From positions 52,147-116,146 of the forward strand of contig WGMZ01000031.1 of assembly GCA_016124735.1 (NCBI GenBank): DNA of 64,000 nucleotides, written 5' to 3'. Positions 1 through 64,000 of the stretch are shown here, one piece after another. Numbering within the stretch: position 1 is the first letter of the stretch; every line of letters begins with the position of its first letter. The translations under genes and the position numbers were made by a program. This stretch comes from Bacteroidota bacterium. Its GTDB lineage: Bacteria; Bacteroidota; Bacteroidia; UBA8524. A model generated the notes under the pieces. It ran no database searches, was not told the origin of the DNA, and saw only the letters and a list, made by a program, of their open reading frames with translations.

Positions 1-62
1 ATGCCCCGAAATTCAAAAAAAGGAAGAAGCCAAATTTGGGCATTTTAGAATCACTACGACAA

Positions 63-164
63 TACACGTATGCGAGTTGCGAATATTGCAACAAAAATGA
101 CTAACACCCGTTAGAAAGTTGCAATATTTGCAAAAACTTTTTTTTCAGTTGCAATATTCGCCAT
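63..164. promoter_or_regulatory. Three copies of a near-palindromic motif GTTGC(G)AATATT(T/C)GC at 76-92, 119-133 and 148-163, upstream of the CDS at 218. Candidate operator array.
   Basis: Direct reading shows GTTGCGAATATTGCAAC, GTTGCAATATTTGCAA and GTTGCAATATTCGCCA, each with dyad symmetry around AATATT. They are spaced about 43 and 29 bp apart, within 150 bp of a start codon. Confidence 0.4.
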
Positions 165-217
165 AGATTTTCTGAAAAGCTGCCGGAATTTTGAACCTGT
201 AACCAACAAGTCCGGCT

Positions 218-580
218 ATGAAAACACTATTCCAACTTATTTTGATTAGCGCGGTTTTGATTATCCTAATAGATATCAGTTCCTGTACGCAATCGAAACA
301 CAACGCAAACGACCGTCGTTATGAAGGTCAATTAATCGACATCAACACGCGACAACCTATTAAAAATGTCGCCGTACGTATGACCGATGAAAAAGGATCT
401 ATTGCACAAATTGTTCGCAGTGATGCCAATGGCAACTTTCAATTCGCAATTCAAGAACCCGAGAACCACGATTACTCCCTTTATATTAATGTAGATGAAT
501 TTCAGATTGTAAATCCAAACGTTCGTCTTCAGACAAATGAGAACCAAACCTGGTATTTGGTTCCCTCAGGACAACCCTGA
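218..580 (+). CDS. Small lipoprotein with a carboxypeptidase-regulatory-like (CarbopepD_reg-type) beta-sandwich domain
   Basis: The N-terminus MKTLFQLILISAVLIILIDISSC is a signal peptide with a lipobox Cys. The motif NVAVRMTDEKGSIAQIVRSDANGNFQF resembles CarbopepD_reg-like domains. Confidence 0.5.
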   Translation: MKTLFQLILISAVLIILIDISSCTQSKHNANDRRYEGQLIDINTRQPIKNVAVRMTDEKGSIAQIVRSDANGNFQFAIQEPENHDYSLYINVDEFQIVNPNVRLQTNENQTWYLVPSGQP

Positions 581-603
581 TCAAAGTTCTTTATCTCCCC
601 CGA

Positions 604-655
604 TAACAAGAAGCGCCTGCCCTCTCTCCCTTATGGGTGGGCGTCTTCTTTTCTG
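604..655 (+). terminator. Putative rho-independent terminator after the 218..580 CDS
   Basis: AAGAAGCGCCTGCCC ... GGGTGGGCGTCTTCTTTTCT forms an imperfect GC-rich stem followed by a T-run. Confidence 0.3.
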
Positions 656-1249
656 GCCGCGGTCATACCATACCACAACCTAAGAACCCAACGCCATGAA
701 AACAATAACAAGCTCCGAATTAAACACACCAATTTGCTACAGCAGCAAAAAGGTAACGCGCACCAGTTCAATCAATGAACAGACTGGCCTTCCTCAATTA
801 GACGGCCTTATAAATCGTATACTCCACATTAATAAGAGAAAATCGGTCTTTACAAGATTCTTTGTTTCAGGGACATTAATACGTCATCAATTTAAGAGTT
901 GTTTCAAATCGAAGGGGCATCAGATGAATCACTTCCTAATGTATCAGGATATATTCCACTTTTTAAATACACAATATTTAAAATATAGGTACTACAGTCA
1001 AATCAATGTCAAAAGAAAGAAAATAAATCGATATTTATTTTATATATCAAATAACCCGATTAAACTTTGAATAGTCTTTAGCGAGGCAATATCTATGAAC
1101 CTAAGATAAATATATACTATTCCAACTACGAACCTGCCACCGGCCTTTACAAGCCGGTGGCTTTAAAGAAGACAAAAACACGTATTAACAGCTTAAACAA
1201 TCTGCACAATATGAATTAAATCAAATATAAACTTATAAATCCCACAACT

Positions 1250-4200
1250 ATGAACCACGAATTTATTAAAAGAAGATTACTGCTACTCAGTGTAATTATC
1301 TATCAGACCATTTCATCTCCCATTTATTCCCAGGACATGGTGACTGCCTTCAGGCTACCATTTTCTCAATTGGATTCGACTAAGATACCTACAAACCTGA
1401 TCGATCTGAGTCCAAATTTCTCCAACCTGGATCAATACGCATCAACCAATGATACAGTCTTGTTGAATCGGGCGGACTTCTTTCAATGTGTACTCGACCT
1501 AAATAACGCAAGCCTGTTGAACTCAAGTCAAAACAGAGTATTGGACATTGACAGCGTTATCAACTCAACCAGTGCTATGATTGCTCAGAACCAACATCCT
1601 GTGGCATTTGTAGTCGATAAGATATCCATGATTCCGGATACCGTATTTACCAACTCATCATTGACCTACGACAGTTCTACAAACCGAATCATTGATAATG
1701 GATTTAACTACCAATTCCAGGAAAAGGAAATCGTTCTGGCCTCTGTATTGAACCCAATGATTACCAATGACACCCTGCATCTAAGCTTCAGCGGTGGCCT
1801 TAGTGCCAATTCGAATCTTATCAATGCAATTAATGTCCAAGTCAGTCAGGCGAATTATAGCTCCAATACCAGTATCGGCAATACCCTGGTGATTCCATTG
1901 AACTTGTCGGCCAATGTTACGGATGTTGATTTGTTAGTTACTGTTGTTACCGAAACTGGTAAATATTACCGGAAAATTCAGTTCAAAAGACAAGTTCCGG
2001 TAAGCAAACCTGATGTGACTATTAATAATCCCTTTGTAAGTGCAACATGCGAACTGAACGCTCCTTACGGTTACGGAGAGGCTCAGGCCAATGTTTTGTG
2101 GTCAGACCCTCAAAAAGGAAAAATAACCAAACCTGTAATAATCGTTGAAGGATATGATCCCAGTCCTATTCCTTATGGAGCAATCAACTGGGCTACTTTG
2201 CAGACAGGAATGTCGTACAATGAAGATGGAAAATCCGTTTATCCTCAGCTAAAAGAATTCCCTCAACTTATTTCATCTTTAACCAACAATGGATATGATA
2301 TTATATATATAAATTTTAAAAACAGTTCAGAAAGGATTGAGAAAAATGCAGCTATTCTCGCAAAATTTATACAGTATATAAAATGGATTACACAAAGTGA
2401 TGAAGAAATTACATTAATGGCCGCCTCAATGGGTGGATTAATTTCTCAAACTGCATTGAATATATTAAAATCATCGAATTGCCCGGTATGTGTCAAATCA
2501 TACTTTTCATTCGATGCACCCTATCATGGAGCATATGTACCCGATATGGTTCAAGCCTTCGTCAAATTTTCCTATGAAGCTTTATACTCTTCCCGGATTG
2601 ATTATGAGTTTAAGTTAAATACTTACTCAGCCAAGCAAATGCTCTATACCCATATTAATGACAATGGCGAGCGTGCCAGCTGGTTAAATTATTTCAGCAC
2701 ACTTGACAAACATATTGCAAGCAGTAATTACGCTATTCTATCGAGCACCAACGATGGTCAGACCTATGGTTTTAGCAATGGAGACATATTAGTGAAATGG
2801 CAAGGATGGACCAATGCTTTCAATATCAAGGTTATTGACATTACGGGATATGCGACCATGAGAAGCGACAATAAACTGGTCGACTTATTCTTCCCAAACA
2901 AGTTTTACAAAATACTCGGGCATGCAGTGCCTAGATCTTTCCTGAGTAAAACATTATACAATTCAAAGACACCTTCCTATTTCTATGAAAATGTACCCGG
3001 TAGCTCTTCCAATTATATTAACAATGTGCTTGTAAGTATGAATGCCAAGAAAAACTCATTCAATACTGGAGGGCTGGTGTCGTATGATGGACCAAAAGCT
3101 CCCAAAGGCATAAAACACTGTTTTGTTCCTTCGGTATCTGCACTCGATTATTATGACAGAAATCCACTTGCGAATCTCACAGGTGTATCTCCAAATGAAG
3201 CGAGTAATGATCATCCCTTTGATGGAATATATTTTGAACCTTCACAAAATTTGCAGCATGTAACCATCAACACGGGTAATATTAATTATCTGATTGATCA
3301 CATCTCAGATGGTAGCCAAAACACTCCGGCAACTTTGCCATTGAGCCCATTTACTTATTTCAACCATGCTTCCGGTCCAAATATGGAGTTAAATAGCTGC
3401 GCTATTTACGGTACCGGTGTGCTTGCGATTAATGAATTCCAGCTTTCCAACTTTGGAAATTTAAATACCGATCACTTTCCAACATCGCAAAAAGCCATGG
3501 TACGTACCGGAAATTGCGAAGATGCACATATAGAATGTTATGCCAACGGGAAATTTATTATTGGAGGTACAAATCCAAGCAATCAATTCTATAAAGCTGA
3601 TGTCATTTTCCGTAGCGGTAGTTCATTGGAAATTTTTGCGGATGGGGAATTGTTCATTCGGGATGGATCAAGCCTGATTATTGAAGAAGGAGCCACCTTA
3701 ATTTACCATAAAGGAGCTAAAATCCACCTGGAAGGTGAGTCGTCAAATATTGATTTACGAGGCATCCTTGAAATTGAAGATGGAGCCGTTTTCACATTTG
3801 ATAAGGGCACAGCGAGCAGGGGTGGATTTTTACGCGTACAATTTGGACATAATACCAGCGACCATATCCATACACTCGGTCCAAATTGTAAGATTCTATT
3901 GCAGGGTGACATTTCTTTCCGCGATAAAGTTCTGGTGATAGGTGCGTATACCGACTGGGTATTGCCTTCTAACATTTATGGAGCTTTTCCGGAATTGCAA
4001 GAGTTCCGGGTTGAAAATGCTTGGGTAGAATTCGAAAATGAAGGTACCCTGAATGGTGCCTGTCCCATCTATCTGGACAGAGCCACTTTCCAACAAAATA
4101 CAGCTGGCACAGGAACCGGACTTATGCTGCATGGGCAGTCTAACCTGACAATTTCCAACAGCACATTCAACAATTTCAGAATTGGCCTAAAGGCATATAA

Positions 4201-5260
4201 CAATGACCTCCAACATGATCTGAGCATTCAGAATAATCGCTTTTTCCAATGTGAAGAAGGGATTCACGTGATTGGTCAAAGTTTCAACGCTACTCAAGGG
4301 ACTCTTTCAAATTGTGGAACAGGCATAATTATCGATGCAGGAATGAATTCTACAATCGACGGAGTTGAATTTATATACAATAATGTTGGATTTGAGCCAT
4401 TGAATTTCAACAATCATGTTCGCTTTCAGGGAGCGTGGTTTTACCACAATGAAACCGGTATTGAAGACTTGTTAGAAACACCCATTACTCTGGAATGTAC
4501 ACCATTTGAATACAACACAATTGGAATCCATAGCAACGGAAAAATCAATATGAGTCCAAGCTACAGGTTCCCTGGACAAACTCTTGGAGGAGGAAACAAT
4601 ACCTTCTTCAATAATATTGACAAAGCCATTCTGCTTGACATTACTGAAATCCATCTCTCGGGAGGCGAAAACAATTTCATGACCAGTAATCAGCCTGTTC
4701 CATTTTATATAATGGGGACACTCATCTCCACACCAATATATATCCCGAATAATCTCCTGGATGTGTCAGGAAACTACTTTGATAACATCGGTGTCGGGGG
4801 AATATCTGGCGCAAGCGGTCAACTTTATCTTTTGTTTTCTTACGGTGGCGCATCCACAACGGGAGCACCGGTTCTTCTGAATGGGATTTTATTGAACAGC
4901 ATGAATACTCAGTGTTTTAACTTCCCAAGAATCTACCCCGATTTCAAATCTGAAGTTAGCTATACGCCTCCGGTATATTCTTTTGGCGAAAATTCAGCAC
5001 TGTCCAATGCGAAGGTGTATCCAAATCCAACTAAGGATTACATAGACTTAAAAATCAAAGCTCAGAAATACGAGTCGTATACCGTGCATATTTATGACCT
5101 GCAAGGAAAGGAAATCTATTCTGAAGAATTCGAGGTAAGTAGCGAATTGAATCAGAAAAGAATTCATCTGAAATCTTTGATGAAGCCTGGAATCTATTTC
5201 GTGAAATTAAGCAGTCGTTCTGGTGAAGACAAAACGTTTAAAATCAACTTGAATTATTAG
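1250..5260 (+). CDS. Large secreted multidomain protein: N-terminal alpha/beta-hydrolase (PGAP1/lipase-like) region, right-handed parallel beta-helix (pectate-lyase/NosD-like) repeats, and a T9SS C-terminal sorting domain
   Basis: The ORF is 1336 aa with a signal peptide. The nucleophile-elbow-like AASMGG follows VIIVEGYDPSP. A Gly/Asn-rich repeat runs roughly from TISNSTFNNFRIGLKAYNN to FIYNNVGF. The C-terminus (KVYPNPTKDYIDLKI ... GIYFVKL ... KINLNY) is typical of Por/T9SS CTDs. Confidence 0.75.
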   Translation: MNHEFIKRRLLLLSVIIYQTISSPIYSQDMVTAFRLPFSQLDSTKIPTNLIDLSPNFSNLDQYASTNDTVLLNRADFFQCVLDLNNASLLNSSQNRVLDIDSVINSTSAMIAQNQHPVAFVVDKISMIPDTVFTNSSLTYDSSTNRIIDNGFNYQFQEKEIVLASVLNPMITNDTLHLSFSGGLSANSNLINAINVQVSQANYSSNTSIGNTLVIPLNLSANVTDVDLLVTVVTETGKYYRKIQFKRQVPVSKPDVTINNPFVSATCELNAPYGYGEAQANVLWSDPQKGKITKPVIIVEGYDPSPIPYGAINWATLQTGMSYNEDGKSVYPQLKEFPQLISSLTNNGYDIIYINFKNSSERIEKNAAILAKFIQYIKWITQSDEEITLMAASMGGLISQTALNILKSSNCPVCVKSYFSFDAPYHGAYVPDMVQAFVKFSYEALYSSRIDYEFKLNTYSAKQMLYTHINDNGERASWLNYFSTLDKHIASSNYAILSSTNDGQTYGFSNGDILVKWQGWTNAFNIKVIDITGYATMRSDNKLVDLFFPNKFYKILGHAVPRSFLSKTLYNSKTPSYFYENVPGSSSNYINNVLVSMNAKKNSFNTGGLVSYDGPKAPKGIKHCFVPSVSALDYYDRNPLANLTGVSPNEASNDHPFDGIYFEPSQNLQHVTINTGNINYLIDHISDGSQNTPATLPLSPFTYFNHASGPNMELNSCAIYGTGVLAINEFQLSNFGNLNTDHFPTSQKAMVRTGNCEDAHIECYANGKFIIGGTNPSNQFYKADVIFRSGSSLEIFADGELFIRDGSSLIIEEGATLIYHKGAKIHLEGESSNIDLRGILEIEDGAVFTFDKGTASRGGFLRVQFGHNTSDHIHTLGPNCKILLQGDISFRDKVLVIGAYTDWVLPSNIYGAFPELQEFRVENAWVEFENEGTLNGACPIYLDRATFQQNTAGTGTGLMLHGQSNLTISNSTFNNFRIGLKAYNNDLQHDLSIQNNRFFQCEEGIHVIGQSFNATQGTLSNCGTGIIIDAGMNSTIDGVEFIYNNVGFEPLNFNNHVRFQGAWFYHNETGIEDLLETPITLECTPFEYNTIGIHSNGKINMSPSYRFPGQTLGGGNNTFFNNIDKAILLDITEIHLSGGENNFMTSNQPVPFYIMGTLISTPIYIPNNLLDVSGNYFDNIGVGGISGASGQLYLLFSYGGASTTGAPVLLNGILLNSMNTQCFNFPRIYPDFKSEVSYTPPVYSFGENSALSNAKVYPNPTKDYIDLKIKAQKYESYTVHIYDLQGKEIYSEEFEVSSELNQKRIHLKSLMKPGIYFVKLSSRSGEDKTFKINLNY

Positions 5261-5265
5261 AAATA

Positions 5266-5295
5266 CGCAACAAGGATGGACTTCGGTTCATCCTT
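5266..5295. terminator. Hairpin between convergent genes, a putative bidirectional terminator
   Basis: ACAAGGATGGACTTCGGTTCATCCTTGT forms a perfect stem with a short loop, located between the stop of the 1250..5260(+) CDS and the stop of the 5298..5552(-) CDS. Confidence 0.45.
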
Positions 5296-5297
5296 GT

Positions 5298-5552
5298 TTA
5301 ATCAATCGAACCATGGTAGCTCTTCAATTTCCCCACCACTTCCATCCGTGTAAAGACCTCCGCGGTATGCGGTGCATCTTTCAATTCGGGAGTGAGATCC
5401 TGACCGGCCCAATGTTCGTAATGTTTTCCGTTTCTCCACAATCGGCTGTGCGTCACATCGTAGATAAGTCCACGATAGGCGATCCAAATCTCGGGACGGT
5501 CTTGTCCGTTCCGAAGGGCCAGCTGAGACAAATTGAATTCGATAAGCTCCAT
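5298..5552 (-). CDS. Cytochrome b5-like heme/steroid-binding domain protein
   Basis: An 84-aa protein carries the pattern LALRNGQDRPEIWIAYRGLIYDVTHSRLWRNGKHYEHWAGQDLT, which is characteristic of small bacterial cytochrome b5-domain proteins. The overlapping ORFs in other frames are rejected. Confidence 0.55.
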   Translation of the reverse strand: MELIEFNLSQLALRNGQDRPEIWIAYRGLIYDVTHSRLWRNGKHYEHWAGQDLTPELKDAPHTAEVFTRMEVVGKLKSYHGSID

Positions 5553-5594
5553 GCTGTCGCAATACTAAAGAAAAAGCCACATTGAATGTAACCT

Positions 5595-6722
5595 ATGAAA
5601 GCGAAAGGATTCTTTATACTTCTTCTTGTATTCACCTGCGCATGCTTTAGTTGGTGGATTATTCAGCTGGAACGCCTAAACCGACAAAAACTTGAGGCTC
5701 AGGAACGTCTGATCTACCATCAGGTCGAAATGGCGCAAAATCAGCTTTTTTGGATGAGCCAGCATGATTCAGGCGCAAATTCATTCGGACCGGTGCGTGT
5801 CGGAGAACATGATTTATTTATTACCAACGCATTATGGGAGCGCCTTCAAAACAGCTTTCCTAATCTGAATTTCCATCTGGAGAATCGTTTTCTCCAAATC
5901 GAACCCAAAGCTCAGGCGCTTTCTGCTTTGAAGCAGGAGAATCAAGATTTCGGAGTTCAATTGTTGGTAGAAAGCGGTATCTTTTTTCTTCTCTTGTCTG
6001 TAGGCTTTGTATGGATATACCGTGGATTGGTGCTGGTAATTAACATGAGTCAAAGCCAAAATTCTTTTCTCGTCTCGATTACACATGAACTGAAAACTCC
6101 CATTGCCACCAATCGCCTATTGTTTGAAACACTGCTTCGTTATCAGGTGAAAGGAAAAGAGTTAGAGTCACTGGCACAATCCGGGATTAAAGGCTGTGAA
6201 CATGAGCTCGAACTGGTTGAATCCCTATTAATGGCCGCTCATCTGGAAGACAAAAATTACCATTTTCCAAAAGAAGTGATTAATCTGAGTGCCTGGCTGC
6301 AAAATGAAATGAATAAGCTCGAAAAATTATACCACCATAAAATTCAATTGAATTGCCAGATTGAACCTGATTTATTTCTCGAGGCGGAACAAAACTCTCT
6401 AAGTCTATCCCTACGAAACCTGGTATCCAACGCCTGGAAGTATTCCGATGAAAAGGGTACTGTGGAAGTAATTTTAAAAGAAACAGAAGAGGGCATCCTT
6501 TTGCAGGTTGGCGACGAAGGACAGGGAGTGGATGACCAGGATAAAAAGAAAATATTCACCAAATTTTATAGAAGTGCCAAGGCCAAATCCCAGGCAAAAC
6601 AAGGAACCGGACTGGGATTATTTATTGTGGCAGAGACCATTCGGCGCCTGAATGGGAAGATTTGGGTAGAAGACCGGATTCCAATGGGGAGCATGTTTAA
6701 CCTTTTATTAAAACCCTTATGA
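5595..6722 (+). CDS. Sensor histidine kinase (two-component system)
   Basis: Two N-terminal TM segments are followed by the H-box SITHELKTPIATN and by HATPase N/G boxes (NAWKYSD, GTGLGLFIV). The gene is translationally coupled (ATGA overlap) to the downstream regulator. Confidence 0.8.
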   Translation: MKAKGFFILLLVFTCACFSWWIIQLERLNRQKLEAQERLIYHQVEMAQNQLFWMSQHDSGANSFGPVRVGEHDLFITNALWERLQNSFPNLNFHLENRFLQIEPKAQALSALKQENQDFGVQLLVESGIFFLLLSVGFVWIYRGLVLVINMSQSQNSFLVSITHELKTPIATNRLLFETLLRYQVKGKELESLAQSGIKGCEHELELVESLLMAAHLEDKNYHFPKEVINLSAWLQNEMNKLEKLYHHKIQLNCQIEPDLFLEAEQNSLSLSLRNLVSNAWKYSDEKGTVEVILKETEEGILLQVGDEGQGVDDQDKKKIFTKFYRSAKAKSQAKQGTGLGLFIVAETIRRLNGKIWVEDRIPMGSMFNLLLKPL

Positions 6723-7432
6723 AACCACGTATTTTATTGATGGAAGACAAAGCTGAATTTCGTGCGACTTTAGCCATGAATTTGCAGCTTGAAGGCTATG
6801 TAGTTAAAGAAGCGTCTGATGGAAGAGAAGCATTGGAGATTTTCGACTCTGAGCATTTCGATCTTTGTATTCTAGATGTGATGGTTCCCGAAATAAGCGG
6901 GCATCAGGTCTGTGAGAGAATTCGTCTGAAGGAGGAAAAGCTTCCCATCATTTTTCTATCAGCGATGACCATGACACAGGACCGGATAAACGGGTTGAAA
7001 TGCGGAGCCGATGATTACGTTGTCAAACCCTTTCATCTGGAAGAATTGCTCTTAAAAGTAGAGCGTCATCTTCGCAAAGGAATATGGATGGAGAACCCTC
7101 AAAGCTCTTATAGCAGTGACGAGAAACAATTCTTCTTTGGTGAAAACGAAGTCAATTTTGACACCTATGAAGGCCAAGGCGCTCAGGGAACTTTTACACT
7201 TACAAAGAAAGAAGCCGATCTTTTGAAGCTATTTTTCGATCACCCGAATGAAATTCTTTCGAGGGAAAGAATATTGCATACCGTTTGGGGCTACAATGTC
7301 TATCCACACTCCCGCAGTGTAGACAATTTTGTGCTTTTTCTACGACAGAAATTTGAACACGATACGAAGAATCCTCTCTTTTTCCGCTCTGTAAGAGGTG
7401 CTGGTTACCGATTCACTCCTGACGGAGCTTAA
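6719..7432 (+). CDS. OmpR-family response regulator (receiver plus winged-helix DNA-binding domain)
   Basis: The receiver domain shows a D54-like site in LCILDVMVP and a K in VVKPF. The C-terminal trans_reg_C shows VWGY ... RSVDNFV ... LRQK ... RGAGYRF. Confidence 0.85.
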   Translation: MKPRILLMEDKAEFRATLAMNLQLEGYVVKEASDGREALEIFDSEHFDLCILDVMVPEISGHQVCERIRLKEEKLPIIFLSAMTMTQDRINGLKCGADDYVVKPFHLEELLLKVERHLRKGIWMENPQSSYSSDEKQFFFGENEVNFDTYEGQGAQGTFTLTKKEADLLKLFFDHPNEILSRERILHTVWGYNVYPHSRSVDNFVLFLRQKFEHDTKNPLFFRSVRGAGYRFTPDGA

Positions 7433-7462
7433 TAAGCTTCGGCTACAGGCCGGCCTACTTTT

Positions 7463-9904
7463 TTGAACCAAACATACAATCCCATGAAATCCAAGCTTCA
7501 ATCTTTTGGAATGGGCATGTTATGCCTGTTCTTTTGCTCTTCCAGTCATGCCCAAATCAGCATAAACTCATTTGGAAATTCAGGAGCTTATTCCCAGAAT
7601 TTCAATTCGCTCGACAGCAGCACCGCAACTTCTCCCTGGACCAATGATTCTACCCTGAATGCCTGGTATTGCAACGTGTCTTACTACACGGGAAACAGTG
7701 GAACGATTGCCACGGGTGGACTATACAGTTTTGGAAATGATGCGGACAGGGCACTGGGCAGTATTGCCTCTTCATCCTTGGATTTGATTCAATATGGGGT
7801 GCGAATTAAAAACAATACCGGCAGCGATGTAGATCGAGTCTATCTTCGATTTACAGGAGAACAGTGGAGACATGGAAACAGTGCGGCGGGTCTTCAATCT
7901 ATGCGAATCGCTTATGCCGTTGCCGATTCATTTACCGGATTACCCGGTAGCACAAATGAATGGAGCCCTCTTCAATTTTGGTCACCGCAGTATGGTCAAT
8001 CGGGGACATCCTTAGATGGGAACCTGGCCTCAAATCAGATGATTGTAGCAGGAGCAATGGCGGTTGACCTAAGCGACGGCAAGGAGCTTTTTATTCTATG
8101 GAGTGATACAAACAATTCCGGTTTCGATCACGCACTTGCCATCGACGACATCCTGATTGCATTTTATAGCGGGGTTTCCGACTTGCCAGTGATTGGATCG
8201 ATTGGGAAATACTATTCCGACACCGAAATGATACTTCCGGCGGATTTATTGATTGATTCACTTTGTTTCCTGGATTCGAATGGAGTATTAGGGGTCGGAA
8301 GTCACCAATTAACCTTATCCGGAGACATTTACGGTGAAGGAACCTATAAATCCAACAAATCATCCAAACTCAAAATGACAGGTAATGGTTTCTCGAATCC
8401 ATTTTATTCCAATCACGATTATGCTGACAGTACGAATCGCTTTGCGGGTCTTGAAGTGAATTTCAATCTTGCTGGCGACACATTTGAATTGGGTAACGAA
8501 CTTCAGGTATCAGGAGTTGTTGCTGCGGTTTCGGGGGAAATTGTCACCAGGGGAAGTCTACTTCTGGTGGCCGAAGATGAAACCACCTATGGGCAAATTA
8601 CCGGAAACGGAAACATTACAGGATTTGTCTCAATGGAAATGCTGGTGCCTGGAAACTCTCCAGGCTGGCGAAATATCTGCGTTCCTTTCGATACGGTTAC
8701 GGCAGGACAATTAGGGAATGAAGTGATTCTGGCAACTTCAAATGGCAGTACCATTGGTGGCATAGCCTATCAGCAGAATTTATTTTCCTGGTCTGAGAAT
8801 TCTGCTACCTGGAATGTGTTTTCCAGTGCTTCAACTTCGCTCTATGGAAAGGGCATGAACATGTATCTATACAATCCGGATAACACACGAATAAAGCTTG
8901 CTGGTCTTTACCAAAACAGCAGTTTGAATCTAGGCACTTTAAGTAAAACAGGATCAGTTTCGAATGTCAGCGGTTGGCATCTGGTTCCCAACCCATTTCC
9001 ATCTGGTATAAATTGGGACAGCCTCAGCAAGCCAGCAAGCTTGTCTGGAAGCTATTCACTCTGGAGCACTGCAGACGGAGGATATCGAAGCTGGAATGGA
9101 ACGGTTGGGGATGCTGGTTCGTTTATACCACCTATGCATGCATTTTGGGTTTACGCCAGCAGTACGCTTTCGAGTGATTTTATAATCTCATCTTCTTCCC
9201 GAACTACTGAAAAGCAAAATCATTTTGGAAAAAATGAGGGAGAAAGAAACTGCATTGAGCTCGAAGTGAAAGCGCCTTATGGAACATATAGAGATCAAGT
9301 AATTTTATATCAGGATAACAGCACACATCCATTAAAAAGCTCCATTACTGAAAAAAGGTTTGGCTTGGATGAGGCCCCCAATATTTGGTTTGTTCAGGAA
9401 CAGGTGAATGCCGGTATACTTCCTGTACCGGATTCCCTGCTTCCCGGTGATTATCCCTTAGGATTCTATTCTTCTATCTCAGGAAAATTCCGTGTAGCAA
9501 GCACGATGCTCAACTGGGATCCACTCTATGAGGCCTGGCTTATTGATAAGAAAAACCAGCTTAGACATCGACTGGATTCCGGAGACTTTACCTTCACATA
9601 TACGAACGGAGAAGCCAAAACCGATCGATTTGTTTTGCGAATTGAAAAAAGTATTACTACTTCATTGTCCAAGCCTGATGTACCTGAAGTGTATCTGTAT
9701 TCGGCCAATGGCAATCTTTACCTGATTTCAGGGTATTCGAATTATCACTACAAACTGTTTGGTATCAGCGGAAAACTGATGGCAGAAGGTCGTTCGGAAT
9801 CCAAAGAAACAATTATGAAAGGAATTGAACCCGGCATCTACTTTATTGAATGGTCAACGGCCACTCAAAGCGGAACTATTAAGTGCGTGCATCATCCGTA
9901 TTAA
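7463..9904 (+). CDS. Secreted hypothetical protein with a T9SS C-terminal sorting domain
   Basis: This 813-aa protein has a signal peptide (MGMLCLFFCSSSHAQ). Its C-terminal about 80 aa (YLYSANGNLYLIS ... GIYFIEW ... TIKCVHHPY) resembles a T9SS CTD. No catalytic domain was recognised. Confidence 0.6.
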   Translation: MNQTYNPMKSKLQSFGMGMLCLFFCSSSHAQISINSFGNSGAYSQNFNSLDSSTATSPWTNDSTLNAWYCNVSYYTGNSGTIATGGLYSFGNDADRALGSIASSSLDLIQYGVRIKNNTGSDVDRVYLRFTGEQWRHGNSAAGLQSMRIAYAVADSFTGLPGSTNEWSPLQFWSPQYGQSGTSLDGNLASNQMIVAGAMAVDLSDGKELFILWSDTNNSGFDHALAIDDILIAFYSGVSDLPVIGSIGKYYSDTEMILPADLLIDSLCFLDSNGVLGVGSHQLTLSGDIYGEGTYKSNKSSKLKMTGNGFSNPFYSNHDYADSTNRFAGLEVNFNLAGDTFELGNELQVSGVVAAVSGEIVTRGSLLLVAEDETTYGQITGNGNITGFVSMEMLVPGNSPGWRNICVPFDTVTAGQLGNEVILATSNGSTIGGIAYQQNLFSWSENSATWNVFSSASTSLYGKGMNMYLYNPDNTRIKLAGLYQNSSLNLGTLSKTGSVSNVSGWHLVPNPFPSGINWDSLSKPASLSGSYSLWSTADGGYRSWNGTVGDAGSFIPPMHAFWVYASSTLSSDFIISSSSRTTEKQNHFGKNEGERNCIELEVKAPYGTYRDQVILYQDNSTHPLKSSITEKRFGLDEAPNIWFVQEQVNAGILPVPDSLLPGDYPLGFYSSISGKFRVASTMLNWDPLYEAWLIDKKNQLRHRLDSGDFTFTYTNGEAKTDRFVLRIEKSITTSLSKPDVPEVYLYSANGNLYLISGYSNYHYKLFGISGKLMAEGRSESKETIMKGIEPGIYFIEWSTATQSGTIKCVHHPY

Positions 9905-9949
9905 TTCTGCCCACGGCAAGTAATCTACGTTTGACCAATTTCCTTACAT

Positions 9950-11269
9950 TTGACCGTGGCCAAATCATACTGGTTAAAATCCGGATTTTTTACCCTTGCC
10001 GAGCGTGGAAGCTCCCTGCTATTGGGTGTCGGTACCTTTATGATGCTGGCCCGGGCTCTGCCCAAGGAAAGCTATGGTACCTGGATGCTGTACCTTTCTG
10101 TTTACTCGTTTATTGAAGTGGCCCGTATCGGATTGCTCAAGAATCCGCTTATCCGGGCCGCTCAGGAAAGCGGAAATTCCTTTGCCAAAACACAATCCAC
10201 TGCGCTGGTTATCAACTTGATTAGCGGACTACTGGTTGCCCTTGTTTTGTATATAAGCCGAGGAGCCATTGCGGCCAGCTGGGGTGCTTCAGGTCTGGTG
10301 GGCCTGTTAGAGGTATATGCTTATGGTTTCATCCTCTTTTCACTGTACTCGCATCTGGATTTCATCCAGGCAGCCAATATGAATTTTCGCGGGCCTTCGC
10401 TGGCCATAATCGGAGAAAAACTGGTGTTTTTCAGTGGGGCTGCTTACCTCTTTTTTTCACAGACCATACTCCCAATGCACTTTCTGGCATACATGCATCT
10501 TGCCTCCATTGCAGTGGGAATTCTGGTTTCATTAAGTCATGGATGGAAATACCTGCGTTTATGGCGAAAACCAGAATCGAAATTGGCGGCCTCCATGCTG
10601 GCTTATGGTAAATATACGCTGGGGACCAATCTTGGAGCCATCCTGTTAAGAAATATTGATACCTGGATGATAGGCTGGCTGATGAATCCCGCTGCCGTGG
10701 CAACCTATAACGTGGCCATGCGGGTTGCCAATTTATTCGAGACTCCTACCCAGGCATTGGCCCAGATACTTTTTCCAAAAGCCATTCAGGAAATCAAAAA
10801 AGAAGGAAGTTCCGCCTTTAAACGTTTGTATGAAAAATCGGTGGCCCTGATTCTCATCCCCACCATTCCATTTACGCTTTTCGTTTTGATTTTTGCCTCT
10901 CCCATAGTCGACCTTCTTGCCGGCAAGGGATATACGGGTTCGGCAGAAGTATTGATGCTGACGATGCTGTTCGGCTTACTCATCCCTTTCAATAAGCAAC
11001 TGGGAATCTTAATGGATGCAGATGGAAAGGCGCGAACCAATATGCTGTTTGTGTTACGCAATGCCATTATCAATACCCTAATCAATTTTACCCTGATCCA
11101 TGAATATGGTGTAATGGGCGCGGCGATGGCCACCCTCCTTACCTTTGTGCTAAGTCTCTTTATTGAACAACGCTATGCGAAAAGACACTACGGAGTTCAG
11201 TTTATTGGGATATTCAGAGAGATGAAGAATTGGGGGATGAGAATTATGAATAAACGGGTCGGGGAGTAA
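9950..11269 (+). CDS. MOP-superfamily polysaccharide/oligosaccharide flippase (Wzx-like)
   Basis: The 439-aa protein is polytopic (about 12 TM) and matches the general pattern of polysaccharide-biosynthesis (Wzx/MurJ-type) proteins. It sits immediately upstream of the exosortase gene. Confidence 0.6.
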   Translation: MTVAKSYWLKSGFFTLAERGSSLLLGVGTFMMLARALPKESYGTWMLYLSVYSFIEVARIGLLKNPLIRAAQESGNSFAKTQSTALVINLISGLLVALVLYISRGAIAASWGASGLVGLLEVYAYGFILFSLYSHLDFIQAANMNFRGPSLAIIGEKLVFFSGAAYLFFSQTILPMHFLAYMHLASIAVGILVSLSHGWKYLRLWRKPESKLAASMLAYGKYTLGTNLGAILLRNIDTWMIGWLMNPAAVATYNVAMRVANLFETPTQALAQILFPKAIQEIKKEGSSAFKRLYEKSVALILIPTIPFTLFVLIFASPIVDLLAGKGYTGSAEVLMLTMLFGLLIPFNKQLGILMDADGKARTNMLFVLRNAIINTLINFTLIHEYGVMGAAMATLLTFVLSLFIEQRYAKRHYGVQFIGIFREMKNWGMRIMNKRVGE

Positions 11270-11325
11270 GCATGAAACTACTCCTTTAACACTATTACGT
11301 TCCCAACTTTTATTACCTTTCAGCT

Positions 11326-11913
11326 ATGCCAGACAACTCGTTAAAAACACTAATTCAAGAAAATAAAGGGGTCTTATTTTTTCTCCTGCGCTTTCTTGGA
11401 GCATTTAGCGCGTTAAGTCTAATGTATGCCATCTGGGTGGAGAGTTTTGGAGATCAGGCTGACTCATTTTCCTGGTTTGTTGGGAAAAACCTCAATTTCC
11501 TATTTGCTGGAAAATTGAAGCTAGATCAATTGGAAGGTCATGCAGCTATTGCCGTTGATTACAATGGGAGCACTGCGGTGAGTTTGTTTGAAGGATGCAA
11601 TGGAATGGCTGTAATGATTCTCTTTTTTGCTTTTGTATTCGCGTTCAAAGGCAGGTGGGGTGACTTAGTCTGGTTTGTTCCGTTCGGGTTGATTGTCATT
11701 CATCTTTTCAATCTTGCCCGCCTGGCTTTATTGATTCAAATGGCAGCGAATAATAGTCCACTTTTCCACTTCATGCATAAATACCTGTTCTCTCTTATCA
11801 TCTATGCTGCTGTATTTGGACTGTGGATCATCTGGGTAAAGAGAGCGAGTCGCTTTGTGAAACAGCTCAAAACAAAGAAACAAACTATTCCAACAGAAGG
11901 GTCAGACGAATAA
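11326..11913 (+). CDS. xrtF: Exosortase family protein, XrtF-type
   Basis: The protein is about 195 aa and multi-TM. The segment EGCNGMAVMILFFAFVFAF ... IVIHLFNLARLALL fits the short Bacteroidetes XrtF exosortases, which carry a conserved Cys-Asn core. Assignment is by recognition, not by search. Confidence 0.55.
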   Translation: MPDNSLKTLIQENKGVLFFLLRFLGAFSALSLMYAIWVESFGDQADSFSWFVGKNLNFLFAGKLKLDQLEGHAAIAVDYNGSTAVSLFEGCNGMAVMILFFAFVFAFKGRWGDLVWFVPFGLIVIHLFNLARLALLIQMAANNSPLFHFMHKYLFSLIIYAAVFGLWIIWVKRASRFVKQLKTKKQTIPTEGSDE

Positions 11914-12538
11914 TTAGATTGTTGAGATTCTCAGTTTTTAAAGGCTGAAGCTGATACATGGCGGCAATTTTGTACCCTTTGATGCAGCCTTTCCTAATAT
12001 CGCGTAAAAAGTAGAGCTCTTCCCTGAATTGATTTAAACCACTTTCCCCATTGCTTAGGTTAAACTGATAATGGTACTCTGTATTCAATCCAATATGACT
12101 TTCCCCGATTTTTCTATCCAAAACAAAATGAGCTCTTGTCCGCAGAGAGGTATGTGTTTCATAAAAGCGTTCGTCGAGTCGACCGTGCAGATGAATGGTA
12201 TACCTATCATTCAACGAATGCTTCCAATCCAAATCCTGCTGCAACCTATATTCCCATGAAAGGGATTTGGCTGTATTCAGCGCATTCCAAACCGTTTGAA
12301 ACCGGGAAAAACTCAATCCCGTTTGAATAGATTTACTCGCTTTGTAGTTCAATCCTGCTCGGAACATATACTGGCTCGTATGAAAATTACTCATATAAGG
12401 GCGAAAATCGGACTCTGCATAGATGGATTTATTCTCCGTTATAGAGCGGCTACCATAAAGGCGAAACCAAACCTGGTGCTGCTGGGAATAGGTCCATCCA
12501 GAAAATAAAAGGGAAAGGAAAAGAAAAACGAACTTCAT
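11885..12538 (-). CDS. Predicted outer-membrane beta-barrel protein (DUF2490-like)
   Basis: The N-terminus is a signal peptide (MKFVFLFLSLLFSGWTYSQ). The sequence shows alternating amphipathic beta-strand character with aromatic-rich segments. It overlaps the xrtF 3' end by 29 bp in convergent orientation. Confidence 0.4.
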   Translation of the reverse strand: MKFVFLFLSLLFSGWTYSQQHQVWFRLYGSRSITENKSIYAESDFRPYMSNFHTSQYMFRAGLNYKASKSIQTGLSFSRFQTVWNALNTAKSLSWEYRLQQDLDWKHSLNDRYTIHLHGRLDERFYETHTSLRTRAHFVLDRKIGESHIGLNTEYHYQFNLSNGESGLNQFREELYFLRDIRKGCIKGYKIAAMYQLQPLKTENLNNLIIRLTLLLE

Positions 12539-13079
12539 GGATTGTCCCGATGTTTGCCAAGGTGTAGGATTCGCTGAAAGCGCGTCAAATTTTCTTTATT
12601 TTTCCCAAAGATTAGGTATGCCGAGTCATCTTTTTCAATTTAGTATCCGTCAACTATTCTGGATTGCTTTGGCATTTGCAGGATGGGGATTTGTCTATGT
12701 TTTTCAGGAATTCGACTTCACCCGGTTTGAGTTTAGAATCGGCCAGTATGCGGAGGGTCATATTCCGGACGGAGAATCCTGGCGCTTCGCCGTGAACAAG
12801 AGCCTTCGTTTCTTTTTCAATGATTTGTTTTCCCTTTTGTTCATTTACGGATTATTCCAAAACAGGAATTATATCCGAATCGGTTTGGTGGTGATGGCCT
12901 TCGGGTTATTTCTTCTCTTACCCGTTTATCTGACTCTGGCCATTCTATACAAGGATTCTATCTTCCATCTATTGACCTTTTTGCACCGCATCACCATGAA
13001 TCCCTGGATGATGCTTTTATTGGTTCCTGCTTTTTATTTTATTCAGATGAAGAAGGATCAGGATGATTCCAGGGAGTAA
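12537..13079 (+). CDS. Exosortase F system-associated membrane protein (putative); the true start is possibly the internal Met near 12618
   Basis: This small polytopic membrane protein lies beside xrtF and fits the known pairing of XrtF with the 'exosortase F system-associated protein'. The N-terminus is uncertain. Confidence 0.4.
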   Translation: MDCPDVCQGVGFAESASNFLYFSQRLGMPSHLFQFSIRQLFWIALAFAGWGFVYVFQEFDFTRFEFRIGQYAEGHIPDGESWRFAVNKSLRFFFNDLFSLLFIYGLFQNRNYIRIGLVVMAFGLFLLLPVYLTLAILYKDSIFHLLTFLHRITMNPWMMLLLVPAFYFIQMKKDQDDSRE

Positions 13080-14583
13080 CCCCAAAACCTTCATGATAAA
13101 TCTTGAGGGTGTCGGGCACACATGGAGTAGGTGTATCGCCGCAATATATACAACTTTCAGGACGATAATAACTGTGAGGAGCGTTCACCCAATCCGGATT
13201 AATCACAGGATATGGAGTGGGGCTGATTAACATGGCAAGTGAAACCTTAAAACTATCTCCGCAGTGTAAGAGATGAAGGTTGGACTTTCCTGAAGTATTC
13301 ATCCATACCATTATGGCCAAGGCCATTCCAAAAACAGGGAGTTGGAAATTTTTCAGGATGCGTTGGGAAAAATCCTGCTGAAACATAAGCATGATTCCCG
13401 CAATTGCCAAACCCAGTCCGAAGCGATAATTCGGCGCCAGAACCACCCATAGTAGCAAAAATATTAAAGACCATACCGACCAGAACGGAACCCTACCTAC
13501 CTTCTCCTTTCTGAGGGTAAAAAGAAGATAGATCCCGGAACCCAGGATTAAAGCATTCATGATGACCTTGTAAGTCTTTAGATGAAACAAAGCCAAAAGG
13601 CGCTCTGTCCAGGAGAAGTCAGCGTTTAGCCAATCTTGGGCCGAATATCCTACGCCATAAATTTCCGCCAGTACTCCCCTACTAAATGCCAGTAGCATTT
13701 CATTTGGAAGGGTGTATGCTGCAGGCCACCAGCTGCTAGGCAATGGGAACAATACGTGTCCACTCAGTACCTGATTTTTCATCATCCATACGATTCCCAT
13801 CAGGACTGGCAACAGCGACCATCGAATAAATGATGATCTGTATTTTAACAAGGGATAGCAGCCGGCAAGGACCAATGAAAAGGCGGTGGCTTTCAGGCCA
13901 ATGATCAGAACCAGGAGCCATGACCAATCCTTCATCCTTAATTCTTTATGGTTTAGCAAGATGAAGCCTGTGAGTAAAATGATTGGTAAGTCGGGCGAAG
14001 GAGCGTTGAGAAATGGAGCACTCAATACCATTGCAAATGAAATTCCTGAAAGGGAGATTCCCTTTCGAAGCCCATCCACGCAAAAGATGAAAAGCAAAAG
14101 CCCATTAAAATTCCATATCCGGTCTGGAGTAATGGAATCCCAATAAAAGAATGAGGACAAGAGATGCCAGGATGAACCCAGTCCTAAACGAATATTCCAT
14201 TGGGCCAATCCTTCTTCAAATCCAAAGTCAGAAAACCATTTAATGCTCTGCAGGTAATAGGACAAATCATCATTAATCCATACCGGCAAGGATGAAATAA
14301 AGAGACAAGCCAAAAGTATCACGGTTTCCTTCCATTGCGCTGTTTTCAAGGAAAAAGCGCCATGCCTTCGATCCCGTATTTCGAGAAGGACAGCGCCAAG
14401 AAGAAAAAGGAGAAAAAAACGTGCGGGAAGGAAAAAGGACCAAAGATGTCCCAGCAACAGCCAGGCAGAGAGTCCGGAAACAAAATTGAGAAACAGCTGA
14501 TCTTCCCGATAGGTTCCTATTAACCGACTTAGCCTTAGGCTTGCCAGAAATAATAGCGTCCATGCAAGGAGGAGAAGCAGCAT
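13039..14583 (-). CDS. Large polytopic membrane protein of unknown function with a Cys/Pro-rich C-terminal tail. It is the last gene of the minus-strand polysaccharide operon.
   Basis: The 514-aa protein has more than 10 predicted TM helices. The C-terminus reads YYRPESCIYCGDTPTPCVPDTLKIYHEGFGVTPWNHPD. No family was recognised. It is co-directional and nearly contiguous with the upstream genes. Confidence 0.5.
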   Translation of the reverse strand: MLLLLLAWTLLFLASLRLSRLIGTYREDQLFLNFVSGLSAWLLLGHLWSFFLPARFFLLFLLGAVLLEIRDRRHGAFSLKTAQWKETVILLACLFISSLPVWINDDLSYYLQSIKWFSDFGFEEGLAQWNIRLGLGSSWHLLSSFFYWDSITPDRIWNFNGLLLFIFCVDGLRKGISLSGISFAMVLSAPFLNAPSPDLPIILLTGFILLNHKELRMKDWSWLLVLIIGLKATAFSLVLAGCYPLLKYRSSFIRWSLLPVLMGIVWMMKNQVLSGHVLFPLPSSWWPAAYTLPNEMLLAFSRGVLAEIYGVGYSAQDWLNADFSWTERLLALFHLKTYKVIMNALILGSGIYLLFTLRKEKVGRVPFWSVWSLIFLLLWVVLAPNYRFGLGLAIAGIMLMFQQDFSQRILKNFQLPVFGMALAIMVWMNTSGKSNLHLLHCGDSFKVSLAMLISPTPYPVINPDWVNAPHSYYRPESCIYCGDTPTPCVPDTLKIYHEGFGVTPWNHPDPSSSE

Positions 14584-14606
14584 GGGTGGAAGATACGAAG
14601 GAAAGT

Positions 14607-15614
14607 TTATTCCGCGGCGGCGTAGATTTTTTCGATGATTTCTACGACTTTCATGCCGTCTTCGCCGCGTGTTGCGATTGGAGCATTGTGTTTGAGAACG
14701 TCGATAACGTTTTGGATAACGAAGGCATGGTTCCCGGCACTTCCTTTGTAGCCGCCATAATCATTGGGTGGCAGGGATTCTTTTATTTCTGGAACATTAT
14801 AATCTTTAATATGAGCAAATTCTATTCTGTCCATATATTGGCCCCCAATTTTAAAGGCACCATTTTCTGCAAGGACTGTCATGCTGCTCTCCATATTCTC
14901 TTCGAAAACTGAAGTTGAAAACTGAATGCTACCAACTCCCCCATTCCGAAATTCGAAATGTACCATTCCACTGTCGGCAAATTCGGTAGAGTCGGTATGA
15001 TTGTGATTGAACAATCTGGTTTGAATATTTTGAATATCCCCAAACACCCAATACATCACATCGATAAAGTGGGAGAATTGGGTAAAAAGCACTCCACCAT
15101 CCAGTTCTTTTGTTCCCCGCCAATTGATTTCTGATTTCGGGCCGACTTGGTAGTAGCGCTTATCGCGGTTCCAGAAACAGCGAATATGTACTTCAAAGAT
15201 TTTTCCCAGTTGCCCGGACTCAAGCACCTCTTTCATCCAGATGGATGGAGGACTGTACCTGTTTTGCTTGACTACAAATACCTGACGGTTCAAGTCTTTT
15301 GCCAATTCTATCAACTCCCCACAGGAGGAGGATGATAGTCCCATGGGTTTTTCAATCAGCACATGCATTCCTGCCCGGACAGCTTTTTTGGCCATTGGGA
15401 GGTGCAATCCGTTGGGAAGTGCGATCACTGCAACATCTGCCTGTCCTCCTGAGGTCAGGAATTCCTCCAAGCTGGTAAAAAAAGGTTTCTTGTTTATCCA
15501 CTTCCCTTTATCGACATCGATGGTTCCTTCCAGCCTTGCTTCCGGATGCACTTCAATCAACGTTGCGTGTCGTTTTCCGATATGGCCATAACCGAGAAGT
15601 AGGAAGCGAATCAT
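14607..15614 (-). CDS. Gfo/Idh/MocA-family NAD(P)-dependent oxidoreductase (WbpB-like nucleotide-sugar dehydrogenase candidate)
   Basis: The N-terminal Rossmann motif is MIRFLLLGYGHIGKRH. The 335-aa length and fold pattern fit Gfo/Idh/MocA, and the gene sits in a sugar-modification context. Confidence 0.75.
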   Translation of the reverse strand: MIRFLLLGYGHIGKRHATLIEVHPEARLEGTIDVDKGKWINKKPFFTSLEEFLTSGGQADVAVIALPNGLHLPMAKKAVRAGMHVLIEKPMGLSSSSCGELIELAKDLNRQVFVVKQNRYSPPSIWMKEVLESGQLGKIFEVHIRCFWNRDKRYYQVGPKSEINWRGTKELDGGVLFTQFSHFIDVMYWVFGDIQNIQTRLFNHNHTDSTEFADSGMVHFEFRNGGVGSIQFSTSVFEENMESSMTVLAENGAFKIGGQYMDRIEFAHIKDYNVPEIKESLPPNDYGGYKGSAGNHAFVIQNVIDVLKHNAPIATRGEDGMKVVEIIEKIYAAAE

Positions 15615-15708
15615 TGGGCGAATTTATAAATCTCGGAGAACTAAACTCCATATAAAAGAAAACCCGTTGAATTGCTCCAACGGGTCTATAATAAAATACC
15701 ACTAATTA

Positions 15709-17055
15709 TCAGGCCGAAGCCGTTTGGTTTTGGGCTTTCTGAACTACCCCAATTCCGTAGTAAATGAACCCTTTATCTTTTAATTCGCTTGAATCATATA
15801 TGTTTCTTCCATCGAAAATGACCTTGTCATTCATAATTTCGGTCATTTGCTCAAAGTTCGGAAAACGGAATTCTGGCCATTCTGTGGCCAAAATTAAAGC
15901 GTCCACACCTTTGAGGGTATCATATTGTTCTGCACAGTATTCGATTTTGTTGCCAATCATATGTTTGGCTTCTTCCATTGCAACTGGGTCAAAGGCCTTT
16001 ACTTTAGCACCTGCACTAAGTAAATGCTCAATAATTACTAAAGATGGGGCTTCGCGCATATCGTCCGTTTTCGGCTTGAAGGAAAGTCCCCAGAATCCGA
16101 AGGTTTTTCCAGTGAGATCAGTACCAAAATGTGAAACCACTTTATTGTACATCACTTCTTTCTGTGCTTCATTCACTTCTTCAACAGCTGTAAGGACACG
16201 CATATTATACCCTTTCTCCGCTGCGGTTCTAATCAAAGCCTTCACATCTTTAGGAAAACAGGAGCCACCATATCCAATTCCCGGATAGATAAATTTTGTT
16301 CCAATCCGCGCGTCGGAGCCAATTCCTTTACGTACTAAATTTACGTCTGCACCAACAATTTCGCATAGATTGGCAATGTCATTCATGAAACTAATCTTTG
16401 TAGCGAGCATCGAATTTGCGGCATATTTTGTCATTTCCGCAGAAGGAATATCCATGAAAATTACCGGGTGCCCGTTCAGGGTAAATGGTTTATATAGTTT
16501 TGCCATTATTTCCTGAGCTTTTTGGGATGAAATCCCCACAACAATGCGATCTGGTTTCAGAAAATCTTCAATTGCCGCGCCTTCTTTCAGGAACTCAGGA
16601 TTTGAAGCAACGTCGTATTCAATATCCACATTGCGTTGTGCCAGAGCTTCTTTGATCGCACTGTTTACTTTTTCAGCCGTTCCTACCGGAACGGTCGATT
16701 TGGTAACCACAACACCATAATTATTCATATTTTCACCAATTTCACGTGCAACTGCCAACACGTACTTCAAATCAGCAGAGCCGTCCTCTCCAGGAGGAGT
16801 TCCCACAGCGATAAAAGCCACATCAGCACCCTTTATTGCATCTCCAAGATTCGTTGAAAACCGGAGACGTTTGGCCTCGTAATTCTTGATTACCATTTCC
16901 TCAAGACCTGGCTCATATATTGGCATGATACCATTTCTAAGTCCTTCTATCTTTTTCTGATCAATATCGACGCAGACTACATCTATTCCAACTTCAGCAA
17001 AACAAGTTCCTGTCACAAGTCCTACATAACCGGTTCCTACTACTACAATTTTCAT
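15709..17055 (-). CDS. ugd: UDP-glucose 6-dehydrogenase
   Basis: The N-terminus is MKIVVVGTGYVGLVTGTCFAEVG and the catalytic-Cys motif is GGSCFPKDVKAL. At 448 aa it fits the UDP-glucose/GDP-mannose dehydrogenase family. Confidence 0.9.
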   Translation of the reverse strand: MKIVVVGTGYVGLVTGTCFAEVGIDVVCVDIDQKKIEGLRNGIMPIYEPGLEEMVIKNYEAKRLRFSTNLGDAIKGADVAFIAVGTPPGEDGSADLKYVLAVAREIGENMNNYGVVVTKSTVPVGTAEKVNSAIKEALAQRNVDIEYDVASNPEFLKEGAAIEDFLKPDRIVVGISSQKAQEIMAKLYKPFTLNGHPVIFMDIPSAEMTKYAANSMLATKISFMNDIANLCEIVGADVNLVRKGIGSDARIGTKFIYPGIGYGGSCFPKDVKALIRTAAEKGYNMRVLTAVEEVNEAQKEVMYNKVVSHFGTDLTGKTFGFWGLSFKPKTDDMREAPSLVIIEHLLSAGAKVKAFDPVAMEEAKHMIGNKIEYCAEQYDTLKGVDALILATEWPEFRFPNFEQMTEIMNDKVIFDGRNIYDSSELKDKGFIYYGIGVVQKAQNQTASA

Positions 17056-17124
17056 GTTCTTAGGTAATTTCTGTGTTTTAAATAATTTTATTGCTCAGAA
17101 CTCTGAGGCAAAACCGACATCATT

Positions 17125-18273
17125 TCAATTGTTCTGCAATTCCAAAATCTTTTCTACAATTCTGGAAGCAGTTTTACCATCCCAAAGAGGTGGAACTTCT
17201 CCTTTTTTCCAATTTCCTTCGAAGAGTCTTTTCATGGCCGGTGCAATAGCCTTAGGATCTGTACCAAGCAATTCATTTGTTCCCATTTCAATAGTTTCAG
17301 GACGTTCTGTATTGTCGCGCAGGGTCATGCAGGGAATACCCATTACGGTGGTTTCTTCTGTGATTCCTCCTGAATCGGTGATTACAGCCTTACTATTTTC
17401 TACCAGGTAATTAAACTCCAGATAACCCAGTGGTTCTACCATTATCAATCTGTCATGGTGGATGTCTAAACCTTCCAGTATCTGACGCGTCCGGGGATGC
17501 ACCGGAAAAATCAATTTTAAGGATTCTGAATTATCAATGATTGCCTGAATCAAGTCCTTCAGCTTTGATTCTTCATCGACGTTAGCCGGACGATGCAAGG
17601 TCATGACAATATAGTTCCCTTTTTCCAGATTTTGTTCCTTCCAGCATTGCGGTTGGGTAAACCTGGGTCTCTGCTTTAATAGCGTATCGATCATGGTATT
17701 CCCTACCAGATGAATTTGATCTTCTCTGGCGCCAAGTTTCCTCAGATTATTATTTGCCAACTCTGTGGTGGTATAGAAGTGGTCTGTGATGCTGTCTGTA
17801 AGCATGCGGTTAATTTCTTCCGGCATGGTCAAATCATGCGATCTGATTCCCGCCTCCACGTGTGCAACTTCTATGTTTAGCTTTTTCGCTGCAATGGAAC
17901 AGGCCATGGTAGAAGTCACATCTCCAACCACTAAAGTGAGATTACAGGGCTTTTCCAACAATAATGCTTCATAGGCTACCATAATTTTTGCCGTTTGCTC
18001 AGCCTGGGTCCCCCCGCCAGCACCCAGGTTGACATCCGGCTCTGGAATTCCCAACTGCTCAAAAAATTGTTCTGACATATTCCGATCGTAATGCTGTCCG
18101 GTATGAACCAATCGGTATTCGAGTTTATTTCCCGTTTCCTGTGCGTCTTTGATTGCATCAATAATTGGAGCAATCTTCATGAAATTAGGGCGTGCGCCGG
18201 CGATAAGGTCTATAAGGTAATTCATACTTTGGTTTGAAAATAAAAAAGTAGAGATATACGAGAAATCAAACAA
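17125..18273 (-). CDS. wecB: UDP-N-acetylglucosamine 2-epimerase (non-hydrolysing)
   Basis: The segment IAGARPNFMKIAPI ... VHTGQHYDRNMS ... is characteristic of WecB/MnaA and the length is 382 aa. Confidence 0.9.
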   Translation of the reverse strand: MFDFSYISTFLFSNQSMNYLIDLIAGARPNFMKIAPIIDAIKDAQETGNKLEYRLVHTGQHYDRNMSEQFFEQLGIPEPDVNLGAGGGTQAEQTAKIMVAYEALLLEKPCNLTLVVGDVTSTMACSIAAKKLNIEVAHVEAGIRSHDLTMPEEINRMLTDSITDHFYTTTELANNNLRKLGAREDQIHLVGNTMIDTLLKQRPRFTQPQCWKEQNLEKGNYIVMTLHRPANVDEESKLKDLIQAIIDNSESLKLIFPVHPRTRQILEGLDIHHDRLIMVEPLGYLEFNYLVENSKAVITDSGGITEETTVMGIPCMTLRDNTERPETIEMGTNELLGTDPKAIAPAMKRLFEGNWKKGEVPPLWDGKTASRIVEKILELQNN

Positions 18274-19531
18274 TCATCCCTGCAGCCACCGTTTCATTTG
18301 TGGCTTCATCTACTAAAATTAAACTGCCGGTATTTCGGTTTTTTCGATAAGCATCTTTTAATACTGCCTTTGTGGTGCGAAGTTTTGCCCGGAAGATGTC
18401 GTTCATTCCGATATTTTTATCTGACTCGTCCTTGCTCAGGGAATTAATATTCAACTTATATATCACCTCCTTCACCATGGTTCGCATTTCATTACTTGTA
18501 TGGCGAAGGATATATTTTGAGGATGGATTCAAACCTCGGTTATTCAACCAGCACATCATCAATTCCAGGTCTTGGGTCGAATCTGGCTGATTATTAGGTT
18601 TTGCGAGCATATCTCCTCTGCTTACATCGATATCATCGTCGAGAGTCATAGTAACAGACATTGGAGGAAAAGCCTCGGACACTTTCTCTTCTCCAACCAT
18701 GATTTCTTTGATTTTCGATTTAAACCCACTCGGCAGAACAATGATCTCTTCGCCTGGGCGAAAAACCCCTCCGTCGATGCGACCGGCATAACCCCGGAAA
18801 TCGTGATATTCCTGCCTATGGGGACGAATTACCGTCTGAATCGGGAACCTAGCATCCAGGTGATTATAATCACTTCCAATATGAATATTTTCCAGCGTGT
18901 GCAGTAAGGTTGATCCTTCGTACCAGCTGGTTTTTGTGGAACGATTCACCACATTATCCCCTTCCAGGGCTGAAATAGGAATAAACCGAATATCCTGCAC
19001 ATCCAATTTGGAGGCAAAGGCTTCGTATGTTTTTACAATCTCGTTAAAACGTTCCTGGTCGTAATCAACAAGGTCCATCTTATTTACACACACAATAATG
19101 TGTGGTATTTGTAAAAGGGAGGCAATATAACTGTGGCGATAAGTTTGTTCAATCACCCCTTTTCTCGCGTCAATTAAAATCAATGCAAGGTTTGCTGTAG
19201 AGGCTCCAGTCACCATATTCCGGGTATACTGAATATGCCCGGGAGTGTCTGCAATAATGAATTTTCTGCGCGGTGTGGCAAAGTAACGGTAGGCCACATC
19301 GATGGTGATGCCCTGTTCTCTTTCGTCCTTGAGTCCATCGGTAAGTAAGGACAAATCAATATGTGCTAATCCTTTTTTCTGGCTGCTACCTTTCACTGCT
19401 TCCAGTTGATCCTCAAAGATGGATTTTGAATCGTACAATAAGCGACCGATTAAGGTACTTTTTCCATCATCTACGCTTCCAGCAGTGGTGAAGCGAAGCA
19501 GCTCCATATCCAAATAACCCGACTGTGTCAT
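18266..19531 (-). CDS. cysN: Sulfate adenylyltransferase subunit 1 (GTPase)
   Basis: The G1 motif GSVDDGKSTLIGRLL is followed by DTPGH, NKMD and an EF-Tu-like domain architecture. It is adjacent to cysD. Confidence 0.9.
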   Translation of the reverse strand: MTQSGYLDMELLRFTTAGSVDDGKSTLIGRLLYDSKSIFEDQLEAVKGSSQKKGLAHIDLSLLTDGLKDEREQGITIDVAYRYFATPRRKFIIADTPGHIQYTRNMVTGASTANLALILIDARKGVIEQTYRHSYIASLLQIPHIIVCVNKMDLVDYDQERFNEIVKTYEAFASKLDVQDIRFIPISALEGDNVVNRSTKTSWYEGSTLLHTLENIHIGSDYNHLDARFPIQTVIRPHRQEYHDFRGYAGRIDGGVFRPGEEIIVLPSGFKSKIKEIMVGEEKVSEAFPPMSVTMTLDDDIDVSRGDMLAKPNNQPDSTQDLELMMCWLNNRGLNPSSKYILRHTSNEMRTMVKEVIYKLNINSLSKDESDKNIGMNDIFRAKLRTTKAVLKDAYRKNRNTGSLILVDEATNETVAAGMIV

Positions 19532-19552
19532 GTTTTGTAATCCAAATAATTG

Positions 19553-20458
19553 TTAAAAATACCCTTGTTTTTTGCGGTCTTCCATTGCCGTTTCCGATCT
19601 TTTATCGTCGGCTCTAGTGCCTCTTTCCGTCATTCGTGTTGCTGCAATTTCGACGATGATATCTTCGAGTGTCGAGGCATTTGATTCAACGGCCCCGGTA
19701 ATAGGCATGTCGCCGCATGTGCGATAACGAACTGTTTTGGTCATTTTCACTTCATCTCCCCGCATATTCAGGTAATCGCTCACTGCGAGCAAAGTCCCAT
19801 TCCTTTCAATGACTTCGCGTTCATGTGCGAAATACAAAGAGGGCAGTGGAATATTTTCGGCAAGAATATATTGCCATACATCCATCTCGGTCCAGTTGCT
19901 AATTGGGAATACACGGAAATGTTCGCCCATATTCTTTTTGCCATTAAAAATGTTCCACAATTCCGGACGCTGATTTTTTGGATCCCATTGTCCAAAATCA
20001 TCCCGATGGGAAAAAAAGCGTTCTTTAGCTCGGGCTTTTTCTTCATCGCGGCGTGCGCCTCCCATTGCTGCATCAAACTTATTCGCTTCAATGGTGTCCA
20101 ATAAGGTAGTTGTTTGAAGTGCGTTCCGGCTGGCATTCAGGCCAGTCTCCTCCGCCACCTTACCCTGGTCGATAGAGTCTTGTACAAGACCCACAACCAA
20201 GCGGGCACCCAAATTTTCCACCAGTTTATCCCGGAAGTCAATGGTTTCCGGAAAATTGTGCCCGGTGTCTATATGCACCAGGGGAAAGGGAATCTTGGCC
20301 GGCCAAAATGCCTTTTTTGCGAGATGCGTAAGCACAATGCTGTCCTTACCTCCGGAAAATAAAATTGCCGGATTTTCAAATTGGGCAAAAACTTCGCGAA
20401 TCACAAAGATGGATTCTGCTTCAAGTTCCTGTAAATGTCTAAGCGAATAATTACTCAT
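19553..20458 (-). CDS. cysD: Sulfate adenylyltransferase subunit 2
   Basis: The PAPS-reductase-like PP-loop SGGKDS is present and the 301-aa length and CysD family pattern fit. It overlaps the cysC start. Confidence 0.9.
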   Translation of the reverse strand: MSNYSLRHLQELEAESIFVIREVFAQFENPAILFSGGKDSIVLTHLAKKAFWPAKIPFPLVHIDTGHNFPETIDFRDKLVENLGARLVVGLVQDSIDQGKVAEETGLNASRNALQTTTLLDTIEANKFDAAMGGARRDEEKARAKERFFSHRDDFGQWDPKNQRPELWNIFNGKKNMGEHFRVFPISNWTEMDVWQYILAENIPLPSLYFAHEREVIERNGTLLAVSDYLNMRGDEVKMTKTVRYRTCGDMPITGAVESNASTLEDIIVEIAATRMTERGTRADDKRSETAMEDRKKQGYF

Positions 20459-21053
20459 TCGTATGGATTCTGGGAATTATAAAATCAATAATATTATTTG
20501 TACAGACTTCTATATTCTGTAAATGGGTTGATACACGAAGTTCAGGATTTTCAGGAATTTCAAATGGCGAGTCGATTCCGGTAAAATTGCTAATCAAACC
20601 TTTCCTTGCCTTTTGGTATAAACCCTTTACATCGCGGCTTTCGCAAACTTCAACAGGACAATCTACATGGATTTCCACGAATGCATAACCAAGTATTTCA
20701 CGCGCCTGAAGGCGATCGCCAGCAAAAGGTGAAATGAAAGCGGTTAATACGACCAGTCCCGCGTCATTCATCAATTTAGCCACTTCTGAAATACGGCGGA
20801 TATTTTCAATTCTTCCTTTTGAGCTAAAATCAAGATCTTTATTCAGTCCGGTTCTTATATTGTCTCCATCGAGCAAATACGTTCGTATTCCTTTATCGGC
20901 CAGTGCTTGTTCCACAAGGTTAGCCAGAGTAGATTTCCCTGATCCTGAAAGCCCCGTAAACCAAAGAGTTTGCGACTTATGTCCGTTCAAACGCTCTCGA
21001 AAAACCCGATCGATCTTATGCTGATGAGGTATAATATGAAGTTTTTCAGTCAT
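20451..21053 (-). CDS. cysC: Adenylyl-sulfate (APS) kinase
   Basis: The Walker A motif LSGSGKSTLA is present and the 200-aa length and APS kinase pattern (LDGDNIR) fit. Confidence 0.9.
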   Translation of the reverse strand: MTEKLHIIPHQHKIDRVFRERLNGHKSQTLWFTGLSGSGKSTLANLVEQALADKGIRTYLLDGDNIRTGLNKDLDFSSKGRIENIRRISEVAKLMNDAGLVVLTAFISPFAGDRLQAREILGYAFVEIHVDCPVEVCESRDVKGLYQKARKGLISNFTGIDSPFEIPENPELRVSTHLQNIEVCTNNIIDFIIPRIHTNE

Positions 21054-22813
21054 GAATATTTGAATAATAACCAGGCCAACACAATTCCTGAATAAATAAT
21101 TGTCAAAGGTAGTCCGAATCGAATAAAATCAATAAAGCGATAATTTCCGGGACCATATACCATCAAATTAGTCTGATATCCGACTGGGGTCATGAAACTG
21201 CAGGAGGCTCCAAACGCCATAGCCATAAAAACACCCGTTAACTCTATATTGGCATGTGTCGCCATGGAAAGTCCCAAAGGAAATATCACAGAAATTGCTG
21301 CTGCATTGGTTATAAACTGGGTTAATAATGTAGTGGCAAAATAAACGAGGACGATAATGCTTCCTTTACCCATGTTGGCACTCCATTCAGATAATCCCGA
21401 ACTCACCCAATCTGCTGCCCCAGAACCAATTAATGCCTGGCTTAACGCCATGGCACTGCCCAGAATGATCAACAAATCCAAAGAAATATTCTTTTTCATC
21501 TGGTCGTAATTGCTCATTTTGAATGCAAGGGTCAATCCAAGCATTAATAAAAGCGTCACGAATAAAGAGTAGAAACCAAATGGAAGTCCTGCAAGAATCA
21601 GGGTGCTACCCAGAAGGTAGAGGTTCTTTTTTCTTTTGGGTAATTCCACGGTCTGACTGAGCTCTGAAACAATGTACAAATCCTTACCCGACCGCGCTTT
21701 TGAGAGAAAAGTCTTTCCTGCAGAAATCAAAAGCAAATCGCCCTTGTCCAGAACTATTTCTCCCAATTTTCCTCTAAGTTTTTCACCATTCCGGTGAATA
21801 GCAATTACCGCCGCATCGAGATTTTCCCGAAATGCATATTCCTTTAAAGTCGCGCCAATCAAGCCCGAATTGGCCGGAATCACACTTTCCATTACCTGCA
21901 TCCCATCTCCGATATCTAATTCGGAATGTGATGGAATTGTAAGTCCCTGAATCTTCCTGACCAATTCCAACACTTTTTCGGGTTCGCCGGCAAAAAACAA
22001 GCGATCCTCTTTTTGAACTCGTTCGTCAGGAGAAACAGGGCTCATGGCTATTTTATTTCGGATAATTTCAATCAGAAAAATCCCATCCAAATTTCGTAGC
22101 CCAGCTTCCTGTATTGTTTTTCCAACCAAAGCCGCTCCGTTTTCCACCTTAGTTTCTACGAGATATTCTTTAAAATTCTCGGTGACTTCGCGGATTAAAT
22201 CCGAATTATCAGGAAGCAACTTCTTAAAAAACAGCAATATATACACAATGCCCCCGATACTTACCAGGACTCCCGGTATCAGAAAGTCCATAATACCAGG
22301 GCTAGCGATTCCAGATTCCTGAATAAAACCAATAAGTATCATATTGGTTGAGGTGCCCAATACCGTAATCATTCCTCCCAATATTGTGGCATAGGATAAA
22401 GGTATAAGTAATTTTGAAGGAGAAACAGAATTCTTCTTCCCCCACTGGTATACGTAGGGAATCATCATAGCGACAATGGGGGTATTATTCATCACCGAGG
22501 ACAAACCTGCCACGGTAATTCCCATGCGAATTAAAAACTGACGGGGACTTCTCGCTCCTTTGTATAATTTATCAAAAGTCCCAACCAGATTAAAATGGCT
22601 ATTGACTGCAGAAGTCAGTATGATCAGCAGGAAAATGGTGATGACAGAAGCATTTGAATAGCCGGCAAGGAACTCATTTACAGGGATGGTTCCGGTAACC
22701 AGTAAAATGGTCGCAGCCCCTCCAAAAACATAAGAAGCTCTCCACCGGTCAATTAATAGAGTGACGATGGTGAGCGCCAAAACGGATAATACGAGTATAC
22801 TATCGGTCGTCAT
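21050..22813 (-). CDS. SLC13/DASS-family anion transporter with two internal TrkA-C domains (likely sulfate uptake)
   Basis: The 587-aa protein has N- and C-terminal polytopic halves separated by a soluble region of about 170 aa with TrkA_C-like character. It is co-operonic with cysDNC and cysQ. Confidence 0.75.
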   Translation of the reverse strand: MTTDSILVLSVLALTIVTLLIDRWRASYVFGGAATILLVTGTIPVNEFLAGYSNASVITIFLLIILTSAVNSHFNLVGTFDKLYKGARSPRQFLIRMGITVAGLSSVMNNTPIVAMMIPYVYQWGKKNSVSPSKLLIPLSYATILGGMITVLGTSTNMILIGFIQESGIASPGIMDFLIPGVLVSIGGIVYILLFFKKLLPDNSDLIREVTENFKEYLVETKVENGAALVGKTIQEAGLRNLDGIFLIEIIRNKIAMSPVSPDERVQKEDRLFFAGEPEKVLELVRKIQGLTIPSHSELDIGDGMQVMESVIPANSGLIGATLKEYAFRENLDAAVIAIHRNGEKLRGKLGEIVLDKGDLLLISAGKTFLSKARSGKDLYIVSELSQTVELPKRKKNLYLLGSTLILAGLPFGFYSLFVTLLLMLGLTLAFKMSNYDQMKKNISLDLLIILGSAMALSQALIGSGAADWVSSGLSEWSANMGKGSIIVLVYFATTLLTQFITNAAAISVIFPLGLSMATHANIELTGVFMAMAFGASCSFMTPVGYQTNLMVYGPGNYRFIDFIRFGLPLTIIYSGIVLAWLLFKYS

Positions 22814-23600
22814 TTCCGGCTTTCACAATAAACCAGGGATTTAACAGGTTTTCCTTGTTATAAGTCAATTCAATACCCGTTTCCGGGTTAAAGACGCGGC
22901 ATCCACTTGCCTTTGCGATTGCATGGCCGGCGGCAGTATCCCATTCCATGGTGGGAGCGAAACGGGGATAAATCTGAGCCGTGCCTTCCGCCACCATACA
23001 TATTTTCAATGAGGATCCGATGGATATCCATTCTATCTCCCCATGTTTTATTCTTAATTCTTGAATAAAAGACTCTGTTTCCCCCGAAAGATGGGACCTG
23101 CTACCAACAACAGTGTAAGGTTCACCTAGTGGTTGAGCAGATATTTTCACTTTCGAGGCATCAATTTCTTCCCATCCCGATTCTGGGTGAACTTTTTCGG
23201 CTTTATAACTCATTCCCGCATCCCCACCCCAATAAAGTTTCTTTAGTACCGGAGCATATACGACACCCCATACGGGTGCGCCGTTTTCTATCAATGCGAT
23301 GTTAACCGTAAACTCTCCATTTCTTTTGATGAATTCCTTGGTACCATCCAGGGGGTCCACCATCCAAAATCTTTTCCATTCACTTCTGTTCTCGTAGCAA
23401 TCCCTGCTCGATTCTTCACTTAGGACAGGAATACCGGTATCAGACAGATATTTAATAATTACCTGGTGTGCCTGCTCATCTGCCTCGGTCAATGGGCTTT
23501 TATCCTCCTTAAGCTCCACTTTGAATTCGTTTTCGTACACATTTAAAATTTTCCTGCCGGCTGCTAAGGCTGCTTCTAATGCTTGACGAAATTCACTCAT
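22800..23600 (-). CDS. cysQ: 3'(2'),5'-bisphosphate nucleotidase (PAP phosphatase)
   Basis: The inositol-monophosphatase-family metal-binding motif WMVDPLDGTKEF is present and the length is 266 aa. It lies adjacent to the PAPS genes. Confidence 0.8.
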   Translation of the reverse strand: MSEFRQALEAALAAGRKILNVYENEFKVELKEDKSPLTEADEQAHQVIIKYLSDTGIPVLSEESSRDCYENRSEWKRFWMVDPLDGTKEFIKRNGEFTVNIALIENGAPVWGVVYAPVLKKLYWGGDAGMSYKAEKVHPESGWEEIDASKVKISAQPLGEPYTVVGSRSHLSGETESFIQELRIKHGEIEWISIGSSLKICMVAEGTAQIYPRFAPTMEWDTAAGHAIAKASGCRVFNPETGIELTYNKENLLNPWFIVKAGNDDR

Positions 23601-23826
23601 TTGTAATGTGCTCTAATTTTAAATTCTGCTTCATTCCCATTGAATTTGAGGGTGTTCAAAGGTACTTAAGTTGTTCGGTAATTTCCTGTTTCTGAATGAT
23701 TTACTAAATTATCCCTTTCCATTGCAAACACGAATTCGGACATAGGTCAAATTGACTGATTGCCAAATGAGCATGCATTGCCAACATATTCTAATCAGAC
23801 GCAGAAGAATGCCTGTCCCAGAATTC

Positions 23827-24483
23827 TCAGACCGTAATGTCCGACTCCACCAATTCACCAGCACCAATGAAGGCCTTGTTTCCAACCAGAGTTGCTTTAA
23901 TAATTTGCGCTCCGGTTCCTATATACACATCATCGCCTATTTGTGCTCCACCACTGATCAAAACTCCCGACATGATGGTGCATCTGTTCCCAATGATTGC
24001 GTCATGATTTATTCCAACATGGAGATTCAACAAATTAAAACTCCCAATTTGAATATTCGTGGTAAGGATGACTCCTTGCTGAATGATATTACCTTGCCCC
24101 AAAAAAATATTTTCCGGATTCTGAAAGGAGACACCAGAATGAATAAGATTAGGAAAATAAAGATGAGTGTTCCGCGGTTTTCCCGAATCATCAATCAATT
24201 CATGCAGAATCTTAGACTTGAAAACCGGGTTGCCAATTGCGATAAAAACATCCGTATCTTCTTCAATATTAGCCAAATCAGTCAGAGATCCTTCTACTTC
24301 ATGGCCATTGATGTAGGTCCCCTTCTGCATTCCATCGTCAAAGAAAGAAATTATTGCATAATTGCCTCGTTTTTCGCATTTCAAAAGCGCGGCAACTTCT
24401 CTGCCCAATCCACCTGCTCCGACTATTGCTGCTTTCATGCCATGTGGAATTTCAAATCCAACGATATTTTCCTGAGTCTGCAA
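23827..24483 (-). CDS. NeuD/PglD-family hexapeptide-repeat sugar acetyltransferase
   Basis: The N-terminal Rossmann-like stretch KAAIVGAGGLGREVAALL is followed by C-terminal left-handed beta-helix hexapeptide repeats (IGNRCTIMSGVLISGGAQIGDDVYIGTGAQI). Confidence 0.7.
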   Translation of the reverse strand: MQTQENIVGFEIPHGMKAAIVGAGGLGREVAALLKCEKRGNYAIISFFDDGMQKGTYINGHEVEGSLTDLANIEEDTDVFIAIGNPVFKSKILHELIDDSGKPRNTHLYFPNLIHSGVSFQNPENIFLGQGNIIQQGVILTTNIQIGSFNLLNLHVGINHDAIIGNRCTIMSGVLISGGAQIGDDVYIGTGAQIIKATLVGNKAFIGAGELVESDITV

Positions 24484-24513
24484 TACAAGTTAATTTCCTC
24501 CGAGCTTTAGTGA

Positions 24514-25470
24514 TTATTTATTATCGGATTTGTTCAATACCAGTTTAGGTAATACCAATTTTAAGGTAGTGAATAAAACCAGTAGTGACATTAGTATAAT
24601 CAGGCTGATTTGTAATTTGTTCACACTGTAAATCAGAATGAGATTGATTGTAACCTGAGCAATGCCATATATCACTGCCACCAGAACATGAGGCCAAGCC
24701 AATTCATTAGCCAGTACCTGGTAAACATGCAGGCGGTGTGCTTTAAAGATATTTTCACCTCGAATCAATCTTTGAATAATTGTCAAAATGGAATCGGCAC
24801 CATACACAGAAAAAAACAGAATATATTCCCAACTTCTCGTTTGAATCATGAGTAGCAGCATCATAAAGGCCAGGATATAAGCCATCCCTACACTTCCAAC
24901 ATCCCCAGCGAAGGTTTTCGCTTTTTTTCGGACATTAAATAGTGCGAACACCAAATTACCCACCAGTAAAACCCGAATTAAGTCCGGGTCAATGAATTGA
25001 ATATCCAGATTGATTAAATAGTAAGATGCCAGAATAGAGGTAGAATAGAAAACTGTGATTCCATTAATTCCATCCATAAAGTTAAAGGCGTTAATCCAAC
25101 CGATAACTAGTACATAGGCAAGAATCCAATAGTGCCAATGAAAAGAAAAGATATTCAACTGGAGCAGAATTAAGCTTACACTAATGACGTGCATCAATAT
25201 TCTCAAGCGCCGGGAAAGATCAAATCTATCATCCAAAAAACTGATGCCGGCGATAAGAACCAGTCCACCTACAAACCATGAATATTGCATTCCAAACAAG
25301 GCATACCACGCAATAACGGCGAGGGTAAAAACAATACCTCCACCACGAATCGTTATAGAACTATGTGAGCTTCTCTCATTTGGCTTATCAATGATGTTGA
25401 ACTTGTCAGCCAACTTGAAATATCCCAGGATCAGGAGTAATAAGAGAATAAAAATGAGGAAATAAGTCAT
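24514..25470 (-). CDS. Polyprenyl-phosphate N-acetylhexosamine-1-phosphate transferase (WecA/WbpL/MraY family), the initiating transferase
   Basis: The protein is 318 aa and polytopic. The family signature NAFNFMDGINGI and DD-containing loops are present. Confidence 0.8.
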   Translation of the reverse strand: MTYFLIFILLLLLILGYFKLADKFNIIDKPNERSSHSSITIRGGGIVFTLAVIAWYALFGMQYSWFVGGLVLIAGISFLDDRFDLSRRLRILMHVISVSLILLQLNIFSFHWHYWILAYVLVIGWINAFNFMDGINGITVFYSTSILASYYLINLDIQFIDPDLIRVLLVGNLVFALFNVRKKAKTFAGDVGSVGMAYILAFMMLLLMIQTRSWEYILFFSVYGADSILTIIQRLIRGENIFKAHRLHVYQVLANELAWPHVLVAVIYGIAQVTINLILIYSVNKLQISLIILMSLLVLFTTLKLVLPKLVLNKSDNK

Positions 25471-26396
25471 TTTGAATTAAAGCTTTGTATGGTTTCCTTC
25501 AGTCCGTCACGAGCCGCAATAGGCATTCGTTCCCAACCAAGAGCAAGTTTAATTTTATCATTCGACACCAAGTAACTTTCCGTCAATTTTTGCAGTCTGG
25601 CAGAATTGAGTGGCAATTTAAGCATGTCTCCAGCCTTAGCCATAAACTGAATTATGGAAGGTGAAATATTCCATATTTTCCCTTTCTTCCCTATACTTTC
25701 ACCAATTAATTTGACCAAATCGTTGGTGGATAAATCTTCATCATCTGCAACATTATATGTCCCAGCTGGAAAATCATCCATTTCGCAAATATTCAGAATT
25801 ACCTCAGTCAGATTTCCTACCGATAAATAGGATCTTCTGTTTTCGAATGCTCCGAGTGGATAGGGCATTCCATTTTTCAGGAAACTGTATAGCAGGTTGA
25901 GATTTCCTTTGTTCCCAGGCCCGTGAATCATGCAGGGACGTAAGATAATCAAGCGTTTTCCTGCTGGAAGTGTTTTTGATTGAAGATAACTTTCTGCCTC
26001 GCGTTTAGAAGCTCCGTAAGGATTATCCACTTCAAAAGCATCTGTTTCTTTGAGGATTCCTTTCACAGAGGAAGCAACCGCCTTTACTGAACTCATGAAT
26101 ATAAAATGAGTTGCTGTTTCATCTGCCATAAAAGCTTCGAACACTTTTTCTGTGAGTCCGACATTTATCAAGTTATAATCGGAAGCCAGACTTTTGTTCT
26201 TCAAATCATGAGCCTTTCCTGCCAGATGTATCCATGCTTTGGCATGAATATTTGCGGCATCCAATTCGTCCCAGGTAATGGTTGCCGGATAAGATTTACT
26301 CCTCGAAATACCCATGACTTTATGCCCGGTAGCTACAAGTTTTAGAGCCAGATTCTTACCAACAAATCCGCTGATGCCAGTTATGACTATGTTCAT
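25467..26396 (-). CDS. NAD-dependent nucleotide-sugar epimerase/dehydratase (short-chain dehydrogenase/reductase, SDR, fold)
   Basis: The N-terminus is MNIVITGISGFVGKNL, with a YxxxK-type catalytic region. The length is 309 aa. Confidence 0.7.
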   Translation of the reverse strand: MNIVITGISGFVGKNLALKLVATGHKVMGISRSKSYPATITWDELDAANIHAKAWIHLAGKAHDLKNKSLASDYNLINVGLTEKVFEAFMADETATHFIFMSSVKAVASSVKGILKETDAFEVDNPYGASKREAESYLQSKTLPAGKRLIILRPCMIHGPGNKGNLNLLYSFLKNGMPYPLGAFENRRSYLSVGNLTEVILNICEMDDFPAGTYNVADDEDLSTNDLVKLIGESIGKKGKIWNISPSIIQFMAKAGDMLKLPLNSARLQKLTESYLVSNDKIKLALGWERMPIAARDGLKETIQSFNSK

Positions 26397-27577
26397 GAAA
26401 GGTAACCTAAAATAGATGCTGCCAGCTTATCATTAATAGCTGCCCGTGTAAAATCCTGTTTAAACTGAATACGCTCTTCCTCGTGGTATGTGTAATTCTT
26501 CAACTGTTCTACCATGCTTTGAACATCTCCCGGATCAAAGAGGATAGAATTGGGAACATTCTTGCGGATAAACTCATTGGCAAAACCGCCAACGCCGGCT
26601 ATAATGGGAATGTTATACGCACCCATTTCAAATATTTTGGATGGCAAGACTTTTTTAAAGGCATCGTAGTCGTTCAAATGCAAAAAGAAAAAGTCTGTGT
26701 TTTTATAAATCTCAAAAAGTTCCGACCTTTTTACAGGTGGGTGCAGTTCCACGTTCTTGGGCTTGAATTCTGCCAGGGCCTCTTCCAATTTGGCTTTTGC
26801 TCCACCGTCACCAATAACCAGAAACTCATACTGCCCTTCAAGTGCCTTTGCTGCCTGAGGAATAATCTTATGAAGACCTTGCCCTTCCCCCATATTTCCA
26901 GCATAAACGATTTTATAGGGTGGCTTTGGGTTGCGGGTGCTGGACATTTCCATCTCCAGAAAGGCATCATCTATTCCATTGGGAAATTCCGAATATTTCG
27001 GACGAGTATACTTTGCGAAATAAGGTTTAAATCCTCCTGAAATCAGGTTGATATGTTTGGCGTCGGAAAACGTCTTTTTCTCCACATACTTTAAAATCGG
27101 CAGCACCATGCTCTTAATCAATTTGTTCTGCAAAACATCTTTCATGGTATCCACAAAAATGTCGCGTATATCGAGATAAAGGGGTGCTTTCTTTTTCCTG
27201 GCAATTTTATACCCCAGATAGGCTGTAAATAAGCGGCTGCTGGAGGCAAATACCAAATCATACTTTTGTTGACGGGCTATTTTTTGAGCCTGTGAATAGT
27301 AATTATAGAATGACTTGATTTGATCCATGAACCCACTTTGATGTGTCGGTATCGCGATTCGGTGAATCGTCATGTTTCCCCGCCTTTCCAACTCAGGAGC
27401 TTCACTTTGAAAAGTGCTGTACCTATTGGGTTGCGTACTGATAATATCTATCTGGTTGTCCTCTCCGAATTTACTTGCCAGGGTCTTGGCTAAGGGGCTG
27501 TTTCGAAAAGAGCCGGCACATAAATCCGGCTCAAAATAGAAGGTTAAATAAAGTATCCTTTTCGGCTTGGTTTCCAA
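26393..27577 (-). CDS. Glycosyltransferase family 4
   Basis: The protein has a GT-B fold. Its C-terminal domain carries the GT4 EX7E-like region (GEGQGL ... E). Confidence 0.7.
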   Translation of the reverse strand: METKPKRILYLTFYFEPDLCAGSFRNSPLAKTLASKFGEDNQIDIISTQPNRYSTFQSEAPELERRGNMTIHRIAIPTHQSGFMDQIKSFYNYYSQAQKIARQQKYDLVFASSSRLFTAYLGYKIARKKKAPLYLDIRDIFVDTMKDVLQNKLIKSMVLPILKYVEKKTFSDAKHINLISGGFKPYFAKYTRPKYSEFPNGIDDAFLEMEMSSTRNPKPPYKIVYAGNMGEGQGLHKIIPQAAKALEGQYEFLVIGDGGAKAKLEEALAEFKPKNVELHPPVKRSELFEIYKNTDFFFLHLNDYDAFKKVLPSKIFEMGAYNIPIIAGVGGFANEFIRKNVPNSILFDPGDVQSMVEQLKNYTYHEEERIQFKQDFTRAAINDKLAASILGYLS

Positions 27578-27590
27578 TTTTCTTTTTTAA

Positions 27591-29138
27591 TTAGTTGGTG
27601 ATGATGCTGATTTCGCTCACAAGCTCTTTGGAAAAGCTGATTCGTAATCCGAATGTGTCCTGCTCCTTATTGAAAAACGGTGAATATTTTCGACTCACCT
27701 TCTCCATTTTTTCCTGACCCAGGAATTTGAAATTTACCCGGCCGTTTACCAATGCTCCTTCATCCGTCATTTCAATCTGACAGGATGGATGAAACAGCAG
27801 ATTTAGCTCCCCCTGAGGGTTTGACCCTTTGAGCAAATCTACCAATCGCAACGCATTTGAATTCGCCCTAAATTGCCTTTCATGCACAATTCCGGCTTTT
27901 CTGTATCCGTCATGCCAGGCTATCAGTTCATTCGTAGTGTCTTGTGCTATATGGCATTTCGCCCTTCTTCCCACTCTGAATCCACTCCAAATTTCGGATG
28001 AATTCGCACCATTTACAGTTACAGTATTATGGTTTCTTGTAGACCGTTCCTCGCTTCGCGTGGATGAAATCTGGTATGTGGACGTGCCCGGGTCTACGAT
28101 AACCGGACTTTCATCTACGTACAGACAAAAACTCAAAGTATCTGCATGAGCATGCCCCGGTTGATACTCTGGCGTCAGATTTCCGCAGGTGGTATACAAG
28201 GTCATGTTTCCAGAATCCATCCTTCTGAAACCAGAATCCATTGCCTGATTTAAATTGGAAATTGGCAATTGGCAGGCCTGAAATCTGGAACGAATTTCAT
28301 CCGGTTCCGGCGCTATGCCATAGGCCGAGTCATTGAACAGAGGCCAATCCGACATGAATGTTAGCCAGTTCATAAATGCACCGGCCCTTTCTAAAGTATC
28401 CTTTAACTTTTGAATCAAATCCGGCTCTCCTGCCTGCTTATGCCGACAATAAATGTAAACATCAAGCAATCGGTCTGTGAGTATCAGATGATACATTGGA
28501 CTTCTTTCATAATGACATCCATCCTGATAAAATTGTTCCTCCAACTGCTCTTTCAAAATGCTGGCTGCATAATCCTGCCAGTTTGATTCTTTAAAAAACA
28601 GTCCGGCCATATAAAGTGCACAGGCATTTTCAAGAAGATGATTCGCTAACAGATGAAACTCAAAATTATCTCTGAGCCGGGTGGCATCGTCCCAAATTAC
28701 CTGTATATATTCCCGTTTATTGATGCCAAATTGCTCAATAAATTTAATCCAGTTGATGATGCGTAATGAGGTCGGATACGGCTGCTTTCCAATATTTAAG
28801 TTCGGATATTGGCGAACAAAATCATCCATCAATTTCTGACCCTGCTCTTCCTTGCATTCGGCCAGAATAGAGAAATAATTGAGATTATAGGTCCAAAGCA
28901 ATCCAAATTGCTGATTCTCCCAATTCACGGGAAAATGGATTGGAATACTAAGATTGATGAATTGCAATTCCTGAAATTCCCGCCGCTCCTTCTTTTCCCA
29001 CCAGTTAAATCGATCTATTTGGGTTGCTGGTGCCTGACTGTACCTGATTCGTTTGCCCGGAATACGAAGTAGTATCTGGTGATAAATCTGGGTGAACTTA
29101 AGATGGACTACCGTGCGAATAATCTGGCCCAATTTCAT
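27591..29138 (-). CDS. Heparinase II/III-like family protein without a signal peptide (cytoplasmic). It is a candidate polymer-modifying enzyme, possibly a uronyl C5-epimerase-type.
   Basis: The 515-aa protein has an N-terminal alpha/alpha-toroid-like region and a C-terminal beta-sandwich typical of Hepar_II_III-fold proteins. No N-terminal signal or lipobox is present (MKLGQIIRTVVHLKFTQIYHQ). Confidence 0.55.
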   Translation of the reverse strand: MKLGQIIRTVVHLKFTQIYHQILLRIPGKRIRYSQAPATQIDRFNWWEKKERREFQELQFINLSIPIHFPVNWENQQFGLLWTYNLNYFSILAECKEEQGQKLMDDFVRQYPNLNIGKQPYPTSLRIINWIKFIEQFGINKREYIQVIWDDATRLRDNFEFHLLANHLLENACALYMAGLFFKESNWQDYAASILKEQLEEQFYQDGCHYERSPMYHLILTDRLLDVYIYCRHKQAGEPDLIQKLKDTLERAGAFMNWLTFMSDWPLFNDSAYGIAPEPDEIRSRFQACQLPISNLNQAMDSGFRRMDSGNMTLYTTCGNLTPEYQPGHAHADTLSFCLYVDESPVIVDPGTSTYQISSTRSEERSTRNHNTVTVNGANSSEIWSGFRVGRRAKCHIAQDTTNELIAWHDGYRKAGIVHERQFRANSNALRLVDLLKGSNPQGELNLLFHPSCQIEMTDEGALVNGRVNFKFLGQEKMEKVSRKYSPFFNKEQDTFGLRISFSKELVSEISIITN

Positions 29139-30190
29139 GCCGACAAAAATGTTTTGATTTCATCCAAATTCCAGGTCATCATGCCGCTTGACAAGCCTTT
29201 TAATGCCCTTCCATGTGCAATGAGTTGAGTGGCATTCCCCTTGGTTTCAATGAACCTGATTTCTGCATAACGGAAGTATTTCTGGTATTTCGTCGGGAAA
29301 AAATCCCTTTTGAATTTTGCAATCAATTTCCAGTCTGTTCCATTCATGCTTGCATATACGCATGCGTGATCCTCATCATTCACAGGGCTAGGTTCCGTTA
29401 CCGTCGAAACAAAGTCTATTCCCCCCAAGCGAATAGCATGAAATGCGCTGCTGTTGATTTCGCACAAGGGATTTAATGATTTATTCGTTGGGTCGAAATG
29501 TTGAATCCAGTTTCTTTCTGAAGGAGAGTCCATTGGAACTATTATTCCGCCCGGCCCCGGGATCACCTCGACTGCACGATACTGCTGACTTCCTGTCCCT
29601 TCTTTGATCAGGGTAGCGAAATGGTCTCCTGTAAAATAGAGTCCCGATTCATCATCAGAATCTCCGGTTAATACCCAAAATCCATTTCGATACTCATCGT
29701 ATATGCAGCCGTGTACATGCCTGATTTCAGCAGCTTTGAATTTCCAAACCTCTCTCCAATTCACCCCATCGTTTGTGCCAAATACACGAACTTCTCCCCG
29801 ATCTGCGTTGGAAAAATATTCTCCAAAACAGGCAAATCCATCGGGTGAAATGCCCAAGTTCAACGGGCGTGAACCCTTGAAAGAGGAGAAAGTCCATTCT
29901 TCGGAAAAACCGGAATTGGAATAAATCACTTTTTTGTTTTCTACCCTCAGAAATCCATCAAGAAACGGGTAAATGCTATGTACTCCAAGACGAAGCACTC
30001 TCCGAAAAATTGCCCAATTCCCAAGGAGCTTCTCTTTCCAGGATTTGGCCCATTTGATTCCATTTTCCCTCCTACCGTTTTCATGGATCCAAACCAATCG
30101 GGTTGCCTGTGAAACTAAAATCGCTTTCCGCTCTGCATCGTAATAAAGCGGTTCATTGTTAACGTGGAAAGAAACCTTCGGTGTTTGCAT
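29135..30190 (-). CDS. Hypothetical protein (351 aa) of unknown function within the polysaccharide operon
   Basis: It shares a co-directional 4-bp overlap with the upstream gene. There is no signal peptide. It is beta-rich with Trp/Gly-rich segments and no family was recognised. Confidence 0.5.
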   Translation of the reverse strand: MQTPKVSFHVNNEPLYYDAERKAILVSQATRLVWIHENGRRENGIKWAKSWKEKLLGNWAIFRRVLRLGVHSIYPFLDGFLRVENKKVIYSNSGFSEEWTFSSFKGSRPLNLGISPDGFACFGEYFSNADRGEVRVFGTNDGVNWREVWKFKAAEIRHVHGCIYDEYRNGFWVLTGDSDDESGLYFTGDHFATLIKEGTGSQQYRAVEVIPGPGGIIVPMDSPSERNWIQHFDPTNKSLNPLCEINSSAFHAIRLGGIDFVSTVTEPSPVNDEDHACVYASMNGTDWKLIAKFKRDFFPTKYQKYFRYAEIRFIETKGNATQLIAHGRALKGLSSGMMTWNLDEIKTFLSA

Positions 30191-31128
30191 TATTTTTTAA
30201 GTTTCAATCTCCATGGATAGACCAGCATAAACGCCCAGGAAAGCATCTGGTGCATAGTCAAAGCGAGATGCTTATAGAAGGGCAATTTTACCGGATGGCG
30301 CTCGTAACCATTTTTAAAAATGAAACCATTCACTTTTTGAATCATGGCTATCTGGTAATCGCTAAACTCCTTTTCCCATTTGCGGGTATTCGATGTTAAT
30401 AAAGGACCAAAGGTTTCCTTTTTCCAGGAAACCTCATGTGCTGAAACCAGCTCCTTCGCACTTTCTGAAAAGGCCAGCATAGCCGGGTCATAATCTACTC
30501 CAACATGAACGCATATTTGCTTTAACGTTTCCTCTGCATTGCCAATCAAGGTTTCATAATTCAATTCCAGATAGGCTTCACCAAAGTATTTTTTTCCCAA
30601 ACGACGGCCTCTTGGCATTTGCGCCCGATAGATATAGGCATGAAGAAAAAAGGGCCAGGATTTCGACCAGTCTGCCTTGGTGCGACTCAGAACCACATCT
30701 CTTGGATCGCGCATCAGGTGGATGACTCTGGCATCCGGAAAAAAGTGCTTCAGTTCGCTGACAAAGTCCATATTTCGCGGGTCCTTATCGCCCAAATGAT
30801 GCTTCTGTTTTTCATCCAGGTAAGCCTTTGCCAATGCATTGAACCAGCTCATTTCAGATTCAAGTTCATCATCCGGCAAGTTGTCACTTATTTGGACTTC
30901 GCTAATTTTCGCCCTCTTAAAATCATCGTCTTCTCTTAAAAGAGATAGAATTTCCTCCCTCGTTAACCCATTAAAGGCCTGTTTAATGATATATTTTCTA
31001 AAAAAGTGCGTTTCCGGAAGAAAAGCAATATCCGGATGTGCATTCAGCATGCTTTGCAAAAGACTCGTCCCTGATCTTCCTACTCCAAAAATGAAAATTG
31101 GCTTATTTATTTTCTGCATACCAGGCAC
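30190..31128 (-). CDS. Sulfotransferase-family protein (PAPS-dependent)
   Basis: The 5'-PSB loop is FIFGVGRSGTSLL and the 3'-PB motif is LMRDPRDVVLSR. The length is 312 aa. Confidence 0.8.
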   Translation of the reverse strand: MPGMQKINKPIFIFGVGRSGTSLLQSMLNAHPDIAFLPETHFFRKYIIKQAFNGLTREEILSLLREDDDFKRAKISEVQISDNLPDDELESEMSWFNALAKAYLDEKQKHHLGDKDPRNMDFVSELKHFFPDARVIHLMRDPRDVVLSRTKADWSKSWPFFLHAYIYRAQMPRGRRLGKKYFGEAYLELNYETLIGNAEETLKQICVHVGVDYDPAMLAFSESAKELVSAHEVSWKKETFGPLLTSNTRKWEKEFSDYQIAMIQKVNGFIFKNGYERHPVKLPFYKHLALTMHQMLSWAFMLVYPWRLKLKK

Positions 31129-32944
31129 TTAAAAAGAGTAAACGGTAAATTTTAAATGTATTATTCGCCTTATTAGCAAAGTGATCGTTAATGATGTCCT
31201 GAAGTTTTTCGCGATTCAGTCGCTCAGTTAACCCCTTGTTATAAAAGTATTTCATGATTCGCTCCGGGCCAAGATTACCGATTTTTTTATCCAATGGTGG
31301 ATGAAACCCGGCTTTTCTGCGATCAACTAATTCCTTTGGGATTCTGGAAACAAGTACATCATACAAAGGAATTTTTCTTCTCTTCAGAGTAATGAGTCGG
31401 CTATCCGGTTCTGCCAGGGTATTCTCCAGAAGCTCAGGAGTGGCTAATGGAACCCTCAGTTCAATGCTTGCCTGCATACTGGATTTATCTGCCACCATGA
31501 AATTATGACTTAGAAAGCCCTGAACATCCACAAGCATCGCTTTTTTCACGGAGCTGAAATGCCGGTAAGGAGCATGAATAGCCTTTACATCATTTTGATA
31601 TCTCTTCAAGTCTTCTCCATTTGAAGTCAGGGCTTCAATTTCTGCATTGGAAAATGGAGTCAGCAATGCCTGATACGACTTAGAGAAAGAATTCTCTCTA
31701 AAAAAATTACTAAAACGTTCCAGCTTTTTAGAGAAGAACTTAGATCGTTTCATCAGTGGTTTTGCGAGAGGCCACACAAATCTGCCCAATTTGGTAACGA
31801 GTAAGAGCTGGTAACGCGGATAACCGGCAAAAATTTCATCTGCTCCCATTCCACTCAGCATGACCGTACACCCTCTTTTTCTTGCTTCAATGGAGATATG
31901 CTTCGATACAGAGAAGGTAAAATCTGCAATCGGCTCTTCGACCAAACGGGCCACTTCTTCCACTGAATTTAAAAATGCTTCCGGACTATCTTCTTCTACT
32001 GCCGGAGGTAACTCAATCAGATCGACCTTCAGCTCTTTTGCGATTTTTCTTCCATAATCCAGGTCGCTGGTAAATCCGGATTCCTTCACTTCCTCCTGAT
32101 TTTCGCTCAGTATCATCGTTGTGGTTTCCGTCTCCATGGAGGATAATATCAGGCTCGAGTCCACACCACCGCTGAAAAACAACCCAACAGGCACATCACT
32201 CAGCAAGTGATTTGAAATGCTCTTGTCAAGAACCTCATCCCAGGAAGTTGTTCTTTTCACAGCTTGAGCAGTCCAATATTCGGTAATGGATGGGTTCGAA
32301 ATTTCATTTTTCAAATCAAATCCAATCCAGTTTCCAGGAGCAACTTTATGTGTATGATTAAAACCGGTACGCGGTTCATATAAAAATCCAGCCGACAAGA
32401 AATCTGTCCAGACCTTCGGATCAATTTCCGGTTTCTTGCCCAAAACCTTCCAAATTGCTTTGAGCTCGGAAGCCCAAATCAATTGACCATCCCAGTAATA
32501 ATAATACAGAGGTTTAATTCCTAATTTATCCCGGCATAACCAAAGCTTCTGTTCAACTGTATCGTAAATTACAAAAGCGAACATGCCCTGGAAATCTTTG
32601 AATCCCTCGGTGCCGAATTCAATAAAGTATTTGAGCAGAACTTCTGTATCAGAACTTGTTCTGAAGTTGTGACCCTTTGCGGACAATATTTCCTTCAGCT
32701 GGAGAAAATTGTAAATCTCGCCGTTGAAAGTCAGGATATAGCGTTCATCTTCGGAGAAGAAGGGTTGATTGGATCGGGGATCCAAATCCAAAATGCTCAG
32801 ACGAACATGTCCTAATACAACATGGTGGTCGGCTGCCGTAAGCTCATGGTAATTCTGAAAATCCGGCCCCCGATGAAGGATGCTTTGAATTCCTGCCTCA
32901 ATATTCAGGCTATTATTAGAGATATATCCTACTACTCCGCACAT
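31103..32944 (-). CDS. Asparagine synthetase B-like glutamine amidotransferase (WbpS-like candidate uronate amidotransferase)
   Basis: The N-terminus MCGVVGY carries the Ntn nucleophile Cys2. A PP-loop SGGVDSS is present and the length is 613 aa. Confidence 0.85.
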   Translation of the reverse strand: MCGVVGYISNNSLNIEAGIQSILHRGPDFQNYHELTAADHHVVLGHVRLSILDLDPRSNQPFFSEDERYILTFNGEIYNFLQLKEILSAKGHNFRTSSDTEVLLKYFIEFGTEGFKDFQGMFAFVIYDTVEQKLWLCRDKLGIKPLYYYYWDGQLIWASELKAIWKVLGKKPEIDPKVWTDFLSAGFLYEPRTGFNHTHKVAPGNWIGFDLKNEISNPSITEYWTAQAVKRTTSWDEVLDKSISNHLLSDVPVGLFFSGGVDSSLILSSMETETTTMILSENQEEVKESGFTSDLDYGRKIAKELKVDLIELPPAVEEDSPEAFLNSVEEVARLVEEPIADFTFSVSKHISIEARKRGCTVMLSGMGADEIFAGYPRYQLLLVTKLGRFVWPLAKPLMKRSKFFSKKLERFSNFFRENSFSKSYQALLTPFSNAEIEALTSNGEDLKRYQNDVKAIHAPYRHFSSVKKAMLVDVQGFLSHNFMVADKSSMQASIELRVPLATPELLENTLAEPDSRLITLKRRKIPLYDVLVSRIPKELVDRRKAGFHPPLDKKIGNLGPERIMKYFYNKGLTERLNREKLQDIINDHFANKANNTFKIYRLLFLSAWYAENK

Positions 32945-34035
32945 TAGTTATTGCCTACTATTTCAATAAATTTTCGATTCCAATCGGTCGAATTAAACTC
33001 TTTCGATCTTTCGTATGATTGCTCACCCATTTCTTTCAACATGGCTTGATTGTTCACCAATTTCCGCATTACATCCGCCAGACCCTTATTATTTTCTATA
33101 GGCACCAAAAAGCCATTCCGACCCTCTTCAACCAATTCGTCGAGAAAGCGCCACCTTGTGGTCACAATTGGTAAGCCCGCTTCCATTGCTTCAATCAAAG
33201 CACCCGGATATCCTTCACCTTTCCAAAAAGATGGATACACAAAGGCATCGGCTTGCAGTAATTGTTTTCCAATTTCGGCATGTGGAAGTTCTCCAAGATA
33301 CTGGATGGTTGGTGTCTGCTCCAGCTGCCTGAGAATAGTATCATCGGTGCATTTTCCTATCACCTTTACAATAAAATCCGCCTCTTGCTTCGACAGAATC
33401 ATGCAAGCTTCGACCAAAACCTGTATCCCCTTTTCTTTTTTTACATGACCGACATAGACAAAGGTGGTTTTATCGGATGGCAATTTTTCTTCCTTTCGCA
33501 CTAATTTGTTTGCTGGCCGAGACGTTGGAAACCATTCAATATTCTCAACAGATCCTATGTTCTCTTTCCAAAAAGTGATTAAGCCCTTTGTTTGTAGCAG
33601 AATTCTATCAGAGGACCCTAGCCGTTTATAGTACCACTTATGCAGAGGTTTCGCCTCACAATAAAGGTCCAAGTCGCTGCCAAATAAGCGAATTTGAAAT
33701 TTTCTCTTAAAAATCCGTGCCATTGCAAAAAACACTATTCCCCATGGCCCCACCCTTTGTGGGTTTGCATGGAATGAAATAATCTGATAGAAAGGAATCG
33801 ATAGTAGTATTTGAAAGAAAAGTTTAATCTGCAAAAGCATATTGGCAAATCTGCCCGGCAACACCCTCAAGCTAATCAGACTAAAGTCCAGGTTACTTTT
33901 TTCTATGTCTTTGAGCAGAAGATCAAAAGACACCCGCGTTCCTCCCAGAGGAGGTGGCAATGGACCTATTAAAAGGATACGCTTTTTTAGCTCAGCCATT
34001 TTTCTTTCCAGGTTTGGAAAATATACAAATGCCAA
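32944..34035 (-). CDS. Glycosyltransferase family 4
   Basis: The C-terminal half of the GT-B fold carries FVYPSFWKGEGYPGALIEAMEAGLPIV (EX7E). Confidence 0.75.
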   Translation of the reverse strand: MAFVYFPNLERKMAELKKRILLIGPLPPPLGGTRVSFDLLLKDIEKSNLDFSLISLRVLPGRFANMLLQIKLFFQILLSIPFYQIISFHANPQRVGPWGIVFFAMARIFKRKFQIRLFGSDLDLYCEAKPLHKWYYKRLGSSDRILLQTKGLITFWKENIGSVENIEWFPTSRPANKLVRKEEKLPSDKTTFVYVGHVKKEKGIQVLVEACMILSKQEADFIVKVIGKCTDDTILRQLEQTPTIQYLGELPHAEIGKQLLQADAFVYPSFWKGEGYPGALIEAMEAGLPIVTTRWRFLDELVEEGRNGFLVPIENNKGLADVMRKLVNNQAMLKEMGEQSYERSKEFNSTDWNRKFIEIVGNN

Positions 34036-35888
34036 AGTTTTCGTTCACTGAGATTTTCACCCGCAAGAAAGCGATCACGGTAATGGATAATCTCGGGAAC
34101 ATTAAAATAGGCAGAATCCAATTTCTCCTCATTTATCACATCCATAAGCGTGGCCTTCAATGGCCCTCTCAACCATTCTGCGAGAGGAACAACAAATCCT
34201 TGCTTTGGCTTATCAATCTGTTTCTTATCGATCAAATCCCAGACAATTCTTTTGAGCAGATATTTTCCAGTTTGTTCATTTATCTTGAGATGATTACTTA
34301 GAGCAAAGGATTCCTCAATTATCCGGTAATCGAGTAGCGGCTCCCGTCCTTCGATGGAGAACCACATGGTTGAACGATCTACCTTGGTCATAATTTGATC
34401 CGGCAAATGTGTTCGGACATCCGTGAAGAGCATATCGGCCAGTGGATTTCCTGAACGAAGGACATTTTTAAATCGTCCAGGCTCGTCGCCTTCGATATGC
34501 ACCCATTTATTAATTTCTTCGTCCGAAATATATTTCGAGATTCCCCGCAGAATATCTACAATGTCTTTTTGTTTCAGAAGACTTTTAATTTTCCTGATTC
34601 TACCCAGCGGATTTCGTTTTCCCACCAATTTTTCCGCAACTGAATCAGGCATTAGCAGCGCCACTTCGCAACCCAGGATGTAAATTAAACGAAGCGGGGA
34701 ATTACTCATTTTATGAATCTTGAGCGCCCATTTGTGTTTATCGTACCCACCAAAAATTTCATCACCTCCATCAGCAGAAAGGACTACCTTCACTTTTTCA
34801 CTTGCCAGTTCACTAACCATCATGGTTGGTATTGCACTTGGATCACCAAATGGTTCATCAAACAGAAATGGAATATCCTGCAAGTATCTCAAGGCATCCT
34901 CTATGGCACAAACACGACTTGAATGCGTCGTTCCGAAATGGGCAGCGATTTTTTTTGCATCATCTGACTCATCAATTTTTTTATCCTGAAACCCTATGGT
35001 AAATGTTTTAAGGTCTTCCCTCTTTTCTGAGAGTTTTCCCACCAATAAGGTGCTATCATATCCACCACTTAAAAATACTCCAACAGGCACATCCGCAATC
35101 ATCCTGTAGTTGAATGCTGAATCAAATAATTGATTAAAAGTCTTTACTCCTTTTGATTCATCATGTATCGCATGTTTTTTAAGTTCTGACAGCGCATTTT
35201 CTTTGAAATGCCAGTATTCAGTGTCATTCGTTTCGAAACCGTTTAAGTTCAATTCGAGGTAATGCCCGGGAGAAATTTTATGAATTCCTTTATATATACA
35301 GAGATGTCCCGGAACATACCCGAATTGCATGAAATCTTTAATGGCCCGAGGATTCAATACCGGCTTGAATTCCGGGTGACCAAAAAAAGTTTTTAATTCT
35401 GAGCCAAAATAGAAATTCCCCTCATTCCATCCATAATACAACGGCTTAACCCCCACCCTGTCGCGAACAAAGAACATTTTACCTTTCACCTTATCTAACA
35501 AGGCAAATGCAAACATTCCATTCAGATGATGGACAAAATCAATCCCATAAGATCCATACAAGGCCAACAATACTTCCGTATCAGAATTTGATTGAAACGG
35601 GTATTTCGCTTCTTTCAGGAATTCATCTTTAAGTTCCTGATAATTGTAAATCTCTCCATTGAAAACAATTACCACCGATTTATCGTGGTTATACATAGGT
35701 TGGTTGGCCACTTCAGACAAGTCGATTATCGAAAGGCGTTTATGAACCAATCCTATGTGATGATTTCCGACAGTCTCAATTTGAATCCCCGTGCTATCCG
35801 GACCGCGGTAGTCAATGGCTTTTCCCATCGCTTCCATGGTAGATTCTGTGACAATTGACTTACTAAGTAATCCTGAAAAGCCGCACAT
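33987..35888 (-). CDS. Asparagine synthetase B-like glutamine amidotransferase (second copy)
   Basis: The N-terminus MCGFSGL carries Cys2. A PP-loop SGGYDST is present and the length is 633 aa. The gene overlaps the downstream GT4 by 49 bp. Confidence 0.85.
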   Translation of the reverse strand: MCGFSGLLSKSIVTESTMEAMGKAIDYRGPDSTGIQIETVGNHHIGLVHKRLSIIDLSEVANQPMYNHDKSVVIVFNGEIYNYQELKDEFLKEAKYPFQSNSDTEVLLALYGSYGIDFVHHLNGMFAFALLDKVKGKMFFVRDRVGVKPLYYGWNEGNFYFGSELKTFFGHPEFKPVLNPRAIKDFMQFGYVPGHLCIYKGIHKISPGHYLELNLNGFETNDTEYWHFKENALSELKKHAIHDESKGVKTFNQLFDSAFNYRMIADVPVGVFLSGGYDSTLLVGKLSEKREDLKTFTIGFQDKKIDESDDAKKIAAHFGTTHSSRVCAIEDALRYLQDIPFLFDEPFGDPSAIPTMMVSELASEKVKVVLSADGGDEIFGGYDKHKWALKIHKMSNSPLRLIYILGCEVALLMPDSVAEKLVGKRNPLGRIRKIKSLLKQKDIVDILRGISKYISDEEINKWVHIEGDEPGRFKNVLRSGNPLADMLFTDVRTHLPDQIMTKVDRSTMWFSIEGREPLLDYRIIEESFALSNHLKINEQTGKYLLKRIVWDLIDKKQIDKPKQGFVVPLAEWLRGPLKATLMDVINEEKLDSAYFNVPEIIHYRDRFLAGENLSERKLWHLYIFQTWKEKWLS

Positions 35889-35944
35889 ATAAGTTAATTA
35901 TTGAATTCGGTTTTGTTTGTTATCTTTTGCTTTGATTGAAAAAA

Positions 35945-37081
35945 TTATAACCCTGCCCGTTTAATTACTTCGAATAAATCTTGAGCAGCCAGGGATTCAT
36001 GGTAATAATATCCTCTTTCGATGCGCTCCTTTTCCATTAGCTGCCTGTCCTCCTCAAGAGTTAATTCCATTGCATTTGCAAGGGCATGGAAATCATCCAC
36101 CTGAACGAGTCTTCCATATTTTCCGTTCTCCAGAATTTCTGTTGGCCCGGTTTTGCAAGCAGTGCTCACAACAGGAACTCCTGTTGCCAAAGCTTGAATC
36201 AATACATTTGGAAGTCCCTCATAACGGGATGACAATACAAAAAGGTCTGCCTTGTGCAGATAAGGCAAAGGGTTAGAAACATAGCCCTTGATTGTGACAT
36301 ATTCTTCTAAACGCAATTCGTGGATAATTTTTATTATCTGAAGGTAATAAGCATCCTCCTTATTGTATTCTCCAAGTATGGTGAGGTGAATATTCTTAAA
36401 TTTATTTCTAAGAAGGTCCAGACTTTTAAGCAACATATCGAAGCCCTTTTGAAAATCCATCCGACCAATCGCCACTATATTCTTTTCCGCCTTTGGGAGT
36501 CCTTCCTTTACAGTTTCCTGCATAAGTATTTTGAAATCCTCTCCTATGACAGGATTTCTAACAAGCAGGACTCTATCTTTTTTCAATGAATAGAAAGATG
36601 CTATCTCTTGCACCATTTCTTCGGAAACAGAAATGATTCCCGAATAAAAACGGAATAAAATTCTTGCAGCAAAAATATGCACCCGCACACTGAATCGAGC
36701 GCTTTCCCAAGCTTGTTTGGGCGCAATAGCCTCCCTGAAAAATATCGGAATCGAACTTCCAGAAAAAATTTTCGCCAAAGCAATGACATTTCCTGCATTG
36801 TGGAGCGAGGTAATGACACAATCAAATTTCTTCAATTTTAGAAATTTGAACCAATCCGGAAGGGTTTTAAGAATGTTGCTGCGCTTTAAACGAAGTACCT
36901 CAAACTTATCCGACAGTTCGGTTTTAAGAGCTCCTCCTTCCTGGCCAATAACCAGACTTACCCGGTAATGTTCCGACAGGATATTTGCGTACTTTATCAG
37001 GTTCTTTTCTGCCCCACCTCCCGCCATTCTCGGCAGAAATATGGCGATACGTCCTGTGTTCATTCTATGATTCATTCGCAA
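35945..37081 (-). CDS. Glycosyltransferase family 4
   Basis: The protein has a GT-B fold with C-terminal LSSRYEGLPNVLIQALATGVPVV (EX7E region). The true start may be an internal Met. Confidence 0.75.
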   Translation of the reverse strand: MRMNHRMNTGRIAIFLPRMAGGGAEKNLIKYANILSEHYRVSLVIGQEGGALKTELSDKFEVLRLKRSNILKTLPDWFKFLKLKKFDCVITSLHNAGNVIALAKIFSGSSIPIFFREAIAPKQAWESARFSVRVHIFAARILFRFYSGIISVSEEMVQEIASFYSLKKDRVLLVRNPVIGEDFKILMQETVKEGLPKAEKNIVAIGRMDFQKGFDMLLKSLDLLRNKFKNIHLTILGEYNKEDAYYLQIIKIIHELRLEEYVTIKGYVSNPLPYLHKADLFVLSSRYEGLPNVLIQALATGVPVVSTACKTGPTEILENGKYGRLVQVDDFHALANAMELTLEEDRQLMEKERIERGYYYHESLAAQDLFEVIKRAGL

Positions 37082-37115
37082 GGTCTTCGGTGGAATGGCC
37101 TATAAATAATTCTTT

Positions 37116-38297
37116 TCATTTTGGGTCGATGTCGACACTCTTGTGATTAAGCCTGTAATTTCCGTATAGTAAGATCGGCAACATGATCGTTGTGAAATTA
37201 AAACTCAATCCAGACGCAATAATCAATACCAGACTAAGATTAAAAATACCCGATATATATTTACGAAGCACAAAAATTGAAAGAATCAATCCAATGATTC
37301 CCCCTCTGTACAAAGTATCAACCCAAAAGGTATCTCCCAAAAATATACCGTCAGGTTGTTGAAAACCATATCCAATCCATGGATTCGATTCAATACTGCG
37401 AATCGTTTCGTAATTCAACAAATCATGATTGGAAGCATCATACCTTGAAGAATATCCTTTTGAAATCAAATCAGCAAATCCACTGTACCCCGCATTTTCC
37501 AAAATTGAACTGAAAATTGGACCTATAAAAATAGCTGCAACCAAACCCACCCAAGGTAAAATAAGAAACGCCCGAGTTCCCTTTCCAACCAGTCTGTAAT
37601 AACTGTAAAGGAGCAATAAAATGAGTCCTATATAATACGCTTTGGAAAGTGTAAAAATTCCTAAAACAGCAGCGGCACCAAACCATCGCCATTTCTTCAA
37701 GCTGGCAAAGAAAAATGCCGTATAAAGGGAAAAGGCTGACAAATAAAGTGGAGTAAAGAAAACTCCGGTTTTTCGAGTGATCGTGCCATACCAATCCAGA
37801 GAATCTGATAAGTTAACACTCCTCGCATCTGAGAAATAATATTCTTTCAATAGCTCCACCGATTCCTTTGGATAGAATTCCTGATACAATACGGCCAAGC
37901 AATTCAGTACTACCATTATCTTAGAAAATCTTTCAAGGACAGGTAAGATAATATCTGATTGGTTTTCGTAGTAAAATAAAAAAACAAGAAAGGCTACATG
38001 TCCCAGTATTGGGATGTATGGAATTTTAGCAAAACCCGTTAAAGAGGAAAACAGGTACAATACAAACAAGCATATATATAGAAATTGTCCGGTTTGAAGC
38101 CGTTTTCGTTCTAAGATTTGCCATAATAAAATGAAAGGGAAAATGACATAGTAATTTGAAATAGCCAGATCTGATATCTTATACGGAGGTGCACCCAGAA
38201 TAATGCAAAGAATTAATGCAAGGCTAGAAATCCGATTAAAACGATAAAGGATTATACTGTAAATGGAGAGAACAAAAACAAAAATGTTAACCAGCAC
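37116..38297 (-). CDS. O-antigen polymerase/ligase-like polytopic membrane protein (Wzy-type candidate)
   Basis: The 393-aa protein has about 10 TM helices and a larger periplasmic loop near the C-terminal third. It sits in a Wzx/Wzy-dependent locus context. Confidence 0.55.
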   Translation of the reverse strand: MLVNIFVFVLSIYSIILYRFNRISSLALILCIILGAPPYKISDLAISNYYVIFPFILLWQILERKRLQTGQFLYICLFVLYLFSSLTGFAKIPYIPILGHVAFLVFLFYYENQSDIILPVLERFSKIMVVLNCLAVLYQEFYPKESVELLKEYYFSDARSVNLSDSLDWYGTITRKTGVFFTPLYLSAFSLYTAFFFASLKKWRWFGAAAVLGIFTLSKAYYIGLILLLLYSYYRLVGKGTRAFLILPWVGLVAAIFIGPIFSSILENAGYSGFADLISKGYSSRYDASNHDLLNYETIRSIESNPWIGYGFQQPDGIFLGDTFWVDTLYRGGIIGLILSIFVLRKYISGIFNLSLVLIIASGLSFNFTTIMLPILLYGNYRLNHKSVDIDPK

Positions 38298-38385
38298 GCG
38301 CTATATTAAATTTATTCAGAAATAAATAAGGACGTACCATTAGAGGCCCCGCCTTGTTTCAGGAATTTGGGTAGTAGTGCTTCTG

Positions 38386-39429
38386 CTATCCGGAAAAATC
38401 ACCAAAGTAAAATTCCGCGATTTTGGGATATAATCGAAATGTTTGAAGAATGTATTGATAGTCGTATGAGTTTTTATTCAACTCCAATGACTTTTTGTAC
38501 TCACCATAGTGAGTCAGGTATTTATCCTTACTGACAACCGGGTTTAATTGGTAGTTAGGACTCACTTCCAGTATGAGTGGTTTGGTCGATAAATCATCGT
38601 TTTGCCAGGCAATATCGAAAGCGCCAGTAACCATTTTCAATTTTCTAAACTCCTGAAGGATAAATGCTCGCCAGTTTTCAGGGAAAGAAACAAAATCAAC
38701 CTTGGACCCATGACCAGTTGAGGTCGGCTTCCATTCATCTGCCAGGTTAATACGCCAATAATGATGTACAATTTCGTTCCCAGTTAGAATAACTCGTAAG
38801 TCTCTTCGCATATTCAGTAATTCCTGAATTAGAATCGCATCATTCCTTTTCAGGTAATCATCATTTAATAAGGATAGAAGCTCCTCCTTGTTGTTGACTT
38901 TATGGACTCCTTTGGCACTGGCAGAATGCACTTCTTTTAATAGGCATGGATATTCAAGAGCTTCCAGATCAATCTCCTCAATGGTATGGAAGCTTTGTGT
39001 TTGAGGCGTGCTGATATTCAAGCGGCGGAATTCATTGGACATATGCGTCTTATTCTCCCAAAACAATGCTTCGTTTAATTCAGGGATTACTTTATTTCCC
39101 TGCTCTTTAAGCTGCTCGATGATAAAGCAAAGATTTTTCGAATAGTTGGCAAACTTCTGTCTATTCAAATAGCCGCGATCATAACTCATTATAATCGTAC
39201 AATTCTTCAGGCGCCCAATATCTTCTCCTTTAAAAACCGTATATGGAATGTCCATTTCAACCAAGGCTTTCTCCCAAGCAAAATCATTCACCGCCGTATC
39301 AGAAAACCAATACCTCCATCCCCGATTCGGCTTCCAGATAACAACATCCGCATTCGCAAACCTCTTCCGGGAAGAGAGGGTCAATAAAGCCCACAAGCGA
39401 AATAATTTTTTAATTAATTTCTTCATCAC
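38386..39429 (-). CDS. ATP-grasp-fold ligase (candidate amide-bond-forming enzyme)
   Basis: The central region YPCLLKEVHSASAKGVHKV ... ILIQELL ... DLRVILTGNEIVHHYW follows the ATP-grasp pattern (Lys, acidic and Arg residues). No signal peptide is present. Confidence 0.55.
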   Translation of the reverse strand: MMKKLIKKLFRLWALLTLSSRKRFANADVVIWKPNRGWRYWFSDTAVNDFAWEKALVEMDIPYTVFKGEDIGRLKNCTIIMSYDRGYLNRQKFANYSKNLCFIIEQLKEQGNKVIPELNEALFWENKTHMSNEFRRLNISTPQTQSFHTIEEIDLEALEYPCLLKEVHSASAKGVHKVNNKEELLSLLNDDYLKRNDAILIQELLNMRRDLRVILTGNEIVHHYWRINLADEWKPTSTGHGSKVDFVSFPENWRAFILQEFRKLKMVTGAFDIAWQNDDLSTKPLILEVSPNYQLNPVVSKDKYLTHYGEYKKSLELNKNSYDYQYILQTFRLYPKIAEFYFGDFSG

Positions 39430-39943
39430 GCAGCTTTTTAATTTCTGACAGGCCGTGGTATTGAAGATTCAACTCTTGAACGGCTCTGATAATATCTGAG
39501 TACAATTTTTCCTGTCCTCGCTCCTGGTTATAAGACAAATCATCATAATAAATGACCGAAGCATATTTACTTACAAGCAGCCTCAGGTACTTTAATTTAT
39601 GTCTTGCAGAAGGCACAATTATGCATTCCGAAGAAATATTATTTTCTTTTAACCAATCTCGAGTTACCCTAAAAAGCTCCATCTTTCGTGCTGTAAGGAT
39701 GAGAATCTTATAGCCTTTACTTTCGTACTCTTTTAATTTATTTATTACTCCGCGAATGGGCTTTGCCGATGCATACGCCTTTCTGGAATATCCACCCTTT
39801 ACCAAACATGGCCAGGTATCTGCCAGTGTATTATCCAAATCAAACACGACCAAATTCGCAGCATTTATAGTAAGTCTGAGCTTTTTCTTGTTGTAGTTGA
39901 GCCAATCCAGGAGTATAAATAATACTTCTCTTATTCTTGTCAT
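39410..39943 (-). CDS. HAD-superfamily phosphatase
   Basis: Motif I VVFDLDNTLAD (DxDxT) is present. The length is 177 aa and the gene overlaps the ATP-grasp gene start. Confidence 0.65.
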   Translation of the reverse strand: MTRIREVLFILLDWLNYNKKKLRLTINAANLVVFDLDNTLADTWPCLVKGGYSRKAYASAKPIRGVINKLKEYESKGYKILILTARKMELFRVTRDWLKENNISSECIIVPSARHKLKYLRLLVSKYASVIYYDDLSYNQERGQEKLYSDIIRAVQELNLQYHGLSEIKKLRDEEIN

Positions 39944-39944
39944 C

Positions 39945-41108
39945 TTACAGACCCAGTTCCACTGGGAGTTTCATCAGGGATTTAATTGCATTCACAATGA
40001 CTTCATTCTCATCTTTCGAACGCGCTGCAACTCTTATGAATTGACCATTCAAACCAATTTTATCCGAACAATTTCTGACATAGACGCCATGGTCTGACAA
40101 AAGTCTTGCCTGCGCATGTCCAGAATTCAGTCCATTCATGAGCTCAATTAATACGAAATTGGCTTTCGAAGGGTACACTTTTATTCCTTCAATTGCCTGT
40201 AGTTCAGCAATGAAAAACAAAGACTCCGTGATGTATTTCTTTCGTACAATTTCGTAGGCATCATTAAAGTCCTTCCTCACATAGAGTCGAAAAAAGTATT
40301 CTGAAAGACCGTTTAAGTTCCACAAGTAACCATTCGAAAATAATTCCTTCACCCATTCACTCTTCATGACCGCATATCCGCAACGCAAACCAGCAACACC
40401 AAAATCTTTCGACATACTTTTAACTAAAATCACATTGTCATTTTCCAGAACAATAGGCAATACCGATTTAAGCTCCATATCGCTACTCTCATATGCAAAA
40501 TGAATAAAACTCTCATCGACAATAATGTTATCCAGATAGCTTAACTCCGCTATAATTCTAGATATATCTTCGAATTTTAAATAGCCACCATCCGGATTAT
40601 TCGGATTGATTAATACAATAGAACTTGCTCCGCTATTTTTGACAAAATCGATATATTCATCTACATCCAATTTAAAATTCTTTTCCTTCTTTAATTCATA
40701 AAAAACAACCTCAATATTGGGTGTGATGTATTCATAATAGGAGGAAAAAGTTGGTATATTAACAATTAGTTTGCCCTTAACGTAACGATGCAAAACTGCT
40801 TGAATTGCCTCTATCGCACCGTTCCCAACAAAAATACGCGCTGGATCTATTTTCAAATTTTTACCTAATAACTCGGCAATTTCAGAACTTTGTGAGGGAT
40901 AAAATTCTAATACACGGTTGATTTTTCCTGTGTCAATTAGTTCTCGCTTAAAGTATTCGAGAAATAGTTCCGTTGCGTAAGGATTGCTTAAGAAGCAGGC
41001 ATCTACCTTAATTTTTAACTCAGGTATCTCCTCCAACATTGTAAATATGCTTGGAGAGTGTGTTCCAGAACGACTTTTTAGTTCTAATATTTTATCAAAC
41101 ATTTCCAT
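39945..41108 (-). CDS. Class I/II PLP-dependent aminotransferase (HisC/CobD-like)
   Basis: NPNNPDG and the PLP-Lys motif SMSKDFGVAGLRCGY are present. The length is 387 aa. Confidence 0.8.
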   Translation of the reverse strand: MEMFDKILELKSRSGTHSPSIFTMLEEIPELKIKVDACFLSNPYATELFLEYFKRELIDTGKINRVLEFYPSQSSEIAELLGKNLKIDPARIFVGNGAIEAIQAVLHRYVKGKLIVNIPTFSSYYEYITPNIEVVFYELKKEKNFKLDVDEYIDFVKNSGASSIVLINPNNPDGGYLKFEDISRIIAELSYLDNIIVDESFIHFAYESSDMELKSVLPIVLENDNVILVKSMSKDFGVAGLRCGYAVMKSEWVKELFSNGYLWNLNGLSEYFFRLYVRKDFNDAYEIVRKKYITESLFFIAELQAIEGIKVYPSKANFVLIELMNGLNSGHAQARLLSDHGVYVRNCSDKIGLNGQFIRVAARSKDENEVIVNAIKSLMKLPVELGL

Positions 41109-42345
41109 AATTACGGAGACTATTGGTATTTAAAAACAAATTCAATCCTTTCATCAGGGAGACAAATGCATAAACTATAATTAGGGTATAAAGCACGCCA
41201 ATTTCAGCATAGGCTTTCACCAAAGGGATTATGACTATAAAATTTAAGATCGCCGAATAGAGTAATATTCTGCTCATTTTTCTTTCCTTGTGCTCAATGA
41301 CAAAAAAATTCGAAAAAATGGGCCCAAATGGCAGCAACAAGATGACAAATGAAGTGACGTGCAGGAGGTTCACAATATTCTCATCCTTGTTTCCCTGCAA
41401 TAAAATAGCAATGGGTCCAGCCAAATAATAAATCACGAAAGCTCCTACGACAAATACCACGGAAAGACCCAAAGTAAATTGCCTTCTCATTTTGATATAT
41501 TTATCACGCTGGCTGATAAACCATTGCGCCATATTGGGAAATGTGGCTTGTACAAGTGGTTGAGCCAGCGAAGAACCAGCTTTGATCATCTTATCGGCAA
41601 CACCAAAAATACCTACTGCTCCGTCTCCCGCATAATACCCCAGAATCAGAACATTTGTTGACCCATAAGTGCTTACAAGAACCCTGGAAATAAATACATG
41701 CCATCCTAACTTCAATTCTTTCATAATGGCCCGGTAAGGTGGTATCTGAATACGAAAATTCTCCAGTTTAAGTGCTATTCCGAATCCAATTAGCCCGGAT
41801 ATTAACCAACCACTTGACAGTAAAAGAATGGTAGCCCCTATTTGTGTCGATTCGCGAATAAATAGAAAAATTAGACCTATAGAAATGAATTTGGAAATAA
41901 CATTGATAATGGTCAGAATTCGCATTTTTTTTATTCCCTGAAAATACCAAACAGGAAAGAAAGCGTTGCCAACAACCATAAGGAATCCATAAAAATAATT
42001 CAATCTATCCTGAGGAGTATCCAACCATAGTATTATGCCTATAAATGGAATAACTGTGGCAAATAATAAAACTATCTTAGATATCTGTATGCGAATAAAT
42101 GCGGTATTCCTCTCCTCCGAACTCGTGCATTGCCCTATTGTGCGTGTACCGGTCAGGTTAAAACCATAATCAACAATGATGTTAAAATAGGACATGATGG
42201 CCTGGATGAAAATGACCTGACCATATCCCTCCTTCCCAATTACCCGAAACAGAAAAGGGATTACAAGAAGCGGTGTAAGGTAATTCGCTGCTTGCATAAA
42301 ACCCAGTGCTACCGTATTTCCGATAATTTGTTTCCGCTCGGTCAA
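41095..42345 (-). CDS. wzx: Oligosaccharide-unit flippase Wzx (MOP superfamily)
   Basis: The protein is 416 aa with 12 TM helices and follows the polysaccharide-biosynthesis-protein pattern. Confidence 0.7.
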   Translation of the reverse strand: MTERKQIIGNTVALGFMQAANYLTPLLVIPFLFRVIGKEGYGQVIFIQAIMSYFNIIVDYGFNLTGTRTIGQCTSSEERNTAFIRIQISKIVLLFATVIPFIGIILWLDTPQDRLNYFYGFLMVVGNAFFPVWYFQGIKKMRILTIINVISKFISIGLIFLFIRESTQIGATILLLSSGWLISGLIGFGIALKLENFRIQIPPYRAIMKELKLGWHVFISRVLVSTYGSTNVLILGYYAGDGAVGIFGVADKMIKAGSSLAQPLVQATFPNMAQWFISQRDKYIKMRRQFTLGLSVVFVVGAFVIYYLAGPIAILLQGNKDENIVNLLHVTSFVILLLPFGPIFSNFFVIEHKERKMSRILLYSAILNFIVIIPLVKAYAEIGVLYTLIIVYAFVSLMKGLNLFLNTNSLRNYGNV

Positions 42346-43367
42346 GAGTTGATTTTATAAAATTTATTATACCAATCGATAAATGAAGCAATTCCTTCCT
42401 GCACAGAAGTGTTCGGTTCATAATTTGTAATCTTTTTGAGCTTGCCCACATCCGCCCAGGTTTGGTGTACATCACCTGGTTGCATTTCTCTGAAAATAAG
42501 TTGTGCCTTTTTCCCGATTGTTTCTTCCATCACACGGATAAATTGCATTAAATCTACAGGGGCTCCTCTGCCAATATTCAAAATACTATATGGTTCAGTA
42601 TAACCTTCTGCTAAAACCAATAAACGAATTCCGTTCACAATATCTTCTACAAATGTAAAATCACGTGCCATGTCTCCATTATTAAAAACCTGGATAGGCT
42701 TGTCTTCCGTAATAGCTTTCGCAAACAACATGGGAGCCATGTCGGGTCGGCCCCACGGTCCGTAAACGGTAAAAAAACGCAGTCCGATAGTCTGAATTCC
42801 ATACAGATGACTATACGTGTGGGCCATCAACTCATTTGCTTTCTTTGTGGCGGCATAAAGACTCACGGGATTAGATACTTCCTGTGATTCCGTGAAAGGG
42901 ACGGTACTAGAATCTCCATAAACACTTGAACTGGAGGCATAAATTAAGGTCGGTACTTTTCGATGACGACATCCTTCTAAAATATTCATGAATGCATCGA
43001 TATTCGCAGAAATGTACGCATGCGGGTTCTCCAACGAATATCTCACGCCCGGTTGAGCAGCCAAATGAACAACATGAGTGAATGTAAACTGACCAAACAA
43101 ATTCTCTACCGATTTGCGATCGGAAAGATCCATACGAATGAAAGTATAGAATTGATTTATTTTTGATTTGACTGGTTCATTCCACTTTAAATTTTCGGTT
43201 TCTATACCCGAATCTTCCAATCTGGCTAACTTCAGTTTGATGTCATAATAATTATTGATGGAGTCCACTCCAACAATGTGATATCCATCTTTCCACAGTG
43301 CCTTTACCAGCTGGTGTCCTATAAATCCAGCAGTTCCAGTTACAAGAATGGTTTTATTTCTATCCAA
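42342..43367 (-). CDS. UDP-GlcNAcA/UDP-GlcA 4-epimerase (TviC/WbpP/CapI-like SDR)
   Basis: The N-terminus is TILVTGTAGFIGHQL followed by DSINNYYDIKLKLARL, which is characteristic of the CapI/TviC subfamily. It overlaps the dehydrogenase partner downstream. Confidence 0.8.
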   Translation of the reverse strand: MDRNKTILVTGTAGFIGHQLVKALWKDGYHIVGVDSINNYYDIKLKLARLEDSGIETENLKWNEPVKSKINQFYTFIRMDLSDRKSVENLFGQFTFTHVVHLAAQPGVRYSLENPHAYISANIDAFMNILEGCRHRKVPTLIYASSSSVYGDSSTVPFTESQEVSNPVSLYAATKKANELMAHTYSHLYGIQTIGLRFFTVYGPWGRPDMAPMLFAKAITEDKPIQVFNNGDMARDFTFVEDIVNGIRLLVLAEGYTEPYSILNIGRGAPVDLMQFIRVMEETIGKKAQLIFREMQPGDVHQTWADVGKLKKITNYEPNTSVQEGIASFIDWYNKFYKINS

Positions 43368-43410
43368 AATATACTCTTTGCTGCTAATAAATAAATGAGT
43401 ATTTCACACC

Positions 43411-44703
43411 TTAAAGTCTCGAATCTACAAGAGATTTGTCTAACACGCCTTTGATATCAAAGACAACAGAATTAGTAGTGGTAAGCACTGAAAAATCTAA
43501 TTTCAAGAATTCATCGTGTGCAACGGCCAGAACCACGGCTTCATAACTCATTCCAGGGCTCTCTTTGGTAATTTCCAAACCGTACTCATGTTTGACTTCC
43601 TCCTCGTTTGCCCAGGGATCATAAATATCTACCATGCACCCGAAGCCCTTTAATTCGGAAACGATATCGACTACACGGGTATTTCGAATATCCGGACAAT
43701 TTTCCTTAAAGGTGAAGCCCATGACCAGCACATTGCTGCCCTTTATGGTATGACCTTTTTGAATCATCAATTTGACGACTTTGTTTGCCACGAACATGCC
43801 CATATTGTCATTCACTCTTCTTCCGGAAAGAATTACCTGGGGATGATATCCCAAGGTTTCTGCTTTGTGCGCCAGATAATAGGGATCCACGCCAATACAA
43901 TGTCCACCAACCAATCCTGGCTTGTATTTTAAAAAGTTCCATTTTGTGCCGGCGGCGGCCAAAACATCGTTGGTATCAATACCAATTCGATCGAAAATCA
44001 AAGCCAGTTCATTTACAAAGGAAATGTTGACGTCTCGTTGTGCATTTTCAATTGCCTTTGAAGCTTCAGCTACTTTAATGTTCGGTGCTTTATGTGTTCC
44101 TGCTGCAATAATTGATGCATACAATGCATCGACAAAATCTGCAACATCCGGTGTGGACCCAGAAGTTACCTTCATGATTTTAGTCAAAGTATTCACTTTA
44201 TCCCCCGGATTGATACGCTCAGGAGAATATCCGCAATAAAAGTCTTGATTAAAGACTAATCCTGAATTCGATTCCAGCACAGGAACGCAATCTTCTTCCG
44301 TGCAGCCAGGATAGGTTGTTGACTCATAAATAACGATATCGCCTTTTTTAAGAATTTGTCCAATACTGGCACTGGCAGAAATAAGTGGTCTGAGATCCGG
44401 AGATTTGCTGGAATCAACCGGAGTAGGTACGGTGACAATGTAAACATTGCATACTTCTATTTCATTCCGGTCAGATGTAATTTTTAATCCTGCATGAGGA
44501 TCACCATTTCCTAAAGCAATTTTTAGTTCGCTTTCATCCGCTTCCAGAGTTGAATCTTTGCCCGATGCCAATTCGCGGACTCTATGGCTGTTTATGTCAT
44601 ATCCAACTGTTTTAAATTTTTTGGAAAATTCAAGGGCTAATGGAAGGCCGACATAGCCTAATCCAATTACAGCGATTTTAGCTGATTTCAATTCTTGCAC
44701 CAT
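43411..44703 (-). CDS. UDP-N-acetyl-D-glucosamine (or mannosamine) 6-dehydrogenase (TviB/WbpA/WecC-like)
   Basis: The N-terminus is [18 protein letters not shown]. The catalytic Cys region [11 protein letters not shown] is present and the 430-aa length is typical of the TviB/WbpA class. Confidence 0.85.
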
Positions 44704-45221
44704 AACATTAAATTCGATTCTCTTAAAACGGTGTTTTTTTCTGCCTCAAATTCTTCTCGATTGAACAGAACATACCTTATTTTTCTTTTTATTTGAACTT
44801 CTACTTTTTCCAGCAACCTCATCAGATAGGCTTTATCGATATCTCCTACAAAGATTAAATCAATAATAGGACTATCCAGCCCCTTTCCTAATTCTCCAAC
44901 AAGATATACTTCTTCAAGCTGTCCTAATCGACTAACTACCCGATCTACAATTTGATCCAGGCCTGTATATTTGAGCAGGATATTATGAATGTCTGCAAAA
45001 AGCGGATGCTGCCTATTGGCTCCAAACAATTTGCGGTTTCCCTGATGAACGGACATCAAAAGTCCGGCTTTCTCAAATCTGTTTAGTTCAAGTCTTATTG
45101 CATTTGTGCTTTCACCAAATTCAGATTCAAGGCTCCTCAAATAGGCAGAGGTATCTGCATTAAGAAAAAATTTCAGCAATAGTTTCACCCTGGTTTTGGA
45201 TGAAATTAAAATATCAATCAC
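44688..45221 (-). CDS. Putative winged-helix transcriptional regulator
   Basis: The N-terminal wHTH-like segment is [11 protein letters not shown] ... [18 protein letters not shown]. The length is 177 aa. It lies between wzc and the sugar-biosynthesis genes. Confidence 0.4.
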
Positions 45222-45447
45222 GAAACGATTTTATTTTACTAAAAGGATTCGCATTAGGTACGCAGGCTACACAGCTTCGCCACGTCAGTCCCATACCTGA
45301 ATGCTTATTGAGTAAAAAAACTACTCAAATATGCTCGAATTTTCAATAAATGCAAAACCGCGAGATTACTTTTAATATTTTCTTAATGTTCCAAAAGTCC
45401 TTTGAACGCTCGCTGCTTGAAGTCTCTCCTAATCTGTTATGTTTGAA

Positions 45448-47847
45448 CTAGTTTTTCCTGAGACGCAGTTTGGATTTTTTCTTCTGATGGTCCTCTTCAT
45501 AATAGCCATATCCATAACCGTAGCCATAACCGTAGCCATAGCCGTATCCGTAGCCATAGCCGTAACCATATGTTGAACTTACTCCTACATCATTCATGAT
45601 GACGGAAATCGACTTGTTACTGTGATTTTCCTCCAAATAATTTAATGAAGTCAACATTGGCTTTCTTGTGTATGATTGCCGAATTACATAAATAACAATA
45701 TCCGCAAACTTCATCAAATCATTCGCATCTGCCACCAATCCCATCGGAGGCGTATCCATTACAATATAGTCGAATCTTTCTTTTAGCTCAATGAGCATTT
45801 CTGCGAACTTCTCGCTCATCAATAATTCAGCAGGATTGGGTGGTGTCGGACCAGATGGGATTACGAATAAATTCGGGTTCATGGTCGGATGGATTACATC
45901 TTTCAGTTTCTCCGCACCAATAAGGTAATTCACTACACCCTTTTCGTTGGTAAGGTTGAAGTCATCAAAAATTGTGGGGTTCCGTAAGTCCAAACCAAGG
46001 ATGACTGTTTTCTTTTCCCCCAACGCAAGAATGGAAGCTAAGTTCATAGAACAATATGTTTTTCCTTCACCAGAAATGCTGGAGGTCACCAAAATAACTT
46101 TCTTCTCCTTACTGATAGATAAATACTGAAGATTTGTTCTTATCGCCCGGAAAGATTCGGATATACTCGTCTTAGGGTGTTCAAGTACAATTAAGTTCGT
46201 GCTCTTTTCACTGTGACCAACCAATCCCAATATATTTGCCTTGGAAATGCTTTGAACTTCTGCCAATTCATGTACTCTGTTGTCGAAATAACTGAATATC
46301 GAAATGCCACCTATCGGAATTAAAATACCAAGTAAAAATCCGATTGCATAATTCAGTGACTTTTTTGGAGAAATTACACCCAAAGCTACCGCTTCATCAA
46401 TAATCTTATTAGGTGAAACAATCGATGCCTTATTAATTTCACTTTCAGCCTTTTTCTCAAGAAGTAAAGTAAATAATGCGTCGTTCAGTAAATATTTTCT
46501 CTCAATAGTTAAATAGGTTCTTTCAACCTGAGGTAGTTTCGCAATTTCTTCATCGTATGAATTAATCTGGCGATCTAATTCCTGAATTCTGATGGATGAC
46601 CCTTGTTTTTGAGAATTCAGATTCTCCACCAATGTTTTTTTAAGCAATACTATCTGAGCATCAATACCATTCAGCAAGGTTCCTTCCTTCACAATCCCTG
46701 ATAACATATCCTGCCTCTGCGAATTCAAATGAATTAATTCATTTACCAAACCAATTAACACCGGATCTTGAACGCCCATCGAAGAAGGGGCCACAATATC
46801 GTCTATGGATCTACGGCCATGTACATAGTCTTCTAAAAAGTTCAGGTATTGGATTTGCAGGTCCTCTGATGACTTTTTGGCAATCAATACATCCAGTTTC
46901 TCAAAAATTCTTCCTCCTTCTTCCCCGATAGTTGTCAATCGGTGTGAAGAGTGAAAATCTTCTCTCAGATTTTCAACCTGATCCAGACTGTCCGACACTA
47001 TCGCCAATTGGGAATTTATAAAGTCAATGGTCTTTTCGGACTTTTCCTTGGCTTCCTTCAAACCAAATTGAATATAGGTTCGTGCAAGAGTATTTAAATA
47101 ATCTTTGATTTTTAACTCATTTCTACCTTTCAACTCCATTCTTATAGCCGACGATCCTTCCGCCTCTGGGTCAATCACCAGGTCTTTGTTGTATTTTTCG
47201 ATGAGAGATTCCTCGGTGTTAAACTTGATAGACATTCGTTCATTTCCCTTCACTGGCCCCTTCCTTATTAACCTGAAGTAAAACCCGTTCCAGCCAATAT
47301 TTTTATCAAATTCATATTCGTCCCGAAGTGTGGTATCCCACAAATCTTCAATCTCGTCCCTGTTTAATAGCTTCCAATTTCCTTCATTATCAAACTCTAT
47401 TTCGAGATTGACTTTTTCCATATACTCCGGAATACTGTCATATATCAATTTAATAGGCACATCCGGACCGTAGGTTTCATTGCTAAGCAGGCGACCAACA
47501 ATAAAATAGCTAATCCCAAAATCCAATTGATCAAGCGTGAGCCTGGTCATCTTGCGAGATTTAATTTTTACTACCTCATTCTCAAAAGTCAAGCGTGGGT
47601 TATAATAGCCCAAGGCGGACATCAATTGTTCAGGACCAAAAGATTCCTTTTCACTGCCATCGTCAATTAATAGTTTTAACTCTGTCTTATAGGTTGGTAA
47701 GGTATATCTGTTAACGAGATACGCAACAGACAAACCCAACAAAATACCGAATACGATTATTGGCCAAAAAGATAAAATTCTAAAAAGTAATGCCTTTAAA
47801 TCAATCGATTCACTTGCATTAGATGATTGGCGTTCCGAAGAAGTCAT
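45448..47847 (-). CDS. wzc: Polysaccharide co-polymerase / tyrosine autokinase (Wzc, BY-kinase) with a C-terminal (YG)11 tyrosine tail
   Basis: An N-terminal Wzz-like domain has two TM segments and long coiled coils. The C-terminal kinase has Walker A VTSSISGEGKTY and Walker B-like VIMDTPP. The tail is STYGYGYGYGYGYGYGYGYGYGYYEE. Confidence 0.85.
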   Translation of the reverse strand: MTSSERQSSNASESIDLKALLFRILSFWPIIVFGILLGLSVAYLVNRYTLPTYKTELKLLIDDGSEKESFGPEQLMSALGYYNPRLTFENEVVKIKSRKMTRLTLDQLDFGISYFIVGRLLSNETYGPDVPIKLIYDSIPEYMEKVNLEIEFDNEGNWKLLNRDEIEDLWDTTLRDEYEFDKNIGWNGFYFRLIRKGPVKGNERMSIKFNTEESLIEKYNKDLVIDPEAEGSSAIRMELKGRNELKIKDYLNTLARTYIQFGLKEAKEKSEKTIDFINSQLAIVSDSLDQVENLREDFHSSHRLTTIGEEGGRIFEKLDVLIAKKSSEDLQIQYLNFLEDYVHGRRSIDDIVAPSSMGVQDPVLIGLVNELIHLNSQRQDMLSGIVKEGTLLNGIDAQIVLLKKTLVENLNSQKQGSSIRIQELDRQINSYDEEIAKLPQVERTYLTIERKYLLNDALFTLLLEKKAESEINKASIVSPNKIIDEAVALGVISPKKSLNYAIGFLLGILIPIGGISIFSYFDNRVHELAEVQSISKANILGLVGHSEKSTNLIVLEHPKTSISESFRAIRTNLQYLSISKEKKVILVTSSISGEGKTYCSMNLASILALGEKKTVILGLDLRNPTIFDDFNLTNEKGVVNYLIGAEKLKDVIHPTMNPNLFVIPSGPTPPNPAELLMSEKFAEMLIELKERFDYIVMDTPPMGLVADANDLMKFADIVIYVIRQSYTRKPMLTSLNYLEENHSNKSISVIMNDVGVSSTYGYGYGYGYGYGYGYGYGYGYGYYEEDHQKKKSKLRLRKN
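45501..45570. repeat. Near-perfect tandem DNA repeat (period about 6 to 12 bp) encoding the (Tyr-Gly)n tail of Wzc
   Basis: The plus-strand sequence ATAGCCATATCCATAACCGTAGCCATAACCGTAGCCATAGCCGTATCCGTAGCCATAGCCGTAACCATA is the reverse complement of TAY/GGN codon pairs. Confidence 0.8.
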
Positions 47848-47856
47848 AAGTTAGGA

Positions 47857-48732
47857 TTAGGTCTTACTGATATAGTATACAATGATAATCGTCGATGAAA
47901 GTACCGATAAAACAGATACCAATGATTGAAAACCGGTAGTCCCTGTGCCAAGTGCTCTGATTGCTAATGGTTGCACATATATTATATCATTCGGTTGTAT
48001 GTAATAATAAGGGGATGATATTATAGATTCATCCAGTAAATTGACCTTGTGAATTCGAGTCCCATCAGGATACTGCCTCATAATTGTTACCTCGCTTCTT
48101 TTCGCCAATTCTGTTAAATCTCCTGCATTTGCAATCGCTTCAAACAAAGTCATTCGATTCTGTAATACCATGAACTTACCGGGTCGCTTTACTTCACCGA
48201 GAACTGAATATCTCAATCCTCCCAGTCGCACCGTTGTGTACACATTACTCAGGTATTGATTAAACGTGGATTGAACAATTGAATTTGCTTCAAATACATT
48301 TAACCCTTCCAATTTCATTTTTCCAATAATCGGTAAATAAACAAAGCCTGAATCATCTATAGTAAAACCCGTCAAGTAGAAATAGTCCCCACCCTGTTGC
48401 AAAGCACTAGACATATTCATATTCATTCGCTGTTCAAAGATGTTTTGCAAAATCGGATTATCAGAAGCCAGCTTGACATCTATGCCCACAATATCACCCT
48501 TTTGAAGTCGATAATTATTGCGTTGCACATCATACAAGGTATCAGCCTGCTGATTTATATCTTGAAGATAGATGATTTTCTTATTCGGCACACAGCCAAT
48601 TATTCCCAACATCAGGAACAATGGAAGGAAAAAGTTTGTAGCTCTTTGACTCAAAATCGAAACAATTTTGGGCGAAGATAGGACTAAGAGTTCGGTTTTC
48701 AGAATTCCAAATTCAGTTTTGTATGCATACAA
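47857..48732 (-). CDS. wza: Polysaccharide export outer-membrane protein Wza (Poly_export plus SLBB domains). The true start is likely the internal Met giving the lipoprotein signal LMLGIIGC.
   Basis: A lipobox-like LGIIGC is present. The Poly_export-like segment is YRLQKGDIVGIDV and the SLBB-like segment is YSVLGEVKRPGKF. The C-terminus is hydrophobic. Confidence 0.75.
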   Translation of the reverse strand: MYAYKTEFGILKTELLVLSSPKIVSILSQRATNFFLPLFLMLGIIGCVPNKKIIYLQDINQQADTLYDVQRNNYRLQKGDIVGIDVKLASDNPILQNIFEQRMNMNMSSALQQGGDYFYLTGFTIDDSGFVYLPIIGKMKLEGLNVFEANSIVQSTFNQYLSNVYTTVRLGGLRYSVLGEVKRPGKFMVLQNRMTLFEAIANAGDLTELAKRSEVTIMRQYPDGTRIHKVNLLDESIISSPYYYIQPNDIIYVQPLAIRALGTGTTGFQSLVSVLSVLSSTIIIVYYISKT

Positions 48733-48751
48733 ATCACCTACCCTTCCTTTA

Positions 48752-48901
48752 CTCTATATGACTGAGAAAATACAATATCAAGGTGATTGTTCCGAATATA
48801 AAAGTTATAATCAAACAGCCAATTGCCAAGTTGAATAAGGAAGCTTTGCTTAATGAGAACTTTTTATTGAACCTTTCTATTTTGTAAAATTCATTGTCCA
48901 T
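48752..48901 (-). CDS. Small ORF (about 49 aa) encoding a single-TM peptide immediately upstream of wza; possible operon leader or small membrane protein
   Basis: The minus-strand translation is MDNEFYKIERFNKKFSLSKASLFNLAIGCLIITFIFGTITLILYFLSHIE. It is below the ORF-track length cutoff and sits 20 bp upstream of the wza ORF. Confidence 0.3.
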
Positions 48902-48993
48902 AAATATTTCCTTTCATTCTATTTACGGAAAATGGTTACAGGTAGTTCTTAGACTCGAAATTAATTGGAAGTGCTGCTTTGAATGGGCCTTCT

Positions 48994-49153
48994 GGGCGGG
49001 GCGGGGGGCAAGGGGCAGAGGGCGTGGAGCAAGGGGCAGGGAGTAAAGAGCAGAGGGCGTGGAGCAAGGAGCGAGGGGCAGGGAGCGAGGGGCAGGGAGC
49101 AAGGGGCAGAGGGCAAGCAGAGAGCGTGGAGCCAGCGGGCAGGGAGCAGGGAG
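48994..49153. repeat. Polypurine (G/A-rich on the plus strand), GC-rich imperfect tandem repeat with G-quadruplex and triplex potential
   Basis: GGGCGGGGCGGGGGGCAAGGGGCAGAGGGCGTGGAGCAAGGGGCAGGGAG ... GGGGCAGGGAGCGAGGGGCAGGGAGCAAGGGGCAG ... The stretch is about 160 bp with only about 4 T and about 25 C. The 14-21 bp units GGGGCAGGGAGCGA and GGAGCAAGGGGCAGAGGGCGT recur. The local GC is far above the window average. Confidence 0.8.
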
Positions 49154-49244
49154 TTCGCTGCTAAGTGAAGAAAAGTTTGTCGAAACCAGGTTAAAAAGGG
49201 GATTCACACTTGATTGTGAACCATAGCTTCTCGAAATTTATAGG

Positions 49245-49619
49245 ATGAATGAGTTTCGATTTGAGAACATGCGGATATGGCAAGAAGGGATGAGACTCTC
49301 CATTATGCTCTTCGAAATTGCTAATCTAGCCGAAGACAAAAAATACTTTCGTTTTGCAGATCAACTTCGTGGCGCTACAATGAGCATTACAAACAATATT
49401 GCCGAAGGCGCAGGATCAACTTCAGATAAGGACTTCGCACATTTTCTGAATATTAGTAAACGCTCCATTTATGAATGCGTAAATATCTTACACCTTTATG
49501 AAATGTGCATGCTTATTCAAGCTGATAAACGCGAAACACTCTATCCAAATCTTGCTGCTTTGAGCAAACAAATCACCAATTTCAGAAAAGCACTTTTATC
49601 AAAAGAAAGAAAAATGTAA
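49245..49619 (+). CDS. Four-helix-bundle protein (TIGR02436 / '23S rRNA intervening-sequence protein' family)
   Basis: The 124-aa protein carries the segment W ... A ... L ... SITNNIAEGAGSTSDKDFAHFLNISKRSIYE, which is characteristic of this family. Confidence 0.7.
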   Translation: MNEFRFENMRIWQEGMRLSIMLFEIANLAEDKKYFRFADQLRGATMSITNNIAEGAGSTSDKDFAHFLNISKRSIYECVNILHLYEMCMLIQADKRETLYPNLAALSKQITNFRKALLSKERKM

Positions 49620-49647
49620 AGAGCTCCATGCCCCCGTCCCCCTGCTC

Positions 49648-51117
49648 CTAGCGCGAATAGTTCGGCGCCTCCTTGGTAATTGTAATATCGTGCGGATGAG
49701 ACTCTCTCACTGCCGCCGGGGAGATTTTCACAAACTGCGCTTGCTGCAATTCTTCAATCGTCTTCGCACCGCAGTATCCCATTCCTGCTTTCAAGCCTCC
49801 TACATGCTGGTAAACAATCTCTTTCAGACTGCCCTTGTATGGAACAATTCCCACAATACCTTCGGGTACCAATTTGGCTATTTCTTCTTCTGCATCCTGG
49901 AAATAACGGTCTTTTGAACCTTGCTTCATTGCTTCAATAGATCCCATTCCGCGATACGATTTTACCTTCCTTCCTTCGTAGATGATGGTTTCACCCGGAG
50001 ATTCCTCTACCCCCGCAAACATGGAACCTGCCATAATGGTGCTGGCTCCCGCCACAATTGCTTTTACAATATCTCCACTGTAACGTATTCCTCCATCTGC
50101 TATGATCGGCACCCCGGTTCCCTGCAAGGCGGCTGCCGAATCCATAATGGCCGATAATTGGGGAACACCAATGCCCGCAATAATTCGTGTGGTGCAGATG
50201 GAACCTGGTCCCACTCCAACCTTCACCGCATCTGCTCCTGCATCCACAAGATGTTTTGCTGCAGCCCCGGTAGCCACGTTACCAACAATGATCTGAAGAT
50301 CCGGAAATTTCGACTTGACCCTTTTCAGTTCCTGCGCCACATACATGGAATGTCCATGTGCCGTATCAATGGTAATTACATCAACCCCCGCAGCAACCAA
50401 TGCTTCCACTCTTTCGAGCGTCTCCGCCTTGATGCCAACGGCAGCCCCAACCATTAAGCGACCTAAATTGTCCTTATTCGCTAAGGGGTTATCGCTGTGC
50501 TTGAGTATATCTTTATATGTGATCAAGCCGGTAAGTCTGCCGTTTTTATCCGTTACCGGTAATTTCTCGATTCGGTGCTGTTTGAGTATCTCTTCTGCCT
50601 GCCCCAAGGTAGTGCCCTCGGGCGCCGTAACCAGACCTTCCTGCGTCATCACATCCTTGACCATTTTGCCTTTGTCGTACTCGAACCTTAAATCGCGATT
50701 TGTCAAAATACCCACCAGTTTCTTTCCTTCGTCTACAACAGGAATACCTCCAATTTTATTCTCCTTCATCAATTCCAGAGCTTTGCCGATGGTATCTTTC
50801 GGATACAATGTAATCGGATCTAAAATCATCCCGCTTTCCGATCTCTTCACGCGGCGCACTTCCAAAGCCTGCTTCTCAATGCTCATGTTTTTATGAAGTA
50901 TTCCAATTCCTCCAACCTGAGCAAGAGCAATTGCCAGTCCTGATTCTGTGACCGTGTCCATCGCCGCAGAAACGATTGGCACATTGATATTCAATTCACG
51001 GGTCAGTTTAGTAGTGGTAGTTACTTCCCGAGGAAGAATTTCTGAGTATGCAGGAACAACGAGAACATCATCAAAAGTCAGTGACTCTCCAATGATTTTG
51101 TTTGTGAAATCGATCAT
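49648..51117 (-). CDS. guaB: IMP dehydrogenase
   Basis: The start [22 protein letters not shown] is the internal Met at 51117. The ORF-track start at 51174 adds 19 residues that do not resemble IMPDH. Tandem CBS domains, the catalytic region [11 protein letters not shown] and the [12 protein letters not shown] motif are present. Confidence 0.9.
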
Positions 51118-51319
51118 AATGGCAATTATTCTGAGGCTTTTCAGATTGAAGCCGATTGCCGGTTTATAGAGCAAACGACCTAAATGAGGGTACCTCGTTT
51201 GCGGTGCAAAGATAGCTTATAAGTTTGGAATTAAGAATTAAGAAATTCTTATTCTTTTGTAGTGGGATGTTCGACCGCGATTCATGTTTAAACCGAGTTA
51301 GTCGGTGTTGGAGTCTGGT

Positions 51320-51400
51320 TAATCCCGGGTCAGTTCGAGAACTAAACAGTGTGATTTCTCGATCGTCTGGCACTTCTCGAACAGGCTCGAAGTGACTGAA
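51320..51400. repeat. Degenerate copy of the palindromic repeat family seen at 58.8-59.65 kb
   Basis: GTCAGTTCGAGAACT ... CACTTCTCGAACAGGCTCGAAGTGACTG shares the GTCAGTTCGAG / CTCGAAGTGAC arms with the repeats flanking the GIY-YIG gene. Confidence 0.5.
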
Positions 51401-51414
51401 TCTCAAAAGTCAGT

Positions 51415-54003
51415 TCAGGAATTTTTGCGGGAAGAATACCTCAGCTTCTCCGAAATAGCCATCAGGAAACCTATAATCATCACGATGGTTCCCCCCCATA
51501 AAAAATTAATGTACGGAAATACGATCGCTTTTAAGATGATATAGTCTTTTACCGGCGGCTTAACCGCCACATCAAACACAAATGTCGTTTTTGAATAGTC
51601 TTCCGGAGTTGTCCGGATATCCGTAAATTTAAAACGCAGTCCCAAATCGGGCAGTTCATCCGGAATGCTCACCGACTGATCGCCCTGCAATGCAAACACC
51701 GGATGGGCATACAAGGTGTCTTGTGCTCCCTCTACCTTCATCTCTGCCATAAGCACATGGTCGGCATCTTCCAGTCCCATTTCCTTTTTGTCCGTACTCG
51801 GTGTTACCAATGTTAAAATCGCATCCCCATTGTCGGTATGGATGGTATCACCCAAGCGAATTTCATAGGTATGAAACTGCTCATAGGGCGCTTTTCGGGC
51901 CGACTCTTTATCCGGTACCGAGCTCACATGAGTGAAGACATCGTGCGATAAATAATGCCGTGTATCCGGGTTGCTAACGAGTCCCATTTTTGGATTTACC
52001 TGGGCATTTGGTTGAAGCACAAATTCATCGTTTGTATAAGTCTTTGTCTTCCGGTCAAATCCCCGATAACGAACTTTGTAGTAGGTATTTGGACCAATCG
52101 TGGTGTCGCCAAAATAGGTGGCTTCATAGTCTCCCAACAAGGTCGGCTGATTCTTCAAGAGCAGCACATGCTCTCGGTTGGCTTCGTCGTCAAAGTTTTC
52201 GCTGAAAGCCATCCCGCTTTGATTGATGGAAATCACATGCTTGCCCGAACCCGAACTGATAATGCCAACCAGCATCAATCCAAAACCAATATGCGCAACA
52301 GAACCACCCGCCACATTTAACTTGCCCTTGAGAGTATTCATCCAGTAAAAGGAATTGCCCACAATGGCAAATACTGCACTTAACAAAAAGGCCACCAATA
52401 GCGCGTCACGAAGATGGAAGAGGATAACCAACAACAGGGTAATGCCCATCGATGAAAGTAGTACTATGGTAAACTGAAGCCAGAATTTCTTCATGTCGGT
52501 TTTGCGGTACTTCAATAACTGACCAAAACCCACCATCATCCCAATAATCAAAGCAATTGGCAACTGCCACTGGTTGTAGTAGGCCACCACATCAACAGGA
52601 GGAGCCTTATCAAAATCAAAGAGTTTGTTCCATACCGGCATGGATGTATTGAGGATAACCTGAAAACAAGAAATCACAAAAACCAATGCCCCGATATACA
52701 TCCAAAACTCCCTGGTTCCCAGCTCTTCGTCTGCCTGCGAGGTTTTTGGAACAATCTGATAAATAGAATAAAATACAGCCCCAAGACTGATTGCAATCAA
52801 TGGAATATGGACGGCTTCAACATATCCCTGCCACATTGCAATGGCTGTTCCGACTGCCAATAAGGCCAGAAATACAGACCGTAGTTTCTTTCCTTTCAGT
52901 GCCAGATAAGAAGGCAATGCGATAAAGAAGAAGAGAAACAGCAGCAGCTGACCGCTCATCCCCAAATCCGTAAATGCGTGAACCGAGGTGTTCCCCAATA
53001 TGCCACTTCGTGTTAGAAATGTTGCATACAAGACAAGGATAAATCCAAAAATTGCCAGGATATAGCTGATATAAAGTGCTTTTCCTGTTTTTGTAAAGAT
53101 GATGAGCGTATGGCTAAGACCAATCAATAACAACCAGGGAATGAGGGAAGCGTTTTCAACCGGGTCCCAGGCCCAGTATCCGCCAAAGCTCAATGATTCG
53201 TAGGCCCAGAAACCACCCATTACGATGCCCGTTCCCAGCACCATTACCCCGAATAAGGTCCATGTGAGAGCCGGCTTGATCCATTCTTTGATTTTGCCAA
53301 GCATAAGGCCAGCCATGGCGTATGCAAAAGGCACGATGGAAGCCGCAAAACCCAGGAACAAGGTGGGTGGGTGTATCACCATCCAATAATTCTGGAGCAA
53401 AGGATTCAAGCCATTTCCATCTCTTATCCCGGTGAGGTAGTTCTCTGCTCCCCGTATTTGGATAAAAGGAAGTTGGAAAATTTCAGGTTGTGCATCCCGA
53501 AGCAATATAAAGGGGTTACTTCCAATCCTGGCTCCGGCAATTTCAATGCCCAGCAACATGGTGGACAGCATCACCTGGGCCAATGAAATAATCATCATCA
53601 CCGGCGCTTCCCATTCTTTTGTGCGGTACATCAATATCCATCCAAGAATCACATGCCAGGTCATCCAAAGAAGAAAGCTTCCTTCCTGCCCTTCCCAGAA
53701 ACAACTTACCATGTAGCGCAGCGGCAGTTCCAGTGAGGAATGCTGGTAAGCATATTGGTATTCGAAATAATGCTGTTGGATGATTACAAAAAGGCTCGCG
53801 AAAATGCTGACCACCGCCAGGCCATGAATCCAGAATCCAATTCTGCCAAGTCGCTTCCAAAAGGTGCGATCCGGTTCATTGAATGTTGCAAATGCATATA
53901 CAAATGCAGTGAAAAGCGATGCAGCAAAAGAAAGGTAAACACTAATTTTACCGAGGTTGCCAATCCATAAATGCTCTCCTGTGAAGGATAGGACTTCTGT
54001 CAT
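51415..54003 (-). CDS. ccmF: Cytochrome c-type biogenesis heme lyase subunit CcmF
   Basis: The 862-aa polytopic protein carries the WWD motif GGYWAWDPVENASLIPWLL. It sits immediately downstream of ccmE, ccmD and ccmC. Confidence 0.8.
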   Translation of the reverse strand: MTEVLSFTGEHLWIGNLGKISVYLSFAASLFTAFVYAFATFNEPDRTFWKRLGRIGFWIHGLAVVSIFASLFVIIQQHYFEYQYAYQHSSLELPLRYMVSCFWEGQEGSFLLWMTWHVILGWILMYRTKEWEAPVMMIISLAQVMLSTMLLGIEIAGARIGSNPFILLRDAQPEIFQLPFIQIRGAENYLTGIRDGNGLNPLLQNYWMVIHPPTLFLGFAASIVPFAYAMAGLMLGKIKEWIKPALTWTLFGVMVLGTGIVMGGFWAYESLSFGGYWAWDPVENASLIPWLLLIGLSHTLIIFTKTGKALYISYILAIFGFILVLYATFLTRSGILGNTSVHAFTDLGMSGQLLLFLFFFIALPSYLALKGKKLRSVFLALLAVGTAIAMWQGYVEAVHIPLIAISLGAVFYSIYQIVPKTSQADEELGTREFWMYIGALVFVISCFQVILNTSMPVWNKLFDFDKAPPVDVVAYYNQWQLPIALIIGMMVGFGQLLKYRKTDMKKFWLQFTIVLLSSMGITLLLVILFHLRDALLVAFLLSAVFAIVGNSFYWMNTLKGKLNVAGGSVAHIGFGLMLVGIISSGSGKHVISINQSGMAFSENFDDEANREHVLLLKNQPTLLGDYEATYFGDTTIGPNTYYKVRYRGFDRKTKTYTNDEFVLQPNAQVNPKMGLVSNPDTRHYLSHDVFTHVSSVPDKESARKAPYEQFHTYEIRLGDTIHTDNGDAILTLVTPSTDKKEMGLEDADHVLMAEMKVEGAQDTLYAHPVFALQGDQSVSIPDELPDLGLRFKFTDIRTTPEDYSKTTFVFDVAVKPPVKDYIILKAIVFPYINFLWGGTIVMIIGFLMAISEKLRYSSRKNS

Positions 54004-54407
54004 GATTCCGACGCGTTATACTGGCTTTCTTCCAGTTTGCCGTCGTTGTATTTAGACGGGCATTTTAATAAAATACTGGATGCACGGAAATTTTCTCCAT
54101 CCATTTTTCCAATTATCACCACCTTTTCCGACCGCTCTAAATCAGCGGGTTTCGGACTGTTGAATATCACCTTACGCACCTCCTGGGTGCTGTCTTTCAA
54201 ATAAAATTCAAGATGATTGGGGTCCATCTCGGGATTGTACTTCAAGCTCGAGTCTCGCACCAGTTGACCAATCACGTGAAACTCTTTTCCGGGAGTAGCT
54301 TTGGCTGTTTCAAATGTTACGTATTGTGAAGCATTGCCATATAAACTGATGATTGCTGCTATTCCGACTGCAATCAATACAATGATGATAATATAACGGG
54401 GCTTCAT
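54000..54407 (-). CDS. ccmE: Cytochrome c maturation heme chaperone CcmE, CxxxY variant
   Basis: An N-terminal TM anchor is followed by an OB-fold-like body. The C-terminal LLKCPSKY aligns with the canonical CcmE LAKHDENY heme-binding motif, with His replaced by Cys. Confidence 0.65.
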   Translation of the reverse strand: MKPRYIIIIVLIAVGIAAIISLYGNASQYVTFETAKATPGKEFHVIGQLVRDSSLKYNPEMDPNHLEFYLKDSTQEVRKVIFNSPKPADLERSEKVVIIGKMDGENFRASSILLKCPSKYNDGKLEESQYNASES

Positions 54408-54625
54408 CCTTTGCTCTCCTTTTCCAATTTTTTTACTCTGCGATCGAGGTAGATCAAAAACACAATCAAACCAATAAATATGGTTGCCAGGACGGCCACC
54501 ACTACATTAATTTTTCCGTTTGCCCTCATTACGTCTGCCATTTCAGCATCCTGAGCCGATGCGGCCATTGTGATTAATAGCGAAATAAGTAAGGTCATGA
54601 GTCTATTCATCTTCCAGCTCCTCAT
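54404..54625 (-). CDS. Small membrane protein in the CcmD position
   Basis: The 73-aa protein has one or two hydrophobic segments and lies between ccmC and ccmE, overlapping both at its ends. Confidence 0.4.
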   Translation of the reverse strand: MRSWKMNRLMTLLISLLITMAASAQDAEMADVMRANGKINVVVAVLATIFIGLIVFLIYLDRRVKKLEKESKG

Positions 54626-55271
54626 GTAGTTCTAATTTTTTAATGCGTGTTCTTAAAGTGGCTATCCAGGTTCCTATCAAAATCCATCCCAGCACAGCGG
54701 GATAAAATACCATTCTCATTCCATCGTCCAGGTCGTATTTACTGAATCCGGGATTCCCTCCATTTCCTGGATGCAAAGAATCGTTGATTCGCGGCAATAC
54801 AAATATGAGCACGACGAAAATGGGATAGGCAAAAATATTGAATACCGCACTGACCCTGGCTCTTTTTTCATGGTCCTCAATGGCCTGCCTCAGGATGTAA
54901 TAACCGGCATAAATAAGCATGCCAATCGCCACTCCATTTAACTTCGGATCATTTGTCCAGAAAAAGCCCCAGGTAAACTGGGCCCATATCATCCCGGTCA
55001 GAATGCCAAACAAGCCAAGCATCATTCCTGTATAAGTGAATTCTGTGGCCCGTATGTCAAATTTTTTCTTCTGATTTCCAAGATATATTATGCTCATCAC
55101 AAAAGAAGCCGTGAGCATGGCTATCATGGAAAACCACATCGGAACATGGAAATACAGGTTCCGGATGCTTTCATTCAGAATATCTAATCTGGGCACAGGA
55201 TTCAGGAGTCCGGCAATTACGCTGTAAAATACCAGCGCGGCGCCCAGAAATTTCCACCAGTTCTTTTTCAT
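54603..55271 (-). CDS. ccmC: Heme exporter protein CcmC
   Basis: The 222-aa polytopic protein carries a Trp-rich loop WAQFTWGFFWTNDPKLNG (WWD-type). Confidence 0.7.
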   Translation of the reverse strand: MKKNWWKFLGAALVFYSVIAGLLNPVPRLDILNESIRNLYFHVPMWFSMIAMLTASFVMSIIYLGNQKKKFDIRATEFTYTGMMLGLFGILTGMIWAQFTWGFFWTNDPKLNGVAIGMLIYAGYYILRQAIEDHEKRARVSAVFNIFAYPIFVVLIFVLPRINDSLHPGNGGNPGFSKYDLDDGMRMVFYPAVLGWILIGTWIATLRTRIKKLELHEELEDE

Positions 55272-55329
55272 GCGATTGGAGCTGCAAAGGTAGTGAAGAA
55301 AATGAGATGAGGAATGCTATCTTCGCGCC

Positions 55330-55866
55330 ATGATTTTATCGGACAAACGCATCCAGGAAGAAATCGATAAAGGCAGCATTTTGATTGAGCCTTTCCGCAA
55401 AGAATGTCTGGGAACCAATTCTTATGATGTACACCTCGGAAGATACCTCGCAACCTATATCAACCGGGAGCTCGATGCGCGTGAACACAATAAAATCGAC
55501 ATATTCGAAATCCCTTCAGATGGATTTGTTCTGCATCCCGGTATCCTGTACCTCGGCGTAACTGAAGAATACACGGAAACGCATAAACATATTCCTTTCC
55601 TCGAGGGAAAAAGTTCTACCGGACGTTTGGGAATCGATATCCATGCCACTGCCGGGAAAGGAGATGTAGGGTTCTGTAATACCTGGACTCTGGAAATCTC
55701 AGTTGCCCAGCCGGTGAGAATTTATGCAGGGATGCCTATTGGCCAACTCATCTATTTTCAGGTGGAAGGAGAAATTGAAAACAGCTATTCCACTAAAAAA
55801 GGCGCCAAATACAATACCCGCACTGTAAAACCGGTGGAGAGTATGATGTGGAAGAATAAGTTTTAG
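55330..55866 (+). CDS. dcd: dCTP deaminase
   Basis: The N-terminus is MILSDKRIQEEIDKGSILIEPF ... GTNSYDVHLG. The 178-aa length and dUTPase-like fold pattern fit. Confidence 0.85.
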   Translation: MILSDKRIQEEIDKGSILIEPFRKECLGTNSYDVHLGRYLATYINRELDAREHNKIDIFEIPSDGFVLHPGILYLGVTEEYTETHKHIPFLEGKSSTGRLGIDIHATAGKGDVGFCNTWTLEISVAQPVRIYAGMPIGQLIYFQVEGEIENSYSTKKGAKYNTRTVKPVESMMWKNKF

Positions 55867-56056
55867 TCAGACCATGGAGTTCCCTATTCCAAGTAATAGT
55901 AGCTGTCAAATTTTCGTTGGACTGTCGATTGGAGAGACGCCGAACGACTTTTACTGCGTCACTCCTTAATACGAGAGCGATCCGGCGTCTTGCCGAATAA
56001 GATAGTTGAATCCAGTTTAAAGAATATTTGCAGGAAGTTGGTAGTTGGAAATTACT

Positions 56057-56960
56057 TTAGGGATACAAATTACTGATTCTGAATGCCATCACCGTTCGAT
56101 CATCCGAACAAGAAACAAACGTATTTTCATCCATCCAGATGATGGAATTGACCGAACTAGTATGAGCAGCAAGCCGTTCCCGGTCTATCACTTTTAGCAA
56201 CTGACCGTTTTCAGCATTCCATAGTTTGATGCTTTTATCCATGCTTCCCGAAACGAGGTATTTTTCATCCGGGCTCAAAGCCAATGCATGAATGCTGTAC
56301 CAGTGGGCTTCCAATTCCTGTATTCTTTTCTGATCTTTCCAAATATGGATATGTGCATCTCGTCCGGCAGAATACAGAAATTCTTTTGAGCCACACATTA
56401 CGAAGACAGAATTCTTACTCATTTCCCAAACAGTCCCGGTCTCCCAGGTACTGGCATCTATCGACCAGGCTTTTCCTGCTGAGCCAGAAACAAACAATTG
56501 TTCTTTATGTCTCCAAATGCTGCGTAAACTTTTATCAGAGAGAGGAATTTCCCACTCCAGATGACGTTCCGTATTCCAAACCCTCAGGTTTCCATCCCCT
56601 CCGGCAGATATCAATTGTTTATTCTGATAGCTCAGCTCAAATATCGATTCCGGGTGTGCCTGCCATTGAGCCAACAACACATTCGTGTTCACGTCAATTT
56701 CATAAATACTTCCAACACGTGTACCCAAAGCACATCGACCGGTTTTATTATCGTATGCCACGCTGAAAATCTGTTCCGGAATACGTGCCAATAAACGGCC
56801 ATCTTTTTCTCCGATATTCCATTTTACCAGCATACCTCCGCCACCGGCAGAAAGAAAATGCAGTGCATCCACCTGGCATAATGCATAGACACTTTGCTGA
56901 TGCCCCCTGAATTCCGCTATTTTTGAAACCTGTATGCCCAAGATCTGGCAAAAATATAGT
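56057..56960 (-). CDS. WD40-repeat protein. The start is uncertain: the ORF-track ORF extends to 57175 but overlaps the divergent PPTase gene.
   Basis: WD signatures recur about every 40 aa (LISAGGDGNLRVWN, LVSGSMDKSIKLWN, FVSCSDDRTVMAF), giving 6-7 blades. Confidence 0.6.
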
Positions 56961-56969
56961 AATTCCGGG

Positions 56970-57551
56970 AGTATGCTCGGCGTTTGGGATATTACCGAAT
57001 CGATAGAAGACATGCGCGACCAATTGCAGGTGGATGAAATCCCTTCAATTAAAAATGAACTACGATTAAGACAATATCTCGGTTCGCGCATACTCCTGCA
57101 GGAAATGCTTCGCGAATTGAAGGTTGAAAATGTTCGACTGCACAAAATGGATAGCGGGCAACCGTATCTTTCCATACCTCAATGGAATGTGAGCATTTCA
57201 CATGCCGACCGCTTTGCCGCCATTGCACTCTCTCCGCAAAGAATTGGCATTGACATTGAAAAATTGAGTCCACGAATCAAACGTATTCAGAATAAGTTCA
57301 TGAATAAAGAAGAATTAGCCTGCTTAAAGGATGAGGAAGATTTGAATTGGATGCATGTAGTTTGGTCGGCCAAAGAAGCTTTATTTAAATACCATCCTGG
57401 TAGAGATTTCGATTTCAGGACTCATCTTCTTGTGAAACCGGAAGGCAATAATCGTCTACATGCAGAAATTCATCAGACACATCCTACAGAACAACTTTAT
57501 GTGGAATACGAATGGATACAGGACTTTGTGCTGGCCTGGACTGAATTCTAA
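56970..57551 (+). CDS. 4'-phosphopantetheinyl transferase (Sfp/EntD-type). The start is taken at the internal Met (MLGVWDI).
   Basis: The conserved GIDIEK and WSAKEALFK motifs are present. Confidence 0.7.
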   Translation, partial: SMLGVWDITESIEDMRDQLQVDEIPSIKNELRLRQYLGSRILLQEMLRELKVENVRLHKMDSGQPYLSIPQWNVSISHADRFAAIALSPQRIGIDIEKLSPRIKRIQNKFMNKEELACLKDEEDLNWMHVVWSAKEALFKYHPGRDFDFRTHLLVKPEGNNRLHAEIHQTHPTEQLYVEYEWIQDFVLAWTEF

Positions 57552-57620
57552 TTGATTAACATGACTTGCATCACATTGCGTTCGATTGAATTTGCGTATC
57601 TTGCGGACCAATTTTGATAA

Positions 57621-58724
57621 ATGAATTTTAAAAAACCCAAATTTTCGCATGAACAACATGCGGAGTTTTTCGTAACCCTGAAGAAAAGAGTGAATCACTA
57701 TTTTCAGCAGAATCAGTTCAGCACTACAGGGGATCAACGCATGATTTTCAAAACGATTTTCATGTTTACTCTTTACCTTACTCCCTATTTCATGATTCTT
57801 TTCGGAGATTTCAGTTCTGGCTGGATCTATCTTACCCTATGGCTCATCATGGGTTTTGGTATGGCAGGAATCGGATTGAGCATCATGCACGACGCCAATC
57901 ATGGGGTCTATTCTAAAAATAAAATGTTGAATAACCTGATGTGTTATTCCATGAATCTCATAGGAAGCAACGCATTCATCTGGAAAATTCAGCACAATGT
58001 TTTGCATCACAGCTTCACCAATATTGAAGGAGCGGATCAGGACATAGACATTTCCTTCGTAATGCGCTTTTCTCCGCATCAGGAGCACCGTTGGTTTCAT
58101 AATTTCCAGCATTATTATGCCTGGATTTTGTACTCCTGGATGACCCTGGCGCGGGTATTTATTTCAGATTTTACGCGTATCAAACAGTACCGTGCAATGA
58201 ATCTGGTATCTCAAAAACAGGCAAAAAAGGAATTGCGTATTTCCATCATGTGGAAGCTTTCTTATTTCGTGTACATCCTGATTCTTCCAATTTTAATCCA
58301 TCCGGAACATTGGGCTTTGTTTCTGCTTAGCTTCTTCATGATGCACTTTATCTGTGGATTTATTCTGGCATTGATATTCCAAACAGCTCACGTAATGCCG
58401 AGCTGCGAGTACCCTTTAATGAATGAAGAAGGTAAAATTGAAAACAGCTGGGCAGTTCATGAACTGTTAACCACTACCAACTTCTCTCCTAAAAGCCGTT
58501 GGTTCAGTTGGGCTATTGGCGGATTGAATTTTCAGGTAGAACATCACCTGTTTCAGAATATTTCACACGTTCATTACCGTGACATCAGTAAGATTGTGCG
58601 CCAAACAGCAGAAGAATTTGGCCTTCCGTACAATTCGGAAGGATCGTTCATTAAAGCCGTATGGAACCATGCTAAAATGCTCCGCGCTCTGGGTAAAGGG
58701 CAGATGGAGCTGGTGAAAGCCTAA
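57621..58724 (+). CDS. Membrane fatty-acid desaturase
   Basis: Three His boxes are present: HDANHG, HNVLHH and QVEHHLF. The N-terminal half has four TM helices. Confidence 0.85.
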   Translation: MNFKKPKFSHEQHAEFFVTLKKRVNHYFQQNQFSTTGDQRMIFKTIFMFTLYLTPYFMILFGDFSSGWIYLTLWLIMGFGMAGIGLSIMHDANHGVYSKNKMLNNLMCYSMNLIGSNAFIWKIQHNVLHHSFTNIEGADQDIDISFVMRFSPHQEHRWFHNFQHYYAWILYSWMTLARVFISDFTRIKQYRAMNLVSQKQAKKELRISIMWKLSYFVYILILPILIHPEHWALFLLSFFMMHFICGFILALIFQTAHVMPSCEYPLMNEEGKIENSWAVHELLTTTNFSPKSRWFSWAIGGLNFQVEHHLFQNISHVHYRDISKIVRQTAEEFGLPYNSEGSFIKAVWNHAKMLRALGKGQMELVKA

Positions 58725-58811
58725 TCCATTCCGGCACCTAATACTGGTCAGCAGTTTAATACGAAATAAACGAAAGTCACTCAGGAAACTGGGTGGCTTT
58801 TTTGTTTCAGT

Positions 58812-58945
58812 CAGTTCGAGCTTGTCGAGAACTGCTTTACCCTTATTGAGTTCACTTCTCGACAAGCTCGAAGTGACTTTGCAAGCTCGAAGTGACTTTA
58901 CAAGCTCGAAGTGACTTTGCAAGCTCGAAGTGACTTCAACCAATG
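58812..58945. repeat. Palindromic repeat unit (about 70 bp hairpin) followed by 3.5 copies of the 19-bp tandem GCAAGCTCGAAGTGACTTT
   Basis: GTCAGTTCGAGCTTGTCGAGAACTGCTTTACCCTTATTGAGTTCACTTCTCGACAAGCTCGAAGTGACTTT has about 22-bp arms with one mismatch. It is followed by (G/A)CAAGCTCGAAGTGACTTT repeated. Confidence 0.85.
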
Positions 58946-59010
58946 TTGAAATAAAGTAAAATTACATTTCCTACTTGACCTCGTTAATCCTCATTTATTA
59001 AATTCTGAAA

Positions 59011-59301
59011 GTGCGTATTTTCTATGTCTATATAGTGCTCTGTTCAGACTCAACTTATTATGTCGGCATTACAAACGACTTAGTTAGAAGAATACTCGAA
59101 CATAATTCTGGAAAATTTCAAAATTCCTATACTGCTCACAGAAGACCCGTTAAACTCGTTTTCTCAGAAAAATTATTTGATCCTAGCGAGGCTATCAGAC
59201 GAGAAAAACAAATTAAACGGTGGGGACAAGCCAAGAAGAAAGCTTTGATAGCAGGAGATTTCAAATCACTTCCACATTTATCAAAGAGCAAGTCTTCATG
59301 A
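59011..59301 (+). CDS. Small GIY-YIG-domain nuclease-family protein
   Basis: The 96-aa protein begins FYVYIVLCSDSTYYVGITNDLVRRILEHN, the GIY ... YIG core with Arg and Glu. Confidence 0.75.
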   Translation: MRIFYVYIVLCSDSTYYVGITNDLVRRILEHNSGKFQNSYTAHRRPVKLVFSEKLFDPSEAIRREKQIKRWGQAKKKALIAGDFKSLPHLSKSKSS

Positions 59302-59304
59302 TAA

Positions 59305-59647
59305 GTCAGTTCGAGCCTGTCGAGAACTGCTTTATCCTTATTGAGTTCACTTCTCGACAAGCTCGAAGTGACTTTGAATATGCTATTTGCCACGGAATTT
59401 ATAAATACGACCGTCCATTTCAGTCAGTTCGAGCTTGTCGAGAACTGCTTTACCCTTATTGAGTTCACTTCTCGACAAGCTCGAAGTGACTTTGAATATG
59501 CCATTTGCCACGGAATTTATAAATACGACCGTCCATTTCAGTCAGTTCGAGCCTGTCGAGAACTGCTTTATCCCTATTAAGTTCACTTCTCGACAAGCTC
59601 GAAGTGACTTTACAAGCTCGAAGTGACTTTGCAAGCTCGAAGTGACT
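59305..59647. repeat. Tandem array (about 118-bp unit times 2.6) of the same palindromic element, ending in 19-bp CAAGCTCGAAGTGACTTT tandem copies
   Basis: Units span 59305-59422 and 59423-59540 and are more than 95% identical. Each contains the GTCAGTTCGAGC(C/T)TGTCGAGAACTG ... CACTTCTCGACAAGCTCGAAGTGAC hairpin plus the spacer GAATATGC(T/C)ATTTGCCACGGAATTTATAAATACGACCGTCCATTTCA. A partial third unit and the 19-bp repeats follow. Confidence 0.85.
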
Positions 59648-59653
59648 AACTTC

Positions 59654-62600
59654 CTACTCCGAAATATTCCTGAAATACTCGCGGATCTTTTCCTTGTAAT
59701 ATGGGCGCAACTCAGCAGGGACGTTTTTTAACAATTCGTTTTCCCGTTCCTTTTGTTTGAGGTATTCTTCTAATTCAGGAGGCAGGGTTCTTTCATTCTG
59801 TTTGCCTTCCTTGGATTCGCGTTTTTTATCCTGCTCTCTTGTCTGCTCTGCTTTCTCATGTTCCAGCATGCGTGTTTCGATATCGCGCACACGTTTCAAG
59901 GTTTCCAGATTCAATTTTTTATTGACGAGGTCTTTCTCCAACTTCTCCATCTCTTCGATGGTTTTCTGCAATTCGCCGGCCTCTTTTCCATTCCCTTCTT
60001 GCTGCAATTGCTTTTTCATTTCCTGGAGCATGCGACGTATCATTTCCTGCTGGGCAGCCATTTGCGCCCATTGTTTGCTACCCGGAGACTGACCATTCTC
60101 TTGCTGCCCCTTCATTTTTCCCAATTCCTTCTTTAATTGCTCCTGCATCTCTCTCATCTTCTTCATATCGCCCTGACCTTTTTTTGGCTTGGACTTTTTA
60201 GAACTACCGCCTCCTGACCCGTCACTGCTCATCATGTCATCCTGCATATTCTTCAGGATTTCACTTAGCATAACAGCCAAATTATTCATGCTGGTCATGG
60301 TGTATTGCTGAGACACTGCCGCATCTCTGGTTTGACGTTGTGATAGTTGATACAATGAGCGATTGAGGTTATCATTGATTTGCCCCATCTGTTTATTGAT
60401 ATAACTCTTCAACACAATGGCGCGTTTACTCAATGCCAATAAACTGTCTTCTATAATTTTCGAATCATCGCGAATCTTTTTCTGTTTTTGAACCAGTTCA
60501 ACATATTTAGGGTTATAACCCTGTATCGCCGACAATTCATCTATCAAACTCTCCTGATCAAATGAGAGTTGAATCAAATTTTCAAGAATTCCACGGAGTG
60601 TTTCATAGTCTTCCATATGTTGCTCCATCTCTGTCGATTTCATTTCCTGACGCATTTTATCCGCCAGGTCTTTCATCTTCTTGGCTGCTTCTTTCTGCTT
60701 TTTGGAAGCTTTCTCATTCTCCTTTTCCTTCAGCTGATCTGAACCCTCTTCCATCTCCTGACTAATGCTATCCATTTCCTCTTCCGGCACCTCATAATCC
60801 ATTGGTTCCTCCAATTGCTCATTCAGGCTATCGGTTTTATCCATGTCTTCCTGAAGCTTTTCAAATTCCTTATTCAGAGAATCCTGCTTTTGTTTCAGCC
60901 CTTCAGGAGTGCCTTTTTCTTCCTTTGTTTCCTCCGCCAGTTTTTCCTGTTCTTCCGCCAGCTTGTCCAGCTCCTCTACCTGTTCATCCATCCGCTTCTC
61001 CACTTCAAAGCGTTTGTACATTTCCAGCATGCGGTCTAACTGCTTATCAAGCTCCTTTTCACCCAATTCCATCTTTTCCAGCTCCTGCTTCAAAAGATCT
61101 TTGTTTTGATCCTCCATCATTCGCTGCATATCTTCCATCATCTTCTTCAACTCGTCGGAGAAGAGCTCGTCAAACATTTTTTCAAGTTGGCGCTGTTTTT
61201 CCAACATTTCCTGTTGAAGCGGGTTGAATTCATTGTTCTGCTGATTGATGTTCTCATTTTTCTTTTTCAACTCATCAATCTGCTTTTTCAACTCTTCCTG
61301 CTTTTTCAAGAGCTCCTCCAAATCTTTCTTGTCCTGCCAGGTAAGTTCTTTCTTCTCCAGAAGCTTTTGCTGCAACTTTCTGATGTCCTTAGCCAATTTT
61401 CTGGTCTCCTTCATCGCTTCCTCCAGCTCTTGTTTCACTTCATTGCTTCGCTTTTCGTTCTGCTGTTTCAGCTGATCTCTGTTGGCTATTTCATACAACT
61501 TCGTCTGAGAAAGTGTACGCTTAGGTCCGTGAATCCCATCGTTATCATAAATCTCGAAATAGTATTCCAGTTTATCTCCCGGTTCAATACCCAATTCAGT
61601 CAGGTCCCAAACGTGAAAGAACTGCTGTTCCTTTTTCCCCGGACTTAGTGCTAATTTAATTTTATCCCCTTTTCCTCTTTTGGAAGGATTCTCCGAACTG
61701 ATAAAGTGATAAACAAACTGCAGAGATGAAAATCCATAGTCATCGCTTACTTCTCCTACAAAATAGGCAACACGGCCCTGGCTGTTGTCTTCTTTCTCTT
61801 GCACCTGAATAGATGGATATGCATCCTGTATAATGTTGATTTGAAAAGGAACAGAATCCTGGATAACACCTTTTTCTCTTTCAAGTCCGATATAATAGCG
61901 CAGATTTTTGAACAAGTTCCTGCTGATCCGGAAATCATCTTCACCCTTCTGTTTCAGGTATTCAATAGGTTCTTCTCCTAAACGAATCCACACACCTTGT
62001 GCATTTTTTACCTGGATATCCCAATTAACTCTGGTTCCTTCCGGAATATTCAAATCACCGGTATTGTCCAAAGACTCATCTTTTAATCCGGTATAAGTCG
62101 GATAGTTCAGATGGATTTTCATTCCTGCCATTAAGGCCTTGGAGACTACCTGAAAATGATAGGTTTCCGATTGAAAGGTTCCCGCTTCAAAATCAAAATC
62201 AAAATCCTTCTGAAGGTTCCGCATCAGGTAACGGTGCTCGTCTCCTCCCATGGCATTCATCTTATACCGTTTTCCATCTGATAGGAAGTAAACGTCCTGC
62301 GGTATTTCTTCGCCCTGAAGTTTGAGAATAAGCTCCACTTCATCATTTTGACCGGCTTTCAAGTCCTTGTTTTCCAGGATAAATTTAAACGGCGCTTCTT
62401 CCGCAAATTCTTTGTTGTACTGTACCAGGCGTAGGGTTCCTTCCCGCATGATTCGTGCATTGATGAAAAACAAGCCTATTCCCGCTACGACCGGTATTAT
62501 CAGGTATTTTAAGTACTTTCTGTTCGCTTTGAAATCAATGGCCTGAACGAACGGAATTGGCTTCAGTTCCTCACTTTTTTGCCGAATACTGGCCTCAATT

Positions 62601-62980
62601 AAAGTTTGATTTCCAATATCCTTTCCTGCCAGCTCATTTAATTGAAGCGTATTTAAGAGCTTGTCTTTTACTTCTCCGAAATGCTCTCCGATAATTCGGC
62701 TGGCCTGTTCATGGTTGATTCTTTTTCCAATAGAAAGCAATCCGGCAAGCGGCACAATGAGGTACCGATAAAATATAAACAAGATGAGTGCTAACGAGCT
62801 ATAAAATAAAAACGCTCTCACCCCGGAGTGAAAGCGTCCATAATATTCTAAAAGAGTAACGAGAAGGTAGTCGACTAATGCAATGGCCAGGAAATAAATC
62901 AATCCTTTAATCAATAAGTTTTTGTAATACTTTCTGATAAAGGCATCGAGTTTTTGTATGAGTAGTTCGTAGGCAGACAC
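59654..62980 (-). CDS. Large (1108 aa) N-terminally membrane-anchored protein with a very long K/E/Q-rich coiled-coil region (possibly DUF4175-like)
   Basis: Two or three N-terminal TM helices are followed by a globular region of about 450 aa, then about 500 aa of heptad-like charged sequence (EELKKQIDELKKKNENINQQ ... EKLAEETKEEK ...). Antisense ORFs in this region arise from low complexity. Confidence 0.6.
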   Translation of the reverse strand: MSAYELLIQKLDAFIRKYYKNLLIKGLIYFLAIALVDYLLVTLLEYYGRFHSGVRAFLFYSSLALILFIFYRYLIVPLAGLLSIGKRINHEQASRIIGEHFGEVKDKLLNTLQLNELAGKDIGNQTLIEASIRQKSEELKPIPFVQAIDFKANRKYLKYLIIPVVAGIGLFFINARIMREGTLRLVQYNKEFAEEAPFKFILENKDLKAGQNDEVELILKLQGEEIPQDVYFLSDGKRYKMNAMGGDEHRYLMRNLQKDFDFDFEAGTFQSETYHFQVVSKALMAGMKIHLNYPTYTGLKDESLDNTGDLNIPEGTRVNWDIQVKNAQGVWIRLGEEPIEYLKQKGEDDFRISRNLFKNLRYYIGLEREKGVIQDSVPFQINIIQDAYPSIQVQEKEDNSQGRVAYFVGEVSDDYGFSSLQFVYHFISSENPSKRGKGDKIKLALSPGKKEQQFFHVWDLTELGIEPGDKLEYYFEIYDNDGIHGPKRTLSQTKLYEIANRDQLKQQNEKRSNEVKQELEEAMKETRKLAKDIRKLQQKLLEKKELTWQDKKDLEELLKKQEELKKQIDELKKKNENINQQNNEFNPLQQEMLEKQRQLEKMFDELFSDELKKMMEDMQRMMEDQNKDLLKQELEKMELGEKELDKQLDRMLEMYKRFEVEKRMDEQVEELDKLAEEQEKLAEETKEEKGTPEGLKQKQDSLNKEFEKLQEDMDKTDSLNEQLEEPMDYEVPEEEMDSISQEMEEGSDQLKEKENEKASKKQKEAAKKMKDLADKMRQEMKSTEMEQHMEDYETLRGILENLIQLSFDQESLIDELSAIQGYNPKYVELVQKQKKIRDDSKIIEDSLLALSKRAIVLKSYINKQMGQINDNLNRSLYQLSQRQTRDAAVSQQYTMTSMNNLAVMLSEILKNMQDDMMSSDGSGGGSSKKSKPKKGQGDMKKMREMQEQLKKELGKMKGQQENGQSPGSKQWAQMAAQQEMIRRMLQEMKKQLQQEGNGKEAGELQKTIEEMEKLEKDLVNKKLNLETLKRVRDIETRMLEHEKAEQTREQDKKRESKEGKQNERTLPPELEEYLKQKERENELLKNVPAELRPYYKEKIREYFRNISE

Positions 62981-63038
62981 AGCAGCTTGAGCGTTATAGG
63001 TAATTGCTTCTCTTCATAATAACGAATCCTTGGCAGGC

Positions 63039-63545
63039 TTATTTTAATCCTGCTTCTGCCACCATTTTATCCAAAGTCTCACTGAATCTCTGAGGATCTT
63101 CATAGCCTGGATTGATGAACAGTTTATTGTTTTGAGGAAGAATAAAGTAAGTGGTTGGGTATCCTGTACGATATTCCTTGGAAAGCATTGCGTGAAGTTC
63201 CCGGCCAGTGTAGGCAGTTGTATCAATATAATACGTCTGATTCAGTTCAGGATTGAACTTAATCGCTACGAAATGCTTGTTAATTTTCTTTATGATTTCA
63301 GGGTCTGAGTAGGTCTCGCGGTCCATCTTTTTGCACCAGCCACACCAATCGGTATAGGCATCCACAAGGATGATTTTATTCTCAGATATACCGCGCTTAT
63401 AGCCAGAATTCCAGCCTTCCCACTTCAATTCAGGTTGTTGCTGAATTACATTGAAGCTTTCTGCCGAAAAAATCAACACCAAGGCTGTCGCTATTGTTAA
63501 AACCCTTCTCATTTTCTTTTCCCAATGATTCAAAAATTGTTCCAT
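63039..63545 (-). CDS. Thioredoxin-fold protein
   Basis: The N-terminus is a signal peptide. The redox motif WCGWCKKMD (CxxC) is present and the length is 168 aa. Confidence 0.7.
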   Translation of the reverse strand: MEQFLNHWEKKMRRVLTIATALVLIFSAESFNVIQQQPELKWEGWNSGYKRGISENKIILVDAYTDWCGWCKKMDRETYSDPEIIKKINKHFVAIKFNPELNQTYYIDTTAYTGRELHAMLSKEYRTGYPTTYFILPQNNKLFINPGYEDPQRFSETLDKMVAEAGLK

Positions 63546-63575
63546 TGGAAGGAATGACCATTTAATCCCGTTAAC

Positions 63576-64000
63576 TTACTTTTCTCCAAATATTTCATCG
63601 AGGCTTAAAATCTTCACTTTTCCAAATTTCTTGAGCAGCTTTTTATCTATCTTATCTTTTGAACCGAGGATGCAATAGTAAAAAGCTTTTTTAGCAAAGT
63701 ATCGGGATTGAAAATCACTGACCATGGAAAGATTAATGGCATTCAACTGGTCATAGATGATTTTATTGATGTCGTAATCCCGACCCATTCTTTTCGCTGT
63801 CAGGTAGCTGAAGAATATTTGTTCGTCGAGTACCCGATTCGTTTCGAGGCTTTGTTTCAATGACCTCTGTGCTTTTTGAATAGCATCGTGGTTCGAGGGT
63901 AATGTATTGAATAAATTGACCATGGCCGGAACCGCATCGGCTAATTTATCGCTTTGTGTTCCGATATAAGCCATCACGACATTCGGTTGGCTCGGTTTAG
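63576..64000 (-). CDS. C-terminal fragment of a peptidase M16 (insulinase)-like family protein; the N-terminus lies beyond the window edge
   Basis: On the minus strand the ORF extends upstream of the first in-window Met at 63977, through 64000 (the window edge), with no stop codon. Its sequence pattern resembles the inactive C-terminal domain of M16-type peptidases. The call is tentative. Confidence 0.4.
   Translation of the reverse strand, partial: KPSQPNVVMAYIGTQSDKLADAVPAMVNLFNTLPSNHDAIQKAQRSLKQSLETNRVLDEQIFFSYLTAKRMGRDYDINKIIYDQLNAINLSMVSDFQSRYFAKKAFYYCILGSKDKIDKKLLKKFGKVKILSLDEIFGEK

Follow-up and report, generated by a model that had tools for sequence, protein, structure and literature searches.

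Heparinase-fold Proteins and Uronate Epimerases

The (α/α)6 toroid and β-supersandwich of the heparinase II/III fold are common to polysaccharide lyases of families PL8, PL12, and PL21 and to human dermatan-sulfate epimerase 1 (DSE, PDB 6HZN), a Golgi-lumenal enzyme that acts on polymer. DSE has His205, Tyr261, and Tyr473 as catalytic residues and His452, Glu470, and Asn481 as a metal site; its catalytic residues are the same as those of heparinase II, and a lyase is proposed to become an epimerase through "minute changes" (PMC8006597). The PL12 heparinase III enzymes (Pedobacter heparinus, 4MMH; Bacteroides, 4FNV and 5JMD) are of the secreted or periplasmic type and are encoded in degradative loci, and Asn240, Tyr294, and His424 are the catalytic residues of 4MMH (PMC12088678). 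Uronate C5 epimerization during biosynthesis, the reaction class proposed below for a heparinase-fold protein, is also that of Glce and Bermanella RED65_08024 (pfam06662).

Two further groups are candidate uronate epimerases that act after transfer to a lipid-linked glycan. VpsJ of Vibrio cholerae comes after a WecB/WecC/glycosyltransferase module, which resembles the wecB-GT4 context described here; the reaction proposed for VpsJ is conversion of ManNAcA to L-GulNAcA at the level of the lipid-linked intermediate (PMC13463779). In the AglQ/Agl32 system of Halobacterium, the conversion of GlcA to IdoA by Agl32 is a prerequisite for sulfation, and loss of Agl32 drops glycan sulfation to <1% (PMC12624080). 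Agl32 and VpsJ are single-domain (α/α)6 barrels resembling cellobiose 2-epimerase and were therefore rejected as members of the heparinase II/III fold. Vibrio vulnificus VV0358 (pfam07940), which is compared here by description, is a heparinase-fold protein needed for capsule, and the capsule locus that contains its gene is needed for serum resistance; no propeller or sulfotransferase partner is reported for it (PMC6037467). Full-text literature searches turned up only this genetic requirement for heparinase-fold proteins of biosynthetic loci and no paper that gives them a function, and no experiment giving epimerase activity was found for any member of the family analyzed below.

Organization of the Locus

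The window, a stretch of 64,000 nucleotides from a Bacteroidota contig, contains three adjacent genes on the minus strand, at the positions given in the initial annotation: a PAPS-dependent sulfotransferase of 312 residues (30190..31128), an uncharacterized β-propeller of 351 residues (29135..30190), and a heparinase II/III-fold protein of 515 residues (27591..29138), designated HEPAR and assigned to the COG5360 type from the label on a metaclust homologue. Identical proteins have been deposited from a Bacteroidetes MAG (GC180_09265 and GC180_09270), and both have many homologues. The stop codon of the sulfotransferase gene overlaps the propeller start in the sequence TAATG, the propeller/HEPAR junction is ATGA, and 13 nucleotides separate HEPAR from a downstream GT4 glycosyltransferase gene (26393..27577, minus strand; Pfam Glycos_transf_1, with weak NCBIfam matches to the WcaI family and TuaC). 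As read from these two junctions, the three genes are translationally coupled. Overlaps of stop and start codons are frequent across the whole operon, and such close packing of genes is usual in capsule-type operons.

Other genes of the operon, also on the minus strand, include those for the supply of precursors and donors. An SDR (309 residues) and a WecA/WbpL-type initiating phosphoglycosyltransferase (318 residues) lie at 24514..26396 (Pfam Epimerase and Glycos_transf_4), followed at 18266..23600 by CysN, CysD, CysC (APS kinase), a DASS/CitMHS anion transporter, and CysQ, which together account for PAPS supply (Pfam GTP_EFTU, PAPS_reduct, APS_kinase, CitMHS/Na_sulph_symp, and Inositol_P; CysQ scores above the TIGR01331 cut-off). 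WecB (UDP-GlcNAc 2-epimerase; TIGR00236, 328 bits, cut-off 210) and a Ugd/TuaD-like UDP-sugar 6-dehydrogenase (TuaD model, 556 bits) are encoded at 15709..18273. On the other side of the three genes, two AsnB-like glutamine amidotransferases flank a GT4 (31103..35888; Pfam Asn_synthase and GATase_6/7, TIGR03108, TIGR01536) and probably form uronamides, and a TviB-like UDP-GlcNAc 6-dehydrogenase (NF011729, 560 bits) with an SDR 4-epimerase-like protein (42342..44703; Pfam UDPG_MGDP_dh and Epimerase) provides for the supply of HexNAcA precursors. The TviB-like gene itself (43411-44703) is 12 kb upstream of the three-gene module.

With its sulfotransferase, glycosyltransferases, Wzx, and Wza/Wzc, the locus is biosynthetic rather than degradative, as the initial annotation had held. 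It is a Wza/Wzc/Wzx (Wzx/Wzy) capsule cluster centered on hexuronic acids in N-acetylated form and on amides of these, other than a heparosan system, and the earlier proposal of heparan/dermatan-type glycosaminoglycan (GAG) maturation is not supported in this respect. Uronate-forming, PAPS-supplying, and amidating genes are all present, in support of that proposal, but the polymer is not heparan- or dermatan-like, and "GAG-like" applies only as an analogy. The Ugd/TuaD-like gene (15709-17055), which had been described as lying beside the module, is in the same operon but 10.5 kb downstream.

By a Kyte-Doolittle heuristic, used rather than SignalP, none of the three proteins of the module begins with a hydrophobic stretch (h-region) or has any Cys among residues 1–35, and the median hydropathies across the family agree. 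The three proteins are thus cytoplasmic as judged from hydropathy, and HEPAR lacks the signal peptide and the lipobox, as had been noted initially.

The Sulfotransferase

Assignment of the 312-residue protein as a PAPS-dependent sulfotransferase is borne out by its domain matches (Sulfotransfer_3, PF13469, 1e-34, 120.9 bits; Sulfotransfer_1, 7e-11) and by both PAPS-binding motifs read from the translation, the 5'-PSB motif GVGRSGTS at residues 15–22 (pattern GxGRSGTS) and the 3'-PB motif RDPRDVVLS at residues 140–148. Among solved structures it is nearest to the OLS/CurM sulfotransferase domain (4gox, 3e-11), with TPST1/2 (1e-7) next. The heparan sulfate 2-O-, 3-O-, and 6-O-sulfotransferases and NDST are not its closest relatives in the PDB, which speaks against sulfation of the heparan type.

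The Heparinase II/III-fold Protein

HEPAR matches both Pfam domains of the fold (Hepar_II_III_C, PF07940, 2e-44, 152 bits, cut-off 24; Hepar_II_III_N, PF16889, 7e-16, 58.9 bits, cut-off 22) and belongs to a very large family of >6,000 clusters with thousands of biosynthetic loci. The high-confidence predicted structure has the toroid and supersandwich of the PL8/12/21 lyases and DSE. In sequence and fold alike, its nearest solved relatives are the PL12 heparinase III enzymes. Relative to these enzymes HEPAR is ~130–190 residues shorter, is only 17–19% identical, lacks a signal peptide, and is encoded beside a GT4 and a sulfotransferase in a Wzx/Wzy operon; its score against the NCBIfam HepC equivalog is 41 bits where the cut-off is 700. 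The catalytic Tyr, His, and Asn neutralizer are kept: in the HMMER alignment N166, Y216, and H329 pair with residues 216, 270, and 400 of the heparinase III chain, which a uniform offset of 24 turns into Asn240, Tyr294, and His424. These three residues are invariant across 98 HEPAR homologues, as are H167, Y355, H329-x-H331, and H370-N371. Residues H167, Y216, Y355, H329-x-H331, and H370-N371 are plausible counterparts of the catalytic and metal residues of DSE. Beyond the fold, HEPAR has no detectable sequence similarity to DSE: no DUF4962 match was found at E ≤ 10, and the HEPAR family profile did not retrieve DSE among PDB sequences. HEPAR also differs from DSE in its predicted cytoplasmic location and in its presumed substrate, a lipid-linked oligosaccharide.

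The retained residues bear on whether HEPAR is a genuine intracellular poly- or oligosaccharide lyase, which would trim or proof-read lipid-linked intermediates or generate an unsaturated terminal residue. A lyase role was suggested by the V. vulnificus authors (PMC6037467) and agrees with the relationship to PL12 heparinase III and with the invariance of its Asn, Tyr, and His. The initial annotation had taken lyase residues together with a cryptic export signal as the mark of a lyase; the residues (N166, Y216, and H329) are present, but the export signal is absent, and the residues do not discriminate because DSE shares its own with heparinase II (PMC8006597). Clearing of the periplasm in the manner of AlgL is not a role that suits a protein with no export signal. 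β-Elimination on a lipid-linked repeat would cut away the distal sugars, and the unsaturated intermediate left behind would be a dead end. A destructive activity is also hard to square with the strict association of the gene with a GT4 across thousands of biosynthetic loci. We therefore consider a lyase function unlikely.

Much less probable is a Glce/RED65_08024-type D-glucuronyl C5-epimerase that would act on a heparosan- or GAG-like polymer before O-sulfation of the heparan type, as first suggested. The Ugd-like gene and the sulfotransferase of the operon are in keeping with such an enzyme, and epimerization before sulfation is a logic common to GAG synthesis, but the assignment is contradicted at the family level, HEPAR having no C-terminal pfam06662 (C5-epim_C) domain. 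Instead, HEPAR may catalyze C5 epimerization of a lipid-linked (N-acetyl)hexuronate, to which we give slightly less than an even chance. Its location inside a Wza/Wzc/Wzx operon, the lack of an export signal, the GT4 gene directly downstream, the active-site residues common to heparinase II and DSE, the capsule requirement in V. vulnificus, and the precedents of VpsJ and Agl32 count for this activity, whereas the fact that its nearest relatives are true PL12 lyases with all their catalytic residues kept in HEPAR and the absence of detectable sequence similarity to DSE count against it.

The β-Propeller

The 351-residue protein, initially described as unclassifiable, matched nothing in Pfam, even at E ≤ 10, nor in NCBIfam or among PDB sequences. 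Its structure is that of a β-propeller, and it represents a family without a Pfam model that comprises 3,303 cluster representatives in a full profile scan (a word-index search gave 81). No significant family-specific match in sequence or structure was found to the named propeller families (BNR/sialidase, WD40, PQQ, and polysaccharide-lyase propellers). Fifteen positions, rich in His, Asp, Glu, Tyr, and Arg, are invariant and include H158-x-H160, D177, D221, E266, Y125, and six Arg; in the model they map to the points where inner strands begin and to B-C loops, an arrangement shared with propeller enzymes.

This arrangement raises the possibility that the propeller is itself an enzyme, for example a metal-dependent hydrolase, an epimerase, or an eliminase, that would act on the same sugar and create or expose the nucleophile for a variable upstream sulfo-, acetyl-, or carbamoyltransferase. 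In the structure comparison, propeller enzymes such as virginiamycin B lyase and the muconate-lactonizing enzyme reach scores on a level with those of WD40 scaffolds. Members of the family also occur beside wecB and a GT4 without a sulfotransferase or HEPAR, and beside Antibiotic_NAT, carbamoyltransferase, or CE4 genes. However, no specific structural or sequence relative backs any particular chemistry, fusion to three enzyme classes is more typical of an adaptor, and the invariant Arg residues would suit binding of Und-PP or a uronate equally well. We consider a catalytic propeller possible but rather doubtful. Distant propeller loci often lack HEPAR, and there an acetyltransferase, a carbamoyltransferase, or a deacetylase takes the upstream position; the role proposed for the propeller, that of an acceptor-binding or scaffold subunit, is therefore not bound to epimerization.

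Conservation of the Module

A homologue of the GT4 of the window lies directly downstream of HEPAR in 44 of the 55 assessable metagenome loci, and the order HEPAR>GT4>SDR>WecA-like recurs in seven loci (L004, L071, L078, L080, L088, L093, and L113). Genes for UDP-ManNAc(A) are often near HEPAR family loci, with wecB present in 28 of 80. The same HEPAR arrangement is seen in Escherichia coli O-antigen and plasmid loci with wecB and wecC, carriers having HEPAR-type genes in chromosomal and IncC-plasmid loci. A route through E. coli to a known glycan structure was dropped; the chromosomal locus of AR_0077, a non-classical O type, contains wecB and wecC, and ManNAcA is absent from classical E. coli O antigens. 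Shigella sonnei form I (L-AltNAcA) plasmids were not among the tblastn matches.

For the propeller, loci of the close clade were taken from a narrow alignment. In about 27 of the 28 that could be assessed the sulfotransferase gene adjoins the propeller gene, and HEPAR is ≤1.5 kb from the propeller in ~19 of them. Sulfotransferase-propeller loci are found in Bacteroidota, Planctomycetota, Marinimicrobia, Bacillota, Gammaproteobacteria, and Deinococcota. Natural fusions join the sulfotransferase to the propeller (three cases: P0224, P0302, and P0305), the propeller to HEPAR (two, 57% identical to each other), and the GT4 to the propeller (three). The sulfotransferase, propeller, and HEPAR are therefore a widely conserved and sometimes fused module, and the initial view of the 351-residue protein as a novel partner is well founded because of this synteny across phyla and these fusions.

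The three proteins might alternatively be independent tailoring enzymes, adjacent only through the compactness of capsule operons, that form no complex and no ordered pathway. The frequency of stop/start overlaps throughout the operon fits this explanation, as do the Planctomycetota loci, in which HEPAR and the GT4 are several kb away on the opposite strand, and the presence of the propeller in only 8 of 80 HEPAR loci. In contrast, the adjacency of sulfotransferase and propeller is held across at least six phyla while other genes change, and fusions of sulfotransferase to propeller and of propeller to HEPAR arose independently, so that independence appears improbable.

Proposed Pathway

In this capsule operon of a marine member of the Bacteroidetes, the module probably remodels an acidic sugar and adds sulfate to it ahead of export, a chemistry that we infer. 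As a specific form of this proposal, the three genes and the GT4 would make up a tailoring unit that works in the cytoplasm for a Wzx/Wzy-dependent capsule pathway and in which C5 epimerization precedes sulfation and the propeller serves as hub; we put this forward tentatively, at a little short of evenly balanced. The substrate would be the undecaprenyl-diphosphate-linked repeat unit prior to flipping, to which the GT4 would add an (N-acetyl)hexuronic acid from UDP-ManNAcA, UDP-GlcNAcA, or UDP-GlcA made by its own operon. The Asn/His neutralizer, Tyr, and His of HEPAR would take the C5 proton of the uronate, and reprotonation from the opposite face, in the manner of DSE, would yield an L-configured uronate. 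The sulfotransferase would then sulfate the epimerized product with PAPS from the in-operon CysDN/CysC, CysQ clearing PAP. The propeller would act as a physical hub, most likely by binding the anionic lipid-linked acceptor, and so keep the tailoring enzymes on the acceptor. What the analysis shows directly are the identities of the genes, the folds, the conserved residues, the cytoplasmic location, the synteny, and the fusions; an epimerase instead of a lyase chemistry, the substrate, the sequence of the steps, and the role of the propeller are deduced from these. Overall, the initial interpretation is partly supported.

A broader and more speculative proposal, which we consider possible but rather doubtful, is that COG5360-type heparinase-fold proteins of capsule and O-antigen loci are bacterial DSE-like C5-epimerases acting on lipid-linked uronates and that the propeller family is a dedicated hub tying reversible epimerization to an irreversible "locking" step, which would be sulfation in this locus and, in others, acetylation, carbamoylation, or glycosylation.

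In thousands of capsule and O-antigen loci, the label routinely given to heparinase II/III-fold genes is "alginate lyase" or "heparinase." Several cultured carriers have been identified, among them Christiangramia sediminicola SM2212, Muriicola marianensis, and E. coli AR_0077, so the hypothesis is directly testable, and a propeller that occurs with four enzyme classes, by fusion or by pairing, is a concrete new target for work on how tailoring enzymes are organized on lipid-linked intermediates. If the heparinase-fold proteins prove to be C5-epimerases, they would account for how L-configured (amino)uronic acids arise in many surface polysaccharides, would be the bacterial relatives that dermatan-sulfate epimerase has so far lacked, and would provide enzymes for making epimerized, sulfated GAG-like polymers. 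Should both the DSE-like activity and the hub be real, the module would be a bacterial functional counterpart of animal epimerase-sulfotransferase complexes, and a candidate evolutionary source of the animal dermatan-sulfate epimerases would be at hand.

Organization of the Capsule Operon

The sulfotransferase (312 residues, 30190–31128), the β-propeller protein (PROP; 351 residues, 29135–30190) and the protein of heparinase II/III fold (HEPAR; 515 residues, 27591–29138), whose coordinates and lengths were correct in the initial annotation, lie within one minus-strand operon that runs from ~48.7 kb to ~14.6 kb. Identical proteins have been deposited for the 515-residue (GC180_09265) and 351-residue (GC180_09270) products from a Bacteroidetes MAG. 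By Pfam and NCBIfam scans, the genes upstream of the three, all on the minus strand, are Wza (47857–48732), Wzc (45448–47847), a TviB-like UDP-GlcNAc 6-dehydrogenase (43411–44703; 560 bits to NF011729), an SDR epimerase (42342–43367), the Wzx flippase (41095–42345), a set comprising a CobD/HisC-like PLP enzyme, a HAD phosphatase and an ATP-grasp ligase (38386–41108), a 393-residue ORF with no Pfam match that is probably the Wzy candidate (37116–38297), and two GT4 glycosyltransferases alternating with two AsnB-like amidotransferases (31103–37081). Downstream, on the same strand, are the GT4 partner of HEPAR (26393–27577), an SDR (25467–26396), a WecA/WbpL-type initiating transferase (24514–25470), CysQ, an anion transporter, CysC, CysD and CysN (18266–23600), WecB (17125–18273; above the TIGR00236 cut-off), a Ugd/TuaD-like dehydrogenase (15709–17055) and a GFO/IDH/MocA oxidoreductase (14607–15614). 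The locus is a Wzx/Wzy-type capsule cluster that centres on N-acetylated hexuronic acids and the corresponding amides. Uronate precursors and PAPS are both supplied from within it. The initial annotation had placed HEPAR beside Ugd; the Ugd-like gene does belong to the same operon but is 10.5 kb away.

The genes at 18266–23600 encode private sulfate uptake, PAPS synthesis and PAP removal serving the sulfotransferase; the anion transporter is of the DASS/CitMHS type with TrkA_C domains. The PLP enzyme, phosphatase and ATP-grasp set looks like a system for small-amine synthesis and its amide linkage to a uronate carboxyl, and resembles the Cj1435–Cj1438 system of Campylobacter jejuni. Its HAD phosphatase is small and matches the EcbF/BcbF capsule phosphatase weakly. 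The AsnB-like glutamine amidotransferases (31103–32944 and 33987–35888, minus strand; TIGR03108/TIGR01536) flank a GT4 directly upstream of the sulfotransferase, and the pair suggests uronamide formation on two residues. Two further minus-strand ORFs of the operon encode a 514-residue LIC_10190-family membrane protein without a clear assignment (13039–14583) and a 177-residue product that gave no match (44688–45221).

The three proteins are cytoplasmic. HEPAR has neither a hydrophobic N-terminal segment nor an early cysteine, in agreement with the initial description of a protein lacking a signal peptide or lipobox, and the same is true of PROP and the sulfotransferase, as judged by a hydropathy heuristic rather than SignalP. 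By this heuristic the N termini of 98 HEPAR homologues and 73 PROP homologues give the same picture.

Fold and Active Site of HEPAR

HEPAR belongs to the heparinase II/III superfamily. The comparison list is headed by heparinase III (25.9 and 25.4), followed by the PL15/17/35/39 lyases (about 22), heparinase II (19.5), human dermatan-sulfate (DS) epimerase 1 (19.1 over 422 aligned residues) and PL33 (18.5); Glce is not among the top 60. In sequence searches the family profile detects heparinase III (1.6e-20) and finds neither DSE nor Glce. The closest group in the superfamily is PL12, but HEPAR has neither the secretion signal of PL12 enzymes nor their degradative context. The proton-abstraction site common to lyases and epimerases is conserved: Asn166, Tyr216 and His329 align by HMMER to positions 216, 270 and 400 of the 4MMH chain, which a uniform offset of 24 converts to Asn240, Tyr294 and His424, the neutralizer and base/acid residues of heparinase III (PMC12088678). 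These three residues are family-invariant, as are His167, His217, His331, Tyr355, His370 and Asn371.

Clear lyase catalytic residues, which the initial annotation took to speak against its proposal of a modification module, are therefore present. They do not discriminate a lyase from an epimerase, however, because every catalytic residue of DS-epimerase 1 is conserved in heparinase II, and minute changes have been argued to turn the lyase into the epimerase (PMC8006597). HEPAR is proposed to work most like DS-epimerase 1, yet it is not a demonstrable member of the DSE family. The suggested likeness to the glucuronyl epimerase RED65_08024 does not hold: pfam06662 is what defines that protein and its relatives (PMC3068255), and HEPAR matches neither PF06662 nor DUF4962 even at E ≤ 10, so it does not belong to the Glce/pfam06662 group. 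The sulfotransferase has both PAPS-binding motifs. It is a generic Sulfotransfer_3 enzyme that, among solved structures, comes closest to the CurM/OLS sulfotransferase domains and the TPSTs. Because HEPAR lies outside pfam06662 and the sulfotransferase is generic, the GAG-like maturation envisaged initially survives as an analogy of enzyme logic, and neither the polymer nor the enzyme families match.

Genomic Setting of HEPAR

The HEPAR family is very large: of the 8,000 candidates scored, more than 6,400 clusters reached E ≤ 1e-3. Its context was sampled in 80 metagenome loci found with the family alignment, in which ORFs were annotated by HMMs and by phmmer searches seeded with proteins encoded in the window. 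Immediately downstream of HEPAR, 44 of the 55 loci with enough sequence carry a homologue of the window's GT4, and in 5 more wecB intervenes between the two; wecB was found in 28 of the 80 loci, and a cassette tail of HEPAR, GT4, SDR and a WecA-like gene is recurrent. The HEPAR-GT4 arrangement is also present in the galF-gnd O-antigen locus of the E. coli AR_0077 chromosome (L151; wecB-wecC-...-HEPAR-GT4), in an IS26-flanked polysaccharide cluster of the IncC plasmid pCRE10.2 (L005) and in Parabacteroides (L006). The E. coli O-antigen locus is non-classical. ManNAcA occurs in no classical E. coli O antigen. The conjugative IncC plasmids carrying the IS26-flanked cluster are common to E. coli and Enterobacter. 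Capsule production in Vibrio vulnificus requires a pfam07940 protein (PMC6037467). From this requirement, the GT4 pairing and the wecB loci, we infer that HEPAR is a biosynthetic, GT-coupled enzyme for uronate-containing glycans and not a catabolic lyase.

PROP and Its Partners

PROP belongs to a large family without a Pfam model (3,303 cluster representatives in an exhaustive profile scan, including 1,197 with E ≤ 1e-30). The invariant positions (n = 15: Arg64, Arg67, Gly106, Gly123, Tyr125, Phe151, His158, His160, Gly176, Asp177, Gln202, Arg205, Asp221, Asn227 and Glu266), when placed on the predicted strands, map to the starts of the inner strands and to the B–C loops, and they would thus sit on the face with which propellers usually bind ligands.

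In the window the three genes are translationally coupled, with TAATG and ATGA overlaps at their junctions, and GT4 starts 13 nucleotides after HEPAR. Synteny was sampled in 64 genome loci from many phyla, each with a PROP homologue. In the close clade (identity of ~35% or more), a sulfotransferase gene adjoins PROP in ~27 of 28 assessable loci, mostly upstream and overlapping, and HEPAR lies ≤1.5 kb downstream in ~19 of these. The order sulfotransferase, PROP, HEPAR, (wecB), GT4 recurs in Flavobacteriia, Cyclobacteriaceae, Marinimicrobia, Planctomycetota, Halobacillus and Chromatiaceae. In the distant clade (24–34% identity) a different gene takes the upstream place of the sulfotransferase: an Antibiotic_NAT (AAC(3)-like) acetyltransferase (L051, L053, L054, L056, L060, L062), a Pfam-confirmed carbamoyltransferase (L041, L057), an ORF of 574–578 residues with the size and spacing of the carbamoyltransferase gene (L059, L069), a CE4 deacetylase with DUF3473 (L036, L042), wecB (L037, L038, L043, L044, L045, L058), a hexapeptide acetyltransferase (L040) or an FkbM methyltransferase (L050). 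The Antibiotic_NAT, carbamoyltransferase and CE4 genes are tightly linked to PROP. GT4 is frequently downstream.

PROP also occurs in natural fusions: to sulfotransferases (P0224, P0302 and P0305, the first having 43% identity to the window's sulfotransferase), to HEPAR (P0298 and P0344, which share 57% identity along their whole length) and to GT4 (P0203, P0257, P0284). P0298 has 29% identity to the window's PROP and 34% to its HEPAR, and is followed by GT4. These fusions and the synteny identify PROP as a physical partner of tailoring transferases, HEPAR and GT4 enzymes, and it appears to be a general partner for glycan-tailoring enzymes. What its partners share is the acceptor and not the donor; together with six (nearly) invariant arginines, this favours a putative acceptor-binding hub. 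A catalytic role for PROP itself is less likely.

Several neighbouring genes were also recorded. In a Cyclobacteriaceae MAG (L004/L010), which holds a sulfated-capsule locus paired with extracellular sulfatases, three large secreted sulfatases (~1470–9850) are directly upstream of the propeller, sulfotransferase and HEPAR genes; all three have Sulfatase and CBM_35_2 domains and two have a Por_Secre_tail (T9SS). An ORF of 713–715 residues follows PROP in L053, L056 and L061, and the one copy scanned (L053) is an ADH_zinc_N plus GFO_IDH_MocA bi-domain oxidoreductase; a gene annotated as "bi-domain-containing oxidoreductase" is directly upstream of HEPAR in the Parabacteroides locus. In L152 and L001, a CapK-like gene (435–442 residues, weak AMP-binding match) two genes upstream of PROP or a PROP-HEPAR fusion is reminiscent of VpsH, which attaches glycine to L-GulNAcA in Vibrio cholerae VPS (PMC13463779).

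Proposed Role of the Module

The substrate of HEPAR would be the uronate that its partner GT4 adds to the repeat unit carried on Und-PP. There HEPAR may invert C5 instead of cleaving, the sulfotransferase would act next, on the HEPAR product, and PROP would keep the tailoring enzymes on the acceptor. Assignment of HEPAR as a C5-epimerase is tentative, at somewhat below an even chance. Inversion is preferred to cleavage because a cytoplasmic eliminase would destroy the lipid-linked intermediate; on a terminal uronate C4 offers no good leaving group, so abstraction and re-protonation would be the productive outcome. It is improbable that HEPAR is a lyase. Other roles, including non-catalytic ones, take up the remaining probability. 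As precedents for C5 epimerization of uronates at the lipid level, V. cholerae VpsJ is proposed to convert ManNAcA to L-GulNAcA on lipid, after a WecB/WecC/GT module (PMC13463779), and Halobacterium Agl32 converts GlcA to IdoA, its loss cutting glycan sulfation to <1% (PMC12624080). Both differ in fold from HEPAR.

Neither the propeller family nor the four-part module (sulfotransferase, propeller, lyase-fold protein, GT4) appears to have been described in the literature searched. Cultured carriers, among them Christiangramia sediminicola SM2212, Muriicola marianensis, Gaetbulibacter aestuarii JCM 17455, Halobacillus massiliensis and E. coli AR_0077, make direct tests of the finding possible. 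The module belongs to a known kind, the cytoplasmic tailoring of lipid-linked glycans.

Follow-up and report, generated by a model that had tools for sequence, protein, structure and literature searches.

Introduction

Asparagine synthase-like genes are associated with uronamide products in several bacterial glycan systems. WbqG of E. coli O121, which serves here as the validated reference for the WbpS/WbqG type, and WbpS of P. aeruginosa O6 are both required for GalNAcAN. In P. gingivalis, deletion of PGN_1234 (WbpS), an AsnB-like glycan gene also from the Bacteroidota that we liken to the present case by description, abolishes the uronamide, which is a glucuronamide linking sugar of T9SS cargo; the same source records that WbqG is needed for GalNAcAN (PMC7468200). 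A wbpS mutant of H. pullorum yields HexNAcA and a truncated glycan (PMC6025236). The asparagine-synthase-like genes of Bordetella, BB0880 (b-Cool) and those for WbmC, WbmI and WbmZ (O antigen), are again compared by description and are accompanied by UDP-GlcNAcA/UDP-GalNAcA synthesis. The wbm locus has three such amidotransferase genes for one uronamide homopolymer that is only partially amidated (PMC2615507), and sets a precedent for more than one such gene per locus, whereas b-Cool has a single asnB-like gene, contains GalNAcAN, and has two residues amidated by one enzyme (PMC12407052). A different enzyme class operates in C. jejuni HS:2, in which Cj1436/Cj1437, Cj1438C and Cj1435 provide ethanolamine or serinol glucuronamide and amidation comes before the next glycosyl transfer (PMC11800379).

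Here we analyse a 64 kb stretch of DNA (the window) from an uncultured marine Bacteroidetes MAG, in which two AsnB-family genes, designated AsnB1 and AsnB2, lie within a polysaccharide locus. Our reading is that both encode cytoplasmic glutamine-dependent amidotransferases acting on sugar acids of a sulfated Wzx/Wzy polysaccharide, and are not makers of asparagine; we put the probability of this at about 0.65.

Organization of the polysaccharide locus

The two genes are contained in a Wzx/Wzy polysaccharide locus of approximately 36 kb, whose genes lie on one strand and are tightly packed or overlapping. The core features are as follows.

41095 to 42345, minus strand: Wzx flippase (Pfam Polysacc_synt)
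37116 to 38297, minus strand: Wzy-like polymerase candidate (about 10 hydrophobic segments; no Pfam match)
35945 to 37081, minus strand: GT4 glycosyltransferase upstream of AsnB2 (Pfam Glyco_trans_1_4 and Glycos_transf_1, E ~1e-31)
33987 to 35888, minus strand: AsnB2, 633 aa, ATG start, WbqG/WbpS-type glutamine-dependent sugar-acid amidotransferase
32944 to 34035, minus strand: GT4 between AsnB2 and AsnB1 (Pfam Glycos_transf_1, E = 1.5e-30)
31103 to 32944, minus strand: AsnB1, 613 aa, ATG start, AsnB-family amidotransferase of a separate clade without a characterised member
25467 to 26396, minus strand: SDR of about 309 aa (Pfam Epimerase)
24514 to 25470, minus strand: initiating transferase of the WbpL/WecA type (Pfam Glycos_transf_4)

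An initial annotation had described two AsnB-like reading frames of 613 and 633 aa with Cys2 and a PP-loop, interleaved with GT4 genes, and both features are confirmed: the reading frames are intact, and the two GT4 genes listed alternate with them, the stop codon of the intervening GT4 sharing 1 nt with the AsnB1 start. No further AsnB-like reading frame was found in the 64 kb window by tblastn. A Wzy_C gene occupies the position of the polymerase candidate in locus L087, and the gene order GT4, SDR, WbpL is also seen in L089, L090, L092 and L093.

Two AsnB-family amidotransferases

Both proteins start with MCG, and Pfam GATase_6/GATase_7 and Asn_synthase domains span their full length (E 1e-40 to 1e-78). 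Each has a complete class-II glutaminase site with an N-terminal Cys nucleophile (C1, R49, N74, G75, E76 and D98, numbered as in E. coli AsnB) together with K449 and an SGGxDS motif, the PP-loops being FFSGGVDSS in AsnB1 and FLSGGYDST in AsnB2. They share with E. coli AsnB (PDB 1ct9) the two-domain fold of an Ntn-glutaminase and a PP-loop synthetase, but are only 28-30% identical to it over about 62% of their length and have an unrelated C-terminal region; in BLASTP alignments with K-12 AsnB just 61-65% of each protein is covered, corresponding to the N-terminal part. A further difference lies at Glu348 of E. coli AsnB, where AsnB2 has Asp and AsnB1 has Met. AsnB1 therefore has no acidic residue at a site that in E. 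coli AsnB is reportedly required to form the acyl-adenylate, a finding attributed to Meyer et al. in 2010, and this counts against the amidation assigned to it.

It is highly improbable that one or both genes encode a true asparagine synthetase, either a housekeeping enzyme or one for local supply of asparagine or ammonia, that is present in the locus by chance. Both proteins pass the TIGR01536 (asn_synth_AEB) model, with 355 bits for AsnB1 and 426 for AsnB2 against a cut-off of 267, which is the source of their GenBank name, and the 64 kb window shows no other asnB. Asparagine synthesis is indeed supported by some homologues of the long form, among them the B. subtilis paralogues. However, the genetically validated WbqG also exceeds the TIGR01536 cut-off (460 bits), and the 'asparagine synthase' label is therefore non-discriminating. 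Both proteins fall well below the cut-off of the housekeeping AsnB equivalog NF006949 (212 bits for AsnB1 and 276 for AsnB2, against 499), which matches their N-terminal parts only, as does K-12 AsnB. Their coding regions overlap or nearly abut glycosyltransferase genes in a 30-gene co-directional operon, the same cassette is kept across genera inside glycan loci, and Glu348 has been replaced. The earlier proposal that these are glycan-locus amidotransferases, not housekeeping AsnB, is thus borne out.

Other members of the family were also considered. The XrtA/PEP-CTERM amidotransferase was rejected, as AsnB2 and AsnB1 score 499 and 303 bits with the TIGR03108 equivalog, relative to a cut-off of 816.9, and no exosortase-type gene was found among the window proteins scanned. 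The lasso-peptide and β-lactam-type AsnB homologues are ruled out by NCBIfam scores far under the cut-offs.

AsnB1 and AsnB2 are only 29% identical to each other and belong to different subfamilies, and are thus not recent duplicates.

AsnB2 is of the WbqG/WbpS type

AsnB2 and E. coli O121 WbqG are 37% identical over 99% of their length (402 bits), and the two have similar NCBIfam profiles, with AsnB2 scoring 499, 426, 347 and 276 bits and WbqG 528, 460, 364 and 268 bits on TIGR03108, TIGR01536, TIGR03104 and NF006949, respectively; for AsnB2 as for WbqG the best model is TIGR03108, below its cut-off. In a neighbor-joining tree (100 replicates of a distance-based procedure implemented in numpy), AsnB2, WbqG and the O35 protein form one cluster in 99 of 100 bootstraps. 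The position equivalent to Glu348 is Asp in all three proteins and in 120/120 clade members, and is shared by all 51 members of the tree clade that includes WbqG and AsnB2. On this sequence evidence, a role of AsnB2 in uronamide formation is well supported. The initial annotation had assigned a WbpS-like identity to both proteins, and this stands for AsnB2 but not for AsnB1, which falls in another clade and has Met348.

The gene content also matches, in that the E. coli O121 and O35 clusters, as in the window, contain tviB, an epimerase, asnB and glycosyltransferase genes, and GT4 genes flank asnB in O121. These systems differ in host from the marine MAG studied here, and in the epimerase, as described below. 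The likeness to PGN_1234 is more limited, as that protein works in the Wbp/Vim di-N-acetyl-glucuronic acid pathway and a WbpB/E/D set is not evident beside the window genes.

Uronate supply

UDP-hexuronate synthesis is encoded within the locus by three genes, all co-directional with the amidotransferases.

43411 to 44703, minus strand: TviB/WbpO-like UDP-GlcNAc 6-dehydrogenase, source of UDP-GlcNAcA (NF011729, 560 bits against a cut-off of 592)
42342 to 43367, minus strand: SDR, probably a UDP-uronate 4-epimerase (from its best PDB matches)
15709 to 17055, minus strand: Ugd, UDP-glucose 6-dehydrogenase, source of UDP-GlcA (NF047673 TuaD-type, 556 bits; TIGR03026, 479 bits)

The TviB-like gene and the SDR are located 6.5-9 kb upstream of AsnB2. 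Along its whole length, the TviB-like protein shares 57% identity with the tviB products from the O-antigen clusters of E. coli O121 and O35. The SDR is just 30% identical to the O121 epimerase, and in the PDB it scores best against 5u4q (350 bits), followed by the B. cereus epimerase 6zl6 (179 bits), with WbgU/WbpP at 141-144 bits; a homologue with 52% identity adjoins Ugd in Tenacibaculum litopenaei. Of the dehydrogenase and epimerase pair predicted previously, the TviB-like member is therefore upheld, but the 'TviC/WbpP-like' epimerase is nearer to the UDP-uronate 4-epimerases 5u4q and 6zl6. The suggestion that Ugd supplies UDP-GlcA agrees with the presence of its gene.

The presence of a uronate dehydrogenase within 10 kb was considered as a test for uronamide formation but rejected as a discriminator, because the window dehydrogenases themselves sit 10.5 and 14 kb from AsnB1. 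Such genes are found within 10 kb in 3 of 24 loci of the WbqG-containing clade, and since they are seldom this close, other carboxylates may also be substrates in the broad family.

The sequence data show that the domains are intact, to which subfamily each protein belongs, and that the gene neighbourhoods are conserved; we infer the substrates, timing and product of AsnB1 and AsnB2, and take the mechanism from the AsnB family. In both enzymes the N-terminal Cys would hydrolyse glutamine, with the ammonia passing to the C-terminal PP-loop domain, where a hexuronate C-6 carboxylate would be adenylated with ATP and converted to the primary amide. AsnB2 most likely amidates a HexNAc-uronate (GlcNAcA or GalNAcA) derived from the TviB-like dehydrogenase and the 4-epimerase-like SDR.

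AsnB1 represents a separate clade

AsnB1 shares 29.6% identity with WbqG (218 bits) and does not group with it. All 100 of 100 bootstraps recover the AsnB1 clade as monophyletic, and the ancestor that it has in common with WbqG is that of the whole ingroup. Met is present at the Glu348 position in 116 of 121 clade members, including AsnB1, with Leu in the other 5, and the best NCBIfam match of AsnB1 is TIGR01536, not TIGR03108. The view of AsnB1 and AsnB2 as simple paralogues of one WbpS-like type is thus contradicted. Over 120 clusters (built at 90% identity) are at least 40% identical to AsnB1, and the clade is a widespread Bacteroidota subfamily without a characterised member, with a distinctive substitution at position 348 and a conserved lyase-fold partner.

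Conservation extends to the flanking genes. Immediately before the AsnB1-clade gene, a homologue of the intervening GT4 is encoded in L001 (46% identity), L087 (39%) and L088 (24%), and in L091 a GT4 of ~350 aa has the same location, placed by position only. In T. litopenaei the order AsnB2, GT4, AsnB1 is kept (54%, 46% and 44% identity), indicating that both amidotransferase genes are maintained and not redundant.

It is improbable, in our view, that AsnB1 and AsnB2 show partial redundancy, or share a single uronate that each modifies at its own stage (nucleotide sugar versus lipid-linked repeat unit), and so tune the degree of amidation instead of marking two different residues. Multiple AsnB-like genes are common: in a background sample of 80 broad AsnB-family loci (27-32% identity), obtained from a contig search with generic AsnB motifs, 15 contain at least two such genes within 10 kb of each other. 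This sample is not of the AsnB1 clade and served for copy number and neighbourhood only. The partly amidated homopolymer of Bordetella wbm with its three amidotransferase genes (PMC2615507), and the one enzyme for two residues in b-Cool (PMC12407052), are consistent with redundancy. However, their low identity, different subfamilies and conserved neighbours make AsnB1 and AsnB2 look functionally distinct, and an AsnB2-type gene adjoins the AsnB1-clade gene in just 2 of 11 loci. The same counts and precedents dispose of the earlier view of the duplication as telling in itself; b-Cool, with one enzyme and two amidated residues, demonstrates that gene number does not equal amide number.

Our best guess for the substrate of AsnB1 is a second uronate, different from that of AsnB2, which it most likely amidates at or near the step of the neighbouring glycosyltransferases. 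By analogy with C. jejuni and H. pullorum, the amide may be a prerequisite for the next transfer.

An unlikely alternative is that AsnB1 amidates a carboxylate other than a hexuronate C-6, as in an ulosonic or nonulosonic acid or a pyruvyl, lactyl or amino-acid substituent, or performs other AsnB-family chemistry, with the uronamide formed by AsnB2 alone. AsnB1 is not a member of the WbqG clade and carries Met at position 348. Divergent chemistry is known in the family, the best PDB match, 7ylz, being a hydroxyamidotransferase. CMP-sugar and ulosonic-acid genes occur near the AsnB1-clade gene in L089, L090, L092 and L093, all of which have CTP_transf_3 genes, with L092 also carrying KdsA-like (DAHP_synth_1) and SIS genes, and none of these four has a UDPG_MGDP_dh gene within 10 kb, as is also true of the window at that radius. 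However, a dehydrogenase gene directly adjoins the AsnB1-clade gene in L094 and is nearby in L001, L088 and L095, and a gene for a protein of a uronate-acting fold, described below, lies beside the AsnB1-clade gene in 10 of 11 loci. The AsnB1 glutaminase site is fully intact, and its product should therefore still be a primary amide.

A heparinase-like partner and sulfation genes

The genes following AsnB1 are as follows.

30190 to 31128, minus strand: sulfotransferase (Pfam Sulfotransfer_3, E = 1.2e-34)
29135 to 30190, minus strand: conserved 351 aa protein, function unassigned, between the sulfotransferase and heparinase-like genes
27591 to 29138, minus strand: cytoplasmic heparinase-III (PL12)-like protein (Pfam Hepar_II_III_C, E = 2e-44, and Hepar_II_III_N)
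26393 to 27577, minus strand: GT4 that invariably comes after the heparinase-like gene (Pfam Glycos_transf_1)

In Fodinibius (L088) the order of AsnB1, sulfotransferase, 351 aa-type protein and heparinase-like gene is identical, and homologues of the last GT4 (51-63% identity) have the same position in L001 and L089. The locus contains a complete PAPS/sulfotransferase module, a feature absent from the initial annotation.

A heparinase-III-like gene and a GT4 come after the AsnB1-clade gene in 10 of the 11 loci. A profile built from 10 orthologues of the PL12-like protein matches heparinase III (5jmd, E = 3e-22), and the positions that align with HepIII N240, Y294 and H424 show no variation. 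No signal peptide or transmembrane segment was found in the PL12-like protein, nor in AsnB1 or AsnB2. Because this partner has the heparinase III catalytic residues and a fold whose family acts on uronate glycans, we count it as support for a uronate role of AsnB1. A literature search for the pairing of heparinase-like and asparagine synthase genes in glycan clusters found nothing relevant.

A speculative and distinctly doubtful scenario is that the AsnB1-clade enzyme, the PL12-like protein and the following GT4 form a conserved, previously undescribed three-enzyme biosynthetic module that couples uronate amidation to C-5 proton chemistry. During repeat-unit assembly the lyase-fold protein would then either epimerise C-5, yielding a uronamide of L configuration, or catalyse 4,5-elimination, and the amide, by neutralising the carboxylate, would make abstraction of the C-5 proton easier.

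A third amidation route

We note that the locus also encodes a third carboxyl-amidation system, of ATP-grasp, PLP and HAD proteins, that the initial annotation did not include.

39945 to 41108, minus strand: Ser/Thr-phosphate-decarboxylase-like PLP enzyme (Pfam Aminotran_1_2; 371 bits to PDB 6oux)
39410 to 39943, minus strand: HAD phosphatase (Pfam HAD; TIGR01689 capsule biosynthesis phosphatase sub-threshold, 34 bits against 162)
38386 to 39429, minus strand: ATP-grasp ligase (Pfam RimK/ATP-grasp)

The ATP-grasp, HAD and PLP genes are kept in L087, with 51%, 33% and 62% identity. They are functionally analogous to the C. jejuni HS:2 genes, with the same three activities in principle (PMC11800379), and as in that system the enzyme class is other than that of AsnB, but the window ATP-grasp protein matches RimK-type and not TupA-like models. 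This system competes with the AsnB enzymes for the same uronates, and with two uronate sources for three amidation systems the assignment of substrates is therefore a guess.

Implications

Uronamide formation makes surface glycans less negatively charged, and alters antigenicity and phage/host recognition. AsnB2 is another case of a known enzyme type, and automatic 'asparagine synthase' labels in glycan loci are thus better read as sugar amidotransferases. The new point is the AsnB1 subfamily, with its substitution at position 348 and its lyase-fold partner. The combination of three carboxyl-masking systems with a sulfotransferase and a dedicated supply of PAPS suggests a marine polysaccharide that owes its charge to sulfate and not to carboxylate.

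An AsnB-family pair within a polysaccharide operon

Two AsnB-family genes, AsnB1 and AsnB2, lie among about 30 co-directional genes running from 48732 down to 13039, most with small gaps or overlaps. The source is a Bacteroidetes MAG, and the nearest relatives are from TARA samples and Tenacibaculum.

Genes in operon order
Wza, Wzc
43411-44703: TviB-like UDP-GlcNAc 6-dehydrogenase (560 bits, cut-off 592); 42342-43367: SDR
Wzx
38386-41108, minus strand: PLP enzyme, HAD phosphatase, ATP-grasp ligase
Wzy-like protein, 10 TM
35945-37081: GT4-type gene, upstream of AsnB2
33987-35888, minus strand: AsnB2, intact AsnB-family ORF, 633 aa
32944-34035: GT4-type gene between AsnB1 and AsnB2
31103-32944, minus strand: AsnB1, intact AsnB-family ORF, 613 aa
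30190-31128: Sulfotransfer_3 sulfotransferase, adjoining AsnB1
29135-30190: unknown 351 aa protein
27591-29138: heparinase II/III-like protein, heparinase-III (PL12)-like and predicted cytoplasmic; counterparts in loci L001 and L088-L095
GT4, SDR, WbpL-type initiating transferase
PglD-like acetyltransferase
18266-23600: PAP phosphatase CysQ, SLC13/CitMHS-type transporter with TrkA_C domains, CysC, CysD, CysN
WecB, Ugd (TuaD-type, 556 bits), GFO/IDH/MocA oxidoreductase
13039-14583: LIC_10190-family multi-TM membrane protein (last gene)

Both amidotransferases begin with MCG and carry a PP-loop (SGGVDS in AsnB1, SGGYDS in AsnB2), and Pfam GATase_6/7 and Asn_synthase domains span them end to end. 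Residues C1, R49, N74, G75, E76, D98 and K449 (E. coli AsnB numbering) are kept in both proteins and in both their clades in an alignment of 244 sequences that includes E. coli K-12 AsnB. The ORF positions, domains and alignment confirm the initial annotation in its description of two AsnB-like genes with Cys2 and PP-loop, interleaved with GT4 genes; tblastn across the whole 64 kb window finds no third AsnB-like ORF.

The stop codon of the intervening GT4 gene and the AsnB1 ATG overlap by one base, and the listed sulfotransferase start overlaps AsnB1 by 26 nt. A mechanically called TTG start of the same GT4 gene places its first 49 nt within the end of AsnB2; the true start probably lies further downstream. 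The overlaps around the GT4, AsnB1 and sulfotransferase genes suggest translational coupling. Neither TM segments nor signal peptides are found in the amidotransferases, sulfotransferase or heparinase-like protein, and their chemistry would thus be cytoplasmic, on nucleotide sugars or lipid-linked units.

Elsewhere in the window we note a second Wzx-like flippase gene (Polysacc_synt_3; 9950-11269) on the opposite strand just past the LIC_10190-family gene, a 177 aa ORF (44688-45221) with no family match that lies between Wzc and the TviB-like gene and whose start overlaps the latter by 16 nt, a protein of 1336 aa bearing a C-terminal T9SS sorting domain (1250-5260) that fits a Bacteroidota origin, and a bacterial WD40 β-propeller protein (56057-57175).

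AsnB1 and AsnB2 belong to different subfamilies

AsnB1 and AsnB2 share 29% identity and are not recent duplicates. From the TviB-like gene, a distant blastn search reached the O-antigen cluster of E. coli O121 and its AsnB homologue WbqG (L004:25454-27346), which served as a reference together with the E. coli O35 cluster homologue and K-12 AsnB. As PMC7468200 relates in citing King et al. 2010, WbqG is required for GalNAcAN formation. AsnB2 matches WbqG with 37% identity (99% coverage, 402 bits) and AsnB1 with 29.6% (full length, 218 bits); either one matches K-12 AsnB with 28-30% identity over about 62% coverage (138-159 bits).

NCBIfam scores for AsnB2, WbqG and AsnB1
TIGR03108: 499, 528, 303
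TIGR01536: 426, 460, 355
TIGR03104: 347, 364, 217
NF006949: 276, 268, 212

The profiles of AsnB2 and WbqG are nearly alike, and AsnB1 departs from both. WbqG passes TIGR01536, as do AsnB1 and AsnB2, so the GenBank name is uninformative on asparagine synthesis; neither window protein reaches the cut-off of 499 for housekeeping AsnB (NF006949), and true asparagine synthesis is highly improbable.

In a bootstrapped neighbor-joining tree (49 taxa, 584 columns, K-12 AsnB as outgroup) AsnB2 groups with WbqG and the O35 protein, to the exclusion of the AsnB1 clade, in 99/100 replicates; the latter clade is itself recovered as monophyletic in 100/100, and AsnB1 and AsnB2 are sisters in 0/100. The position of Glu348, which in E. 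coli AsnB sits within the motif LSGEGSDE, holds Asp throughout the AsnB2 clade (all 120 sequences) as well as in AsnB2 itself, WbqG and the O35 protein; the 121 AsnB1-clade sequences have Met (116) or Leu (5), and a background sample of the family has D (55), E (25), M/L (12) and others (9). The pair had been presented as two paralogues of one WbpS-like kind; grouping with WbqG holds for AsnB2 but not for AsnB1, and their low identity and separate clades do not fit a single kind. AsnB2 is another member of a known enzyme type.

The RefSeq start of the O35 asnB-like gene (L006:18361-20145, NZ_CP145714.1) apparently lies too far downstream: read in frame, the sequence ahead of it gives MCGLVGFFSK..., restoring the catalytic Cys2.

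Copy number in glycan loci

That glycan loci carry AsnB-like genes, at times more than one, is well established from published cases. In P. gingivalis, deleting PGN_1234 (WbpS) leaves the T9SS linking sugar without its glucuronamide form (PMC7468200, whose authors assign WbpS and WbqG to the eps_aminotran_1 family), and an H. pullorum wbpS mutant has HexNAcA in place of HexNAcAN and a glycan without further extension (PMC6025236). In a background scan of 80 loci, returned as broad-family members, 15 have at least two AsnB-like genes within 10 kb. Some glycan loci (L094, L022, L048, L069 and L086) have three full-length AsnB-like genes within 20 kb. Only about 15 of 83 loci (the 80 plus three AsnB1-clade loci) have a TviB-like or Ugd-like gene within 10 kb, a radius that from AsnB1 would miss the window's own dehydrogenases as well.

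How many residues are amidated cannot simply be read off from gene number. Bordetella b-Cool has one asparagine-synthase gene and a glycan with two GalNAcAN and one GalNAcA (PMC12407052), and in the Bordetella wbm locus three genes for glutamine amidotransferases serve a partly amidated homopolymer (PMC2615507); two genes thus do not in themselves imply the two distinct amidation events of the initial annotation. Overlapping or stage-specific action of AsnB1 and AsnB2 on one residue, for which the wbm locus offers three genes and one homopolymer, is improbable, and we favor amidation of different sugar acids.

Genomic contexts of AsnB2 and AsnB1

The E. coli O121 cluster has the order tviB, epimerase, wzy, asnB (wbqG), GT4, GT4, and the O35 cluster tviB, epimerase, wzx, asnB. 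With each of the two E. coli TviB proteins the window TviB-like protein shares 57% identity, but the neighboring SDR, named in the initial annotation as a TviC/WbpP-like epimerase, has only 30% identity to the O121 epimerase. Among solved structures this SDR is closest to 5u4q (350 bits) and 6zl6 (179 bits), with WbgU/WbpP behind at about 143 bits; 6zl6, labelled only 'Epimerase domain-containing protein', is presumably B. cereus UDP-glucuronate 4-epimerase. The SDR is thus a plausible uronate 4-epimerase but no close orthologue of TviC/WbpP.

A different association is seen with AsnB1. Among 11 AsnB1-type loci, the window included, ten have a heparinase II/III-like gene within about 6 kb downstream, always followed by a 385-420 aa GT4; typically the genes run AsnB1, (WecB or dehydrogenase), heparinase-like gene, GT4, SDR of about 310 aa, WbpL-type transferase. 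Fodinibius (L088) reproduces the gene order of the window exactly (GT4, AsnB1, sulfotransferase, unknown protein, heparinase-like gene, GT4), the locus of Tenacibaculum litopenaei consists of AsnB2, GT4, AsnB1, heparinase-like gene, GT4 and SDR (54%, 46%, 44%, 36%, 51% and 48% identity to the window proteins), and in a JGI contig (L094, 3300075940) the AsnB1-clade gene directly precedes a UDP-sugar dehydrogenase, heparinase-like gene and GT4.

A profile of the ten heparinase-like proteins matches heparinase III (E = 3e-22), and residues aligned to P. heparinus Asn240, Tyr294 and His424, which from the structural paper we take to be catalytic, are invariant in 10/10. The heparinase III fold family acts on uronate-containing glycans via H-5 abstraction, which ties the AsnB1 module indirectly to uronate; action of AsnB1 on a non-uronate carboxylate, a reading to set beside its Met at the Glu348 position, is unlikely. 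The searchable literature yielded no description of a cytoplasmic heparinase-III-like protein in a biosynthetic operon. It may be a C5-epimerase or an eliminase. A module coupling amidation to C-5 chemistry is a speculative, rather unlikely prospect.

The 351 aa soluble protein, which has no Pfam or NCBIfam match, travels with the sulfotransferase (homologues in L088, 31%; L087, 41%; L010, 35%).

A probable third amidation route and sulfation genes

Two further gene sets were overlooked by the initial annotation. The PLP enzyme of the trio at 38386-41108 scores 371 bits to 6oux, labelled 'threonine phosphate decarboxylase-like enzyme', which we take to be S. multivorans L-serine-O-phosphate decarboxylase, and the HAD phosphatase matches the EcbF/BcbF capsule-phosphatase model below threshold (34 bits, cut-off 162). 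ATP-grasp, HAD and PLP genes recur together in L087 (51%, 33% and 62% identity). The trio parallels the C. jejuni route by which GlcA receives ethanolamine or serinol (Cj1436/Cj1438C/Cj1435; PMC11800379), although the window ATP-grasp is RimK-like, not TupA-like. It looks like a third amidation route, in which a uronate carboxyl would receive an amino alcohol such as ethanolamine.

CysD, CysN, CysC, CysQ and the SLC13 transporter (18266-23600) make up a complete PAPS supply, which together with the sulfotransferase predicts a sulfated polymer, either capsule or O antigen. Several sulfotransferases are present in the related loci L087 and L088, and L087 also has secreted sulfatases.

Amidation of sugar acids

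The likeliest scenario, with a probability of about 0.65, is that both enzymes amidate sugar acids to primary amides. Each would use Cys2 to hydrolyze glutamine, activate the sugar carboxylate by adenylation in the PP-loop domain and pass the ammonia on to it. The AsnB2 substrate would most likely be GlcNAcA or GalNAcA, the product of the TviB-like dehydrogenase and SDR, and that of AsnB1 a different uronate, perhaps GlcA or GalA supplied through Ugd or else another HexNAcA residue, with the flanking glycosyltransferases and lyase-fold partner as its setting. In C. jejuni the next glycosyl transfer requires prior amidation (PMC11800379), and the glycan of the H. pullorum wbpS mutant likewise lacks extension (PMC6025236); the tight interleaving of AsnB and GT4 genes is consistent with this logic. 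We infer substrate, timing and product from these genomic relationships.

The uronamide interpretation stands best for the WbqG-like AsnB2, for which it is probable, whereas for AsnB1, outside the WbqG clade, the chances are about even. AsnB1 is an uncharacterised variant set apart by its altered active site and by the lyase-fold protein that is its conserved partner.

Follow-up and report, generated by a model that had tools for sequence, protein, structure and literature searches.

Gene content of the locus

The DNA analysed here, a stretch of 64,000 nucleotides from a contig of a Bacteroidota bacterium (hereafter the window), contains a Wzx/Wzy/Wza/Wzc polysaccharide locus in which uronic-acid, amidation and sulfation genes are abundant. 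Within this locus lie three consecutive genes that encode a PLP-dependent enzyme, a small HAD-superfamily phosphatase and an ATP-grasp ligase. The trio and the neighbouring genes that bear on its interpretation are as follows:

15709..17055, minus strand: TuaD-like UDP-glucose dehydrogenase, the second nucleotide-sugar 6-dehydrogenase of the locus (NF047673 556 bits, TIGR03026 479 bits)
37116..38297, minus strand: multi-pass membrane protein of hydrophobic sequence, probably a Wzy-type polymerase, directly downstream of the trio
38386..39429, minus strand: RimK/LysX-class ATP-grasp ligase, 347 aa (RimK and Dala_Dala_lig_C matches)
39410..39943, minus strand: small capless HAD-superfamily phosphatase, 177 aa (weak HAD-IIIA, LNS2 and acid-phosphatase-B matches)
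39945..41108, minus strand: PLP-dependent fold-type I enzyme of the SMUL_1544 (SmCobD)-like clade, 387 aa (Aminotran_1_2, E 4.9e-39)
41095..42345, minus strand: Wzx-type flippase, directly upstream of the trio and overlapping the PLP gene (Polysacc_synt, E 1.3e-36)
42342-43367, minus strand: TviC/GalE-like 4-epimerase (GalE and TviC models matched below their cut-offs)
43411-44703, minus strand: TviB-like UDP-GlcNAc 6-dehydrogenase (NF011729 TviB, 560 bits against a cut-off of 592)

The motifs NPNNPDG, SMSKDFG and DLDNTLAD, which the initial annotation of this DNA had quoted, are all found in the translations, and the three reading frames are confirmed at the stated positions, on the minus strand. 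The same annotation described the genes as overlapping. This holds for the HAD and ATP-grasp genes, which share 17-20 nt, but not for the PLP and HAD genes, which abut with a single base between the TAA of the former and the ATG of the latter. The ATP-grasp gene likely starts with the ATG at 39426. The database gene model of the PLP gene begins at 41102, and it is the start of this gene that is overlapped by the Wzx gene.

The TviB-like dehydrogenase and the TviC/GalE-like epimerase are the probable suppliers of UDP-GalNAcA and a candidate source of the carboxylate, and the TuaD-like dehydrogenase would supply UDP-GlcA. A WecB protein and a GFO-type oxidoreductase are also encoded in the locus, as is a WbpL/WecA-type initiating transferase; the first two of these, together with the TviB-like, TviC/GalE-like and TuaD-like genes, bear out the earlier statement on the synthesis of several uronic acids here. 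The same locus encodes two AsnB-type amidotransferases, by which uronic acids may already be amidated. The membrane protein at 37116..38297 has no match in Pfam or NCBIfam; in other loci, Wzy_C or similar membrane proteins adjoin the trio.

Identity of the PLP-dependent enzyme

The closest relative of solved structure is PDB 6OUX (E 5.5e-110, 371 bits, 45% identity over 372 ungapped residues), and the alignment between the two proteins is full length, N-terminus included. In the same comparison, HisC proteins score 97 bits or less and threonine-phosphate decarboxylases 70-90 bits. The region of the PLP lysine, SMSKDFG in the window protein, aligns to SLSKDFG in 6OUX; an N-terminal G-x-HSPS motif is common to these two proteins and to 48 of the 54 homologues from the loci described below; and both proteins have the same best representative cluster, P0244. 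The title of the 6OUX entry, 'threonine phosphate decarboxylase-like enzyme', is the annotation carried by SMUL_1544 of Sulfurospirillum multivorans. Keller et al. 2019 are said to have identified SMUL_1544 as an L-Ser-P decarboxylase. The product of SMUL_1544 governs the biosynthesis of norcobamides, i.e. cobamides with an ethanolamine linker.

Two homologues of the window enzyme, P0245 (51% identity) and P0251 (41% identity), are fused to a methyltransferase domain. The fused domain of P0245 matches plant phosphoethanolamine N-methyltransferase (E 1e-49), which argues for phosphoethanolamine as the product of this PLP clade. Since the kinship with 6OUX and SMUL_1544 and the methyltransferase fusions point to the same product, we predict from sequence that the PLP enzyme is an O-phospho-L-serine decarboxylase yielding phosphoethanolamine.

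Other assignments were considered and rejected. The initial annotation had named a genuine hisC, the only one in the genome, among the findings that would speak against a role in glycan modification; the score with the HisC model TIGR01141, 157.7 bits, is far below the equivalog cut-off of 276.55. A classical CobD is also disfavoured, with 155.7 bits against an equivalog cut-off of 290.55 (TIGR01140) and no cobamide genes in the locus. PDB entries 8FFT/8FFU, considered as possible structures of Campylobacter jejuni Cj1437, proved to be GntC of guanitoxin biosynthesis.

The ATP-grasp ligase and the HAD phosphatase

The structure model of the ligase is a high-confidence ATP-grasp fold, its nearest relatives being ArgX/LysX and RimK, enzymes by which the carboxylate of a macromolecule is coupled to a small amine. 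In the family of the window ligase the ATP/Mg residues K165, D272 and E288 do not vary, and the Asn of the canonical E-x-N Mg site is replaced by an equally invariant S290 (E-V-S). The protein scores 44.3 bits with TIGR00768, for which the cut-off is 143.4, and so is no member of the RimK family of alpha-L-glutamate ligases, clear as the kinship is at the level of the fold; membership of a RimK housekeeping clade, a further objection raised earlier, is thus contradicted by the profile score. We predict that the protein, which belongs to an uncharacterised family, is an amidoligase that joins a glycan carboxylate to phosphoethanolamine. The literature searched yielded no RimK-type ligase whose part in glycan amidation has been defined, the only lead being an unstudied 'RimK-like' gene in the O-antigen cluster of Aeromonas hydrophila.

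The phosphatase, likewise from an uncharacterised family, is a capless HAD protein whose nearest relatives act on polymer ends. Its catalytic residues D35, D37 and T39 (DxDxT), K116 and D134/D135 (DD) are invariant in the family, and in motif II a T or S precedes the invariant R86. The structure model, built from a three-sequence alignment, is of moderate confidence (pLDDT 70). The protein was also compared with the EcbF/BcbF capsule biosynthesis phosphatases; it scores 34.2 bits with TIGR01689, for which the cut-off is 162, and the PDB relative 1XPJ is matched with an E value of only 0.015. The predicted role of the window HAD is to take the phosphate off a phospho-amino-alcohol amide.

Conservation of the gene trio

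We retrieved 74 loci from other species (species-representative genomes and MAGs) via the ATP-grasp protein, and 59 of these had sufficient flanking DNA to be informative. The 74 loci belong mostly to soil, freshwater and marine Bacteroidota. PLP, HAD and ATP-grasp genes occur together, in a mostly conserved order, in 46 of the 59 informative loci; a further 7 contain PLP and ATP-grasp genes, 6 contain HAD and ATP-grasp genes, and the ligase gene is never found alone. These counts show that the arrangement is not a product of chance. The PLP and ligase genes are adjacent in 53 of the 59 loci, including the 7 that lack the HAD gene, where nothing lies between them. Coupling of the three steps is not universal, given that the HAD gene is missing from 7 loci and the PLP gene from 6.

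The context of the trio was a glycan locus in every case inspected. Uronic-acid genes lie within 10 kb of the trio in 25 of 41 full-length loci, Pedobacter species dominating the positives, and no such gene was detected within this distance in the other 16. Tenacibaculum singaporense has the Wzx-PLP-HAD-ATP-grasp order of the window, directly after uronic-acid precursor genes. What looked like a fusion of the HAD and ATP-grasp genes in one locus (L038) is explained by a masked stretch of N. Public annotations name the homologues 'histidinol-phosphate transaminase', 'hypothetical protein' and 'RimK family alpha-L-glutamate ligase', respectively.

Proposed pathway

We propose that the trio is a single module by which an amino alcohol, most likely ethanolamine, is amide-linked to a carboxyl-bearing sugar of the repeat unit, and we would give this reading a probability of roughly 55%. 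Its firm part consists of the genes themselves, their fold and family assignments, their intact catalytic motifs and their conserved synteny; from these and from the context we infer which substrates are used, in what order the steps run and which sugar is the acceptor, the carboxylate and the nucleophile of the ligase being deduced from the context alone. Firstly, the PLP enzyme would decarboxylate O-phospho-L-serine, an intermediate of the serine pathway, to O-phosphoethanolamine. Secondly, the ATP-grasp ligase would turn the sugar carboxylate, probably C6 of GalNAcA, GlcA or another uronic acid, into an acyl phosphate, and attack by the amine of phosphoethanolamine would give the amide. As the ligation needs ATP, this step would be cytoplasmic and ahead of flipping by Wzx. 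Thirdly, the capless HAD would strip the phosphate to leave an N-(2-hydroxyethyl)uronamide.

The amine might be a different one within the same module logic: a DHAP transaminase of the Cj1437 type would provide (S)-serinol phosphate, and a CobD-type enzyme aminopropanol phosphate, so that the polymer would bear a serinol or aminopropanol amide. The identity to the characterised decarboxylase SmCobD is just 45%, at which related PLP reactions (DHAP to serinol-P, decarboxylation of Thr-P) are conceivable; in addition, the HisC and CobD models score the protein nearly equally, and the C. jejuni ligase is served by a transaminase as well as by a decarboxylase, each of this fold. We nevertheless regard another amine as unlikely, in view of the wide margin by which 6OUX is the nearest relative, the G-x-HSPS motif shared with it and the phosphoethanolamine N-methyltransferase-like fusions in the clade. 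A threonine kinase gene was not recognised in the window locus.

A slightly smaller chance is assigned to phosphoethanolamine being attached to a carboxylate other than C6 of a uronic acid, the candidates being those of a pyruvate ketal, of a lactyl ether, of a nonulosonic acid and of an amino-acid substituent, or to the ligase using a nucleotide sugar and not a lipid-linked oligosaccharide. Both in the window and in T. singaporense the trio directly follows uronic-acid precursor genes and Wzx, and neither a pyruvyltransferase nor a nonulosonic-acid synthase was seen in the window locus, which speaks for a uronic acid. Conversely, the 16 full-length loci in which uronic-acid genes were not detected nearby would fit another carboxylate, as would the uncharacterised acceptor pocket of the ligase and the AsnB-type pair, which may already use the uronic carboxylates.

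It is more doubtful still that the genes serve separate ends, the ATP-grasp enzyme adding an amino acid (Glu, Ser or Ala) to a glycan or amino sugar, and the PLP and HAD enzymes supplying free ethanolamine or a phosphoethanolamine substituent that is attached by another transferase. The nearest structural relatives of the ligase do take amino acids as nucleophiles, bacterial glycans that contain uronic acids amidated with amino acids, e.g. GalNAcA6(D-Ala), are known, and six loci have the HAD and ligase genes without the PLP gene. This explanation is at odds with the adjacency of the PLP and ligase genes even where the HAD gene is absent, and among the genes of the window locus we recognised none for a separate phosphoethanolamine transferase. 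Moreover, a phosphatase tightly coupled to a ligase makes sense only if the amine is phosphorylated. Finally, that housekeeping genes (hisC or cobD, a generic phosphatase and rimK) came into the locus by happenstance, as the public names of the homologues might suggest, is very improbable given the scores far under the hisC, cobD and rimK-family cut-offs, the translational coupling within a glycan operon, the synteny conserved across many genera and the lack of cobamide and histidine genes in the surrounding locus.

Distribution and possible significance

In the literature searched, ethanolamine amides of glycans were not found outside C. jejuni, nor was there a report of the predicted modification in Bacteroidota. 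To our knowledge, a pathway for amino-alcohol amides has been worked out in C. jejuni only. A broader reading, which we hold tentatively and at somewhat less than even odds, is that the trio represents a widespread, uncharacterised Bacteroidota module that places ethanolamine amides on uronic acids by means of a ligase of the RimK type and a HAD without a cap, and that arose independently of the TupA-type system of Campylobacter; copies are also scattered over MAGs labelled Anaerolineae, Acidimicrobiales/Microthrixaceae, Rhizobium and Neisseria. As part of the same reading, loci lacking the HAD gene may keep the phosphate and thus make a phosphoethanolamine amide, loci with HAD and ligase genes only may join a phospho-amino acid such as phosphoserine directly, and the PLP clade in its methyltransferase-fused form would mark a pathway by which bacteria convert phosphoserine to phosphocholine.

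Capping of a uronic acid with an amide removes its negative charge and alters the way in which phages, lectins, antibodies and degrading enzymes recognise a surface polysaccharide. If the ethanolamine pathway is correct, the module is a second solution to this chemistry, with ligase and phosphatase families that differ from those of C. jejuni. It also offers a testable function for three families that now go under the misleading public names given above. Cultured strains exist among the genomes that carry the trio, and the prediction can be checked in them directly; they include Tenacibaculum singaporense (CP032548), Pedobacter yulinensis YL28-9, P. steynii DSM 19110, P. caeni DSM 16990 and P. 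nyackensis DSM 19625.

Comparison with known systems

The glucuronamide decoration systems of C. jejuni HS:2 and HS:19 are the closest reference, the former with Cj1436 or Cj1437, the C-terminal domain of Cj1438 (Cj1438C) and Cj1435, the latter with HS19.10, HS19.11C and HS19.09. In C. jejuni it was shown experimentally, with Cj1436, Cj1438C and Cj1435, that the phosphate is removed only once the phospho-amine has been ligated. One ligase is fed by two enzymes of the same PLP fold, the one a transaminase and the other a decarboxylase, and in later enzyme studies serinol-P was chemically synthesised. The likeness lies in the chemistry, which is predicted in our case, namely synthesis of a phosphorylated amino alcohol by a fold-type I PLP enzyme, its amide linkage to the carboxylate of a uronic acid by a ligase of the ATP-grasp superfamily and loss of the phosphate through a phosphatase of the HAD superfamily, and in the setting, a surface-polysaccharide locus with UDP-sugar dehydrogenases.

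In other respects the two systems are different. Cj1438C is a TupA-like domain (PF14305, E 1.3e-37) fused to a GT2 domain, whereas the window ligase is a free-standing RimK (PF08443) protein; the two are not related by BLASTP (E 1.5) or hhalign (probability 3.4% over 38 columns). Cj1435 belongs to PF12710 (E 1.7e-20), whereas the window HAD is a capless protein of 177 aa with LNS2, acid-phosphatase-B and HAD-IIIA matches, and the comparison of these two gave a BLASTP E value of 0.48 and an hhalign probability of 0.2%. There is one PLP gene in the trio as opposed to two in C. jejuni, and polymer assembly is Wzx/Wzy-dependent in the window as opposed to the ABC-transporter (Kps) dependent capsule, with its poly-Kdo linker, of C. 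jejuni. The analogy to Cj1435-Cj1438 drawn in the initial annotation therefore stands at the level of a three-enzyme logic with inferred chemistry; as a statement of homology it would be good for only one of the three enzymes, the PLP enzyme, with indirect support from its relation to the SMUL_1544-type enzyme, since BLASTP, hhalign and Pfam speak against it for the ligase and the phosphatase.

Each of the enzymes can also be compared with its own relatives. RimK, LysX and ArgX are 14-20% identical to the window ligase, which falls below their family cut-offs; they join an amino acid to a protein C-terminus, while the window ligase is predicted to join a phospho-amino alcohol to a glycan carboxylate. 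The known capless HADs (the 3'-phosphatases of T4 PNK and Pnkp1, class C acid phosphatases and LNS2) have the same Rossmannoid core with DxDxT, K and DD and no cap, at less than 25% sequence identity to the window HAD. Their substrates are phosphomonoesters on large molecules, the predicted counterpart being a glycan-borne phosphoethanolamine amide. SMUL_1544, finally, is encoded in a cobamide operon beside cbiB and cobU, whereas the window PLP gene is part of a polysaccharide operon, and the amide-forming partner is CbiB in the former and, as predicted, the ATP-grasp ligase in the latter. In cobamide synthesis, the product of SMUL_1544 likewise ends up amide-linked to a carboxylate.

Gene organization of the trio and its locus

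The three genes that the initial annotation likened to the amino-alcohol glucuronamide set of C. jejuni are all present, their superfamilies were confirmed by Pfam and NCBIfam, and the motifs attributed to the proteins were found.

Genes of the trio, with Pfam/NCBIfam matches
39945-41108, minus strand: PLP enzyme, 387 aa; Aminotran_1_2, E 4.9e-39
39410-39943, minus strand: HAD phosphatase, 177 aa; several weak capless-HAD models
38386-39429, minus strand: ATP-grasp ligase, 347 aa; RimK and D-Ala-D-Ala-ligase ATP-grasp models

The start of the PLP gene is overlapped by the upstream Wzx gene, and the HAD and ATP-grasp genes share 17-20 nt. The description of three overlapping genes holds for this last pair but not for PLP and HAD, where one base separates stop from start. 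A protein identical to the window ATP-grasp occurs in a Bacteroidetes MAG record.

The setting is a long minus-strand polysaccharide locus, which was rightly described as an EPS locus making several uronic acids.

Other genes of the locus
Export and assembly: Wza, Wzc, Wzx, Wzy-like membrane protein, WbpL/WecA-type initiating transferase
Uronic-acid supply: TviB-like UDP-GlcNAc 6-dehydrogenase (560 bits, cut-off 592) adjoined by a TviC/GalE-like epimerase; TuaD-like UDP-glucose dehydrogenase, WecB, GFO-type oxidoreductase
18266-23600 and 30190-31128: PAPS supply (sulfate permease, CysC, CysD, CysN, CysQ) and sulfotransferase
31103-32944 and 33987-35888: two AsnB-type glutamine amidotransferases
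27591-29138: heparinase II/III-like protein
Other tailoring: several GT4 glycosyltransferases, SDR epimerase, PglD-like acetyltransferase
13039-14583 (514 aa), 29135-30190 (351 aa) and 44688-45221 (177 aa): ORFs without a Pfam match

The polysaccharide is probably sulfated as well as amidated, because the locus encodes its own PAPS supply and sulfotransferase. AsnB-type amidotransferases of this kind are thought to turn uronic acids into primary uronamides; the two found here may compete with the trio for the same carboxylates, and in 21 of 41 full-length related loci such genes are found no more than 10 kb from the trio. The place of a heparinase II/III-like protein in synthesis rather than degradation is puzzling, and a second case is found in Tenacibaculum singaporense (locus L075, 17805-19685). 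Elsewhere in the window, a stretch of strongly skewed composition (60001-62000; GC skew -0.27, AT skew -0.29) falls in a very long minus-strand ORF (59654-62980, 1108 aa).

The PLP enzyme and its likely product

Two candidate identities of the PLP enzyme, hisC (158 bits, equivalog cut-off 277) and cobD (156 bits, cut-off 291), were rejected. Its closest solved relative, well ahead of all others, is 6OUX, a 'threonine phosphate decarboxylase-like enzyme' (E 5.5e-110, 371 bits), followed by HisC proteins at no more than 97 bits and Thr-P decarboxylases at 70-90 bits; the alignment to 6OUX, counted at 45% identity over 372 residues, is ungapped and includes the N-terminus. The molecule name of 6OUX is, word for word, the annotation of SMUL_1544 of Sulfurospirillum multivorans, whose gene has cbiB and cobU on either side. 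The SMUL_1544 enzyme reportedly decarboxylates L-serine O-phosphate to ethanolamine O-phosphate (Keller et al., FEBS Lett 2019). This gene product 'governs norcobamide biosynthesis', and the linker of norcobamides is ethanolamine.

At a threshold of E 1e-30 or better, only 244 representative clusters drawn from 1.84 billion proteins match the PLP enzyme, and the best of them, P0244, is the same for the window protein and for 6OUX. An N-terminal G-x-HSPS motif is common to both proteins, the top representatives and 48 of 54 homologues from related loci. In two metagenomic representatives the SmCobD-like (i.e. 6OUX-like) PLP domain is naturally fused to a methyltransferase domain: P0245 (51% identity to the window enzyme) carries a C-terminal domain that matches plant phosphoethanolamine N-methyltransferases in their first methyltransferase domain (E 1e-49), and P0251 (41% identity) has a similar fusion. 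Remoter relatives are fused to a nucleotidyltransferase, GHMP kinase or class-I glutamine amidotransferase.

The clusters, the motif and the fusions tie the window protein to the 6OUX clade. Where a phosphoethanolamine methyltransferase is joined to a PLP enzyme, the simplest product of the latter is phosphoethanolamine, which favours ethanolamine over serinol as the amine of the trio. The fusions may also mark a bacterial pathway leading from phosphoserine to phosphocholine.

The ATP-grasp ligase and the HAD phosphatase

A search of 5.8 billion proteins returned 221 homologues of the ligase, every one unnamed or generically named and chiefly from Bacteroidota, e.g. Tenacibaculum, Pedobacter and Ekhidna. 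Its AF2 model is confident (pLDDT 92). The Mg site is unusual, with E288-V-S290 in place of the canonical E-x-N; 48 family members all carry S290, at the position of N262 in E. coli RimK. RimK/LysX enzymes join a small amine to a macromolecular carboxylate, and by analogy a glycan carboxylate and phosphoethanolamine would fit as substrates.

The proposed homology to the Campylobacter amidoligase fell away: similarity to the amidoligase domain Cj1438C (sequence as given in the PMC11800397 supplement) was not detectable by BLASTP (E 1.5) or hhalign (3.4%), and Cj1438C is TupA-like (PF14305), as its authors also state. On these comparisons the two ligases belong to one superfamily but to separate families.

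In the HAD phosphatase, the motifs D35-x-D37-x-T39, K116 and D134-D135 are invariant among homologues from related loci, and the spacing between them is too short for a cap domain. The model (moderate confidence, pLDDT 70) consists of a Rossmannoid core only, and its nearest structures are the 3'-phosphatase domains of T4 PNK and Pnkp1, then class C acid phosphatases and an LNS2 domain. The phosphates on which PNK-type and LNS2 enzymes act are borne by large substrates. The phosphatase could not be linked to its suggested counterpart either, i.e. Cj1435 belongs to PF12710 and has no detectable similarity to it.

Proposed pathway and distribution

The model with the best support runs in three steps. 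First, decarboxylation of phosphoserine would yield phosphoethanolamine; next, the RimK-class ligase would turn a carboxylate of the sugar into an acyl phosphate and capture the amine; finally, the capless HAD would take off the phosphate. The likeliest carboxylate is C6 of GalNAcA, GlcA or another uronic acid of this kind. Because ATP is needed, the reaction would have to precede flipping by Wzx and take place at the cytoplasmic side. In C. jejuni HS:2 and HS:19 the phospho-amine is ligated first and dephosphorylated after, as experimentally established, and we infer the same order here.

Scanning the ATP-grasp alignment against one genome per species gave 74 loci, mostly in Bacteroidota (Pedobacter, Chitinophaga, Cyclobacteriaceae, Flavobacteriaceae, Saprospiraceae) and a few in MAGs labelled Anaerolineae, Acidimicrobiales/Microthrixaceae, Rhizobium and Neisseria. 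Every locus inspected is a glycan locus. T. singaporense has the same order as the window (dehydrogenases, epimerase, Wzx, PLP, HAD, ligase), and a UDP-sugar dehydrogenase or GalE/TviC-like epimerase is encoded no farther than 10 kb away in 25 of the 41 full-length loci, which are not independent since Pedobacter species make up most of the count. Identity to the window proteins is 51-64% for PLP in most loci (37% for the divergent copy in L052), 27-39% for HAD and 36-51% for the ligase.

Gene content was counted by tblastn and family HMMs in the 59 loci whose flanking DNA was long enough. All three genes, mostly in the order PLP, HAD, ligase, occur in 46, PLP and ligase only in seven, HAD and ligase only in six, and the ligase alone in none. 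In the fetched flanks of L006, L008, L012, L015, L025, L028 and L066, PLP and ATP-grasp are adjacent and HAD is absent; such loci suggest that dephosphorylation can be dispensed with or takes place elsewhere, and the phosphate may be kept on the product or an unlinked phosphatase may act. The HAD/ATP-grasp pairs with no class I/II PLP gene in the fetched flanks (L019, L026, L040, L071, L048 and L053) suggest that central metabolism provides the phospho-amine. An ORF transcribed divergently is found immediately upstream in L019, L026 and L040.

Comparison with known systems

Literature searches brought up neither amino-alcohol amides in Bacteroidota glycans nor any RimK-type ligase to which a role in glycan amidation has been assigned; the sole lead is a 'RimK-like' gene, so far unstudied, that is listed for an O-antigen cluster of Aeromonas hydrophila. 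The prediction can be checked directly in cultured strains, and the trio is useful for mending the annotation of three gene families. The likeness to C. jejuni extends to the inferred way of working but not to the ligase and phosphatase families or the assembly pathway. The trio would work like the Campylobacter glucuronamide system, yet is not a member of it, because two of the three enzymes come from different families and the polymers are assembled by different pathways.
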